Shown here: positions 1-38,746 of the stretch, piece by piece | Position numbering within the stretch: the stretch's first letter is position 1 | How the letters are laid out: every line of letters begins with the position of its first letter | DNA from: a virus | Lineage: Duplodnaviria > Heunggongvirae > Uroviricota > Caudoviricetes | Strand: one strand, 5' to 3' | IMG/VR virus record: IMGVR_UViG_2740892229_000013 | Length of the DNA: 38,746 nt | Program-made: the position numbers and the translations under genes | Notes under the pieces: model-generated | The model's input: only the letters and a program-made list of their open reading frames with translations | What the model was told of the DNA's origin: nothing | Database searches by the model: none

Positions 1-49
1 ATGTTATTACCCGATCTCGATGGAAGTTATTGAGTGATCTCCTTTCATG

Positions 50-420
50 AAAATACGCAATTACCCAAACAGCGAAGAAACACCTGAACCACTGAAACCC
101 CAACGAAGCCTGTTACCGCAAGGATTCTCTCAATCCCAAAAGACACGAAACAGAACAATCACGGGAAACGCCATTACCCAATACACGAATAACTACAAAA
201 GCCCTTCACACTCCAGACAAACAACTCAAACACAATAACGAAAGGATTCGCCCACCTGCCATTACTCCATACACGGAGAAGAACAATCACCAAAACGACG
301 AGAACACCCCATAGAAGAACCACCGCAAAACTAACGAAACCACATACACCGACAGAGAAAACAACACACCCAATTCACCAACAGAAATAGTCGCCGTATA
401 GAACGTTCTGGAAGGAGTGA
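50..420. other. A/C-rich, T-depleted low-complexity non-coding segment with degenerate internal repeats
   Basis: Plus strand is almost only A and C over about 370 nt; repeated motifs ACACGnnnnAGAACAATCAC (143-162, 271-290) and GCCATTACnCnATACACG (170-187, 258-275); no credible ORF. Confidence 0.5.
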
Positions 421-598
421 GCATTAACGCCTATAGAGAGGTTGAGACAGATAAAACACGAAGAAAACACAACATGTATAGCGAAGAAGCCAGGTATGTA
501 TAAGTGGAGAGGGAAGGAGGGGTGTCGCCTCCTTTTTCGTATTTATTCAACTCCTGATTTTATCCCCCGTAACACCCCTACGGTCAGCCTTCGGTCCA

Positions 599-746
599 TA
601 CAGGGAAAAGGCTGCATCCCGCTACAGAAACGGCTGGGTTGCCTTCGGGGAACGGCTGGAGGTTTTCAGGGAAACGGTCGAGTTGCCTGTGTGGATTTCG
701 GGAGAAGGCTCGATGCCGGTTCAGGAACGGTGGCGTACCGGTATAG
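599..746 (+). repeat. Array of about 6 direct repeats, core TCRGGGAAACGGCTG, spaced 20-32 bp (iteron-like)
   Basis: Copies begin near 599, 623, 643, 665, 697, 721; read directly from sequence. Confidence 0.6.
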
Positions 747-1092
747 CGAGAGGGAGAGTTGCGGCTACCCACCTGTAATGTGCGGGAAGAAGAGAGGCGC
801 TCACGTAGGCGGACTTGCTTACCGCTGGATTCCCTCTGAATGCCCAGCTACAGCGTAATTGTGCCAGACAGCCAACGGGTCACAATCGATTTCAGTAGGT
901 TTTCGGGGAGAGGATTATTCTGCCCACCAGCCACTTTCGGCCACTAAATCAGAATAATGTAAAAAGTGTACTCGGTACTGAACCTGAAAACTCACTGCCA
1001 AAACCACATTCACCGGAATAAAATCCTTTTTCGCCTGTGCGTTATTGCGATAATAACACCATCAAGAAAACATGTTGTTTAAGGATTGCTTT

Positions 1093-1422
1093 ATGTTTGC
1101 AAATATCGACATCAACCAAATCAAGAAATTAACTCAAAAAGAGTTTGATCAGTTTTATGAGTTAGAAGGTTGGTCTTCCACTCTGATCAATTCGCGGTGG
1201 GTGCTTGAGCTGATGACTCGTGATGACGCACCTGCTTTGATGATTTGCGACATGGGTGAAGATGCTGACTTTATGGATATGAGCGAATTTTGTGTGGACA
1301 CATACAACCGCAGCCAGAAGTACTACTTCACATGCGATAGCGAAAATGACGTGATTTCTAAGGTCTATCTTCACCTCGTCCAGCATTGGGACGTTCAGGA
1401 GTTTCTTGAGGTATTCGCGTAA
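1093..1422 (+). CDS. hypothetical early protein (about 110 aa)
   Basis: ORF track 1072..1422; AAGGA at 1081-1085 favours ATG 1093; alternative start 1072. Confidence 0.5.
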   Translation: MFANIDINQIKKLTQKEFDQFYELEGWSSTLINSRWVLELMTRDDAPALMICDMGEDADFMDMSEFCVDTYNRSQKYYFTCDSENDVISKVYLHLVQHWDVQEFLEVFA

Positions 1423-1551
1423 TCCCAACCAAAGCCAGCATTGCTGGCTTAATTTCTCTATAGCCGCTGGGAGGAACCTGCATATCGATCATGCACCTGA
1501 TCATTATGCTTTGTAGCCGTTTTCTTACTGGTATTATTTACGCCATTTAGA

Positions 1552-1564
1552 AAACAAGTTGTTT
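1552..1564. promoter_or_regulatory. 13-bp palindrome AAACAAGTTGTTT (candidate operator)
   Basis: Perfect 6+1+6 inverted repeat just upstream of RBS of gene 1576; identical copy at 12362-12374. Confidence 0.45.
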
Positions 1565-1575
1565 ACGGAGTTGTG

Positions 1576-1887
1576 ATGAAAAAATCATTGGTTCTTGGTC
1601 TGGACAAAGACCAGAAGAGAAAAGAGAAGCCTGCACTGGTTGCTCAATTAACTTTGCTAGACATCGTTGCCAATGGAACCTCTATTCGTCTGTTCCGTGA
1701 AACAGCGGTGTCTTTCGATAAAAACACCTTTACTCGTTATGTAATGAATGTTCGTCGCCAGCGTGGAAAAGGCTGGATGGCATTTCAAAGAATGTGGCCG
1801 GAACATCAGCTCGAACTGGCTTTGATGGAAGTTAACCGCGTGGCCCAGCAAGAAATTCAGAGAGCATCAGTGATGGCAATAGCCTGA
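1576..1887 (+). CDS. hypothetical early protein (103 aa)
   Basis: ORF track 1573..1887; GGAG 1567-1570 then ATG 1576; followed by terminator. Confidence 0.5.
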   Translation: MKKSLVLGLDKDQKRKEKPALVAQLTLLDIVANGTSIRLFRETAVSFDKNTFTRYVMNVRRQRGKGWMAFQRMWPEHQLELALMEVNRVAQQEIQRASVMAIA

Positions 1888-1921
1888 TAATGTGCAAGTG
1901 GTAATTAGTCGACAGTACGAC

Positions 1922-1949
1922 AGCCCCGCCATCCTTACGGGGCTTTTTT
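1922..1949 (+). terminator. rho-independent terminator
   Basis: GCCCCG (1923-1928) / CGGGGC (1938-1943) stem followed by TTTTTT. Confidence 0.7.
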
Positions 1950-1954
1950 GTATT

Positions 1955-1970
1955 GTAAGTACATACTTAC
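1955..1970. promoter_or_regulatory. palindrome GTAAGTACATACTTAC (AGTAAGTA-family site)
   Basis: Perfect inverted repeat GTAAGT/ACTTAC between terminator and gene 2014. Confidence 0.45.
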
Positions 1971-2013
1971 GATCATAGAATAGAAAAATAACCAAGACAC
2001 TACGGAGAGTGAA

Positions 2014-2409
2014 ATGACCGTTAAACGCGAAAAACTGACAGTTGATGTTTACTATGCCTCTGAAACCGCCGAAGGTAAGAATGTGGCAAAAATCACCGTT
2101 GTTACGTACAACACCGAAACTGGTGCCGAAGTCCAGGCCAGTACGATCGTGCGTAAAGGTGATGCCTCCGGCGGCGAGTACGCGACTCAATACCAGTCCA
2201 TTCTCGATGCAACTGACCCGCTGCTGCTGAAAATCGAGAACTACTTCCGCCAGGTTGATGAAGAGGTGTTTGAAACCATGATGAATATGGTTAACACCGT
2301 ATTCGCCTCCAGCCTGAACACCAGCACCACCTGGATTGGCCAGTACGGTCTGCGCATTACCTCTGGCATTCCTGCCGACACCTTAATCCCTGAAAGCGTA
2401 TTCGCTTAA
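2014..2409 (+). CDS. hypothetical early protein (131 aa)
   Basis: ORF with RBS ACGGAGAG 2002-2009; followed by terminator. Confidence 0.55.
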   Translation: MTVKREKLTVDVYYASETAEGKNVAKITVVTYNTETGAEVQASTIVRKGDASGGEYATQYQSILDATDPLLLKIENYFRQVDEEVFETMMNMVNTVFASSLNTSTTWIGQYGLRITSGIPADTLIPESVFA

Positions 2410-2418
2410 TCCTCTTTA

Positions 2419-2447
2419 AATGGCGCGCAAACCGCGCCATTTTATTA
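2419..2447 (+). terminator. rho-independent terminator
   Basis: AATGGCGCG (2419-2427) / CGCGCCATT (2433-2441) 9-bp stem then T-rich tail. Confidence 0.7.
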
Positions 2448-2455
2448 TGCCCGAT

Positions 2456-2466
2456 AACAATTTGTT
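2456..2466. promoter_or_regulatory. palindrome AACAATTTGTT (candidate operator)
   Basis: 5+1+5 inverted repeat upstream of gene 2527. Confidence 0.4.
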
Positions 2467-2526
2467 TTCTGCCTTATCTGATTTGTGAAAATGATTTCAC
2501 TGAAGCAACTTAATAAGGAAACCATC

Positions 2527-2901
2527 ATGGGACTTGATATCTATATCGAGACACAGCCTAAAAACGATCTGAATAACGAGGCATCCAGAAAGCAGGTTGC
2601 TTACTTCCGTAAGTTCAATGCGCTCGTTGGGTGGATGGAGCGCAACGTAGGTGAAGTCGAAAATTGTGAGCTTTTAGAATTAACGATGAATGACATTTGT
2701 CTTCTGAAAGCTCATTTGATGCACATAAACGAAAGCAATTGCGAAGAGTACTTGCCTACTCGGGAAGGTTTTTTCTTCGGCAGTCAGGAGTACGACGAAG
2801 GTTACTGGCATGACGTGGATAAGCTGAAAAAACTTGTGGAAGACCTGATCAGGAACCACGACTTTCACAATAACAGACTGACCTTCTGCGCCTGGTGGTA
2901 A
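2527..2901 (+). CDS. hypothetical early protein (about 124 aa)
   Basis: ORF track 2485..2901; AAGGA 2515-2519 favours ATG 2527. Confidence 0.5.
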   Translation: MGLDIYIETQPKNDLNNEASRKQVAYFRKFNALVGWMERNVGEVENCELLELTMNDICLLKAHLMHINESNCEEYLPTREGFFFGSQEYDEGYWHDVDKLKKLVEDLIRNHDFHNNRLTFCAWW

Positions 2902-2903
2902 AT

Positions 2904-3047
2904 ATGGGCGATTTCAAGAAACGCCTGAAGGAAAGAGCCGAGATGGTCAGAAAGCAAAACGCCTCTTCTGTCATCAGATACGCAAGGCAGTTTAGTCGCA
3001 ACAACAAATCAGTTGAGGAAAAGATCCTTAGCGTAATCGGTCGATAA
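2904..3047 (+). CDS. possible small basic protein (47 aa), not in ORF track
   Basis: ATG 2904 to TAA 3045-3047, K/R-rich; weak RBS; followed by hairpin 3051-3078. Confidence 0.25.
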   Translation: MGDFKKRLKERAEMVRKQNASSVIRYARQFSRNNKSVEEKILSVIGR

Positions 3048-3177
3048 TTATTAAGGCCATCAGCATTGGTGGCCTTAAATGACCATCCTGTTTCCCGCAG
3101 GCTAAAAACACCAACCTCTTACCTCCAGGCAACCGACAAACCCACCTGTTCCCGTCCGGCTACCGCAACTTTCCACT

Positions 3178-3204
3178 TTGACGCCTTATTCGTACAACGA
3201 TAAT
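3178..3204 (+). promoter_or_regulatory. candidate sigma70-like promoter (TTGACG, 15 nt spacer, GATAAT)
   Basis: -35-like 3178-3183 and -10-like 3199-3204 upstream of gene 3252; spacer shorter than optimal. Confidence 0.35.
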
Positions 3205-3219
3205 TAACACAAACAAGAA

Positions 3220-3230
3220 AACAATTTGTT
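3220..3230. promoter_or_regulatory. palindrome AACAATTTGTT (candidate operator)
   Basis: Same 11-mer as 2456-2466, upstream of gene 3252. Confidence 0.4.
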
Positions 3231-3251
3231 ATTTACGATAAGGAATTAATC

Positions 3252-3734
3252 ATGAATTTTATCGCTACTGTAAACGCACCCGCACATGGCAATATCGCTG
3301 TAACGTTCTCTGACATTGAAAAACGAGTACTTGGTGCATGGCGCGACAATGAGACGGTAGAACTGTCAGCACAAGAAAAATGCATTATTGCACGCGACAT
3401 CATTGGCAATCGTCGTTACTCGCGGGTATTTGAGAAAGCGTATGTGGTAAATTCTGGATTCGGAACGTTCGTCTTTCCGGTGCGCTCCGGGCGATTCTGC
3501 CAGTCCAAGCTGATTGAGTTCGCTACGCAGATTTCTGTCTGGATTAAAACTCAATCGTCGTTCAAATTTTCCGACGATGAAGCAGTATCGCAGGGGATGC
3601 GGATCGCCAACAATGCAATTAAATGCAAAAACATTACGTATACCGCTGGCGTTGATACATGGAAACTGTTTTGCGCTAACTTTATGCTGAATGTATACGC
3701 AAGCAACCGCATCCACATCCTTGATGGCGTGTAA
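3252..3734 (+). CDS. hypothetical early protein (160 aa)
   Basis: ORF with AAGGA RBS 3240-3244; terminator follows. Confidence 0.55.
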   Translation: MNFIATVNAPAHGNIAVTFSDIEKRVLGAWRDNETVELSAQEKCIIARDIIGNRRYSRVFEKAYVVNSGFGTFVFPVRSGRFCQSKLIEFATQISVWIKTQSSFKFSDDEAVSQGMRIANNAIKCKNITYTAGVDTWKLFCANFMLNVYASNRIHILDGV

Positions 3735-3736
3735 CT

Positions 3737-3768
3737 GAGAAGAGGGCCAGAAACGGCCCTTTCTCTAT
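3737..3768 (+). terminator. rho-independent terminator (imperfect stem)
   Basis: AGAGGGCC / GGCCCT stem with T-rich tail immediately after stop of gene 3252..3734. Confidence 0.55.
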
Positions 3769-3782
3769 AGCCACCAGCTGCC

Positions 3783-3946
3783 GCAGGGAAATTTTCAGAA
3801 ACGGCGAGGAACGTATTCGTGAGCCGACGGGGAACGGCCAGGATTTTTTCGGGAAACGGCTGCATTCGCCTTTGTGTAGAAAAAACATCGGGAAGCTGGT
3901 GGAATCCAACCAGCGGTTGTCGGACAGGTGAGCGGGGAAAATCATG
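3783..3946 (+). repeat. Second cluster of TTTTCRGGGAAACGGC-type direct repeats (iteron-like)
   Basis: Copies near 3783, 3795, 3826, 3848, 3887, 3930; same core as array at 599-746. Confidence 0.55.
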
Positions 3947-4272
3947 ATGACTTTCGTCGCCTGAGACATCCAGATTTCTTTCGTAGCGTAATCACATATG
4001 TGATTAAGTGGTGTGATTATGTGAAAAATCACGCGCACATAATACGCGAGCGGATACGGAACAAAACAAAATGCCGATCCGCGCCGACAATTAAACGCGG
4101 ATCACATAGCAAGAATAAAAGCCAATGATTAACCATACACCATAACGCAATATAACGCGATTTAAGCGCGTTAATGCGCTAAGTAATGGGTATGTACTGG
4201 TAAGGATATAGAAGCGCGTCTATGGCGTTATTTTGGCGCTTATTTTTATGTTGTTGGCTTGAGTCAAAGACA

Positions 4273-4297
4273 ATAAAAAAAGCGCCATCATTGGCGC
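4273..4297 (-). terminator. terminator for leftward transcription
   Basis: Palindrome GCGCCATCATTGGCGC (4282-4297); on minus strand hairpin is followed by TTTTTTT. Confidence 0.55.
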
Positions 4298-4327
4298 GTT
4301 ATGGTGGAAGTATTGGAAACGAAAAAA

Positions 4328-4344
4328 GCGCCCATAGTGGGCGC
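4328..4344. terminator. 17-bp palindrome GCGCCCATAGTGGGCGC, hairpin/terminator-like, copy 1
   Basis: Perfect 7-3-7 inverted repeat flanked by A-run and T-rich tract; identical copy at 4824-4840. Confidence 0.5.
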
Positions 4345-4350
4345 TCGATT

Positions 4351-4581
4351 TTATTTATGTAGACTGATTTCAAATCCCATTTCTACAAACGCTTTTAACA
4401 TTAAAAATATATCAGCGTCGTTCACGTCTGCTTTTTTTCGCTCCTGGTCGCTCAATAAGTCAATTTTGCGCGTCGTTTCATCTATAAGCTCGACTGCGCG
4501 CCCAGCGTAACCAGCGATCCCAGCGATGCGATTAACATAATATTCGTTATGGACGTTAACGCCAGCGATAAGAACAAACAT
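4351..4581 (-). CDS. hypothetical small protein (76 aa) in AT-rich island
   Basis: ORF with AAGGAGC RBS 6 nt upstream of ATG on minus strand. Confidence 0.45.
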   Translation of the reverse strand: MFVLIAGVNVHNEYYVNRIAGIAGYAGRAVELIDETTRKIDLLSDQERKKADVNDADIFLMLKAFVEMGFEISLHK

Positions 4582-4601
4582 GATTAAGCTCCTTAAAAAA
4601 A

Positions 4602-4805
4602 TTAAATAGAATTTTGAAGTTTTCCGATTAATGCGCTTAAACGTAAGTATTCACGTTTGCGCTTGCAATCTCGCTTGCTGTTAAGCAAATCAGAAAACGT
4701 AAAATTTAATTGGTCGCGTTGCGCGATTAAATCATCGATTAATTCCAGTTTATAAGCGCGATACTTTGCGCGATATTCCGCGCGGATCTTGTCATAGCTG
4801 ACCAT
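4602..4805 (-). CDS. hypothetical small protein (about 67 aa)
   Basis: ORF track 4602..4850; AAAGGAGC RBS favours internal ATG at 4805; upstream part of tracked ORF is the palindrome. Confidence 0.4.
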   Translation of the reverse strand: MVSYDKIRAEYRAKYRAYKLELIDDLIAQRDQLNFTFSDLLNSKRDCKRKREYLRLSALIGKLQNSI

Positions 4806-4823
4806 TTTCAAAGCTCCTTTAAA

Positions 4824-4840
4824 GCGCCCATAGTGGGCGC
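4824..4840. promoter_or_regulatory. 17-bp palindrome GCGCCCATAGTGGGCGC, copy 2
   Basis: Identical to 4328-4344; lies between co-directional minus-strand genes. Confidence 0.5.
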
Positions 4841-4853
4841 TTGATTCCATTAA

Positions 4854-5504
4854 TTACGCTTTGAAAGCATCAGCTAAATAATTGTAGAAATCATTTTTAA
4901 TGAAGCGATATTGCTGAGTACCAGCTTTCGCACTCCCAGCTCCTTTGACTTTTTCAACAAGTCCAAGACGTTCGCAAAGATTGATCAACTGGTTGGCTTG
5001 AGTATAGCCAGCGTCCAATTTAATTTCACACGCTTTTTTAGCTTCATTCATTAAATCGAAAACAGCGCCATTGGTGAACGTGTCGATCTCGTCGTTAATC
5101 ATATCGATTAAAGCGAATACACGAGATCCTGACATATCAGCGATGGAATAAACGCATTTACCAGATTTAATTGATTTAACCAGATAAACCAGTTTTTCCA
5201 GAGAATAACTATTAGTCATTGCATCACGGAAAAATACTTCTGGCGCTTGTTTGCTTGCTTTAATCGCATAGTAGAAAACAGAGCATAATTTTTCGTCTTC
5301 TACTGCGTTTACGACGTTGTTGATGAAGTAAGCAAGTTTAGTGGTCGCAGCTTGCATATTTGCTTTGTCTGCTTTAGTGTGCGTACCATTTTTATAATGT
5401 TCGTTATATGTTTGAGTTGCCAGATCTGCTTTATCGCGCAGCTCGTCGGATACAATAGATGCAGCTTCAATGATGGACTTTTTAGAAATGATAATGTTAG
5501 CCAT
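4854..5504 (-). CDS. hypothetical protein (216 aa), AT-rich island
   Basis: ORF with AAGGAAA RBS; no recognisable catalytic motif by eye. Confidence 0.5.
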   Translation of the reverse strand: MANIIISKKSIIEAASIVSDELRDKADLATQTYNEHYKNGTHTKADKANMQAATTKLAYFINNVVNAVEDEKLCSVFYYAIKASKQAPEVFFRDAMTNSYSLEKLVYLVKSIKSGKCVYSIADMSGSRVFALIDMINDEIDTFTNGAVFDLMNEAKKACEIKLDAGYTQANQLINLCERLGLVEKVKGAGSAKAGTQQYRFIKNDFYNYLADAFKA

Positions 5505-5744
5505 GATAATTTTTCCTTATGTAAATTTAAAATTTATTGTCGTTAGCGTCTTCGCTTTCGACGAGTTCAATTATCGATACGCGAAAAAAGATTGCAAGTG
5601 TTTTTTTTAAATTTTTTGCAGGGATGAAAGTCCTAGAAATAAAAGCGAGATCGTCGAAGGTGTTCCCTAAATAAATAATCGATTCCGGCTTTCGACCTTA
5701 TATATATTTAGGTTATTTGATTTGTAGATATAAAGAAGTGATGT

Positions 5745-5775
5745 GAAAAATAATAACCGGACTTAGCCGGTTATT
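5745..5775 (-). terminator. terminator of minus-strand helicase operon
   Basis: AATAACCGG (5752-5760) / CCGGTTATT (5767-5775) stem; T-run follows on minus strand. Confidence 0.6.
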
Positions 5776-5787
5776 AACCTTATAGAT

Positions 5788-6096
5788 TTATTGAACAGAC
5801 TCTACAGCCTTACGATTGGTGTCAAATAGCGCATCAACGAACTGTGCCGATGACTCGCTAGATTCGCAATCCAACATTGCCCGTTCTTCATTTGCCACTT
5901 TCTTACACAGTTCCACATTCTCACCTATCGCTTTTCCTGCTTTTACGGCTGCCGAAAATTGATACATGCAAACTGATACATTCTGAGACGTTGAGCACAC
6001 GTCATTCATCAGCGACTGAATGACAGGCTTATAGTCCATTGCATTTGCCGCAACTGAGCAAAGTAAAAATAATGGTGGTAACAATATCGATTTCAT
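5788..6096 (-). CDS. small secreted/periplasmic protein (102 aa) with N-terminal signal peptide
   Basis: N-terminus MKSILLPPLFLLCSVAANA looks like a Sec signal peptide; 4 Cys in mature part; start 3 nt after upstream stop. Confidence 0.55.
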   Translation of the reverse strand: MKSILLPPLFLLCSVAANAMDYKPVIQSLMNDVCSTSQNVSVCMYQFSAAVKAGKAIGENVELCKKVANEERAMLDCESSESSAQFVDALFDTNRKAVESVQ

Positions 6097-6099
6097 AAC

Positions 6100-6624
6100 T
6101 CAAAAAGGCAAAATTCGTTCAACCCAATCGAACAAAACAACTATTTTTCTACCGTTCTCGACACGTAGTGTAACCTGACAAGCATCTGCGCCTGCTGACA
6201 CCCCCTCAATTTCACGGCCATCCGCCATGTACACCCTTATAGATTTGTTTGCTTTGTAGGCTTGGTTGCAAATTGCAAAAAAATCGCGGCGTGATGGCCG
6301 ATTATCGACATAATCAGGGTGAACTGTTAGTCGACCTTTGAAATCGTGAGCGATACTGTCAACCACACCTGATTCAATTGTACTAATGCGTTCAAGTGGG
6401 AGCCTTATACGATTTTCTTTGTCAAAAGGGGCTGGGCAAAGGTCAACTTTGTTACGAGATGGCATGAGGCCATAAACGTACATGCAAAACGCCTGGCCAT
6501 CTTCGAGAGTGACCCTTACAGGAATTTGTTCTCTGCGCCAGAACATCAGTAGTTTTTCAACGTTAGTGTAATCTCGCGGCCAGAGTTCAGCTTGGATACC
6601 GTAGGTAATATCTTTGGTTGTCAT
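6100..6624 (-). CDS. hypothetical protein (about 174 aa)
   Basis: ORF track 6100..6702; ATG 6624 begins 4 nt after lipoprotein stop (coupled), so upstream extension rejected. Confidence 0.5.
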   Translation of the reverse strand: MTTKDITYGIQAELWPRDYTNVEKLLMFWRREQIPVRVTLEDGQAFCMYVYGLMPSRNKVDLCPAPFDKENRIRLPLERISTIESGVVDSIAHDFKGRLTVHPDYVDNRPSRRDFFAICNQAYKANKSIRVYMADGREIEGVSAGADACQVTLRVENGRKIVVLFDWVERILPF

Positions 6625-6628
6625 GTCA

Positions 6629-7093
6629 TCACAGAGTTGTTGGCAGAATGTCGATGTCACCAGAATTGCTGGTGAACACCCTGAACGCTTTTGTGTCTCC
6701 ATTCTTCAGAGTCGTTTCTCGCTCTTGACGAGCGGGGTTTAGAGCACATAAACCTGCACCTTCAAGAGATGCACCCACAATTAATTCTCCGGCATTTAAA
6801 TGGAAAGTCGCTTTTTCGCCTGTAGCCAGTTTTGCGACAGTTTCGCCATTGATGAAAATGGAAGCATCACATCCAGCTCCTACAAAACCTGTGTCTCTCA
6901 TTACCACCAACGTAGCTGGCGCTGCGCTTTGATACTTGAACACTTTGGCCTGCGGTGCTGGTTTGGCGTCATGGATTGATATTGGACGTGATTGGCACGC
7001 GGTAAGCATCAACACTGGTAACGTTAGTAGAGGGAGAAGCGAGTATTTCATGTTAGTTTTAGAACAGAAAGTGAACAGTATGGGAGACTTCAT
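6629..7093 (-). CDS. putative lipoprotein (lipobox LTAC)
   Basis: Hydrophobic N-terminus LLPLLTLPVLMLTAC-Q with lipobox; AGGGAGA RBS before ATG 7093; alternative start 7051. Confidence 0.6.
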   Translation of the reverse strand: MKSPILFTFCSKTNMKYSLLPLLTLPVLMLTACQSRPISIHDAKPAPQAKVFKYQSAAPATLVVMRDTGFVGAGCDASIFINGETVAKLATGEKATFHLNAGELIVGASLEGAGLCALNPARQERETTLKNGDTKAFRVFTSNSGDIDILPTTL

Positions 7094-7119
7094 CTTTGTC
7101 TCCCTAATTGATAGCGTGA

Positions 7120-7398
7120 TTATTTTAATCTGCTTAATAGCGTTTCGAGATCTTCCTTTGTCATATTAGAGTTCTCATAGATACGCATGATTTTCTCACG
7201 AGTCTTAGCGGAAGCCCCGACAGAAGATATAACCTTGTCAAAGTCGGCCATTGTCAATTGTTCCAGAATGGTATTAATGACTTCAGCCTTAGACATTTTG
7301 ATATTTTTTTCTTTTAGTTTCACTTGAAACTTTCCAAGTTTGTCATTGGCCTTATCAGACAATGCTACCTGACAGTAAGTTGTTTTCTTTTCACTCAT
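7120..7398 (-). CDS. hypothetical small protein (92 aa), possible DNA-binding
   Basis: ORF begins 2 nt after helicase stop. Confidence 0.45.
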   Translation of the reverse strand: MSEKKTTYCQVALSDKANDKLGKFQVKLKEKNIKMSKAEVINTILEQLTMADFDKVISSVGASAKTREKIMRIYENSNMTKEDLETLLSRLK

Positions 7399-7400
7399 AA

Positions 7401-8960
7401 CTAATCTCGTTTCAGAACTCCAAAATCGAATGCTCCATCAATAGGCAATACACCTTCTGCAAAGCCAGGTGTGGTGTCGATGATGTGTTTTCGCTCATAA
7501 GAGTGAGACAACAGGTATTTGTTGCTAATGTCAATGAAATCAGTGATAAAACACACGTTTGCCTGATTTTTTTTGGCTCGTAAGCCACGACCGACACGCT
7601 GTCTCATTTCAACTTCTGCTTTCCCACCACCAGCAAGAATGACCGCACCAACGCTTGGCACATCAACACCAACATCCAGAATAGTCGAGCCTATTAAAAC
7701 ATCTATTTCACCAGACGCTAAACTGTTCAGCTTTGCTTGCCTTGTCGTCTGGTTAGATTCCCCATAGATGAAATCAACTCTAAGACCTGACTCCTTCATC
7801 ATCTCCATCAGGATTTGCCCGTGGCGTTTAAGACGAACCAGAGTCATGCAGTTGAGTGAATGTTGCTTATAAAGCAATGCCTCGCGCACTATGGCCTCGT
7901 TACGTCCCAAATTATACACGATCCCCAACTGATAAGCCTTTTGGTAGGCGGTGCTCATACCAACTCTAAAATTGAGATGTTTGTTGGCAAGTTCGGCCTT
8001 GATTCTGGCCTCGTCTGGCTTGTAGGCAACTTTATGATAAAGGAAGTACGGCTTTGCCAGAATGCCTCGATCAATCAGGTACTTTTCTGTGACTTTAATT
8101 TCAATTCGCCCGGCCACCGCCATCAGGCGCATGTTGGCTTCCGTCGAATCCTTCATGAACGGCGTGGCTGTAAGCGCCAGACGATAGTCTGCGTTCACAC
8201 ATAATCTGGCGATGTCATAGAAATTTGAGCCTGAAGACTCATGCGCCTCTTCCAGAATAAGAAGAGAGACACTTGAAAGGAAGCGTTTCACCAACTCCCG
8301 ACGTTTGAGGTGGTAGCTTTTCTTATCTGGTGTTGCATCGCGTGGTGGTTCTTCGAGGAAACTTGCAAGAGTTTGAACTGTAGCGACGTTGATATGTCGT
8401 GATACCTGGAACTCACCCGAGCCAATGACTCCAACCTTTTGGTCTTTTAACCACGGTTCGCCATTTTTGGCGCGGTAGTCGATGGATCTCTGGAAGTTTT
8501 CGGCCATTTGAAACATCAGAACAGAGCGGGTTGTTAAAAATAATGTCATTCGACCGATACGTGCAGCTGCTTTGCAGGCAACATTAGATTTCCCGCCACC
8601 AGTAGCGATCTGCGCAATCATCATTCCCTCTCGAACCAGTGTTTCCACAGTCTGATCCTGATACGCATAATCAGGATTGTATGGGAATGGGTTAACCGCC
8701 GGATTTGGTTTTCCAAGCGCCGGGGCTTTGTCTTTGCGGATATGAACACATTTGATGCCCGCCTTGTTCAAGTTCGCCGCTACAGGCTTGGCAAAGCCTG
8801 CAGGGAACGAGTTTTTACTCCAGTTGAACATTGTGCTTGTGCCCTTCCAGTCGCCAGTCTCGACTTCGTAGCTCAACATCTGTTGCACCAGTTGCTTTAC
8901 CTTGTCATCTGCGCCAGAAATAAGCGCATTAACTGCGTTAGATACAATCCGAACAGTCAT
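7401..8960 (-). CDS. SF2 DNA/RNA helicase (DEAH-type)
   Basis: Walker A ATGGGKSN, DEAH-like LILEEAH, motif III LTATP, motif VI QRVGRGLR; strong RBS AAGGAAAGAGG. Confidence 0.85.
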   Translation of the reverse strand: MTVRIVSNAVNALISGADDKVKQLVQQMLSYEVETGDWKGTSTMFNWSKNSFPAGFAKPVAANLNKAGIKCVHIRKDKAPALGKPNPAVNPFPYNPDYAYQDQTVETLVREGMMIAQIATGGGKSNVACKAAARIGRMTLFLTTRSVLMFQMAENFQRSIDYRAKNGEPWLKDQKVGVIGSGEFQVSRHINVATVQTLASFLEEPPRDATPDKKSYHLKRRELVKRFLSSVSLLILEEAHESSGSNFYDIARLCVNADYRLALTATPFMKDSTEANMRLMAVAGRIEIKVTEKYLIDRGILAKPYFLYHKVAYKPDEARIKAELANKHLNFRVGMSTAYQKAYQLGIVYNLGRNEAIVREALLYKQHSLNCMTLVRLKRHGQILMEMMKESGLRVDFIYGESNQTTRQAKLNSLASGEIDVLIGSTILDVGVDVPSVGAVILAGGGKAEVEMRQRVGRGLRAKKNQANVCFITDFIDISNKYLLSHSYERKHIIDTTPGFAEGVLPIDGAFDFGVLKRD

Positions 8961-9042
8961 AAACCTCTTTCCTTAGTGCCTTTTGTATGTTATTTGGCTA
9001 TTATAATAAGTAAGTGATTACTTAGTGGATTGTAGCAATAAA
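8961..9042. promoter_or_regulatory. divergent promoter/operator region
   Basis: Between divergent helicase and ParB operons; contains TATAAT (9002-9007) and palindrome AAGTAAGTGATTACTT (9008-9023). Confidence 0.45.
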
Positions 9043-9726
9043 ATGGATGTAAAAATCACGATTTTGCAGGTTGATGTTGCCAACCTTCGCCCGAATACCT
9101 GGAACACCAATTCGGTTGGTGCGCAGAATTTTGAAAAACTGAAAGGTTCTATCGAAAAATTGGGCTTTTTTAAGCCAATTTTGGCTCGTGAACTTGAAGA
9201 TGGATTTTTTGAAATCCTCGGCGGCGAACATCGCTGGCGTGCCGCTATTGAGCAAGGAATTTCAACGGTTCCAGTGCTTTCTGTGGGCAAAATTAGCGAT
9301 GTCGTAGCTAAACAGATGTCACTGGTGGACAACGAGCGATACGGTGAAGACGACCAAATCGCATTGCAACGCTTCATTGAAGAAATTCAGTCAGAACTTG
9401 ACTATCAACTGTCTGAAATCGCCCCGTATGACGACGAAATCTCGATGGTTTTAGCAAAAGAGGCGGCAATCGACCTTGAAGCACTGGAGGCGTTGTCTCG
9501 TGGTAGTGATGAGCCTGTCGATACCGACAAACGAGAGAAAACCGAACGTGTGGGGGCGGAACATCAGACCATGCGCTTCAAAGTAACTTTCGATGCGTCA
9601 GATCGTGTTGCAGAAACCATAAAAAACATCATCAAAGAGCAGGCTATTAACACCGGTAATGAAATGGAGAACGCTGGTGAGGCTCTGGTGTGGCTGGTCG
9701 ACTACTACTACAAGGAGCGTATGTAA
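9043..9726 (+). CDS. ParB/Srx-like nuclease-domain protein 1 (possible RHH C-terminus)
   Basis: N-terminal ParB-type motif FEILGGEHRWRAAIEQG; ORF track starts GTG 9025, ATG 9043 preferred. Confidence 0.75.
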   Translation: MDVKITILQVDVANLRPNTWNTNSVGAQNFEKLKGSIEKLGFFKPILARELEDGFFEILGGEHRWRAAIEQGISTVPVLSVGKISDVVAKQMSLVDNERYGEDDQIALQRFIEEIQSELDYQLSEIAPYDDEISMVLAKEAAIDLEALEALSRGSDEPVDTDKREKTERVGAEHQTMRFKVTFDASDRVAETIKNIIKEQAINTGNEMENAGEALVWLVDYYYKERM

Positions 9727-10394
9727 TGACCAAAAAGTTTGAAATCGTATATCGCGACCCGGCAGATCTTATTCCCTATGAGATGAATGCCAAAAAGCAT
9801 GATGAACAGCAGATCCGAGATCTAGCCGCAGCCATTAAAAAGCGCGGATTTGACCAGCCAATTACGGTCGATAAGAACGACGTAATTATTACTGGCCACG
9901 GCCGCCGTGAGGCTGCAATTTTTGCTGGACTTGAGCGCGTACCGGTTATTGTTCGCGATGATCTCAGTGATGACGAGGTTCGTGCGAAGCGCCTTGAAGA
10001 TAACCGACTTGCCAGCATTGATTACGATGCAATTAAGCTACAGAAAGAGCTTGAGTCGCTTGTTCTGGACGATATCGAGGTTTTCGGCTTTGAAGAGCGT
10101 GAGTTGAATGTTCTCGTTGGCAGCATGACAGAAGAAATGGACACCGACTCGCTAGTTATCGATCTTGGCGAAGAAACTAAACGACAGAAGGATGAACACA
10201 CCGAGATCAGTCGTGAAGTTGCAGCGGAAGAAGTACGTGTTGTCGACGTATTGGGCTTTAAAACGCTTCCTGCTGGCTCTGCCATTGTTGTTGGTGATTT
10301 GCTTGCCCACATGGAAGAAATGACGGGAGAAAGCGGGGTAGACGCATTTGTGGCATATGCGGAGAAGATCTCTTCCGGGGAGATGGCTGTATGA
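9726..10394 (+). CDS. ParB/Srx-like nuclease-domain protein 2
   Basis: Motif ITGHGRREAAIFAG; ATG overlaps upstream stop (TAATG); ORF track start 9690 rejected. Confidence 0.75.
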   Translation: MTKKFEIVYRDPADLIPYEMNAKKHDEQQIRDLAAAIKKRGFDQPITVDKNDVIITGHGRREAAIFAGLERVPVIVRDDLSDDEVRAKRLEDNRLASIDYDAIKLQKELESLVLDDIEVFGFEERELNVLVGSMTEEMDTDSLVIDLGEETKRQKDEHTEISREVAAEEVRVVDVLGFKTLPAGSAIVVGDLLAHMEEMTGESGVDAFVAYAEKISSGEMAV

Positions 10395-11056
10395 GCAAAT
10401 ACATCATCAACGTATCGTTTCAGACACGCGTAAATAAAACCACGCGCACGTTGGAAATCGCTGAGTCGTTCGGGCTTGGCCTGGACGAAAAAGAGTGGAC
10501 GCTTTACGACAATCTGGAGCTGGAAGTGAAGCAGGGCGATGTGGTGTACATCACCGGCCAATCCGGTTCCGGCAAATCCGTTGTGCTGCGCGAGTTGCAA
10601 CGACAGATGAAGGATGAAGGGCTGTCTGTAGCCTCCATCGATGATTTTACCTTCGATAATGAGGTTAACGTCATCGATCAGTTGGGCAAAACGACCAGCG
10701 ATGCGCTTGGGTTGTTATCTATGGCTGGTCTGAACGATGCATATCTGTTTGTTCGCAAGCCTTCTGAAATGTCAGACGGTCAGAAATATCGTCTCAAGAT
10801 TGCCAAACTGATTGAGTCAGGCGCTAAAGTGTGGGCTGCTGACGAGTTCGGTGCTGTTCTAGACCGTGTAACCGCTCAGGTTGTGGCATCTAACCTCCAG
10901 CGTGCCGCTCGAAAGGTTGGTGCGACGGTAATGGTGGCGACGACTCACGAAGACCTGAAGAACGCGCTGCGCCCGGATATGCAGATCACCAAGCACTACA
11001 AAGAACGCGTGAAGGTGGAATATCACAATGGTAGTCATGATGAGGTTCATTTATGA
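10391..11056 (+). CDS. soluble ABC-type ATPase
   Basis: Walker A GQSGSGKS, ABC signature MSDGQ, Walker B VWAADE, H-loop ATTHED; no TM segments; ATGA overlap with upstream gene. Confidence 0.8.
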   Translation: MSKYIINVSFQTRVNKTTRTLEIAESFGLGLDEKEWTLYDNLELEVKQGDVVYITGQSGSGKSVVLRELQRQMKDEGLSVASIDDFTFDNEVNVIDQLGKTTSDALGLLSMAGLNDAYLFVRKPSEMSDGQKYRLKIAKLIESGAKVWAADEFGAVLDRVTAQVVASNLQRAARKVGATVMVATTHEDLKNALRPDMQITKHYKERVKVEYHNGSHDEVHL

Positions 11057-11943
11057 CGGACATCATCATTAAACGCTACCGCCCTGAAGAGTTTCCGCGT
11101 CATCTGGACTTTCTGGAGCGAATGACTGTCACAAAGGGAACTGTAGAGGACTGGCACGCTCTTAAGTCGCTTCACTACAAAACAGACGGCAAACCTTTCG
11201 CGCCAACTTACTATCGCTGCGAACTTGATGACCGTCTGGTGGGCGTCGTGGTTATGGCTTACCCGAAACTACTGCTGGCACCTCGCCACCGCATGTTTCC
11301 TAAGTTGAAACCAACCACTAATACCACCGTGGCTAACCAGTACTGGGGTCGGTACGTGAATAACAACTTTGCGGTGATCAGTCGCTCAGTTGTGGATACT
11401 CAGTATCGTGGCGTAGGCGTCTCTTATCGAATGATTAACCTGGTTAGCAGGATGCATGACCGGCCAATCATTGAGATCCAGTCCTCGATGAGCAAATACA
11501 ATCCCTTCGCCATGAAAGCAGGGTTTAAGTTCATCCGCCCTGAGCGACCGAAGAGCTATGAAAGTGCACTGCGTGTATTCCAGCGCCATTTCCGTTCCGA
11601 CCCGGGTGATAACGAGGCGATCGTCAAAGAATTGTTCGCAATGAGCGAGTCTCGTCGTCGCCGTGCACTGCGTGATCTGGTGGCGGACTACCACAAGAAC
11701 AGTTCCCTGGCAAAAGCTGGGCGGAATCGTGGCACGACGATTCAGGACATTGCCGACAGTCTGGTGGACGAGGCCAGCATTGTGAAGCTGCTCAAGGACA
11801 TTCACAACCTGAGCTTTACGTCTCCGTTGTATGGTGTGTACCGAAACCCTGACTTTGGCCGTCGACTGCCTGACACGCTGCCACTGCTGGCATTCGACAA
11901 ACAACCTTTGGATAAACCGTTAGAAATTGCTTTACCGGCATAA
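11053..11943 (+). CDS. GNAT-fold acyltransferase-like protein with C-terminal extension
   Basis: QYRGVGVSYRM (acyl-CoA binding-type motif) and NPFAMKAGFKF; ATGA overlap with ABC ATPase gene. Confidence 0.5.
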   Translation: MTDIIIKRYRPEEFPRHLDFLERMTVTKGTVEDWHALKSLHYKTDGKPFAPTYYRCELDDRLVGVVVMAYPKLLLAPRHRMFPKLKPTTNTTVANQYWGRYVNNNFAVISRSVVDTQYRGVGVSYRMINLVSRMHDRPIIEIQSSMSKYNPFAMKAGFKFIRPERPKSYESALRVFQRHFRSDPGDNEAIVKELFAMSESRRRRALRDLVADYHKNSSLAKAGRNRGTTIQDIADSLVDEASIVKLLKDIHNLSFTSPLYGVYRNPDFGRRLPDTLPLLAFDKQPLDKPLEIALPA

Positions 11944-11952
11944 GGATTTGCC

Positions 11953-12219
11953 ATGACGTTAACCGATAAACAAAAGGACATCATCAAAACGCTCAATCTC
12001 GGTTATGAGCGAGGTCATCTACTTGACCTGGACGAATTGCTTGAAGTTTTGCCGTACAAGACAACCAAGCAAAGTATCCAGTTCTCAATTCGCGCTCTGA
12101 TAAAAAAGGGGCTGGTGGAGAAAGGGCATACGCGCCAACGCAGTGACAATCGCTATCACCGCCGAACTCTTGGGTTAACCACTTTAGGTCGAGCCAAAGC
12201 GAAGTTACTGGTGATGTAA
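11953..12219 (+). CDS. small winged-helix-like DNA-binding protein
   Basis: 88 aa, basic C-terminus; AAGGA RBS. Confidence 0.45.
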   Translation: MTLTDKQKDIIKTLNLGYERGHLLDLDELLEVLPYKTTKQSIQFSIRALIKKGLVEKGHTRQRSDNRYHRRTLGLTTLGRAKAKLLVM

Positions 12220-12221
12220 TC

Positions 12222-12397
12222 GGTCTGGGAGCTTATTTAAAGACCTGCATCTGTATATATAAATAATAAGTAACTTATTAAATATATACGGAAGCAGGCT
12301 TCGTAAGACATGCCAGACCTAATTAAACACCCCAGAAAACAAGTTGGTTAGCAGATGCAGTAAACAAGTTGTTTTAGAGCGCATGGACGCGCTCTGT
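12222..12397. promoter_or_regulatory. structured intergenic region upstream of terS (nested inverted repeats, AT-rich palindrome)
   Basis: GGTCTGG 12222-12228 / CCAGACC 12313-12319; CTGCATCTG 12245-12253 / CAGATGCAG 12352-12360; AT palindrome 12253-12289; AAACAAGTTGTTT 12362-12374; AGAGCGC/GCGCTCT 12376-12397. Confidence 0.45.
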
Positions 12398-12414
12398 GTG
12401 TTTTAGAGGGATCT

Positions 12415-13047
12415 ATGACGGTCGAAAAAGACGAGGTAAAAACTCGCCTGACACCAGCGGAGTGGGCCGAAGCTGAAGCCAAATGGACGTCAGGCGAATA
12501 TACACTCTCAAAGCTGGAGGAAGAGTACGGCATTCGTCGTGAAACACTCTCCAGACATTTCAAAAAGCGAGGATTAGAGAAAGGCGCGGACTCTGTTGGG
12601 AAGATGGTTCGTGAGTCTCTTAAATCTGACGCAGAGCTTCGCGCTAAAGTCCGTGCGGAAAAGATAGAAGAACGTCGTACACGTTATGACGGCTGGGCGT
12701 ATGCGTTGGGGCAGATGGTGATGGTCGAAGTCACTACGGCCAAACGTGAGGGTAAGCCTTTAGGGGCGATTGAGGATTCTCTCAAGAGCTTACAGAGAGC
12801 CAGTAATACCCTTGCAAAATGCTTTGAAGTTTCGTCCAAAGCATTGGGCATGGATCATGCGGAAAATGACGAGGAAGAAATTCCGAATCTGGTATTTGGT
12901 GAGCTTACGCCTTCCCAGGTGGCGAAATTACGTCAGGAAGACGACGAGCCTGAAATCATCGATGACGAATTGCTTGAGACGTTGGAAGAAGAAGCTCTAA
13001 GCGAATTTGATGCGACAGATGATGGAAGTGAAGGGGAGGACGAATAA
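12415..13047 (+). CDS. terS: terminase small subunit
   Basis: HTH-like N-terminus, acidic C-terminus, directly upstream of and overlapping terL (TAATG). Confidence 0.6.
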   Translation: MTVEKDEVKTRLTPAEWAEAEAKWTSGEYTLSKLEEEYGIRRETLSRHFKKRGLEKGADSVGKMVRESLKSDAELRAKVRAEKIEERRTRYDGWAYALGQMVMVEVTTAKREGKPLGAIEDSLKSLQRASNTLAKCFEVSSKALGMDHAENDEEEIPNLVFGELTPSQVAKLRQEDDEPEIIDDELLETLEEEALSEFDATDDGSEGEDE

Positions 13048-14303
13048 TGGCAATCCCGTCCTCGCTCAGTCTTGTGCAACTGCATTCTGGACAGATGAAA
13101 GTCTTCCAGTCTCCGCATCGATTTAAAGTTGTTTGTGCTGGTCGACGCTGGGGAAAATCCCGGTTGTCGATCTCCACTATTATTCGTGCGGCGGCAAAGG
13201 AAAAAAAGCAAAGGGTCTGGTATGTCGCTCCTACTTACCAGATGGCTCGCCAGATTTTGTGGGACGATCTACAGGAAGTTCTGCCTCGTAAGTGGGTTAG
13301 GAAAAAGAACGACACCACGATGACAATCGTGTTGAAGAACGGTTCGGAGATCGCCCTCAAAGGTGCTGATAAGCCTGACACTCTGCGCGGCGTAGCGTTG
13401 CATTTTGTAGTGCTTGATGAATTTCAGGATATGAAGGCTGACACTTGGTACAAGGTGTTACGACCTACTCTTTCATCGACACGCGGCGGTGCACTGATCA
13501 TTGGTACGCCAAAAGGCTTCTCGGAATTTCACAAACTGTGGACTATAGGCCAGAACGTAGAGCTGCAAAGAAAGGGACAGTGGAAGAGCTGGCAGTTTGT
13601 AACTGCCGATTCTCCGTTTGTACCTACGGCGGAAATTGAAGCTGCTAAGAACGATATGGACCCCAAATCGTTCGCTCAGGAGTACCTGGCCAGCTTTGAG
13701 AACATGTCCGGGCGCGTTTACTACCCGTTCGATCGTAACGTGCATGTAAAACCGCTTCAGTTCAACCCTCGGTTACCTATATGGGTAGGGCAGGACTTCA
13801 ACATTGACCCGATGTCTTCCGTAATTTTGCAACCTCAGCCAAATGGTGAGCTATGGGCAATTGATGAATTGGTGCTCTTTTCCTCTAACACGGCAGAGGT
13901 TTGTGATGAGCTTGAGAGACGCTTCTGGCGCTGGAAATCACAGATAACGATATTTCCAGATCCGGCAGGTGCTTATCGCCAACATGCTCGCGGGGAGTCT
14001 GACGTCGACATATTCAAAGAGAAGGGATTCTTACGTGTCGATTATTCGAAAAAGCACCCGCCAATTGCGGATCGTGTTAATGCTGTTAACCGAATGCTGA
14101 TGACCGCATCTGGAGATATCCGGCTGTATATCGATCCGAAGTGCAAGCATTTGATTGATTCACTGGAAAAAGTCATCTACAAGCCTGGAACACGAGATAT
14201 GGATAAGACAGGTGGCATTGAGCATAGTGCAGACGCATTGGGCTATCCAGTACATCGTAGGTATCCAGTCAAAAACCGTGTTATTCTTGGTGGTTCTCGA
14301 TAG
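13047..14303 (+). CDS. terL: terminase large subunit
   Basis: Walker A GRRWGKS, Walker B VVLDEF, C-terminal nuclease-type acidic motifs. Confidence 0.9.
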   Translation: MAIPSSLSLVQLHSGQMKVFQSPHRFKVVCAGRRWGKSRLSISTIIRAAAKEKKQRVWYVAPTYQMARQILWDDLQEVLPRKWVRKKNDTTMTIVLKNGSEIALKGADKPDTLRGVALHFVVLDEFQDMKADTWYKVLRPTLSSTRGGALIIGTPKGFSEFHKLWTIGQNVELQRKGQWKSWQFVTADSPFVPTAEIEAAKNDMDPKSFAQEYLASFENMSGRVYYPFDRNVHVKPLQFNPRLPIWVGQDFNIDPMSSVILQPQPNGELWAIDELVLFSSNTAEVCDELERRFWRWKSQITIFPDPAGAYRQHARGESDVDIFKEKGFLRVDYSKKHPPIADRVNAVNRMLMTASGDIRLYIDPKCKHLIDSLEKVIYKPGTRDMDKTGGIEHSADALGYPVHRRYPVKNRVILGGSR

Positions 14304-14329
14304 GTAAGTAATTATCTAAGGTTATTCAA

Positions 14330-15904
14330 ATGGAATTGAACGACAAACAAATTAAGGATCTGGTGGCGCGACGCCACCCGGAATACGAAAAGAAAAAAGA
14401 ACATTGGGACTTCCTCGCCAGCACTTACGCTGGCGGGCGTGGTTGGTTTACAGACAATATCTTTCGTTACTTTAAAGAGGGAGATCAGGAGTTTAAGGAG
14501 CGAGTTGAACGTGCTTATCGCTTCAACCACACTCGTGAGGTGGTAAACCTCATCAACAAATATCTCTTTAAAGAAGACATTCATAGAAATATCGAAGAGG
14601 CACCAGAGCAGATCCGCAATTTCTGGAAACGTGCGACTCGCCAGAATGCCTCTATTGACTCATTTATGGCCGCTATTGATTTGCAGTCGTCTATTTACGG
14701 TCGCATATGGGTTGTTGTCGATAGCACGATGAGTGGTGATGTTGAGTCAGTAGCTGACGAGAAAAAGAAAGATGCTCGCGCCTACGCCTACTGGATTTCA
14801 CCTCAGCAAATGCTGGATGTGGCATGGGACGACGACGGGAATATGTTGTGGGCGTTAATTGTGGAAGTCGCTCGTGATGACGCAGATCCTTTTACTTCTA
14901 CAGGTCAGGAATACCAACGTTATCGTCTGTGGACACAAAACGAGTGGTATCTGTTCCGTGAGGAAGTGAAGAAGGGCGCTGGTGGAGCAGGTCGCCGTCA
15001 GGCAAAAGTTATTTTAGAGGATAGCGGTGAGCATAATCTCGGCGTAGTTCCTGTGTTTCCTGTTGATTGTATTGGAGAAAGTGAATCACCGTATTTCAGC
15101 CCATCGTTGATCGATGATATCGCTTATCTTGATCGTGCGGTTGCAAACTATCTGTCAAACCTTGATGCCATTATTCAGGATCAGACATTTAGCCAGTTGG
15201 CTATACCGGTACAGTCGCTTTTACCTGGTGATGAAAACCACACTAAAGTGCTTGAAATGGGCACAAAGCGAGTCTTCACCTACGATTCTGAAGGTGGAAA
15301 CCAGCCGTTTTATCTGTCACCAGACCCGAAACAAGCTCAGATGATCATCACTACGATTAAGACGGTGATTAACGAAATCTACCATTCAGTTGGTGTAGCT
15401 GGTGAGCGAACGAAGCAGGACAACGCACAGGGAATCGATAACTCATCTGGGGCCGCAAAAATGTATGACTTCCAGCGTGTAAATAGCTTGCTTGTCACAA
15501 AAGCAGAGCGTCTGGAAAGGGCTGAACGCCAAATCATGCTACTGGTTGCGAAATGGATGGGGGTAGATCTGGACGAAGACCACTCTTTAATTGCGTATCC
15601 AGAAAGTTTCGATATTCGTGGCCTTACAGATGAATTTTCTGTTGCCGAGAAACTGTCATTACTTCAGGCACCGGACTCTGTACGTCGTCACCAGATGGAA
15701 ATGCTTATTGAGAAGATTTTCCCGAACATTACTGAGGCGATGAAAAAGGAATTTGATAAAGATCTCTTGAATTTTCCGCCAAAAAATGATCTAAATACCC
15801 TTGAAAATAAGTCAGTACTTACTTATGATCGTGGTGTGGCCCAAGAAAGCGGGCAAGATCAACCCCGAGGGAATGGGGACTCATCTACTCAAGAGAACGA
15901 GTGA
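14330..15904 (+). CDS. portal protein
   Basis: 524 aa, immediately after terL; position and size. Confidence 0.7.
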   Translation: MELNDKQIKDLVARRHPEYEKKKEHWDFLASTYAGGRGWFTDNIFRYFKEGDQEFKERVERAYRFNHTREVVNLINKYLFKEDIHRNIEEAPEQIRNFWKRATRQNASIDSFMAAIDLQSSIYGRIWVVVDSTMSGDVESVADEKKKDARAYAYWISPQQMLDVAWDDDGNMLWALIVEVARDDADPFTSTGQEYQRYRLWTQNEWYLFREEVKKGAGGAGRRQAKVILEDSGEHNLGVVPVFPVDCIGESESPYFSPSLIDDIAYLDRAVANYLSNLDAIIQDQTFSQLAIPVQSLLPGDENHTKVLEMGTKRVFTYDSEGGNQPFYLSPDPKQAQMIITTIKTVINEIYHSVGVAGERTKQDNAQGIDNSSGAAKMYDFQRVNSLLVTKAERLERAERQIMLLVAKWMGVDLDEDHSLIAYPESFDIRGLTDEFSVAEKLSLLQAPDSVRRHQMEMLIEKIFPNITEAMKKEFDKDLLNFPPKNDLNTLENKSVLTYDRGVAQESGQDQPRGNGDSSTQENE

Positions 15905-15925
15905 TAAGTAACAAAGGGAATTTTT

Positions 15926-16813
15926 ATGAAACTGTGGCAAATGCTTTTGGCCCGTCGTGGTCTGATGGATGTTGCTGAAGCGCATGAGCGTGGGGGCGCT
16001 GGCGGTGTAGCTGCTGATAATGAGCAGAGTACACAAGATCCTGACAAGCAGGGTGAACAAAAAGAGCAGCCGAAGGGTGATGACGAATACGCTGGCATGA
16101 CTCATGAAGAGTTACTGGTCGAACTTCGCAAAACCAAGAAAGCTGGTGCTGAACTGCTGAAAGAGAACATGAAGCGCAAAGAGAAAGAGCGCACATTGGC
16201 CGATCAGCTTGCTCAGTACGGTGATATCGACCCGGCGCGTGCTCGCCAGCTTTTAGAAGCTGAACAGGCCGCAGAAAACGCACGTCGTGAGGCGGAGCAA
16301 GCTGAACTGGAGCGTCGTGGTGAGTTCGATGCTGTTAAAAAACAGATGATCGAAGCACACCAGGCAGAGCTGGCACAGCGTGACGAACGTTATGCAGCAC
16401 TGGAAAGTGAAAACGCATCACTGAAATCTCAATTAGTCGAGATGACCGTGGGCGCTTCCTTCAGTAACTCTCTCTTCCTACGTGACAAAGTTCTGATGAC
16501 TCCGGCAAAAGCCCGCGTGATCTACGGTTCTCATTTTGAAGTGGGTGAAGACGGTAGCGTAGTGGGTTATGACAAACCGGCAGGTCATAAAGAACGAGCT
16601 GTTCTGGTTGACGGTGAAGGTAAGCCGTTGCCGTTTGAATCCGCGATTGAACGCATTGTGCGGGCAGATCCGGAAGCTGACGCATTGATGCGTAGCGAAG
16701 CCAAGCAGGGTGTAGGCTCACATTCCAAATCGACCTACACAATATCCCAACCGAAGAACAAGTCGACTATGGATAAGTTGGCCTCCGGTCTGGGGAAAAT
16801 TGGACTTAAGTAA
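15926..16813 (+). CDS. scaffolding protein (coiled-coil, charged)
   Basis: E/A/R/K-rich coiled-coil segment; between portal and capsid gene. Confidence 0.5.
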   Translation: MKLWQMLLARRGLMDVAEAHERGGAGGVAADNEQSTQDPDKQGEQKEQPKGDDEYAGMTHEELLVELRKTKKAGAELLKENMKRKEKERTLADQLAQYGDIDPARARQLLEAEQAAENARREAEQAELERRGEFDAVKKQMIEAHQAELAQRDERYAALESENASLKSQLVEMTVGASFSNSLFLRDKVLMTPAKARVIYGSHFEVGEDGSVVGYDKPAGHKERAVLVDGEGKPLPFESAIERIVRADPEADALMRSEAKQGVGSHSKSTYTISQPKNKSTMDKLASGLGKIGLK

Positions 16814-16838
16814 CATCTAAATCAAAGGGAATTGATAG

Positions 16839-17714
16839 ATGCCATTACTGCGTGAAGAAGCTGAAAAGCTGTCTAACAACGAACTTGAACAGGGCGTGAT
16901 TGAAACCATCATCGATCGCGATGACCTGTTTGCCATCCTGCCTTTTATGAAAATTACTTCAAAGGCATATCTGTACAACCGTGAAAAAACGCTGAGTGAA
17001 GCTACCTTCATCGACGTTAACGACACCATCCCGGAAGGTGCAGCAACCTTCGAAGAATGCGTTGCGAAACTGCGTATTCTGGCTGGTGACGTAGACGTTG
17101 ATAAATTCCTGGCAACCACTATGGCCGACACCAATAACCAGTTGGCTATTCAGGTTCGTCAGAAAGTTAAAGGTCTGGCTCGTGCGTTCCGCCGCAACCT
17201 GATTTTGGGTGACTCCAGCTCCAACAACAAAGCGTTTGACGGCATTCCACGCCTGATGCACGCAGATCAGAAGATCGATATCGCCGGTGCATCTATGACT
17301 TTCTCTATGTTCGACGAACTGGTCGATGCGGTGAAAGATCTTGGTGCTGACTGCATCATGATGCGTTCAGAGCACCTGCGTGCTTATCGTGCGCTGCTGC
17401 GTACAGTAAACGTAGGTCCGTCTGAAATCATGATGGAGAACTTTGGTCGTCCGATGCTGTGTCATAACGGCGTTCCGTTCATCATCAACGACTTCATCCC
17501 GACCGATGCTGGCAAAGCAAGCATCTATTGCCTGCATCTGTCAGAAGAGAACGGCGTTACTGGTCTGTATGGCGGCGATAACGCAGGTATCGTTGTTGAA
17601 AACATTGGTACTGTACAGAACAAAGACGCAGTACGTACCCGTGTGAAGTGGTACTGCTCTCTGGCGAATAAGCACGATAAGGCTATCGCTGCACTGACCA
17701 ATGTAAAAATTTAA
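16839..17714 (+). CDS. major capsid protein
   Basis: 291 aa; follows scaffold; followed by strong terminator. Confidence 0.75.
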   Translation: MPLLREEAEKLSNNELEQGVIETIIDRDDLFAILPFMKITSKAYLYNREKTLSEATFIDVNDTIPEGAATFEECVAKLRILAGDVDVDKFLATTMADTNNQLAIQVRQKVKGLARAFRRNLILGDSSSNNKAFDGIPRLMHADQKIDIAGASMTFSMFDELVDAVKDLGADCIMMRSEHLRAYRALLRTVNVGPSEIMMENFGRPMLCHNGVPFIINDFIPTDAGKASIYCLHLSEENGVTGLYGGDNAGIVVENIGTVQNKDAVRTRVKWYCSLANKHDKAIAALTNVKI

Positions 17715-17724
17715 TCAGTGTGGT

Positions 17725-17740
17725 AGATAAGCAATTATCT
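17725..17740. promoter_or_regulatory. palindrome AGATAAGCAATTATCT
   Basis: Perfect 6+4+6 inverted repeat between capsid stop and terminator. Confidence 0.4.
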
Positions 17741-17747
17741 ATGTTTA

Positions 17748-17775
17748 AGGGTGGGCTATACGCCCACCCTTTTTG
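17748..17775 (+). terminator. rho-independent terminator after major capsid gene
   Basis: GGGTGGGC (17749-17756) / GCCCACCC (17762-17769) then TTTTT. Confidence 0.8.
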
Positions 17776-17787
17776 TAGGAGCAAGAA

Positions 17788-18708
17788 ATGCCAGAACAAA
17801 AGATGAAGATTACGGAAGAGGCATTTTCGGATTTTACGGGGCATATGTGCCGCGCCGGATTTACCAATTCTATCTCCGATGAACCTTTAACCGAGCGGCA
17901 ACAAAGTCAGCTATCTGCTTGTTTGCAGGCGGTTCCCCTCTCCCAATCCGTAAACATAACCCCGGCTTCACCGTCAGTTTTGGTTGGGAAAACTGTTCAA
18001 CTTAGTGCAGGTATTAGTATGGGTAAGAGTGCCAGTTCATTCACTTGGAAGTCAGCTAATGATCAAATTGCAGCCGTTAACGGCACTGGATTAGTAACTG
18101 GTGTAGCACCAGGCAAAGTAAAAATTACTGCAACTGATCAGGAAACCCAGCTTTCCGCGTCAGTGGAAGTCACCGTAAATCCGGTAGCCGTTCAATCCGT
18201 AACGGTAACGCCAGACTCAACCTCTGTTGAGAAAGGGAAATCAGTCAGTCTGAAAGCGAATGTTCAGCCGTCAAATGCGACGAATAAGGCTGTTACCTGG
18301 TCTTCAAAAAATGAAGATAAGGCAACGGTAGACCAGAGCGGGAACGTTACTGGTGTAGAAGTTGGCACTGCGACGATTGAGATCGTTTCCCAAGATGGCA
18401 GCAAAAAGGCAACTGCAACGGTGGAAGTAACTGCGCCTGTTGTGGCTGTTACCGGCGTCGAAATCGACCCAAATAGCACAACCGTTGAGGCAAACAAAAC
18501 TGTTCAGCTGACCGCAAATGTCGAGCCGGCAGGAGCAACAAATAAAACCGTTACTTGGGAATCCCAAAATACCGAGTTTGCAACGGTTGATAGCGAAACC
18601 GGTGTTGTAACTGGCGTTGCGGCTGGTACTGCCACAATCGAGGTTACTACCCAAGATGGTAGCCACAAAGCGACAGCGACCGTAGAAGTCACTGCTGCAC
18701 AGGAATAA
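17788..18708 (+). CDS. Ig-like (Big_2-type) triple-repeat protein, probable capsid decoration
   Basis: Three about 85-aa repeats of pattern VTVTP..KAVTW.S.N...ATVD..G.VTGV..GTATI. Confidence 0.7.
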   Translation: MPEQKMKITEEAFSDFTGHMCRAGFTNSISDEPLTERQQSQLSACLQAVPLSQSVNITPASPSVLVGKTVQLSAGISMGKSASSFTWKSANDQIAAVNGTGLVTGVAPGKVKITATDQETQLSASVEVTVNPVAVQSVTVTPDSTSVEKGKSVSLKANVQPSNATNKAVTWSSKNEDKATVDQSGNVTGVEVGTATIEIVSQDGSKKATATVEVTAPVVAVTGVEIDPNSTTVEANKTVQLTANVEPAGATNKTVTWESQNTEFATVDSETGVVTGVAAGTATIEVTTQDGSHKATATVEVTAAQE

Positions 18709-18752
18709 TCAATATTGGGCGGCGAAAGCCGCCCATGTAGAGAGAAAGCGTT

Positions 18753-19187
18753 ATGAAACCAGCAAAAATTGTTTTATTAGAACCGCAATTTTCCGGTTAT
18801 TCGGGAATGCTGTGTGGCGTTCAGTTCGAGAACGGGGTATCCGTAGCGGAGTTGCCTTTTATCGATCAGCAGAGGATTTGTGCTTCAATGCGAGCGTCAA
18901 CAGTAGAGGGCAAAAATGTTTCTCCGTCTGCCGCATACAGTGATCGTGGTGAATTGACAGCAGACCTGATTACCGAGCCAGCAGCGCCTGACATTGTGCC
19001 AATGAAACGTGGGACACCAGATGAACCGGCCAAACAGATCCAGACTTTCACACGAGAAGAGCTGGAGTCAATTGCAGACAACGAAGGTATTGCCGGTCTA
19101 CGAGTTATTGGTAATCAGGTTGGTGTCAAAGCGAAAGGAATTGTCGAAATGATTGACGGCATCCTGAAAGCACAAGGTGGTGAGTAA
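18753..19187 (+). CDS. hypothetical virion protein
   Basis: ORF with RBS; in head-tail joining region. Confidence 0.45.
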   Translation: MKPAKIVLLEPQFSGYSGMLCGVQFENGVSVAELPFIDQQRICASMRASTVEGKNVSPSAAYSDRGELTADLITEPAAPDIVPMKRGTPDEPAKQIQTFTREELESIADNEGIAGLRVIGNQVGVKAKGIVEMIDGILKAQGGE

Positions 19188-20020
19188 TGGCGCAGATCGA
19201 CTCGTATCGTAGCGGTGAAGCTGTTTCTCTTTCATTTGCCTTCAACGTGCTGGATATCGAATCTGCCACCTACACAGTAAAGGACAGCACCGGGGCTATT
19301 CTCGTTGATGGCGAGCCGCTAGAAATTACCAACGGTCAAATGTCGATTCCGGTTGTCGTGTCGGCTGAATATAACCAGCTCTCTGAGAAAGAGCGAGATC
19401 TGCGGTACGTCATTGTGAAGGCTGTTGCATCGGGCCTGACGCATGAAGAGCGTCAAATGTATGTTCTGCTGAATACTTTTGAACTGTCGATACCAGAACA
19501 GTCGTTTGCAACTGTCGCTGATGCTCAAATGCAGGCGATCGATATGCTGAATGGGGACACTTTGCTGTCGGATGGTGAAGGCTTAATGCGCAAGCGTCTC
19601 ATTGAGGCTACCAGACGAATTAAAACTTTACCGTTCTCAATCCGCAAAATTCTACGTATCGACTTTGACCGATACGATCGCCCTCAAAATATGCTGAATG
19701 TGTATGACATTCCGTGGGGAGCAGATGGAGCGTACCGGCATGATTTAGTCGATTGGGAAAAGATGACGCAGGAGAAGTTTGAAGAGTTCCCTGACTACTT
19801 CAAAGAAGCGTTGATGCTTGCCGTTGTCAACGAAGCGTGTGAGATCGCAAATGGCAATGATGTAGCCGCAGCACGAGAGGATGGCATTTTGTCAGAGTCC
19901 ATCGGTGAAACAACCAACATGTACCGTACCGGTAAAGCTGCAAACGTGCATGTGGCTCGTAGTACCTGGCGCTTGCTGGTCAGTTACATCAACAACCGTA
20001 TGATTGTTCGCCGTGCGTAA
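19187..20020 (+). CDS. hypothetical virion protein (277 aa)
   Basis: ATG overlaps upstream stop (TAATG). Confidence 0.45.
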   Translation: MAQIDSYRSGEAVSLSFAFNVLDIESATYTVKDSTGAILVDGEPLEITNGQMSIPVVVSAEYNQLSEKERDLRYVIVKAVASGLTHEERQMYVLLNTFELSIPEQSFATVADAQMQAIDMLNGDTLLSDGEGLMRKRLIEATRRIKTLPFSIRKILRIDFDRYDRPQNMLNVYDIPWGADGAYRHDLVDWEKMTQEKFEEFPDYFKEALMLAVVNEACEIANGNDVAAAREDGILSESIGETTNMYRTGKAANVHVARSTWRLLVSYINNRMIVRRA

Positions 20021-20099
20021 CGCCAGTCGCATTATTTACTTTTGGTCTAAAGGGTTTTTGGCCAGTAATGAGAGCGACCGACAACAACAGGGAGAGAGC

Positions 20100-20444
20100 A
20101 TGAATATTTCATGGCAAACAGAAATTGCGATCTACCGCTTTGGCGCAAAGAACGTTTACGGTGAGGCGCAATTACAATTCGTCAGGAAGACGAATGTCGG
20201 CGTGGTTAAGTTCGAACAGAGTAATGAGAAATCGTCAGTTCGTGCTGATAGCTCTGGTAGTCGTGGTAAGGCGAGTCTGGAGCTGTTTGATGCTGTGTTA
20301 GTTGTCCCTTTGGAAGCGGCTGTACAACTTGATGATGTACTGATCCTTGAAGGTCAAAAATTAAAGGTGTCCAGTGTTCATCGCCGCTGGGGGCTACGAG
20401 GAAGACCTGGGCATCTTGAAGTAGGGGCGAATATATGGGTCTGA
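20100..20444 (+). CDS. hypothetical head-tail joining protein
   Basis: ORF track 20004..20444; GGGAGAGAG RBS favours ATG 20100. Confidence 0.4.
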   Translation: MNISWQTEIAIYRFGAKNVYGEAQLQFVRKTNVGVVKFEQSNEKSSVRADSSGSRGKASLELFDAVLVVPLEAAVQLDDVLILEGQKLKVSSVHRRWGLRGRPGHLEVGANIWV

Positions 20445-20908
20445 AATACGATGCGCATCAGTTCAAACGTGCGGGGAATAGACTCAACAACAGCCAGAAA
20501 GCATTTAAGCGATATCTTATTCGGGACATGGAAAAGCTGGCGCGTTTGGTTGAGCGTCTCAGCCGTGCAATGGCCCCGCTGGAAACCGGATCTCTGGAGA
20601 CAGCCATCTTTGCCAGGGTGATTAAAGAAGGTTATTCAGGGCTGCGTATTGAGCTTTCTGTGTCTGGAGCAAAACCACGTCAGGGGCATCCGGGCGTAGA
20701 AGTAGGTGACTATGCTAAGTACATGGAGCTGGGTAAATACCGACTCGGTTATCTTTCTCGAATGAAGAACGTGACAAACCCACCAATTGCCGGTGTTAAA
20801 CCCCGTGTTGGGCCACACTTTCTGGAAAGAGCGGTGGAAATTAGCGAGAAGCAGTTCTCAGAAGCGATTCTTGAGGCTGCCAGAAAAGCCGGATTTACGA
20901 GAGGTTAA
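20435..20908 (+). CDS. hypothetical head-tail joining protein
   Basis: Overlaps upstream gene end; position. Confidence 0.45.
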   Translation: MGLKYDAHQFKRAGNRLNNSQKAFKRYLIRDMEKLARLVERLSRAMAPLETGSLETAIFARVIKEGYSGLRIELSVSGAKPRQGHPGVEVGDYAKYMELGKYRLGYLSRMKNVTNPPIAGVKPRVGPHFLERAVEISEKQFSEAILEAARKAGFTRG

Positions 20909-20909
20909 T

Positions 20910-21293
20910 GTGTTTATTGAAGCGTTTGCAAGTTTGATGCAGAAGGCAAAGATTGGCACGGTCGGGACTGACATTTTCTGTCACTACTTGCCTGCCAATG
21001 TGAAATCTGGCGTCCTGCTTATTAACCCAAATACCGGTATCAGCATCGATCATGAGCTACAGGGCTTTTATCTCGAATCATTCACAATCATTGTGCGTGG
21101 TTCGTCAATTACTACGACGGTTGAGAAAGCCAATAAAATCATTGAGATGTTTCCAGTAGAGGAAACGGAATCTGGTGGTGTTTATTTTCGACTTGTACGA
21201 CCGATGGCGATGCCAATCATTTATCCCAAAAATGATGGGGCATTAATAGAAGCAGGCATTCCTGTTGAATTTGCTGGCTATTTATTGAATTAA
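20910..21293 (+). CDS. hypothetical tail completion/terminator-like protein (GTG start)
   Basis: ORF track 20787..21293 overlaps upstream gene by 122 nt; GAGAGG RBS supports GTG 20910, 2 nt after upstream stop. Confidence 0.4.
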   Translation: MFIEAFASLMQKAKIGTVGTDIFCHYLPANVKSGVLLINPNTGISIDHELQGFYLESFTIIVRGSSITTTVEKANKIIEMFPVEETESGGVYFRLVRPMAMPIIYPKNDGALIEAGIPVEFAGYLLN

Positions 21294-21299
21294 CTCAAT

Positions 21300-21319
21300 T
21301 AGTAAGTATATACTTACTA
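21300..21319. promoter_or_regulatory. 20-bp perfect palindrome TAGTAAGTATATACTTACTA
   Basis: Upstream of major tail gene. Confidence 0.5.
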
Positions 21320-21367
21320 TTAGCGCAATGAATGCGTAGAATTAACGGAAAAAGGAGTTTTCCATCA

Positions 21368-22114
21368 ATGTCTAATACCCATGTAAAAAACATCAAACTT
21401 GGTGCCTGTAAGGTGTCGTTTGGTGGTGTGGATTTGGGTTACACCAAAGGTGGTGTTCAGGTTGAAGTAGCCACTGAAACGCTGAAAGTCACCGTCGATC
21501 AGTTGGGGCAGACCGTAATTTCCGAATTAGTTCAGGGGCGCAACATTACCATCACCGCGCCTCTGGCTGAGTCTGTACTCCAAAACATGGTTGACCTGAT
21601 GCCTGGTTCTACTCTGAGCGAAGATGACAACTCTGTCACGATCACATCTGCACAGGGCGTTAACCTGATTGATGTGGCGAAGGAGCTGGTTCTGACTCCG
21701 CAGGACACCACCGACTATGTGTTGACCATCCCGAAAGCGGCAACCGCGGGCAACTTCACTATGACCTACCAGTCTGATGATGTTCGTGTGTTCTCTGTTC
21801 AGTTCAGCGCATACCCTGATGACGAAGGCGTTCTGGGAAGAATGAGCGGCCCTAAACCGGTAAAAACTGTGTCGATCGCACCGGAATCTCCAACCGTAAA
21901 AGCTGGAGAAACTGTGCAACTGACAGCCGAAATCACTCCAGCTGATGCCGCAGACAAAACCGGTGTTTGGGAATCCGAAGACCAGGAAAAGGCCACGGTA
22001 GATCAAACGGGTCTGGTACGTGGTGTGGCGCAGGGTTCTACAAATATCTCCTTCACCAGCAATAGCGGTGGTAAGAAGGCAACTAAATCAGTAACGATTA
22101 ACCCCGCAGATTAA
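21368..22114 (+). CDS. major tail protein with C-terminal Ig-like domain
   Basis: ORF track 21332..22114; GGAG RBS favours ATG 21368; C-terminal Big_2-like segment; terminator follows. Confidence 0.7.
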   Translation: MSNTHVKNIKLGACKVSFGGVDLGYTKGGVQVEVATETLKVTVDQLGQTVISELVQGRNITITAPLAESVLQNMVDLMPGSTLSEDDNSVTITSAQGVNLIDVAKELVLTPQDTTDYVLTIPKAATAGNFTMTYQSDDVRVFSVQFSAYPDDEGVLGRMSGPKPVKTVSIAPESPTVKAGETVQLTAEITPADAADKTGVWESEDQEKATVDQTGLVRGVAQGSTNISFTSNSGGKKATKSVTINPAD

Positions 22115-22127
22115 TCAGTAATTAAGC

Positions 22128-22156
22128 AGAGGCTCAGGATGGGCCTCTCTTTTAAA
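22128..22156 (+). terminator. rho-independent terminator after major tail gene
   Basis: AGAGGC / GCCTCT stem then CTTTT. Confidence 0.55.
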
Positions 22157-22169
22157 AGGATTTTAACCA

Positions 22170-22487
22170 ATGACCAAATTACTCGATCTCGATTCCATTC
22201 TGCCTCCGAAGAAACGCATCAAATTTGGCGGTCAGGAATATCCCATCGTTGAAATGACGGTAGGTCTGTTCGTTTCCATCAAGCAGATGGAAGGTAAAGA
22301 TCTCATGAACATGTCTCCTGTTGAGCAAGTGACAGCTTATGCAGATCTGGTTCGTAAGGTTATCCCTTCAGTACCTGACGAAGTTCTTGAAAAACTGACT
22401 GTTCCGCAACTCCAGCAGATCTTCACCTTCGCTATGGAAGTGATTGATGAAGAAAACGAAAAAGCGGCTGGCGAAGGGGCAAAGTAA
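22170..22487 (+). CDS. tail assembly chaperone (G-like)
   Basis: 105 aa acidic protein directly upstream of tape measure gene. Confidence 0.6.
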   Translation: MTKLLDLDSILPPKKRIKFGGQEYPIVEMTVGLFVSIKQMEGKDLMNMSPVEQVTAYADLVRKVIPSVPDEVLEKLTVPQLQQIFTFAMEVIDEENEKAAGEGAK

Positions 22488-22837
22488 TTTCCCGCGATGA
22501 ATCCGGGACAAGGACCGTCTCAATAGATCTCGGATTCTATTTCAGTCGTGTAGTTGCTCACTACGCCGTGTCGCCATTAGAGCTACTGAACGTTCCTCTC
22601 ACGATGTTCTGGATGCTCAGTCGCAATATAGACCGTCTGCGTGCGGAAGAGGATGTCCGCAACTTACAAGTCGCTCGTGCGTCCCAGGCGGATGGCGAGG
22701 CTGTGAAGGCGTTCATGGAGGGTTTGCAACTCAGGATTGGAAGACCAGTCGTAACAGATAAAGTCTACGATCCAAGCCAGGATAAGGCAGACCCTGACGC
22801 CAAAGAGCAACTGATGCAAATATTTGGCAGAGGATGA
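22451..22837 (+). CDS. -1 frame extension (T-like) of tail assembly chaperone, predicted programmed frameshift product
   Basis: -1 frame is open from 22451 to TGA 22835-22837 and overlaps the last 12 codons of G; candidate slip site GAAAAAG 22458-22464. Confidence 0.4.
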   Translation, partial: RKRKSGWRRGKVISRDESGTRTVSIDLGFYFSRVVAHYAVSPLELLNVPLTMFWMLSRNIDRLRAEEDVRNLQVARASQADGEAVKAFMEGLQLRIGRPVVTDKVYDPSQDKADPDAKEQLMQIFGRG

Positions 22838-22844
22838 CAAGGGA

Positions 22845-25800
22845 ATGTCACAAAACGTAGAGTTTATCCTGTCGCTGGAAGACAAACAGTTTACAGCGTC
22901 AATCGATCGTGCGGGGAAACTGCTTACTCGATTTGGTGAGCAGGTAACAAAGCCTGCTCAAAAAATCCAAACCTTTGAACGCTCTTTGGGTTCGGTCGCC
23001 CGTATCATTGGCGTTCTGGAAAGCAAGCTCGATTCTACGGCAGATAAACTACAGGATGTAGCTGCCGGTTTTGAGCTTGCTTCAGATGCTACGCGTAAAA
23101 TGCGTGGCAACATCACCAGCCTCAATTCTGGTCTTAAAGCCCTGATTGAGCGCGTCGATACGACAACTTCTTCAGTAGATAAACTCACCGCGTCATTGCG
23201 TAAAGTGCAATCAGAGCTAAATGATTTCTCTGATTGGGCGACCTATGCAAGCAAAAGCGCAAGCCGCTTTGGTACGGAGGTCAAAGAAGCCTCTGTGTCC
23301 GTGAGTGGCATGAATACGCGCCTTAATACCACGACGAAGCGACTCAGTAATTGGGGTGTCACAACGAGTCAGGCTGCCGAGGGACTGAAAAAGGTTCGTG
23401 AGCAGATGGACGAAGTTATCGGACGTCAGCAACTGATTAGCAAGCCGGTACGCGTTCGTACATCTGGAAGTGGCGATGGTGGTAGCGGGCGGCGTAGCGG
23501 CGCTTCTGGCCATAGCGGTAAAAGTAACGAAGGAGGTATGTTCTCTGGCCTTCGTGGCAACATTTTCCTGCTTGGCGAGATCGGAGATGCAGCCAGAACG
23601 GTTACTGACATCATGTTTGGGTGGCAGAAGCCTATTGTTGAAGCTGCGGCCGAAATGGAACGTATGCGGGTGATGCTTCGAGGGTTGAATAAGGAGAAGT
23701 CCAACCCGGGCCAGGCTGCCGCTGATGATATGAAGTACATCGTAGACATGGCTCAAAATGCGCCGTTCGCGATGCAGGCGTTAACAGACTCCTTCGTGAA
23801 GTTTCGTTCTGCTGGCTTAGATCCAACCGATGGTTCTCTGAAGGCGCTGGTGGACTCCGTTGCTCGTTTTGGTGGTGATAGTGAGCTGTTGAAACGTGCG
23901 GCTGTGGCCGTTCAGCAGATGTCCGGTAAGGGCGTTGTGTCAATGGAAGAGCTACGTCAGCAATTAGGTGAAGCCGTTCCTAACGCGATGCAGGCAATGG
24001 CAGACGCCGCAGGCATCACTATGGGGGAACTGACTAAAGCCGTTGCCAGCGGTACGGTTGAGGCAAAACAGGCGTTGTCTCTGATGTTTGTTGGTCTGCG
24101 TGCGGAGAATGAGAACGCAGCGAAAGACATGATGCAAACCTACACAGGTGCGCTGGCGCAACTTCAGACGTCATTCACGTTATTTGCTGATCGGGTTGGT
24201 CAGGCCGGATATCTGGATTCTCTATCGAAGGGGATGAAAGAACTGGCTTCAATCATGAATAGCGCCGAAGGGATTTCGTTTGCCAATTCTTTAGGTTCGG
24301 GGTTAACAACGGCAATCGATGGGTTGCGTCAGCTTGCTCAATGGTTAGCAAAGAACCAAGAGCTGGTAATTAATCTCGGTAAGGTCGTGGCCGCGATGGT
24401 TGCGTTCAAACTGATGCGAGCAGGGATCATGGGGGTAGTTGGCGCAGGCAGCCAGATGGTTAGCACCTTTGCCACGATGGCGACAGCCATACAGACTCCA
24501 TTTAACCTCGGCGCTACAGCAGTAACCCGATTCAATCGTGCGGCACGTATGGGGCTGGCTCCGATCCCCTCTCTTATTTTCGCCATCCGTGGGGCGATTA
24601 CGGGGCTTAAAGGCGCTTTTGCTGGATTAACGGCGTTCATTGCAGCAAACCCTATAGGGGCAGCATTTACAGTTGCCACTGTAGCTGTTGCTGGCCTAAT
24701 CACGTACATGACCATGCTCCGCAGCGAAACTTCAAAGGTCGTTGACGAGATTAGGAAAATACCAGAGGCGATGACAGCGGCCAAACGAGCACAGATGGCC
24801 GATCGCGCAGAAAAGCTCGAAAAGCAGATTCTCGCTGATCAACGAGCATTAAAAAATGGTGAGGGCGTTAATTACGTATCTAACTCTGCCGGTGTTATTA
24901 CTCACAAAGAGTCGAAGGCTGACATCGAAGCACGCCTGAAAAAAAATCAGGAAGAGTATCAAAAGATAACCGGCACGATAGCTCTTGGTGACGGCGCTGT
25001 AGCAAAGCGTTTGGCTAAAGAGGCTGCCGAATCTCAGATTGAGAAAATTCGAGCGGAAAACCAGATTTTCGCGGCAACATTCGTGAAAGCCCGGCAGGAG
25101 GCTCTGGATAAGATCCAGAAAATCAATGATGACGGTTCACTTTCAGATGACGAAAAGAACAAGCTATTGGCACCGTTACGTGAAACGGTAAACAAAAGCT
25201 ATCTGGAGCCTGCGCAAAAACTGGTTGATTCACTTTCTTCTCGTAAGAATGCGACCGAGAAGCAAATCGCGACTCTTAATGATCAGCTTGAAAAAGCCAA
25301 AAAGGATGGAAATACCGAGCAGATCCAGAAACTGCAAGGCAGTATTCGTGGTTATCAGGAGCATTTGGAAGCCGTTGCTCAGGAGCTGACTCAGGCAGAG
25401 TTCGAGAGAGATAACGCGGCCAAAACTGGTAAGGGCGTAATGTCAAACCAGGGGACTGTTCTTGGGTTAGGTACAACTGATAAAGCTGCTCAGAAGGCGC
25501 TGGCGCAATATATGCGAAACCAGATGGATTCTGCGACTTATCAACGTACTTTGCCTGACGGCACTCCGATGATGGACTTCGAAGGTAAGCCGATTATTGG
25601 GCCTAAACAACTCAAGACGCAGCTTAATTTGCAGAAAGCATCCAGCGCCAGCTCTCTGGAGAAAATGAGCGATGAAGAGCGTGCCGCAGCCATTGCTGCA
25701 CTGACTAAAGCTCGTGAACAGGATGCAGCAGCTGCCGAGAAAGCAGCCCAACGATCAGCTAACGCCTCGCAGCGTGCGGCCAAGAAGGAACAGGCAGCGC

Positions 25801-27398
25801 AACAGAAACTGGCAGCCGGATACCAGAAGGCTCTGGACAAAGCCGATCAGCTTATGGGGCAAATGGGTGAAAGCTCTAAGGCTACGGTATCGTTTGATCA
25901 GTCTCTTCGCGATACAACGAAATCGCTGACAGATTTGGCTAATGCGGTTCCTAACGAGTTCATCACTCAAGAGATGATCGACAAGGCGAAAAAACGTCTT
26001 GAAGACCTCAAAAATGCGACACCTGAATATCGCGAGATGTTTAATCGCCGCAATGTTGAGCAGATGATCTCCACTTGGGCACCGGAGGCGGATTCCATTA
26101 TTAGTGCTGGCTATACGCCGTCTCGCGAAGATAAAGTTGCTGATTTCGAAGACACCTACAACCGCAATCTCAAAGCGTTGATAGAACTTCGTGATAAGGC
26201 GTCTGATCCTAAAGTTGTGGCGCTTTATACAAAGAAAATCAATCAACTGATTGCTGCTGGCAATACCGCGCTTATTAAAGAGACGGGGACTGCGACGCAG
26301 AAGTTGGCACTGGAATACGAAAACTTGGCAGAGCAGATCGAAAGCACCTGGACTGATTTGTTTAGTGGCTTAACTGATGTCCTGACTGATTTCGTTATTA
26401 ACGGGAAGATGAGCTTCTCCAGCCTATCTCAGTCCATTTTGAAAGATATCACCAATATGGTCGTGAAGTCGCAAATCACGCTGCCTCTAATGAACATGTT
26501 GGGGATGGGAACCACCGCAGCTGGTAGTTCACAGAGTGGCAATTTGCTCACTGGAGTTGCTTCTGCCGTTGCCAATCAAGGTGTACGAATGGGCAACACT
26601 GTTAATGGCGACAAGTCGGTAGGAGAAGCCACGAAGGAGACGTCCAGTTCGGTAACTGGATTGGGGCAAACAACACAGCAGACCACCAGCGCAATTGGCA
26701 CAGCAACAAATGCGATTGGTAGCTGGGTATCGGGGCTATTTGATAGCACCGAAGCCAAAGATGCCGAGACAAAAGCCGTGAAGGACTCCATCTTCTCGAT
26801 GCAGAACCTCAGCTCTGTTACCGGCGCGCTGTCTGCCGCGTTTGCAATGCTTGGAGCTAATGCTTCCGGCTCTGGTAATAAGTGGTTGAGTTTTGGAGCA
26901 ACGGTTGCATCTGGTCTTGTTTCAGCTTGGGCTGGCGGTGGTTTCGACAGCTTGACATCAAGCTCTGCTAAAACCGCAACCAGCAGTGTGGCTGACGGAA
27001 CTAAAGGCATTCCTGCAATCCCGAAGTTTGCAAATGGAGGAATATTCGGAAAAGACGGCGTGATCCCGCTCCGGGCATACCAGAAAGGCGGTATTGCTAA
27101 CTCGCCTCAATTAGCGTTGTTTGGGGAAGGTTCTATGAATGAGGCGTATGTTCCATTGCCTGATGGCCGAACAATCCCTGTAACGCTCAGTACCGATGGT
27201 ATGAGTGGAGGCGGAAATGTTCTTTCTCCTGTATCAATTGAGATCAACGTCCATAGTGACGGTAGCACAACTGAATCCGGCGATACAGAAAGCATATGGA
27301 ACAATGCCGCTCAACGGATGAAAGCAATCGCGCTTGAGACTATCGCTCAAGAGAAACGCCCTGGCGGATCACTCAACCCAAACACTCAACGTAACTAA
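22845..27398 (+). CDS. tape measure protein
   Basis: About 1517 aa, coiled-coil and Gly/Ala-rich hydrophobic segments; GAGGA RBS; ORF track start 22824 is TTG. Confidence 0.9.
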   Translation: MSQNVEFILSLEDKQFTASIDRAGKLLTRFGEQVTKPAQKIQTFERSLGSVARIIGVLESKLDSTADKLQDVAAGFELASDATRKMRGNITSLNSGLKALIERVDTTTSSVDKLTASLRKVQSELNDFSDWATYASKSASRFGTEVKEASVSVSGMNTRLNTTTKRLSNWGVTTSQAAEGLKKVREQMDEVIGRQQLISKPVRVRTSGSGDGGSGRRSGASGHSGKSNEGGMFSGLRGNIFLLGEIGDAARTVTDIMFGWQKPIVEAAAEMERMRVMLRGLNKEKSNPGQAAADDMKYIVDMAQNAPFAMQALTDSFVKFRSAGLDPTDGSLKALVDSVARFGGDSELLKRAAVAVQQMSGKGVVSMEELRQQLGEAVPNAMQAMADAAGITMGELTKAVASGTVEAKQALSLMFVGLRAENENAAKDMMQTYTGALAQLQTSFTLFADRVGQAGYLDSLSKGMKELASIMNSAEGISFANSLGSGLTTAIDGLRQLAQWLAKNQELVINLGKVVAAMVAFKLMRAGIMGVVGAGSQMVSTFATMATAIQTPFNLGATAVTRFNRAARMGLAPIPSLIFAIRGAITGLKGAFAGLTAFIAANPIGAAFTVATVAVAGLITYMTMLRSETSKVVDEIRKIPEAMTAAKRAQMADRAEKLEKQILADQRALKNGEGVNYVSNSAGVITHKESKADIEARLKKNQEEYQKITGTIALGDGAVAKRLAKEAAESQIEKIRAENQIFAATFVKARQEALDKIQKINDDGSLSDDEKNKLLAPLRETVNKSYLEPAQKLVDSLSSRKNATEKQIATLNDQLEKAKKDGNTEQIQKLQGSIRGYQEHLEAVAQELTQAEFERDNAAKTGKGVMSNQGTVLGLGTTDKAAQKALAQYMRNQMDSATYQRTLPDGTPMMDFEGKPIIGPKQLKTQLNLQKASSASSLEKMSDEERAAAIAALTKAREQDAAAAEKAAQRSANASQRAAKKEQAAQQKLAAGYQKALDKADQLMGQMGESSKATVSFDQSLRDTTKSLTDLANAVPNEFITQEMIDKAKKRLEDLKNATPEYREMFNRRNVEQMISTWAPEADSIISAGYTPSREDKVADFEDTYNRNLKALIELRDKASDPKVVALYTKKINQLIAAGNTALIKETGTATQKLALEYENLAEQIESTWTDLFSGLTDVLTDFVINGKMSFSSLSQSILKDITNMVVKSQITLPLMNMLGMGTTAAGSSQSGNLLTGVASAVANQGVRMGNTVNGDKSVGEATKETSSSVTGLGQTTQQTTSAIGTATNAIGSWVSGLFDSTEAKDAETKAVKDSIFSMQNLSSVTGALSAAFAMLGANASGSGNKWLSFGATVASGLVSAWAGGGFDSLTSSSAKTATSSVADGTKGIPAIPKFANGGIFGKDGVIPLRAYQKGGIANSPQLALFGEGSMNEAYVPLPDGRTIPVTLSTDGMSGGGNVLSPVSIEINVHSDGSTTESGDTESIWNNAAQRMKAIALETIAQEKRPGGSLNPNTQRN

Positions 27399-27403
27399 CT
27401 ATC

Positions 27404-27440
27404 GACTGCCCCGACCGGGGCAGTCTCACAAGGATGTGAG
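27404..27440 (+). promoter_or_regulatory. stem-loop plus RBS-sequestering inverted repeat upstream of gpM-like gene
   Basis: GACTGCCCC/GGGGCAGTC (27404-27425) and CTCACA-AGGA-TGTGAG (27425-27440) enclosing the Shine-Dalgarno. Confidence 0.4.
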
Positions 27441-27776
27441 ATGGAAAGACAAACGTTTAATTGGTATCCAGATTACGAATCTGAAAAAAGCGTAAAACCG
27501 AATGTAACTGTACTTAATTTTGGTGATGACTACGAGCAGCGACAGGCTCAAGGTCTTAATCGTATTAAAGAAGAATGGTCGTTAACCTTTACCAGATCAT
27601 ACAACGAAATTAATGCAATCGATGACTTCCTGACTGAGCGATCAGGCGTTGAATCGTTCTATTGGGTTAATCCAAGAGGCAAGCAGATTGTAGTTGTATG
27701 TGACAGTCATACGGTCAAGCGATATCAGGGGTACTGTGTCTTAACTGCTACATTCAGACAAGTATTTGAGGCTTAA
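27441..27776 (+). CDS. minor tail protein M-like
   Basis: 111 aa; FGDDYEQR..GLN pattern resembles lambda gpM (from memory); synteny before L-K-I-J. Confidence 0.8.
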   Translation: MERQTFNWYPDYESEKSVKPNVTVLNFGDDYEQRQAQGLNRIKEEWSLTFTRSYNEINAIDDFLTERSGVESFYWVNPRGKQIVVVCDSHTVKRYQGYCVLTATFRQVFEA

Positions 27777-27858
27777 GTATCTGGATAAGTAAGTACTAAT
27801 TTACTATCATTGTGGCGCTGACAGGATGTTAGCGCTTACTTATTTTAAGGATGAAACA

Positions 27859-28557
27859 ATGGGAATTAAAGCTGATATTCAGAGCTTATCTCCCTCTGCA
27901 CTCATTGAGTTGTTCGTATTGGATATGTCGAACACAACTTCAGGGGGGAAGCTATTCTTCCACGCCGGAACAAACGAACTGATGCAACCGGTCGTCTGGC
28001 AAGGAGTGACATACGAGCCGTGGCCAATCAAAGCATCAGGCTTTGACAAAACTGGCCAGGGAACGTTGCCACGTCCAAAAATTCAGGTATCGAACTTTGC
28101 CGGAACCGTCTCTGCGGAAGTTCAGGCGAACGACGATCTTGTTGGCTGCCGCATTATTCGCAAGATGACGCTGGCTCGCTTCCTCGATGCCGTTAATTTT
28201 AAAGACGGCAACCCAACAGCAGATCCAAACCAACATTTCCCGGATGAAATGTGGTTTATCGAACAGAAAACTCTCGAAACTCATCAGGTTGTCGAGTTTG
28301 AATTGTCCAGTGTGTTCGATTTGATGGGGGTGCAACTGCCGTATCGTCAGATCATTAAAAACACCTGCCCGTGGAAATACCGAGGGCCAGAATGCGGCTA
28401 TACCGGTCCATATTTCGACAAAAATAACCAGCAGACGTCTATGTCTGGTGCTGATTACTGCACAAAACGTTATGACGCCTGTAATGCGCGTCGGAATTAT
28501 TTTGCCGACGGTGTGATCCATTTTGGCGGATTTATTGGAGCTACGCGGTATGGGTAA
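27859..28557 (+). CDS. minor tail protein L-like
   Basis: Motifs VWQGVTYEPWPI, RFLDAVNFKDGNPTADP, CPWKYRGPECGYTGP match lambda gpL pattern (from memory); ORF track start 27826 rejected for RBS. Confidence 0.9.
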   Translation: MGIKADIQSLSPSALIELFVLDMSNTTSGGKLFFHAGTNELMQPVVWQGVTYEPWPIKASGFDKTGQGTLPRPKIQVSNFAGTVSAEVQANDDLVGCRIIRKMTLARFLDAVNFKDGNPTADPNQHFPDEMWFIEQKTLETHQVVEFELSSVFDLMGVQLPYRQIIKNTCPWKYRGPECGYTGPYFDKNNQQTSMSGADYCTKRYDACNARRNYFADGVIHFGGFIGATRYG

Positions 28558-29347
28558 TAAAGCAATCCCTGAGCTTGGCTCTGACGTTATGCAGCAAATC
28601 TATCTCTGCGCCATAAATCGCTACCCTAATGAAGCGTGTGGCTTTCTGGTTAGAACTAATGGCGACAAATATCGCTTTATGGAAGCGCGGAATGTTTCGG
28701 AGAACCCGCAGAACACTTTTGTAATGCACGTTGACGACATTATGGCGGCAGAGGATGCGGGTGATGTTATCGCAATCTGGCATTCACATACTGATGAATC
28801 AGCAGAAGCATCTGATGCCGATCGTGCAGGCTGCGAAGCGACGGAAGTTCCGTGGATGATTCTGGCTATTCGCAAGAATGTTGAGGGAGATGCCCCTTTC
28901 CATTTTAGCGAGATGAATGTGATCACTCCTGATGGTTTCGAAATGCCATACCTGGGCAGACCGTATGTATTTGGCGTATTTGATTGCTGGATGTTGTGTC
29001 GGGACTATTTGAAGCGTGAGTTTAACGTCGAACTAAACCCGAACGCACACCTGCATATTCCATCGTGGTACACCGGCGATAACGACATTCTCGATCAGAA
29101 CTACCGAAACGAAGGATTGGTACGGCTTGCGCCCGGAACAGAACCTCAACGTGGGGACGTCTTCTTTATCCAATACGGGAAAATGCCTGACCACTGCGCG
29201 GTTTATATCGGCGATGGAATGATTCTTCATCACCAGATCGACCGCCTAAGTTGTCGTGCTTATTACGGCGGAATGTATCAGAAACATACGACGCATCACT
29301 TGCGTCACAGAGACTTGCTCAAGGGAGATGAGACGTGTCTGAGTTAG
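28550..29347 (+). CDS. tail tip assembly protein K-like (JAMM/MPN + NlpC/P60)
   Basis: HSHTDESAEASDAD metal-binding-type motif; Cys in FDCWMLCRDY; GGAG RBS; overlaps L stop. Confidence 0.85.
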   Translation: MGNKAIPELGSDVMQQIYLCAINRYPNEACGFLVRTNGDKYRFMEARNVSENPQNTFVMHVDDIMAAEDAGDVIAIWHSHTDESAEASDADRAGCEATEVPWMILAIRKNVEGDAPFHFSEMNVITPDGFEMPYLGRPYVFGVFDCWMLCRDYLKREFNVELNPNAHLHIPSWYTGDNDILDQNYRNEGLVRLAPGTEPQRGDVFFIQYGKMPDHCAVYIGDGMILHHQIDRLSCRAYYGGMYQKHTTHHLRHRDLLKGDETCLS

Positions 29348-29925
29348 TTCATGTGCAGCTTGGCGGCCCTATGGCCAAACATTTTGGCCGCCACTGGCAT
29401 CTAAAGGTGCGTAATACAAAACAGGCTCTGGATTTAATTGAGGCCAACAAGCCTGGGTTTAAAGCATGGATGAAGCGCAATATCAAAACCTATGACAGAT
29501 ACCACATCCAGATCACCAATAAACAGGGCCACAAGTGGTCTGTGGACGAGAGTGAATATCAGATGATGGGGCAGTCTGACAATATTGCAAAAATCCGCAT
29601 TACCCCTGTTCCGCGAGGAAGTGGTGGATCTGCTTTTGGATGGTTTCAGACGGTTGTTGGAGCAGTATTAATGGTTGCCTCGATATGGGTGCCCGCTCTT
29701 GCGCCTCTCGGTTTGTCACTGATGATGGGCGGTATAGCGCAAATCATATCTCCGCAAGCCACTAACGAAAGTGTGAGGCAGGCGGATAACTCGAACTCTT
29801 ATTACTTTGATGGACCTCAAAACACAACAAACCAGGGGAACCCTGTACAGCTTATCTATGGCGAGGAAATTTTAGTTGGCTCACAGGTCGTGAGTTCTTC
29901 TATCACCATCGACCAGCTTATGTAA
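29335..29925 (+). CDS. tail tip assembly protein I-like
   Basis: Position between K-like and J-like; hydrophobic central segment; GTG start with AGGGAGA RBS. Confidence 0.75.
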   Translation: MSELVHVQLGGPMAKHFGRHWHLKVRNTKQALDLIEANKPGFKAWMKRNIKTYDRYHIQITNKQGHKWSVDESEYQMMGQSDNIAKIRITPVPRGSGGSAFGWFQTVVGAVLMVASIWVPALAPLGLSLMMGGIAQIISPQATNESVRQADNSNSYYFDGPQNTTNQGNPVQLIYGEEILVGSQVVSSSITIDQLM

Positions 29926-29942
29926 TCAAGGATTTTTTGGAC

Positions 29943-32900
29943 ATGGAACAGTTCAAGAAGAAAAAATTACCGCTTCTTATTGCCGGTGCTGGTGGCAAGA
30001 AAAGTAAAAGCTCCAGCCGTACCCCGGTTGAAGCTGATGATACTGTCAATTCTCGTGCTATGGCAGCCATCCTCGACCTTCTTGGCGAGGGGGTTATCGG
30101 TGGCCTGGTAAATGGCGCAAAGTCGATCTTCATCGACGATTTACCGATCTTGAATGAAGATGGCTCTTCCAACTTCAGCGGTATTACATGGGATTTTCGT
30201 GACGGCTCACAAGATCAGACGCCAATGGCTGGTTTTGATTTTGTCGAAACGCCTAAGTCCGTAAATATTCAGCTTAAAAAAACACACGACGTTACGGTTT
30301 CAATCGATAACGATGAAGCTGATCGCGTTCGTGTCATCATGAAATTCCCCTCTTTACGTAGCGTTGATAAAAGCTCTGGCGATACAAATGGCACTACGGT
30401 GAAGTACAAATTCCAGATCGCCAACGCAGACGCAACATTTTCTGATGTAGTGGCAGAAGGTGAGAAAAGCGTTGATATCACGCTAACGGCAAAGAAAACC
30501 GGCGTGTATTACCGTAGCTATGAGCTGAAACTGCCTAAGCCTGGTCGTGCATACAAGGTTAGGGTGATTCGTCTTACAGATGATAATAGTAGCCAGTACC
30601 TCTACAACGACACATGGGTTGATTCCATCGGTGAGATTGTCGACACGCCAATGAACTACCCTAACTCTGCTCTTGTTGGCTTGAAGGTCAATTCAGAGCA
30701 GTTTGGTAGCACAATGCCTTCCCGTTCGTATTTGGTGCGCGGTATCAAAATCCGAGTACCGTCAAACTACAACGAATACACCAATACTTATGTCGGCGTA
30801 TGGGACGGTACTTTTAAGCTGTTGTCTTCTTCAAACCCTGCGTGGATTCTCTACGATTTGCTTACCAATACTCGGTATGGTCTTGGGCAATTTGTGTCGG
30901 AATCCATGATTGACCTCGGCCAGCTCTACCAGATTGGTCGATATTGTGACGAAGAGGTCGATGATGGCTTTGGGGGTAAAGAGAAACGCTTTGCAATCAA
31001 TACGCAGATCACCAGTCGACAAGACGCATACCGATTAATTCAGGATATTGCCGGTGCATTCCGCGGCATGGTGTTTTGGGCTGGTGGCATGGTTAACATC
31101 ATGCAGGATAGCCCATCAGATCCGGTAATGATGTTTACCAACTCCAACGTCAAAGATGGACTGTTTACCTATAAAGGTTCTGCGCGTAAAGATCGCCCAT
31201 CCGTTGCGCTCGTAACCTACAACAACAAGGAGGACGGTTATAAGCAAAACATCGAGTACGTTGAAGATCAGGACGCAATGCGCCGTTATGGTGAGCTTAA
31301 AACAGAAGTCGTAGCATTTGGGTGTACAAGCCGAGGCCAGGCTCACCGAGTAGGTTTGTGGCTTTTGTATACCGCCAGAATGGAGTCGGATGTAATTACA
31401 TTTACTGCCGGCTTAGACGCCTCATTTCTGATGCCTGGTGAAACCGTTCTGATTCAGAACAAATATCGTGCAGGTAAACGTAACTCCGGTCGAATTGTGG
31501 AGTTTGCCAAAAACAGCATCACTCTCGATGCGCCTGTGTCGTTAGCTAAAAGCGGCAGCTTTATTCGGATATTGAATCAGGAAGGCAAAATCGTTGAACG
31601 CGATGTTCTTGAAACTGGCGAAAACATAACAAAGGTTACGTTTTCAAAAGCCCTGTCGTCAGCGGAAACGCCTGTTTTGAACGGTGTCTGGACAATTACA
31701 GAACCAGATCTCGAACCTATGCGCGTTCGCATCGTTAACATCGCGCAGGGGGAAACGCCGGGTAGCTTTGACATCACCGCTGTTGAGAACAATCCGTCTA
31801 AATATGAGGCAATCGACAATGGTGCAACGCTGATCCCGCAGAATACGACGGTATTGGACCCGACTTACTCCAAGCCATCTAATTTGCAAATCACTGAAGG
31901 GACTTATCTCTCAAGCCCGGGCAACCTGTCAGTAAAACTGACTGCAACATGGGAAGGGAAATCTCCAGAGTATTGGATCAGTTGGCGACGTTCTGATGAA
32001 AACAATGTATCGAACTGGCAATCGGCGCGTGTAACCGAAGAGCAATACGAAATCGTTAATGTCGCGGAGAATGGACGCTACGACTTCCAACTGTATGCGG
32101 TTTCATTCAACGGTAAAAAAACAGAGATTATCAGTACCGTTTATCAGGTGTTGGGCACAATGACACCGCCGGATGCCCCAACGTCATTAACGGCCGTTGG
32201 AGACTATCGTAATGTGATACTGAATTGGGTTAATCCAGATTCGGTAGACCTTGATCACATTAATGTTTACGCATCCCAGACCAACAATCTGGATACGGCG
32301 AAACTGATCGCAGAGTCTGCAAGCACCACCTTTACACATGCTGGTCTTGGGGATAGCGAAACGTGGTATTACTGGGTTCGAGCATCGAACAAGCGAGGTA
32401 TGTTAAGCCCTCCGAACTCAAACTTGGGTACAGAGGCGACAACTCGCGATGTACTGTCGTTCCTGGCTGGCAAAATTACATCTTCCGAGCTTGGTCAGGC
32501 TCTGCTTGAGGACATCAACAGCAAAGCCTCTCAAGAAGCAGTTGACGAGTTAAATGAGCATATCAACCAGAGCGTCGAATCTTTGGAGGGGGCGGTAAAC
32601 GACGTTAAGGAAGATATAGCTGAATTAGATAAGCAGTTCAGCGATAACCTCGCGGATTTTGAAATAAAATTCAACGAGCGTAGCGATGCTTTGGAGAACG
32701 CACAAACCGAGCTTAAAGGTGAGGTTTCGGCAACGATCGACAAGGTCAATGAAGCGTTTGAAAAAATTGATGCTACTGATGCTGCAATTGTTGAAATCGA
32801 AAACACCGTATCTGAACACGATAAAGCTCTCGCTAATACAGTCGAGGCAATAAAGGCTGCAAGAGATGAAGCGGCGGCTCTTATTGCTAAGGAAAGCGAG

Positions 32901-34568
32901 GCTCGTGTTGAAGGCGATGCTGCAAACGCTAAACAACTGGAAGTGTTGCAGTCAACGGTAGAGGAAAGCTCCGCTGCCGTTGAAGAAATGAAAAAGACGG
33001 TTGCAGAGGTCGATCGTGCCAGTGCAGAACTGACTACGAACATTGAGGCGTTAGCCAAAACAAATATTGACCTGGCTCTTCGTCAAGATGAAGACCAGCA
33101 CAAGCAGATGGTCAATAACGCGAAGATCGCAACAACACAGAAAACCTTTGCTGATGATATGTCTGCAATGGCCACGAAGGTTGAGGAAATTCGCGTAGAA
33201 ATTGGCGAAGACATTAAGGCCAGTATTCTGGAAGAGTCCACCGCTCGTGCCGATGGCGATGAAGCGTTGGCAAAGCGTGTCACTCAGCTGCAATCTAAGT
33301 TTGAAGGAGATATCAGCTCGGCGATTAGTACAGAGCAGGAGGCTCGTACATCTGCCGATGAAGCTCTGACGACACAGATCACTCAGCTTGAGTCGAAAGT
33401 AAGCAACGATATCGTCGCAGCTATTAAGGAAGAGCAAGAAGCCCGAGCAACGGAAGATTCGGCTCTGGCAAGCCAGATCACCCAACTTCAGGCAAAGGTT
33501 GACGGTGATATATCCGCTGCCATCACTCAGGAGCAGGAGGCCAGAGCAAGTGCTGACCAGGCGCTCTCACGAGAAATTAACAGCCTGCGAGCACAAACCG
33601 GAACTGATATTGCCGCAGCGGTTGCTGTAGAGACAAAGGCAAGGACTGATGCCGATAGTGCATTGTCCACTCAGATTACGTCTCTTACAGCAAAAGCTAA
33701 TGATCTCGAGGCATCTCTTGCCAGAGAAACAACGGCTCGTGCTGATGGTGATACCGCTTTAACAAAAGAGGTTTCAAGTTTAAAAGCACAGACAGCGAAA
33801 GATATTAGTGCGGCCGTTGCAGTTGAAACGCAGGCTCGAACTGATGCTGACTCGGCGTTGTCGTCTCAGATCACCAAGCTGACCTCTCAATACAAAGAGG
33901 ATATTAAAGCGGCTGTAGCAACCGAAACGAAAACGCGTACAGAGCAAGATGCTGCATTGGCGACTCAAATCACAAACTTAGAGTCTCAAACGGCAGCCAA
34001 CATTTCCGCGGCGGTAACAACTGAAACGACAGCGAGAACGCAGGCAGATAATGCTCTGAGTGGGCGAATCGATACTCTGAAAGCAGAGGTGGATGGAAAT
34101 ACCGCGACAATTCAACAGCAGGCAACAGCTATTGCTGATACCAACAAAAAAGTGTCAACCGCGTGGACGTTGAAAATGGAAACTTCAACGAGCGGAGGGC
34201 AGAAGTATGTTGCTGGTATTGCGCTTGGTATCGACACCACTGGCCTTTCTCAGTTTTTGGTGCAGGCTGACAGGTTTGGTTTGGTCAACTCTGTTAACGG
34301 GAAGATCACCACGCCATTTGTTATCGAAAACAGTATCGCCTATATGAATGGTGCGTATATCAAGGATGGCACAATCACCAATGCAAAAGTAGGCGATCTG
34401 CAATCTACCAATTTTGTTAGCGGTAGATCTGGATGGCGGTTCGGCAAAAATGGAACGCTTGAGATCAACGGTAATAGCGGGGGTAATGGGCGACTGGTCA
34501 TAAATGGTCAGCGGATTGACGTTTATGACGATAACAACGTCCTACGAGTAAGAATTGGCCTTCTGTAA
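29943..34568 (+). CDS. tail tip/host-specificity protein J-like with inserted coiled-coil repeat region
   Basis: Conserved J-like blocks PNSALVGLKVNSEQFGS, AFGCTSRGQAHRVGLWLL, KYVAGIALGIDTTGLSQFLVQADRFGLVN; AAGGA RBS; ORF track start 29937 is TTG. Confidence 0.9.
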   Translation: MEQFKKKKLPLLIAGAGGKKSKSSSRTPVEADDTVNSRAMAAILDLLGEGVIGGLVNGAKSIFIDDLPILNEDGSSNFSGITWDFRDGSQDQTPMAGFDFVETPKSVNIQLKKTHDVTVSIDNDEADRVRVIMKFPSLRSVDKSSGDTNGTTVKYKFQIANADATFSDVVAEGEKSVDITLTAKKTGVYYRSYELKLPKPGRAYKVRVIRLTDDNSSQYLYNDTWVDSIGEIVDTPMNYPNSALVGLKVNSEQFGSTMPSRSYLVRGIKIRVPSNYNEYTNTYVGVWDGTFKLLSSSNPAWILYDLLTNTRYGLGQFVSESMIDLGQLYQIGRYCDEEVDDGFGGKEKRFAINTQITSRQDAYRLIQDIAGAFRGMVFWAGGMVNIMQDSPSDPVMMFTNSNVKDGLFTYKGSARKDRPSVALVTYNNKEDGYKQNIEYVEDQDAMRRYGELKTEVVAFGCTSRGQAHRVGLWLLYTARMESDVITFTAGLDASFLMPGETVLIQNKYRAGKRNSGRIVEFAKNSITLDAPVSLAKSGSFIRILNQEGKIVERDVLETGENITKVTFSKALSSAETPVLNGVWTITEPDLEPMRVRIVNIAQGETPGSFDITAVENNPSKYEAIDNGATLIPQNTTVLDPTYSKPSNLQITEGTYLSSPGNLSVKLTATWEGKSPEYWISWRRSDENNVSNWQSARVTEEQYEIVNVAENGRYDFQLYAVSFNGKKTEIISTVYQVLGTMTPPDAPTSLTAVGDYRNVILNWVNPDSVDLDHINVYASQTNNLDTAKLIAESASTTFTHAGLGDSETWYYWVRASNKRGMLSPPNSNLGTEATTRDVLSFLAGKITSSELGQALLEDINSKASQEAVDELNEHINQSVESLEGAVNDVKEDIAELDKQFSDNLADFEIKFNERSDALENAQTELKGEVSATIDKVNEAFEKIDATDAAIVEIENTVSEHDKALANTVEAIKAARDEAAALIAKESEARVEGDAANAKQLEVLQSTVEESSAAVEEMKKTVAEVDRASAELTTNIEALAKTNIDLALRQDEDQHKQMVNNAKIATTQKTFADDMSAMATKVEEIRVEIGEDIKASILEESTARADGDEALAKRVTQLQSKFEGDISSAISTEQEARTSADEALTTQITQLESKVSNDIVAAIKEEQEARATEDSALASQITQLQAKVDGDISAAITQEQEARASADQALSREINSLRAQTGTDIAAAVAVETKARTDADSALSTQITSLTAKANDLEASLARETTARADGDTALTKEVSSLKAQTAKDISAAVAVETQARTDADSALSSQITKLTSQYKEDIKAAVATETKTRTEQDAALATQITNLESQTAANISAAVTTETTARTQADNALSGRIDTLKAEVDGNTATIQQQATAIADTNKKVSTAWTLKMETSTSGGQKYVAGIALGIDTTGLSQFLVQADRFGLVNSVNGKITTPFVIENSIAYMNGAYIKDGTITNAKVGDLQSTNFVSGRSGWRFGKNGTLEINGNSGGNGRLVINGQRIDVYDDNNVLRVRIGLL
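33240..34100 (+). repeat. about 9 tandem 33-aa (99-bp) coiled-coil repeats within J-like gene
   Basis: Repeated pattern DISAA..EQEAR..AD.AL..QIT.L..K. Confidence 0.7.
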
Positions 34569-34598
34569 TGTAGAAAAAAATATTTATATCGGTAAAAA

Positions 34599-34616
34599 TA
34601 AGTAGGTACATACTTA
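34599..34616. promoter_or_regulatory. palindrome TAAGTAGGTACATACTTA
   Basis: TAAGTA/TACTTA inverted repeat upstream of fibre gene, followed by hairpin GGTGGGC/GCCCACC 34619-34639. Confidence 0.45.
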
Positions 34617-34660
34617 ATGGTGGGCAAGGATAGCCCACCAAATCAAGGAGCATATTCAAC

Positions 34661-35623
34661 ATGTGGTACAGGGAAGGTACTATCACATTTACACAGGGCA
34701 GCAATACTCTGGTTGGGGCAGGGACAGCCTGGAACGTAACAGCTAATGGTGTGTTGCCGGGGATGATCGTCATTGGCCCCGACAATAAGCTGTATGAGAT
34801 CAAGCGCGTAACCAGTGATACGAACATTGTTCTCTCAGAACCTTATACCGGCGAAACTCAGTCTGAAGTTCCGTGCCGAATCATTACGACCTATGAAGGC
34901 GACTTAACACAGTTTAGCGCGCGCTTTACAGCACTAATGTCGCGTATGTCGGCTGATTCCAAGTCCATGCGCAGTTGGTTGACTGCTCTGGATGAGGTGA
35001 CAATCGAGCGTGAAGACGGTACAGAAGTGACCGTTAAGCCGCTAATGCAGATCGTCAACGAGCACAACGAAAACGTTGAGTGGTATAAAAATAACACTGA
35101 CGCGATTGATGCTGCTGGCGACAAAGCTCGTGAGGCGGCGGCCAGTGCTGCCGCAGCAGCAGAAAGCGCCAATATCGCTGGAGAAAAAGCCTCTCAAGCG
35201 TCTCAAAGTGCATCCGCTGCAGAGTCCTCAAAAAGCGCGGCGGCCACCAGTGCCGGTGCCGCGAAAACGTCTGAAACGAATGCTGCAGCGTCACAAAAAT
35301 CTGCAGCCACTTCTGCATCCACCGCGACCACGAAAGCGTCAGAAGCTGCCACCTCAGCCCGGGATGCGGCGGCCTCAAAAGAGGCAGCGAAATCATCAGA
35401 AACGAGCGCAGCCTCGAGCGCCAGTAATGCCGCTTCCTCGGCAACGGCGGCAGGAAATTCCGCGAAGGCGGCAAAAACGTCCGAGACGAACGCCAGGTCT
35501 TCTGAAACGGCAGCGGGACAGAGCGCCTCGGCTGCGGCAGGCTCAAAAACAGCGGCTGCGTCGTCTGCCAGTGCAGCGTCAACAAGTGCCGGGCAGGCCT
35601 CAGCCAGTGCCACCGCCGCCGGA
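34661..35623 (+). CDS. tail fibre protein with Stf-like Ala/Ser-rich central repeats, 3-prime end lost at N gap
   Basis: AAGGAG RBS; unique N-terminal about 150 aa then Ala/Ser/Thr-rich repeats nearly identical at DNA level to 36548-36815 and 36826-37170; runs into gap at 35624. Confidence 0.65.
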
Positions 35624-35633
35624 NNNNNNNNNN
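35624..35633. other. run of 10 N (assembly/scaffold gap 1)
   Basis: Literal n characters; reading frame and gene identity change across it. Confidence 0.95.
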
Positions 35634-35708
35634 GTCGCTTATGAAGGCTCCGGCAGTGGTGACTGGCGCACTGACGGGTTCATCGTGGGTGTTGGTTATA
35701 AATTCTGA
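35634..35708 (+). pseudogene. lom: 3-prime remnant of lom-like outer-membrane protein gene (last 24 codons)
   Basis: Encodes VAYEGSGSGDWRTDGFIVGVGYKF-stop, matching the lambda Lom C-terminus as I recall it; no upstream part present. Confidence 0.7.
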
Positions 35709-35734
35709 TTAGCCAGGTAACACAGTGTTATGAC

Positions 35735-35761
35735 AGCCCGCCGGTTCAGGCGGGCTTTTTT
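35735..35761 (+). terminator. rho-independent terminator
   Basis: AGCCCGCC (35735-35742) / GGCGGGCT (35749-35756) then TTTTT. Confidence 0.75.
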
Positions 35762-35772
35762 GTGGGGTGAAT

Positions 35773-38746
35773 ATGGCAGTAAAAATTTCAGGTGTACTGA
35801 AAGACGGCACAGGAAAACCGGTACAGAACTGCACAATCCAGCTGAAAGCAAAACGTAACAGTACCACGGTGGTGGTGAACACGCTGGCATCTGAAAATCC
35901 GGATGAAGCCGGGCGTTACAGTATGGACGTTGAGTACGGTCAGTACAGCGTTATTCTGTTGGTGGAAGGATTCCCGCCGTCACATGCCGGGACCATCACA
36001 GTGTATGAAGATTCCCGACCCGGTACGCTGAATGATTTTCTCGGTGCCATGACGGAGGATGATGCCCGTCCGGAGGCACTGCGCCGTTTTGAACTGATGG
36101 TGGAAGAGGTGGCGCGTAACGCGTCCGCGGTGGCACAGAACACGGCAGCCGCGAAGAAGTCAGCCAGCGATGCCGGCACATCAGCCCGTGAGGCGGCAAC
36201 CCATGCGACTGATGCTGCAGGCTCAGCACGTGCAGCCAGCACATCAGCCGGGCAGGCCGCGACGTCGGCTCAGTCAGCGTCTTCCAGCGCAGGAACGGCA
36301 TCAACAAAGGCTACTGAAGCATCAAAAAGTGCTGCCGCTGCAGAGTCCTCAAAAAGCGCGGCGGCCACCAGTNNNNNNNNNNCGCAGCCAGCACGTCAGC
36401 CGGACAGGCCGCGTCGTCGGCTCAGTCAGCGACTTCCAGCGCAGGAACGGCATCAACAAAGGCCACTGAAGCATCAAAAAGTGCTGCCGCTGCAGAGTCC
36501 TCAAAAAGCGCGGCAGCTACCAGTGCCAGTGCCGCGAAAACGTCAGAAACGAATGCGGCAGCGTCACAACAATCAGCAGCCACTTCTGCATCCACCGCGA
36601 CTACGAAAGCGTCAGAAGCTGCCACCTCAGCCCGGGATGCGGCGGCTTCAAAAGAGGCGGCAAAATCATCAGAAACGAACGCATCCTCGAGCGCCAGTAG
36701 CGCAGCTTCCTCGGCAACAGCGGCAGGAAATTCCGCGAAGGCGGCAAAAACGTCAGAGACGAACGCCAGGTCTTCTGAAACGGCAGCGGGACAGAGCGCC
36801 TCGGCTGCGGCAGGCNNNNNNNNNNGGCAGCGTCACAAAAATCTGCAGCCACTTCTGCATCCACCGCGACCACAAAGGCGTCAGAAGCTGCCATCTCAGC
36901 CCGGGATGCGGCGGCCTCAAAAGAGGCAGCGAAATCATCAGAAACGAACGCATCATCAAGTGCCAGTAGTGCAGCTTCCTCGGCAACGGCGGCAGCAAAT
37001 TCTGCGAAGGCGGCAAAAACGTCCGAGACGAACGCCAAGGCTTCTGAAACGGCAGCGGGACAGAGCGCCTCAGCTGCGGCAGGCTCAAAAACAGCGGCTG
37101 CATTATCTGCCAGTGCCGCGTCAACAAGTGCCGGGCAGGCCTCAGCCAGTGCCACCGCCGCCGGAAAATCGGCAGAAAGTGCTGCATCGTCTGCTTCAAC
37201 AGCCACAACGAATGCTGGCGAAGCCGCTGTACAGGCCAGCGCAGCAGCGAGGTCAGCTTCCGCAGCGAAGACATCCGAGACGAACGCGAAAGCGTCGGAA
37301 ACCAGCGCAGAATCCTCAAAAACGGCAGCGGCATCGTCCGCCAGTTCGGCGGCGTCATCGGCATCATCGGCGTCTGCTTCAAAAGATGAGGCGACCAGAC
37401 AGGCGTCAGCAGCGAAGAGCAGCGCCACGACGGCATCCACGAAAGCAACAGAGGCGGCAGGCAGTGCGACGGCGGCAGCACAGAGCAAAAGTACGGCGGA
37501 ATCCGCGGCAACGCGCGCCGAGACAGCGGCAAAACGGGCAGAGGATATTGCATCCGTCGTGGCGCTTGAGGATGCGAGCACGACGAAAAAGGGGGTAGTA
37601 CAGCTCAGCAGTGCGACCAACAGTACGTCTGAAACGCTGGCGGCAACGCCAAAGGCAGTAAAATCAGCCTATGACAATGCAGAGAAACGTCTGCAGAAAG
37701 ACCAGAACGGCGCTGATATACCCGACAAGGACCGCTTCCTGAGTAACATTAATGTTTACAGCAAAGGTGAAGTGGATCAGAAAAAGGGGATGCGATACGT
37801 TGTGGTAAATGCCCCGGCGGGTGTCCAGGAAGGTAAATATTATCCGTTAGTGATAAAAAGGAATGACAGCCATCGGGCATCCCGCGTTGTCATTTCAACG
37901 CCAAGTCGCTCAGCTAATCACAGAATGAATAATTGTGAGTTTAATGGTTTTGTTTGCGCAGGCGGCTGGACGGACCGGGGTAGCTATGCCTGTGGTATGT
38001 TCTGGGCTTATTCAACATCGGAACGCGCTATTCATTCCATTCTGATGAGTAATAAAGGCGATACCGTAGACAGCGTATTCTATATAGAAGGTGGGGCATT
38101 TCCCGTAGAGGTCTTTTTAGAAGAAGGTCTCTCCGTTACTGCACCTGCTTCTGATTATATTGTTGCTGAAACGACTTATAAATTTGGCGCAACTGATCCT
38201 TATTCTGAATCAGTTGCGGTAAATTTAATTTTAGATTTTAAACAAGGTAATGGATTTTATAGTTCATATCCTGTTTTGAGTAAGTCAGACATTAGCGGGA
38301 ATAAGATTTACGCTAATGATGAAGTTATTGTCCGTAGTCAGAACGCGTTAAGGATGATTGCAGGTGATTACGGTGTCATATGGCGAAATGATGGAGCAAA
38401 TACTTACTTGCTCATGACTGATAAAGGCGACCAGTACGGTGGCTGGAACGGTCTTCGACCATTTGCAGTAAATAACGCAACAGGTGAAGTGACGATCAAT
38501 ACACCACTTAATTCTCCTAAGGGGATTAAGGGAAATTCTGATACAGCTACGAAACTTCAGACAGCAATAAAAATATCTGGTGTTTCGTTTGATGGTTCTA
38601 CTGATATCACTTTAACCGCTGCGCATGTTGCTGCTTTTGCCAGAAGAGCAACGGATACGTATGCCGATGCGGATGGGGGCGTTCCATGGAATGCCGAATC
38701 AGGCGCTTACAATGTCACCCGCTCTGGCGACAGCTATATTCTGGTT
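35773..38746 (+). CDS. stf: lambda Stf-like side tail fibre, interrupted by two N gaps, 3-prime partial
   Basis: N-terminus MAVKISGVLKDGTGKPVQNCTIQLKAKRNSTTVVVN matches lambda Stf as recalled; frame 1 to 36372, frame 0 for 36384-36815, frame 2 from 36827 to window end with no stop. Confidence 0.8.
36373..36382. other. run of 10 N (assembly/scaffold gap 2)
   Basis: Literal n characters; flanks are about 93 percent identical redundant copies. Confidence 0.95.
36816..36825. other. run of 10 N (assembly/scaffold gap 3)
   Basis: Literal n characters; sequence after gap restarts about 270 bp upstream in the repeat unit. Confidence 0.95.

Follow-up and report, generated by a model that had tools for sequence, protein, structure and literature searches.

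The four genes at positions 9043 to 11943 of the window (the whole stretch of 38,746 nucleotides analysed here) code for a pair of ParB-fold paralogues, for a soluble ABC ATPase that is complete, and for a protein of GNAT fold, and the catalytic motifs of these ParB, ABC and GNAT folds are intact. In this work, we examine the possible function of the cassette and compare it with known systems. We will argue that it may encode a ParB-assisted, ATP-dependent enzyme that uses acyl-CoA and acts on viral DNA around packaging, a reading to which we assign a probability of about 0.45. DNA-targeted modification and a link to packaging are the readings that the evidence favours.

The genome belongs to the class of SSU5-like phage-plasmids and has 99.4% identity to Escherichia phage Cyrano. 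The cassette lies on the plus strand and consists of ParB1 (9043..9726, 227 aa, with an alternative GTG start at 9025), its full-length paralogue ParB2 (9726..10394, 222 aa), the stand-alone soluble ABC ATPase (10391..11056, 221 aa), which corresponds to the ATPase part of a split ABC-GNAT, and the GNAT-fold acyltransferase half (11053..11943, 296 aa). To the left lies a divergent gene for an SF2 (UvsW/DEAD-type) helicase on the minus strand (7401..8960; Pfam ResIII, DEAD and Helicase_C), which is annotated in Cyrano as UvsW helicase. To the right, all on the plus strand, follow the genes of a conserved, basic, wHTH-like protein of 88 aa (11953..12219; phrog_900, 1.9e-45), of a candidate small terminase or DNA-binding protein of 210 aa with an acidic tail (12415..13047; phrog_867, 7e-100), and of the large terminase subunit TerL (13047..14303), whose homologues at related loci carry Terminase_6N. 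The portal gene (14330-15904) comes next.

This order, from the helicase on the opposite strand through the four cassette genes, the phrog_867 protein and TerL to the portal, is kept in 27 of 27 divergent syntenic loci from Gamma- and Alphaproteobacteria, with identities down to 37-45%; in most of them the 88-aa gene is found directly 3' of the GNAT gene. The helicase is the left neighbour in 26, the remaining locus being too short to show it, and the cassette order is identical in the cultured phages SSU5, Cyrano, nickie and RHEph10, among others. An earlier note on this DNA had described the four genes with their folds, order and start/stop overlaps, all of which we confirm, and the neighbourhood comparison that it proposed finds the four genes together in that order at every one of the 27 loci. 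It had also taken the overlaps to imply one stoichiometric module. The four genes do form one functional module, as seen from the conserved order and from the fusions discussed below, but the stoichiometry cannot be read from the overlaps, which are clade-specific. They constitute weak evidence for a module, because they are frequent in the window and are lost in relatives where further genes have been inserted.

Both ParB proteins match Pfam ParB_N (PF02195) above the gathering score, ParB1 at 3.2e-13 over residues 9-97 and ParB2 at 1.3e-8, and they match phrog_723 (9e-78) and phrog_930 (2e-112), respectively. Their families align with each other over 206 columns (hhalign probability 99.2%, E 2e-19), and both proteins are built of three parts: the NTP-binding domain at the N-terminus is joined by a very acidic linker to a C-terminal domain that is small and conserved. 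The net charge is −18 for ParB1, of which −14 resides in the linker (residues 101-170), and −22 for ParB2. The P-motif, or Box II, GxxRxxA with its conserved arginine is present in both. In ParB1, G60, G61, H63 and R64 (P-motif GGEHR, within GGEHRWRAA) and D96 and N97 are invariant in 17 orthologues, while the invariant residues of ParB2 are G57, H58, G59, R60 and A63 (GHGRREAA), R89 and N93. ParB relatives bind CTP, ATP or GTP, and the P-motif arginine is needed for NTP binding (bioRxiv 10.1101/2025.10.10.680097). The nearest relatives of the ParB domain of ParB2 are the ParB domains of ParB-DNA-methyltransferase fusions; the protein also matches phrog_498 'DNA methyltransferase' (1.7e-31) and, with its N-terminal part only, PADLOC MTase_II (2.9e-17).

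The database names suggest a different role, in which the ParBs would be partition proteins of the phage-plasmid and the downstream genes subunits of an ABC transporter. RefSeq and PHROG indeed use 'ParB-like partition protein', 'ABC transporter' and 'ABC transporter ATP-binding subunit', and SSU5 is maintained as a plasmid (PMC7969092). We give next to no credence to these names. Neither ParB has a Pfam match to HTH_ParB (PF17762), the NCBIfam match of the ParB proteins to TIGR00180 stays below threshold (43 bits against a cut-off of 58), no ParA-interaction motif is seen at either N-terminus, and no parA lies beside the pair, which is flanked by the helicase and the ABC ATPase; the ParA-like gene of SSU5 is ca 70 kb away. 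The cassette also occurs in phages that are not described as plasmids (nickie, RHEph10), and in fused form in archaeal proviruses. As to transport, neither the cassette nor the 27 syntenic loci contain a membrane-domain gene, gene 4 has no P-loop despite the name 'ATP-binding subunit' and is a GNAT, and the fusion partner of the ABC domain is likewise a GNAT. The absence of HTH, parA, membrane domain and P-loop effectively refutes both the partition and the transporter readings.

The ATPase matches Pfam ABC_tran (PF00005) at 5.8e-13 and has the full set of ABC elements, namely the Q-loop region, Walker A, an LSGGQ-type signature, the D-E of Walker B, the D-loop and the H-loop. Among 37 split and fused sequences, Walker A residues G56/S58/G59/G61/K62, the signature S128-D-G-Q131, D151 and E152, D-loop residues L157, D158 and R159, and H186 are 95-100% conserved. 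Transporter NBDs in the PDB match it at ca 1e-13, to be compared with 1e-13 to 1e-63 for the fused relatives described below, and a homology search with it returned close orthologues only and added no information about architectures. Its earlier description as a soluble ABC-type rather than ParA-type ATPase is borne out by these motifs, and the suggested profile-HMM searches recover ABC_tran here and ParB_N in both ParBs.

The product of gene 4 has a GNAT alpha/beta fold in its core (residues ca 20-165; nt 11110-11547, plus strand), followed by a family-specific helical domain (residues 166-296; nt 11548-11940, plus strand) in which no nucleic-acid-binding fold is recognised. This agrees with the GNAT-like protein with an extra C-terminal domain that the earlier note had seen. 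Motif A (Q/R-x-x-G-x-G/A) reads R119-G-V-G122-V-S, where R119 and G122 do not vary among 60 sequences; it reads R-G-I-G-L-G in fused forms and Q-G-I-G-x-G in a mini-GNAT lineage. The invariance of motif A and of many core residues over large distances argues for catalysis, and gene 4 can be considered a GNAT-fold acyltransferase half that is predicted to bind acyl-CoA and to transfer the acyl group. GNATs mostly acetylate proteins or small molecules, and in structure the core is no closer to Mom, TmcA and NAT10 than to protein or small-molecule N-acetyltransferases. TmcA and NAT10 are among its top Foldseek hits (ca 1.4e-4 to 2e-4) with an identity of 9-12%, and Mom gives a generic fold match with 12% identity. 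No equivalent of the HTH-like insertion of Mom is seen within the modelled core, and the GNAT-like family, run as a profile against PDB sequences, gave nothing significant and did not retrieve Mom. NCBIfam yields generic ABC and ParB matches, and none for the GNAT protein.

Genes 3 and 4 have their counterpart in a large family of fused proteins. All of the 63 representative relatives with a length of 400 aa or more have the ATPase fused N-terminally to the GNAT region; the window's ATPase matches the N-terminal domain of all 63 (1e-13 to 1e-63), their GNAT part matches gene 4 (1e-10 to 1e-24), and the motifs of both domains are conserved between split and fused forms. Judged by these alignments, genes 3 and 4 are orthologous split halves of one ABC-GNAT enzyme. 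The fused form gave more than 2,200 matches in one search, mostly from archaeal proviruses, and ABC-GNAT was found on at least 565 viral contigs, from archaeal and bacterial tailed viruses. The pair has an existing annotation, 'ABC-type ATPase fused to a predicted acetyltransferase domain' (MK0520/COG2401-type), whose two domains and their order are those of genes 3 and 4; the window differs in that the halves are separate genes and that two ParB genes are added. The earlier view that the combination is undescribed holds insofar as we found no published description, but its ABC and GNAT pair had been catalogued. A literature search on COG2401, the ABC-type ATPase fusion, and ParB with ABC, GNAT and terminase found no description or characterisation (two papers of the Aravind lab that share these terms deal with Dnd and BREX and have no bearing on the module), and since the MK0520/COG2401-type family is uncharacterised, membership in it explains nothing about the mechanism.

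ParB is a genuine partner of ABC-GNAT. Four proteins (P0196, P0215, P0225 and P0227) are fusions of ParB, Zn-ribbon, ABC and GNAT, whose N-termini align in hhalign with both ParB families, at 98% probability (E 2.7e-13) for ParB2 and 97.7% (E 1.9e-12) for ParB1, and a third lineage has ParB, ABC and mini-GNAT as separate genes in that order. A ParB is found near fused ABC-GNAT in 1 of 80 loci, and as most fused genes have none nearby, ParB is to be seen as an optional accessory outside the core. In other fusions the module is combined with family-B DNA polymerase (PolB), and one copy is located within an SPbeta-like replication module. Three further proteins (P0191, P0204 and P0229) carry an N-terminal P-loop and nuclease-like region with weak Pfam matches to KAP and Pox_A32; a terminase-like identity of this region was rejected (hhalign probability 0.07%), and no terminase-like domain fused to the module was found.

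A link of the ABC-GNAT module to the terminase recurs as well. Of 80 viral loci, 42, and at least 46 when ORF starts are corrected, have the fused gene directly 3' of TerL, at a distance that is usually −4 to +9 nt. The triple fusion with ParB and the form with three separate genes are located immediately upstream of a small ORF and TerL. In the window, a 195-bp AT-rich gap divides the cassette from the terminase genes. It contains a terminator-like G+C-rich hairpin followed by a T-run (12375..12396, plus strand), which was detected in a consensus scan and is suggestive by position alone, the number of promoter and terminator sites not being above the shuffle expectation. The linear records of SSU5 and Cyrano end inside the same gap, ca 62 bp past the 88-aa gene. 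The gene of the 210-aa protein, whose phrog_867 label is 'DNA binding domain', is directly upstream of TerL in all loci, and here its stop overlaps the TerL start (TAATG); its position suggests that it is TerS. The 88-aa protein has weak HTH-type matches only (LexA_DNA_bind 0.07, Sta1/Lrs14 ca 3e-3), and its gene may represent a fifth module component or a regulator. Its net charge of +9 and that of +15 of the GNAT protein, together with the negative ParBs, fit a nucleic-acid-binding enzyme with acidic adaptors. It should be pointed out that the adjacency to the terminase might reflect no more than late expression, or a packaging role without DNA chemistry.

We now compare the cassette with known systems. 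The ParB subtype that is fused to ABC-GNAT also has DNA methyltransferases as partners, either a C5 enzyme encoded next to it on the downstream side (4 of 4 cases tested, E 1e-56 to 1e-68) or an N6/N4 enzyme in one chain with it (4 of 4 tested), and in sibling viruses both kinds of partner occupy the same slot upstream of TerL. Such methyltransferase systems, which occur fused or paired in phages and plasmids (phrog_498; ParB_N with N6_N4_Mtase or C5 DNA_methylase), have ParB domains homologous to those of the cassette, and they share with the ParB-ABC-GNAT forms the exact position 5' of a small ORF and TerL. They use SAM, whereas the partner in the cassette is an ATP-dependent GNAT, and both cofactor and expected product differ. 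ParB-methyltransferase and ParB-acetyltransferase fusions are on record (bioRxiv 10.1101/2025.10.10.680097), and phage ParB-like proteins without a DNA-binding domain are indispensable for the activation of DNA thymine dioxygenases (PMC13229309; bioRxiv 10.1101/2025.08.14.668559). The system of 5mYOX and its cognate ParB (O'Toole et al., PNAS 2026, PMC13229309) resembles the cassette in its HTH-less phage protein of ParB-CTPase fold with NTP-binding and C-terminal domains. The adjacent ParB is required for activation of the enzyme, which acts on DNA after replication, and the loci are frequently near terminase genes, as is the cassette. It has an Fe/2OG dioxygenase instead of an ABC ATPase and a predicted GNAT acyltransferase, and one ParB instead of two paralogues. 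Mutations of the NTP-binding residues of ParB did not abolish activation in the T-dioxygenase system (PMC13229309), which makes an 'NTP-gated clamp' uncertain even for this closest analogue.

Mom, an enzyme with GNAT fold, modifies adenine in DNA; it acts alone with glycyl-tRNA as donor, through an HTH-like insertion that its activity requires, and its substrate could not, according to the authors of the study, be predicted from structure (PMC13219725). The cassette GNAT, in contrast, has an ATPase and ParBs as partners and an intact canonical acyl-CoA motif A. Membership in the Mom family was rejected on the low identity given above, no Mom-specific features having been found. TmcA and NAT10, the tRNA/rRNA cytidine N4-acetyltransferases, share the design of ATPase plus GNAT with nucleobase acetylation from acetyl-CoA, but their ATPase is a RecD-like helicase domain and that of the cassette an ABC domain, and the C-terminal domain of the cassette GNAT shows no similarity to their tails. 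With neither a RecD-like helicase ATPase nor a tRNA-binding tail, the cassette does not belong to that family either, and the likeness concerns a possible working mode only.

In the mechanism that we infer, ParB1 and ParB2 probably heterodimerise into an NTP-gated adaptor or activator. The ABC ATPase would dimerise upon ATP binding and engage the putative DNA substrate jointly with the strongly basic GNAT protein, which would transfer an acyl group, most simply acetyl from acetyl-CoA as the predicted donor, onto a nucleobase. This activity would be timed to late gene expression and packaging, such that the packaged progeny DNA would be marked and, presumably, protected against host nucleases or defence systems. 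Our literature search, of limited coverage, found no report of modified or restriction-resistant virion DNA in SSU5-, nickie- or RHEph10-type phages. More tentatively, and with odds well short of even, ABC-GNAT with or without ParB may constitute an unrecognised and very widespread class of virus-encoded DNA acyltransferases, in which ATP-driven ABC dimerisation presents the base to the GNAT and the acyl mark is placed at replication or packaging. The mark could in that case be N4-acetyl-deoxycytidine or an N6/N2-acyl purine.

Other substrates have to be weighed against DNA. A ParB-recruited ABC-GNAT might acetylate DNA-bound proteins, tuning or stripping them for replication or packaging, and the targets could be host HU, H-NS or archaeal Alba, or viral TerS, portal or polymerase. 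We regard this as unlikely: the enzymes that replace ABC-GNAT beside the same ParB subtype are methyltransferases that modify DNA itself, the known ParB-partnered enzymes (5mYOX, methyltransferases, DpdA) work on DNA bases, and no candidate target protein co-varies with the module. Still less probable is host takeover or anti-defence, with the GNAT acetylating aminoacyl-tRNA, a defence signalling nucleotide or polyamines under regulation by the ATPase. The toxins TacT and AtaT do acetylate aminoacyl-tRNA, but a non-DNA substrate leaves the ParB and PolB fusions and the methyltransferase substitution unexplained. There is no defence or anti-defence match in PADLOC, which returned partial ParB-domain matches to MTase_II and generic P-loop matches only, with none for the GNAT protein, and the structural hits reflect generic GNAT similarity.

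The cassette might also serve packaging without covalent DNA chemistry, the ParBs being binders or nickases of the pac/cos region, the ABC protein a DNA clamp and the GNAT structural or regulatory. HNH proteins assist the terminase in HK97-like phages. The tight and often overlapping adjacency to TerL/TerS-like genes, which recurs in several unrelated virus lineages, speaks for such a role, as does the location of the cassette beside the gap that contains the ends of the SSU5 and Cyrano records, and some ParB/Srx proteins are reported to have nuclease or nicking activity (Maindola et al. 2014). We nevertheless find it improbable, since the invariant motif A and core residues of the GNAT argue for catalysis, the PolB fusions and the copies in replication modules do not fit a role in packaging only, most ABC-GNAT genes lack a ParB, and no terminase-like domain was found fused to the module.

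The proposal of a ParB-assisted DNA acyltransferase is directly testable by existing co-expression and LC-MS assays. If true, it would extend the known phage DNA modifications by an acyl-transfer branch, and would bring a new enzyme design of ABC ATPase plus GNAT and a further use of the ParB fold, as an adaptor of DNA-modifying enzymes. The wider DNA-acyltransferase class would, if real, mean a new modification chemistry common to the tailed viruses of Archaea and Bacteria. Given the size of the family, a defined function would correct thousands of misleading names ('ABC transporter', 'ParB-like partition protein'). The module is also carried by clinically common phage-plasmids of Enterobacteriaceae, and its function could explain how these elements evade restriction and could yield a new DNA-labelling enzyme. 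Even with a protein target, the consistent terminase neighbour across two domains of life would represent unexplored packaging biology.

By sequence, the window belongs to the SSU5-like phage-plasmids. In the sequence search, positions 9000-12000 share 99.4% identity with Escherichia phage Cyrano and 85% with Salmonella phage SSU5, and Klebsiella phage-plasmids are further relatives. The cassette genes all lie on the plus strand and encode ParB1 (9043-9726), ParB2 (9726-10394), an ABC ATPase (10391-11056) and a 296-aa GNAT-fold protein (11053-11943). They are joined by TAATG between the two ParB genes and by ATGA on either side of the ATPase gene. The four reading frames and the three junctions match the description in the earlier note exactly, and all the motifs quoted there are found in the proteins. 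The Pfam profiles assign ParB_N to both ParBs and ABC_tran to the ATPase, with the GNAT match of the fourth protein being sub-threshold (E 0.037).

Upstream of the cassette, on the minus strand, there is a UvsW/DEAD-type helicase gene (7401-8960). Downstream follow a conserved 88-aa basic protein (phrog_900; 11953-12219, plus strand), a 195-bp AT-rich intergenic gap (12220-12414) that includes TATATATAAATAATAAGTAACTTATTAAATATATAC, a 210-aa 'DNA binding domain' protein (phrog_867) that is the candidate small terminase, the large terminase TerL (13047-14303, plus strand), whose start overlaps the phrog_867 stop, and then the portal gene. The cassette thus leads the block of genes for packaging and morphogenesis. 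The gap itself, just 5' of the phrog_867 gene, contains a terminator-like G+C-rich hairpin (12375-12396), and the linear records of SSU5 and Cyrano both stop ca 62 bp inside it; a pac/cos site or a late promoter may be located there.

It was suggested in the earlier note that the start-stop overlaps imply a single stoichiometric module. By themselves, the overlaps are a weak sign, since about 11 of the 26 same-strand junctions in the window overlap and since the overlaps are not conserved in the relatives. In SSU5, a 255-bp gene separates the ATPase gene from the GNAT gene, in phage nickie small genes interrupt both the ParB1-ParB2 and the ABC-GNAT junction, and in alphaproteobacterial relatives the gaps within the cassette are 0.2-0.9 kb, with at most three inserted genes. 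That the four genes form one module is nevertheless upheld by the ABC-GNAT and ParB fusions discussed below and by the gene neighborhood. The order helicase (minus strand)/ParB1-ParB2-ABC...GNAT-(88-aa gene)-phrog_867-TerL-portal is retained in 27 of 27 syntenic loci from Enterobacterales, Halomonas, Sphingomonadales, Rhizobiales, Rhodospirillales and others, whose GNAT proteins go down to 37-45% identity. Cultured members of the same lineage are found among Rhizobium, Pseudomonas (nickie), Stenotrophomonas and Xanthomonas phages. We consider it highly probable that the cassette is one functional module, with a split ABC-GNAT enzyme as its core and the ParBs as accessories.

The cassette is also a hotspot for small insertions, which look like moron-type genes. 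Examples are found in the loci L002 (8020-8274; the 255-bp ORF SSU5_128), L004 (6961-7999) and L205 (4168-4329 and 5646-5981), and in an Ectothiorhodospira prophage the inserted genes include ones with Phage_gp49_66 and RyR domains. The TerL ORFs of the SSU5-like relatives L094 (11944-14193), L099 (12024-14540) and L107 (11709-14487) are ca 750-840 aa long or in two pieces, compared to 418 aa in the window, which points to an intein or some other insertion in TerL. In the distant relatives L003 (2695-3183) and L004 (1108-1569), a dCMP/cytidine deaminase-family gene is located upstream of the helicase, at a distance of a few kb, and a radical-SAM gene lies at the edge of L004; these genes hint at nearby nucleotide or DNA-modification functions. 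At other places in the SSU5 record (L206; 30497-31521, 61957-62451, 77659-78276) there is a gene for a ParA-like ATPase, with a 96-aa ORF behind it that may encode a small centromere-binding protein, and there are further genes for a separate stand-alone acetyltransferase, SSU5_071, and for the DNA methyltransferase SSU5_088.

An exhaustive profile search returned 970 relatives of the GNAT-like family. In all 63 representatives with a length of 400 aa or more, an ABC domain lies directly N-terminal of the GNAT region. These fused ABC domains match the window ATPase with E-values between 1e-13 and 1e-63, the majority below 1e-30, whereas transporter NBDs in the PDB reach only ca 1e-13. On these grounds, genes 3 and 4 of the cassette are one ABC-GNAT enzyme in split form. 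The ATPase motifs are nearly invariant, including the family-specific LSDGQ(K/R)YR signature and the LDR D-loop, and so is GNAT motif A (R/Q-x-x-G-x-G/S), which points to two active catalytic centres. One homolog, P0165 (847 aa), has an intein (Hint + LAGLIDADG) inside the ABC ATPase domain, beside Walker B.

The ParBs are optional, dedicated partners of this enzyme. Four of the representatives, P0196, P0215, P0225 and P0227, are triple fusions with an extra N-terminal region of ca 210 aa and a Zn ribbon ahead of ABC-GNAT, and in profile-profile comparisons this region matches ParB2 with 98% probability (E 2.7e-13) and ParB1 with 97.7% (E 1.9e-12). ParB1 and ParB2 are also paralogous to each other over their full length (99.2%, E 2e-19, 206 columns); both have a very acidic linker, and their overall net charges are -18 and -22. 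A third architecture, on other viral contigs, consists of a 179-aa ParB of the triple-fusion subtype, an overlapping 228-aa ABC gene, a mini-GNAT, an ORF of ca 165 aa and TerL. The mini-GNAT (100-180 aa) matches the GNAT-like family with 92.9% probability (E 3.6e-7, hhalign).

As a substitution test, viral contigs were scanned with this ParB subtype, and alternative partners were found in the same slot, 5' of the ca 165-aa ORF and TerL. The gene next after ParB encodes a C-5 cytosine DNA methyltransferase in four of four cases tested (E 1e-56 to 1e-68), and an N6/N4 DNA methyltransferase fused to the same ParB subtype was likewise confirmed in four of four. For the window ParB2 as well, the nearest ParB domains are those fused to methyltransferases (phrog_498, 1.7e-31; PADLOC MTase_II, 2.9e-17). 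Since methyltransferases occupy the same ParB-partnered slot, ABC-GNAT and known DNA-modifying enzymes can stand in for each other as partners of this ParB subtype. This substitution is the most specific functional evidence obtained in this analysis. At L240 (4173-5956), the same ParB subtype is followed, upstream of TerL, by a 434-aa protein with weak radical-SAM matches, which may be a further ParB-partnered nucleic-acid-modifying enzyme.

Fused ABC-GNAT proteins are very abundant, with more than 2,200 matches at E <1e-10, mostly in MAGs of Bathyarchaeia, Nitrososphaerota and Thermoproteota, and are present on at least 565 IMG/VR contigs. On long archaeal contigs they lie inside head-tail proviruses: in L123 and L124 the gene overlaps the end of TerL, as it does in one bacterial prophage, and in L121 it is found at the edge of the provirus, behind the last tail genes. 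Of 80 viral loci, 42 have TerL immediately 5' of ABC-GNAT, the spacing usually being -4 to +9 nt, and correction of ORF-start overcalls adds 4 more; in the remainder, ABC-GNAT mostly comes after a small ORF or the gene of a large tail-like protein. The triple fusion is directly 5' of a 158-aa ORF, TerL and a portal gene, the portal family being different from that of the SSU5-like lineage. Other copies are fused to a family-B DNA polymerase in a replication cluster or belong to an SPbeta-like replication module. All identifiable fusion partners and all conserved neighbors of ABC-GNAT handle DNA.

The polymerase fusion (1,260 aa, with exonuclease and polymerase domains; L007 8001-11783, also L008, L009, L197, L198 and L200; proteins P0202 and P0180) is found on at least 24 contigs, as part of a phage replication cluster that also encodes PrimPol, RecA and a 5'-3' exonuclease. 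In the homologs P0191, P0204 and P0229 (L120 8001-10637), ABC-GNAT has an N-terminal extension of 410-440 aa with a P-loop NTPase (weak KAP and Pox_A32 matches) and a PD-(D/E)xK-like motif, e.g. EPDIVVW...IIAIKS; hhalign gave no relation of this extension to TerL. P0154 (665 aa; L116 166-2163), probably archaeal, has a C-terminal TFIIB-repeat (cyclin-like) domain and lies on a short contig beside isochorismatase and YdjM genes. In about one-fifth of the IMG/VR loci L125-L204 (e.g. L130-L134, L137, L140, L146, L149-L151, L187, L192 and L193), the contig or provirus call stops within or just past the ABC-GNAT gene, which indicates that the viral region, or the genome itself, frequently has its end at this gene.

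The reading we favor, with a probability of roughly 45%, is that the cassette covalently modifies DNA. The ParB pair would act as an NTP-dependent adaptor or activator, DNA would be engaged by ATP-driven ABC dimerization together with the basic GNAT protein (net charge +15), and an acyl group would be moved from acyl-CoA onto a base, marking the DNA during packaging. There is a substantial, though less than even, chance that the chemistry is categorically new. Two analogies, TmcA/NAT10, where an ATPase is coupled to a GNAT domain for nucleobase acetylation, and Mom, a GNAT-fold DNA modifier, make such a design plausible. Neither is of the same family as the cassette, since the identities are 9-12%, the ATPase is of another type and the tail domain is unmatched.

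The main weakness of the DNA-modification model is that structure does not reveal the substrates of GNAT proteins, a point made in a study of Mom (PMC13219725), and we found no report in the literature of modified DNA in this phage lineage. The enzyme could instead acetylate DNA-bound proteins, thereby clearing or tuning the DNA for packaging and replication, which we regard as unlikely. A packaging accessory or nickase, acting without DNA chemistry, is less likely still, and it is quite improbable that the substrate is something other than DNA, for example tRNA, polyamines or signalling nucleotides. That the annotated partition and transporter functions are correct is hardly credible: Pfam finds no HTH_ParB domain in ParB1 or ParB2, there is no neighboring parA, the ParA-like gene of SSU5 being ca 70 kb away, and the two ParBs also occur in phages that have no plasmid description.

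The partnering of DNA-modifying enzymes by ParBs is a theme that is now emerging and has in part been demonstrated. One class of phage DNA thymine dioxygenases was recently shown to require ParB-like activators (PMC13229309; bioRxiv 10.1101/2025.08.14.668559), which have the same architecture as the window ParBs, i.e. an NTP-binding domain, a variable linker and a C-terminal domain. A survey of the ParB-CTPase fold describes phage ParB-methyltransferase fusions and a bacterial GTP-binding ParB-acetyltransferase fusion; the ABC-GNAT combination is absent from it (bioRxiv 10.1101/2025.10.10.680097).

The cassette genes are already in public records, under misleading names, and the ABC-GNAT pair is already catalogued as a predicted acetyltransferase fusion, in some sources with the label 'ABC-type ATPase fused to a predicted acetyltransferase domain'. 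What is new is the recognition of the cassette as a ParB plus split ABC-GNAT system, the breadth of ABC-GNAT over archaeal and bacterial tailed viruses, its recurrent linkage to terminase and its exchange with DNA methyltransferases. On the favored reading, the cassette would belong among the ParB-assisted DNA-modifying modules.

Follow-up and report, generated by a model that had tools for sequence, protein, structure and literature searches.

The right end of the window (the whole stretch of DNA that was analysed, 38,746 nucleotides in length) is very probably a chimeric scaffold induced by repeats. In this reading, to which we give a probability of about 90% from comparison of the sequence with closed genomes, positions 34661-38746 would consist of four short-read contigs derived from three fibre genes on two replicons and placed one after the other with spacers of 10 Ns. 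The feature flagged in an earlier note on this DNA, a fibre locus interrupted by three gaps, is an ordinary assembly artefact and not a real feature of the phage. Each of the pieces (called A to D here) is itself an ordinary and near-identical member of a known gene: an SSU5-like fibre gene (A), a lambda-type lom-stf pair (B and D) and a Qin-type stf (C). The pieces were placed by comparison with closed genomes of relatives, not with the source strain itself. The features concerned are the following.

29937-34568, plus strand: TipJ-type tail tip protein of an SSU5-like phage-plasmid (Pfam PF24801, PF13550 and PF09327), the last complete gene ahead of the problem region.
34661-35623, plus strand: piece A, the 5' part of a tail-fibre gene (321 codons), cut at gap 1; 99.88% identical to CP027358.1 and open in frame 1.
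35624-35633: gap 1, 10 N, flanked on the left by phage-plasmid fibre shaft and on the right by the lom 3' end from a chromosomal prophage.
35634-35708, plus strand: start of piece B, the 3' end of an Ail/Lom family gene (24 codons and the stop); the 5' 176 codons are absent.
35735-35756, plus strand: terminator-like hairpin between lom and stf, whose 8-bp stem includes 7 GC pairs and precedes a T run; a consensus match only.
35773-36372, plus strand: remainder of piece B, in which the gene of a lambda-type side tail fibre (Stf; PF08400) begins; 200 codons are present before gap 2 cuts it.
36373-36382: gap 2, 10 N, where B has very probably been falsely joined to a paralogous contig.
36383-36815, plus strand: piece C, a 433-nt shaft fragment of the stf of a Qin-site-type prophage, very probably misplaced between B and D.
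36816-36825: gap 3, 10 N, where C has very probably been falsely joined to D.
36826-38746, plus strand: piece D, codons 212-851 of the Stf begun in B (PF21446, Gp34_trimer), running off the end of the window.

Four pieces result from the gaps at the right end of the window: A extends up to 35623, B spans 35634-36372, C spans 36383-36815 and D spans 36826-38746. As the earlier note had reported, each of the three N runs is exactly 10 nt long; there are no further ambiguous bases in the window. The same note had placed all of them within Ala/Ser/Thr-rich coding repeats. This does not apply to gap 1, whose right flank is composed of the end of lom, the hairpin and the start of stf. The repeats around the two other gaps are readily recovered. 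The 141 nt preceding gap 2 (36232-36372) agree with the segment just past it (36384-36524) at 134 of 141 positions, or 95.0%, where approximately 93% over some 140 nt had been estimated. After gap 3 the sequence restarts 269 nt upstream (the estimate had been about 270 bp), with 239 identical positions out of 259 (92.3%) between 36826-37084 and 36557-36815. Matches of this kind, extending over hundreds of bases at 92-95% identity, are far above chance.

Tandem Repeats Finder, run on the window, reports a 269-nt array of 2.0 copies that spans the gap 3 repeat. This array is confined to the window and was not found in the three closed stf/fibre genes. The Ala/Ser/Thr-rich open frame also changes at each gap, from frame 1 in A to frame 0 in B and frame 2 in C, exactly as had been noticed before, and it returns to frame 1 in D. 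A tRNA scan of the window detected none.

Exact repeat runs are places where short-read contigs end. Such a run is present at the 3' end of each piece that precedes a gap: the last 48 nt of A are an exact copy of 37118-37165 (in D), the last 38 nt of B are an exact copy of 35214-35251 (in A) and the last 60 nt of C are an exact copy of 35483-35542 (also in A). When seven sequences are aligned, the end of A, the end of B, the whole of C and the start of D fall in register over one stretch of shaft of about 530 nt, each beside its own closed reference. The in-register overlap of C is 141 nt with B and 259 nt with D.

Searches of closed genomes returned two types of record: plasmid-sized elements of about 110 kb with a fibre gene after TipJ, and chromosomal lambdoid prophages with stf after lom. 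Mapping of the window piece by piece parts these two types cleanly. Positions 55-35623 are colinear with a plasmid of about 113 kb from E. coli (CH4804 unnamed3), as they are with E. coli phage-plasmids of about 110 kb, and the colinear part of the reference plasmid has annotated ParB-like genes. Over 17.8 kb, the region 8000-30000 is 81% identical to Salmonella phage SSU5; with the E. coli relatives of SSU5 (CMS-2020a, PhiR41_1 and Cyrano) its identity is 95-98%. Because of this colinearity and of the identity to SSU5 and its E. coli relatives, we consider the body of the window to be an SSU5-like phage-plasmid. These phage-plasmids constitute a well-described group and have been reported to be exclusively extrachromosomal (PMC9600943). 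The nearest closed copy of the body is plasmid unnamed3 of E. coli 2013C-4991 (CP027358.1). There are no mismatches to it over 12 kb (window 21943-33999), and two in A.

Piece A would be what is left of the tail-fibre gene in this phage-plasmid, namely its 5' third. It lies directly after the identical TipJ, and its 99.88% identity is to the first 321 codons of the SSU5-like fibre (CP027358.1; phages Cyrano and CMS-2020a). Public assemblies contain 440 blocks that encode exactly this 1541-aa TipJ, counted from the ATG at 29943. In the closed contigs of about 110 kb that carry this identical protein, the fibre gene downstream is unbroken and has 1385 codons. The window includes 321 of these; about 1064 codons are missing together with the downstream lysis genes, and prophage sequence is found instead. 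Past the point where A ends, the closed copies have sequence that shares 89% identity with D up to position 37680 and is unrelated to D further on. A draft assembly of the same plasmid (JABUQJ010000015.1) stops 14 nt short of the end of A, and another, independent draft contig stops 256 nt past it. Within TipJ, the coiled-coil region displays periodicity at the protein level only; a DNA-level repeat search of this region found none.

Pieces B and D would be consecutive parts of the lom-stf region of a single chromosomal lambdoid prophage, with a true spacing of 33 bp. In the prophage of NCTC9113 located beside ompT/envY (reference L002), B corresponds to 6001-6736 at 98.8% identity and D to 6770-8689 at 99.84%. 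Since the match of B is 98.8% and not about 100%, this home prophage is only approximate. D is 99.7-99.8% identical to the stf genes of seven closed chromosomes, and the distance from B to D (33 bp, or 11 codons, in frame) is also the same in seven closed chromosomes. If the stf part of B, the 33 reference bases and D are joined, a stop-free frame of 851 codons is obtained, whose product is identical to the Stf of the NCTC9113 prophage at 850 of 851 amino acids. The earlier note had proposed that a scaffolder joined contigs overlapping in a repeat, in an order other than that of the genome; the 33-bp spacing of B and D and the restored Stf frame bear this out. It had also described the pairing of N-terminal and C-terminal domains as unresolved. 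Comparison largely settles this pairing: D pairs with B, and the C-terminal two-thirds of A are absent.

The order of lom, terminator and stf is that of the lambda-like lom-stf region seen in the NCTC9113 prophage and in Escherichia phage PhiR30_1. The protein encoded by B matches PF08400 (phage_tail_N) with E = 5e-73 at residues 1-134, covering the whole 134-position profile. The window differs from these relatives in several respects. Its stf is split by the foreign contig C and two N runs and lacks the 33 bp. Its Ail/Lom gene is limited to the last 24 of 199 codons, a fragment at a contig end and not a full beta-barrel gene; the translation of 35634-35708 (VAYEGSGSGDWRTDGFIVGVGYKF, followed by the stop) is the C-terminus of the 199-aa Lom of NCTC9113. 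The last 280 or so codons of stf and tfa lie beyond the end of the window. While the 3' end of lom is directly upstream of stf, the J gene farther upstream is that of the other element, and the full J/lom/stf/tfa context is present only in the L002 reference.

Plasmids carrying these sequences were also sought. No SSU5-like plasmid with the unique lom-stf part occurs among the 25 plasmid matches listed. The sole plasmid of about 111 kb among the 25 listed lom-stf matches is an IncI2 plasmid carrying a complete lambdoid prophage. For the D module at high identity on plasmids of SSU5 size, the best value was 91.6%, and continuation of A into D was judged unlikely.

Piece C would be a fragment from another stf, that of a second prophage in the chromosome. 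Over all 433 nt it is 100% identical to a Qin-site lambdoid prophage stf (E. coli B379 and the 2013C-4991 chromosome), which adjoins tfaQ/pinQ/ydfK in the closed chromosomes CP090456.1 and CP027355.1. Against the B/D reference its identity falls to 93.75%, and against the plasmid fibre to 92%. The window has just this internal fragment and neither of its own flanks. The printed order, which had already been doubted, is contradicted by closed genomes: in reference coordinates C overlaps B at its end and D at its start and yet is identical to the stf of the other prophage, and A continues differently in the closed plasmids.

How the scaffold arose can be proposed from the element that the three fibre genes would have in common. 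This is an Ala/Ser/Thr-rich shaft of roughly at least 530 nt, with 92-95% nucleotide identity and exact runs of 38-60 nt. Through read pairs, or through a reference layout, B, C and D may have come to be placed against the end of A, and the overlapping contigs would then have been set in series according to their projected starts with a minimum gap between them. The scaffolder was presumably unable to merge these contigs because their overlaps are just 92-95% identical. On the coordinates of A, the derived projected starts are 34513 for B, 35111 for C and 35285 for D. This is the order in the scaffold, an agreement expected by luck in one case in six. The frame changes, the apparent 'tandem' repeats of 141 and 269 nt and the truncated genes would all follow from the contig layout, and none would be a property of the phage. 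The earlier view of overlapping contigs joined by a scaffolder therefore stands as far as the joining is concerned, but not for the assumption of one locus. With overlaps only 92-95% identical, the pieces are not overlapping contigs of a single locus. They appear to be paralogous stretches of three fibre genes and, since these lie on two replicons, the scaffold would be chimeric and not merely redundant.

The region has the usual attributes of a repeat-induced scaffold misjoin: gaps of fixed and minimal length, contig ends in exact repeats, overlaps in register, genes truncated at the gaps and an order contradicted by closed genomes. Nothing notable sets it apart from other misjoins; the twist lies in the involvement of two replicons and three genes. 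A literature search for an assembler-specific convention of 10 Ns turned up just two uses of such runs: a gap in a single assembly, and a spacer in scaffold concatenation. Ten Ns also serve as a plain spacer for contig concatenation (PMC9894930).

Other explanations have to be weighed against this evidence. If the printed order were real, there would be a single fibre locus with tandem duplications of the shaft, and the N runs would be small unsequenced holes. The repeat copies do lie head to tail, as the two-copy 269-nt array of Tandem Repeats Finder reflects, and repetitiveness is general among fibre shafts. We give this explanation almost no credence: it requires a fibre shaft joined to the last 24 codons of lom at gap 1 and a change of frame at every gap, none of the closed stf or fibre genes compared contains the 269-nt array, and the closed genomes place B and D 33 bp apart and assign C, at 100%, to another gene. 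The join could be an artefact and the plasmid fibre nevertheless truly run into the distal part of D (from 37166), the duplicate having been collapsed into one contig. The exact 48-nt identity between the end of A and 37118-37165 would fit this, as would the presence of the D-like distal module, over its whole length, on some SSU5-like plasmids (CH4804 type, 91.5%). However, the distal fibre differs in the plasmid that matches 12 kb of the window without a mismatch, D-like modules reach at most 91.6% on plasmids compared with 99.8% on chromosomes, and D is unbroken through the 48-mer. We consider such a continuation very unlikely. A further version of the artefact, in which the contigs would stem from several strains in a mixed or metagenomic sample and would not be paralogues within one genome, is improbable. 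In its favour, an exact-pattern scan of viral contigs for the gap 1 junction gave no match. Against it, E. coli genomes commonly have several copies of the fibre region (the median is 2 places per genome and the maximum 15), and the closed genome of 2013C-4991 contains both A (99.9%, on the plasmid) and C (100%, on the chromosome). A mixed-strain origin would not change the verdict of an artefact.

There is also the possibility of a true mosaic or cointegrate, in which the phage-plasmid would have gained the lom-stf of a lambdoid prophage or recombined with a prophage through the common shaft. The 92-95% identity of the shaft between phage-plasmid and prophage elements would permit this, lambdoid prophages can reside on plasmids, and fibre modules are exchanged among SSU5-like plasmids and prophages (a D-like module is present in the CH4804 type and not in the 2013C-4991 type). 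Homologous recombination in the shaft, however, would place a D-type shaft after A, where the window has a truncated lom. Moreover, lom-stf follows the fibre gene in none of the closed SSU5-like records examined, and each junction coincides exactly with an N run. We therefore hold a mosaic to be highly improbable. It is just as hard to believe that the scaffold links reflect a real recombinant subpopulation, in which the plasmid fibre and the prophage stf swap C-terminal (receptor-binding) modules or form cointegrates through the shaft. If true, a single culture would have captured a plasmid-borne phage and an integrated one in the act of exchanging fibre modules.

The chimeric scaffold thus remains the preferred reading, and it affects the use of this record. 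Read literally, the window would give the phage-plasmid two fibre genes, the remnant of a lom gene and a tandem shaft, none of which would exist. From 34661 to 38746, gene calls, host-range predictions based on the fibre C-terminus, prophage/plasmid boundaries and repeat counts would all be wrong, and whatever lies past 35623 should be separated from the phage-plasmid. A shaft of about 0.5 kb, 92-95% identical between SSU5-like fibres and lambdoid Stf, would be sufficient to cause repeated assembly breaks and mis-scaffolding at one spot. The fibre genes of unrelated phages have shaft segments in common and swap their distal modules, a mosaicism that is well known. Swapping of distal modules is visible here too, with two kinds of distal module among the SSU5-like plasmids.

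The distal modules of the fibre gene differ among SSU5-like phage-plasmids and fall into alternative types. In the type carried by CH4804, the distal module is 91.5% identical over its whole length to the lambdoid Stf of piece D (window 36826-38742 against 7287-9202 of reference locus L001), whereas the types of 2013C-4991 and Cyrano diverge totally from piece D beyond the point matching window 37680 (after 9139 in reference locus L008 and 14196 in L010). The receptor-binding part is truly mosaic between phage-plasmids and chromosomal prophages. The intact fibre gene of the closed 2013C-4991 plasmid also carries a genuine repeat, in a part of the gene that is not in the window:

CP027358.1 (L008) 9761-10067: 120-nt tandem repeat in the distal half of the intact phage-plasmid fibre gene, with about 2.2-2.5 copies at 75% identity.

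The fibre shaft, the Ala/Ser/Thr-rich stretch common to these genes, is a recurrent contig breakpoint. Contigs of this phage-plasmid in two other drafts, assembled independently, also stop within it: JABUQJ010000015.1 at 13667, which is 14 nt before the position at which piece A (the 5' part of the phage-plasmid fibre gene) ends, and QBCW01000013.1 at 13937, 256 nt past that position. Piece A differs from the closed plasmid CP027358.1 at just two bases, window positions 35335 and 35575, and both are in the shared shaft; the preceding 12 kb of the window has no mismatch to that plasmid. At 35335 the window has the base found in piece C (a fragment of the stf of a Qin-site prophage) and at 35575 that of the Qin-type stf reference. 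These could be due to reads from a paralogue contaminating the consensus or to a small gene-conversion tract.

In the shaft (36826-37560 and, generally, 35100-37560), four of the six reading frames are free of stop codons and this generates long spurious ORFs (for example, one of 339 aa on the minus strand at window 36601-37620). This may explain the odd antisense gene calls of 227 aa within the fibre gene on two reference contigs, L011 and L013.

The gene for the tail tip protein, TipJ, just upstream, encodes a periodic segment:

Window 33309-34100: long Ala/Glu/Thr-rich segment of TipJ, residues about 1123-1372.

The periodicity is 33 residues, with the motif DIxAAxxxExxARxxADxAL. There are six strict matches in TipJ, spaced by 33, 33, 33, 65 and 66 residues. 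No repeat was detected at the DNA level. The size of TipJ varies among relatives: 1541 aa in the window compared with 1575 aa in both CH4804 and Cyrano.

Finally, window 4598-4811 and 5786-7157 give no megablast match to the CH4804 phage-plasmid, which is elsewhere colinear. Since the corresponding region of the CH4804 plasmid includes an ISVsa5 transposase, the comparison points to a variable accessory locus of the phage-plasmid.

Follow-up and report, generated by a model that had tools for sequence, protein, structure and literature searches.

The locus downstream of position 34661 raises the question of whether a phage-plasmid has acquired a lambdoid lom-stf segment within its own tail-fibre region or whether DNA of a host prophage has been scaffolded into a phage assembly. 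The window (the whole 38,746-nucleotide stretch that was analysed, IMG/VR virus record IMGVR_UViG_2740892229_000013) contains three N runs, each of exactly 10 N, and from their coordinates the block in question, 35634-36372, is exactly the piece between gap 1 and gap 2. We refer to the sequence up to 35623 as piece 1, to 35634-36372 as piece 2, to 36383-36815 as piece 3, and to 36826-38746 as piece 4. The N runs are uniform in length, and the fibre frames shift phase from one side of a gap to the other; the gaps are placeholders and not measured gaps. The features of the locus are as follows.

29937-34568, + strand: J-like central tail fibre/host-specificity gene, 1543 codons (PHROG 31, "central tail fiber J", and PHROG 2589)
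34661-35623, + strand: 5' part of the phage-plasmid's own tail-fibre gene, 963 nt, 321 codons with no stop, ending at gap 1
35624-35633, strand not applicable: gap 1, a 10-N scaffold placeholder
35634-35708, + strand: 3' end of an Ail/Lom gene, last 24 codons and stop (Pfam Ail_Lom, PF06316)
35735-35766, + strand: predicted intrinsic terminator between lom and stf, consisting of a G+C-rich hairpin (35735-35756) and then a run of T
35773-36372, + strand: lambdoid stf head, first 200 codons, from ATG at 35773 and open to gap 2 (phage_tail_N at 35773-36174, after which Ala/Ser repeats start)
36373-36382, strand not applicable: gap 2, 10 N
36383-36815, + strand: piece 3, part of the repeat zone of a second lambdoid stf allele, redundant with both the piece 2 end and the piece 4 start
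36816-36825, strand not applicable: gap 3, 10 N
36826-38746, + strand: piece 4, the middle part of the lambdoid stf that piece 2 begins, with 640 open codons and a Gp34_trimer domain (PF21446), running off the window end

Piece 1 belongs to a phage-plasmid. The SSU5 group is a phage-plasmid group (PMC9600943), and the window is collinear with its closed members across the structural genes, but only at 55-35623. Positions 60-25000 are collinear with phage-plasmid CMS-2020a (CP053388) at 98.3% identity, and positions 28000-35623, a stretch that includes the whole J-like gene, differ at 2 of 7624 positions from the closed E. coli plasmid NZ_CP027358.1 (plasmid unnamed3 of E. coli strain 2013C-4991). 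In that plasmid J is followed directly by one intact fibre gene of 1385 codons with the same head and with neither lom nor an stf head, and Cyrano (OV696614) has the same J-then-fibre layout, with genes annotated as holin, endolysin, and spanins coming after the intact fibre gene. The closed references (NZ_CP027358.1, Cyrano, and CMS-2020a) carry intact fibres of 1341-1385 codons, whereas the fibre of the window, which is 96% identical to those of Cyrano and CMS-2020a, stops after 321 codons at a 10-N gap with prophage DNA next. Its frame contains no stop and is severed at gap 1 by the contig end. The stretch that holds the fibre head, 34500-35623, is 99.8% identical to positions 6840-7963 of L075, so the start of the fibre gene corresponds to L075 position 7001, from which the L075 frame runs to 11158 (1385 codons).

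The first 176 residues of the plasmid fibre match no Pfam family. Comparison with the stf head by BLASTP gave an E-value of 0.14, which is not significant, so the two heads are unrelated at the pairwise level, and homology between them was rejected on this basis. Some PHROG families match both heads; those families are probably themselves mosaic.

Piece 2 opens directly after gap 1 with 35634-35705, which translate to VAYEGSGSGDWRTDGFIVGVGYKF and are followed by a TGA stop. These 24 residues align with positions 176-199 of the 199 positions of Ail_Lom (E 1.5e-10) and coincide with annotated Lom genes in lambdoid phages and E. coli prophages. A full-length PF06316 barrel has about 199 residues and a signal peptide; the stub is a fragment of an Ail/Lom member and not a gene, as the contig starts inside lom and includes no more than its last 24 codons. 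Downstream, 35735-35766 is predicted to be an intrinsic (Rho-independent) terminator: a pattern scan finds a 6-nt loop on a stem of 8 pairs, of which 7 are G-C, the minimum free energy of 35725-35772 is -19.1 kcal/mol, and a terminator is annotated beneath the matching stretch in the deposited lambdoid records mEp460 and Ayreon. The frame that begins at 35773 carries, at its very start, the domain that marks stf members, with residues 1-134 matching positions 1-134 of 134 of PF08400 (phage_tail_N; E 5e-73, 243.9 bits against a cut-off of 26.6). The original prediction had described the last 24 residues of Lom after gap 1, a strong terminator, and a fibre with about 130 Stf-like N-terminal residues, placed behind a J-like gene that is followed not by lom but by a different fibre (34661) with an unrelated N terminus, and this description holds in each of its parts.

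The arrangement in piece 2 is the lambda-type order, that is, the C-terminal strand of Lom, an intrinsic terminator, phage_tail_N of Stf, and Ala/Ser repeats. The first three elements occur in the same order in lambda (J02459, 19.5-20.25 kb) and in prophages (NCTC9113, CFSAN064035, and PhiR30_1). Alignment of the 739-nt block, as had been proposed, gave 86.8% DNA identity to lambda J02459 19514-20249 (lom/orf-401). Many lambdoid phages reach 95-98.6%, and chromosomal prophages of E. coli as much as 99.3% (98.6-99.3% for the prophages with the same three elements); the matches of the lom stub, the stf head, and the block as a whole are far above chance. The last 372 nt of the piece (36001-36372) show no mismatch to the prophage stf of NCTC9113. 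In the reference prophages the J - lom - stf - tfa context is complete. Unlike these and lambda, the window has the block without a lambdoid J, the rest of lom, the 3' end of stf, or any tfa, and it places the block after an SSU5-type J and a different fibre head. Of 5426 complete genomes, 4766 contain the sequence of piece 2; with a median of 2 sites per E. coli genome and a maximum of 14, it is a typical multi-copy element of the kind that breaks assemblies. Piece 2 is a mosaic of two reference alleles, which could be a natural variant or a consensus chimera.

Over 1920 nt piece 4 shares 99.8% identity with PhiR30_1 and with prophages in the chromosomes of NCTC9113, A12, EH41, and others, and its left 292 nt carry prophage-specific variants unlike piece 1. 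In the matching prophage genomes it begins about 33 nt past the end of piece 2; joined by these 33 bridging nucleotides, pieces 2 and 4 form a single block on the chromosomal lom-stf region of E. coli NCTC9113 with 99.44% identity over 2690 nt, reproducing the prophage gene. A chromosomal prophage of E. coli 2013C-4991, the same strain that carries the matching plasmid NZ_CP027358.1, has an stf with 100% identity to piece 3, as do seven other genomes among the matches listed. In reference coordinates 142 nt of piece 3 fall on piece 2, with 8 mismatches, and 259 nt fall on piece 4, with 20 mismatches, and therefore the order 2-3-4 is not that of a linear gene; piece 4 in turn overlaps the end of piece 1 by 340 nt. 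The chained pieces are thus redundant on a closed reference. No single complete genome in the collection has all four pieces at 100% identity. The best matches for piece 2 (99.3%) and piece 4 (99.8%) come from different strains, and strain 2013C-4991 has the plasmid and piece 3 but a prophage whose identity is only 98.4% to piece 2 and 92.9% to piece 4. Positions 35634-38746 are joined to the SSU5-type fibre head in none of 68 related viral contigs and none of 440 plasmids, and they match chromosomal prophages at 99.3-100%; judged by these alignments, everything after gap 1 is lambdoid prophage DNA.

The ends of the pieces lie in sequence that the two kinds of fibre share. From about 35185 onward the plasmid fibre consists of an Ala/Ser-rich repeat zone common to lambdoid stf, and 35185-35623 is 93-94% identical to it; over the zone common to SSU5-like fibres and stf, identity is 89-94%, including exact stretches of 38-65 nt. 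Piece 1 ends in 48 nt that are identical to 37118-37165; likewise, the last 38 nt of piece 2 are identical to 35214-35251 and the last 60 nt of piece 3 to 35483-35542, and the start of piece 4, from its second base, has 47 nt in common with 35285-35331. At random positions of the repeat zone the median match is 17 nt, and only 14% reach at least 38 nt. Fixed-length N placeholders combined with piece ends in exact repeats are what an assembly artefact leaves behind. An attempt to deduce the k-mer size of the assembler was dropped, as end overlaps of 38, 47, 48, and 60 nt are inconsistent with one k. The zone repeatedly breaks short-read assemblies at this fibre site: the fibres of 11 of 68 related contigs meet the contig end 0.4-1.8 kb into this gene.

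Our favoured explanation, to which we give a probability of roughly 0.9 on the strength of these sequence comparisons, is that the lom/stf block in the plasmid fibre is a scaffolding artefact of host prophage contigs and not a new mosaic. A lambdoid prophage of the E. coli host would be the source of the 739-nt block, a small contig with the 3' end of lom, the terminator, and the first 600 nt of stf. In the Ala/Ser-rich repeat zone, which the fibre of the SSU5-like phage-plasmid has in common with the stf genes of two or more lambdoid prophages, a short-read assembler may have broken the assembly graph. The scaffolding step would then have chained four repeat-bounded contigs with 10-N placeholders in the order phage-plasmid, prophage A lom 3' end and stf head, prophage B stf repeat, and prophage A stf middle. 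The real plasmid fibre would run some 3.2 kb beyond 35623, like that of the almost identical closed plasmid, and the lom stub and stf head would be absent from the phage-plasmid, as the junction would be from the real molecule. This is the mis-scaffolding of a host prophage piece that the original prediction had offered as one of two possibilities; the evidence supports it and extends it beyond 36372, from 35634 to the window end.

Relatives of the locus bear on the alternatives. Among 68 IMG/VR loci found with the fibre-head protein, none contains an N run or the part of piece 2 that is unique to it, and no plasmid among 440 matches in PLSDB carries the fibre head together with piece 2; the fibre head joined to the lom/stf block is found in neither set. 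A literature search on the tail fibres of SSU5 phage-plasmids yielded no more than general background and did not turn up this junction. One SSU5-like element, L019, has a fibre with a middle part like piece 4 and is a natural hybrid of plasmid fibre and lambdoid stf, and therefore recombination in these repeats is biologically plausible. The other possibility in the original prediction was that a lambdoid stf module had been acquired through such recombination, leaving a lom stub. In such a mosaic a phage-plasmid with a truncated fibre of its own would continue into the stub, the terminator, and a complete lambdoid stf from a prophage. The order of the deposited scaffold agrees with this, the 89-94% identical repeats in both fibre families could support recombination, and L019 provides a natural precedent. 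We nevertheless regard a genuine mosaic as very unlikely. The lom end and stf head lie 5' of the stf repeats, and repeat recombination cannot put them 3' of the plasmid repeats; pieces 2, 3, and 4 overlap in reference coordinates and represent different alleles; the frames change phase at the gaps; and both NZ_CP027358.1, despite its near identity to piece 1, and L065 have an intact L075-type fibre, while the junction itself is missing from the 68 viral contigs and the 440 plasmids.

A scaffold that is partly true has to be considered as well, in which the plasmid fibre passes from 35623 straight to position 37166 in distal piece 4 and onward, as an L019-like hybrid, the distal module being common with a resident prophage and only pieces 2 and 3 and the left 340 nt of piece 4 being interlopers. 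The 48 nt at the end of piece 1 lead directly to this point, and piece 1 joined to 37166-38746 aligns with the L019 fibre ungapped over 2540 nt at 93.1%, with equal length to that point; L012, too, has sequence like piece 4 after the repeats. Against this, the fibre continuation in the near-identical closed plasmid is only 89% identical to piece 4, and L065, L013, and L009 have the L075-type continuation at 99-100% (in L065 the head protein is 100% identical, as are fibre positions 964-2700, followed by 99.9%). The overlap and L019 thus stand against the differing closed plasmid and these three loci, so a continuation into piece 4 is only a minor rival, and we consider it improbable. Piece 4 is moreover one contig that matches chromosomal stf at 99.8% from end to end, its prophage-specific left 292 nt included, and only 1 of the 68 loci (L019) has the distal module of piece 4 at 90% coverage or more. 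If the link were true, the distal part of the fibre would have been swapped for the receptor-binding part of Stf of a co-resident lambdoid prophage by recombination in a shared exact repeat of 48-65 nt, a very recent exchange of host-range modules between a plasmid-prophage and an integrated prophage within one cell. Even then 35634-36372 would not be rescued, and the lom/stf-head block would still be an interloper. It is also conceivable, with a likelihood that we place close to nil, that an excised lambdoid prophage entered the plasmid fibre through one crossover in the shared repeats, giving a cointegrate with both hybrid junctions present in the cell. The shared repeats are long enough for a RecA-dependent crossover, and the sample contains both replicon types, but such a cointegrate predicts the fibre head beside the distal part of stf, and lom with the stf head about 45 kb away beside the distal plasmid fibre, and the scaffold order differs on both counts. 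Nor is a hybrid junction visible, since piece 2 runs on into piece 4 within one intact prophage allele.

Exchange of tail-fibre modules among unrelated phages is a natural pattern. The present locus resembles it in the repeat zone shared by the SSU5-like fibre and lambdoid Stf and in the hybrid fibre of L019, but natural exchange gives one continuous hybrid reading frame, as in L019, whereas the window has a lom stub and a second fibre start. The repeat zone is the real feature underlying this locus, one that mediates natural module swaps such as that of L019. The block itself is of little biological import, its lom end, terminator, and stf head being of an ordinary kind that is very common in E. 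coli prophages. For annotation the locus does matter: taken as a single phage, the scaffold would imply two fibre systems and a lom relic on one phage-plasmid and provide a false case of inter-family mosaicism and of host-range determinants. Among repeat-induced scaffolding errors of draft assemblies, a parallel is found in ON470598.1 (vB_EcoS-569R4, a partial genome), where a 10-N gap interrupts the stf repeats and the sequence resumes with a 3' fragment of lom, a terminator, and another stf head. There both sides of the gap are lambdoid, whereas in the window the left side is phage-plasmid, and for that reason the join looked like an inter-family mosaic.

Comparison with related sequences supports one of the two readings in the original prediction, that a piece of host prophage was mis-scaffolded into the phage assembly, and this reading covers all of 35634–38746. 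Judging from sequence comparisons, we consider it about 90% probable that this stretch is mis-scaffolded host prophage DNA and no acquired module; the lom/terminator/stf-head segment embedded in the fibre locus would then be no real biological feature. The window contains three runs of N, each exactly 10 long (35624–35633, 36373–36382 and 36816–36825), and the fibre reading frames change phase at every one. Such uniform gaps look like scaffolder placeholders. They delimit four pieces, p1–p4.

Pieces at the right end of the window, with the features of p2
up to 35623: p1
35634–36372: p2, the segment under study
35634–35705: lom C-terminal stub, encoding VAYEGSGSGDWRTDGFIVGVGYKF, then a stop
35735–35766: predicted G+C-rich terminator hairpin with a T run, fold energy −19.1 kcal/mol
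35773 (ATG) to gap 2: head of the lambdoid side tail fibre gene (stf), an ORF open up to the gap
36383–36815: p3
36826–38746: p4

The original description of p2 was accurate in each of its elements. The stub peptide matches the final 24 positions of Pfam Ail_Lom (176–199 of 199, E = 1.5e-10), the hairpin and T run follow, and residues 1–134 of the stf head cover the entire Pfam phage_tail_N (E = 5e-73). Alignment bears out the lambdoid origin: p2 has 86.8% DNA identity to lambda lom/orf-401, 95–98.6% to many lambdoid phages and up to 99.3% to chromosomal Escherichia coli prophages. Of 5426 complete E. coli genomes, 4766 contain this sequence, and the median number of places in a genome is 2. 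The lom, terminator and stf elements are ordinary lambdoid prophage parts. Within p2, 35634–36092 has zero mismatches to a prophage of strain 2013C-4991 and 36001–36372 zero to one of NCTC9113, each reference mismatching the other half at 11–12 positions. This mosaic is either a natural recombinant allele, on which it bears that CFSAN064035 differs from p2 at 5 positions only, or a consensus switching between two resident prophages.

The piece to the left has a different relationship. Window positions 60–25000 are collinear with Escherichia phage CMS-2020a (98.3%), and 33000–35624 is 96.6–97.3% identical to CMS-2020a and phage Cyrano and 78% to Salmonella phage SSU5. The best reference is a closed 110,001-bp plasmid of E. 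coli 2013C-4991, NZ_CP027358.1, from which p1 differs at 2 of 7624 positions over 28000–35623 and at 1 of 2239 over 55–2293 (99.96%). Therefore, p1 belongs to the SSU5-like phage-plasmids, a group already described (PMC9600943). Directly after the J-like gene comes a single intact fibre gene, 1385 codons long in NZ_CP027358.1 and 1341 in Cyrano, and in neither element does a lom or stf head follow the J-like gene. The window counterpart, in contrast, is open from 34661 for 321 codons and stops short at gap 1.

The other two pieces are prophage stf as well. Over 1920 nt, p4 is 99.8% identical to stf of the lambdoid phage PhiR30_1 and of chromosomal prophages (NCTC9113, A12, EH41 and others); its identity to phage-plasmid fibres is just 88–89% and confined to the repeat zone. 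In NCTC9113 and PhiR30_1, about 33 nt separate the p2 end from the p4 start, and p2, 33 bridging nt and p4 form one alignment of 2690 nt, 99.44% identical to the NCTC9113 lom–stf region, with zero mismatches over the last 372 nt of p2. Thus, p2 and p4 are consecutive parts of one prophage stf. On the reference, p3 coincides with 142 nt at the end of p2, differing from it at 8 positions, and with 259 nt at the start of p4, differing at 20; it therefore cannot sit between them. It is 100% identical to stf of another chromosomal prophage, present among other strains in 2013C-4991, which carries both this allele and the plasmid nearly identical to p1. In turn, p4 begins with 340 nt paralogous to the 340 nt at the end of p1 (20 mismatches). 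Given these mutual overlaps, the chain strings together alleles of three replicons or loci and is no linear gene. In the 2013C-4991 chromosome (locus L076, 2339–5478), the IS66-family element ISEc23 splits lom of the p3-allele prophage, an insertion unrelated to the start point of p2. In the PhiR30_1 record (locus L005, 4368–7761), stf is annotated as three separate CDS and its NCTC9113 equivalent (99.8%) is one 3396-nt ORF; the record probably holds frameshifts or sequencing errors there.

An Ala/Ser-rich repeat zone, beginning at about 35185 in p1, is common to the phage-plasmid fibre and lambdoid stf at 89–94% identity, with long exact runs that coincide with all internal right ends of the pieces and with the p4 start.

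Exact runs at the piece ends
p1 right end: last 48 nt identical to 37118–37165
p2 right end: last 38 nt identical to 35214–35251
p3 right end: last 60 nt identical to 35483–35542
p4 start: from the second base, 47 nt in common with 35285–35331

At random repeat-zone positions exact matches have a median length of 17 nt; 38 nt is reached by 14% of positions and 60 nt by 0.2%. Graph-based short-read assembly would be expected to produce ends of this kind at shared repeats, and the pieces could then have been chained through the zone common to fibre and stf, the scaffolder inserting 10-N placeholders. In 11 of 68 IMG/VR contigs with the phage-plasmid fibre head (loci L012, L020, L024, L028, L040, L055, L057, L059, L061, L062 and L063), a contig end inside the Ala/Ser repeat zone cuts the fibre gene 0.4–1.8 kb in. 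The partial genome of Escherichia phage vB_EcoS-569R4 (ON470598.1; locus L004, 7183–7560) repeats the window's arrangement: within the stf repeats, a run of 10 N is followed by a lom 3′ fragment, terminator and second stf head. This deposited phage genome probably contains a scaffolding artefact of the same kind. Together these cases indicate that assemblies repeatedly fail at this spot.

The other original reading, in which the phage acquired a lambdoid stf module by recombination within the repeats and kept a lom stub, finds no support. Its junction is absent from the related sequences: the unique part of p2 occurs in 0 of 68 viral contigs, and fibre head and p2 occur together in 0 of 440 matching plasmids. 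Recombination inside the repeats would moreover give one continuous hybrid ORF, unlike the window, and the lom stub and stf head precede the repeats of stf on the 5′ side and cannot land 3′ of the plasmid's repeats that way; in a cointegrate they would end up about 45 kb off. Real module exchange mediated by shared repeats is nevertheless in evidence in an SSU5-like element, IMGVR_UViG_2671180676_000004 (locus L019, 6001–10290). Its flanks are 97–99% identical to Cyrano, and the fibre middle (gene positions about 1460–3700) is replaced by lambdoid-stf-like sequence, 94.5% identical to window 37700–38746 and, over 2.1 kb, 89.8% identical to NCTC9113 stf; on its sequence, the gene encodes a natural hybrid phage-plasmid fibre. 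Because this mosaic is real and a hybrid of p1 and p4 (37166 onward) aligns to it gap-free over 2540 nt, true continuation of p1 into distal p4 is retained as a minor rival. Against it, the nearly identical plasmid NZ_CP027358.1 continues with sequence only 89% like p4, a continuation common to L065, L013 and L009 at 99–100%, and p4, being one contig, carries prophage-specific variants at its left and matches chromosomal stf over its whole length at 99.8%. That rival would in any case leave the lom/stf-head block outside the phage-plasmid.

Two observations concern p1 itself. Bases 1–54 have no match to NZ_CP027358.1 at the collinear position, the CMS-2020a match begins only at about base 55–60, and neither the rest of the window nor the fetched loci contain a second copy; the edge probably marks a further contig end or a rearrangement boundary. 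The J-like gene (29937–34568), at 1543 codons, is far longer than J annotated in the lambdoid reference loci (3.4–3.5 kb). Its C-terminal third (32500–34300) encodes a long stretch of degenerate periodic repeats (for example, ...ITQLQSKFEGDISSAI..EQEARTSADEALT...) that looks coiled-coil-like and is followed by a short C-terminal domain.
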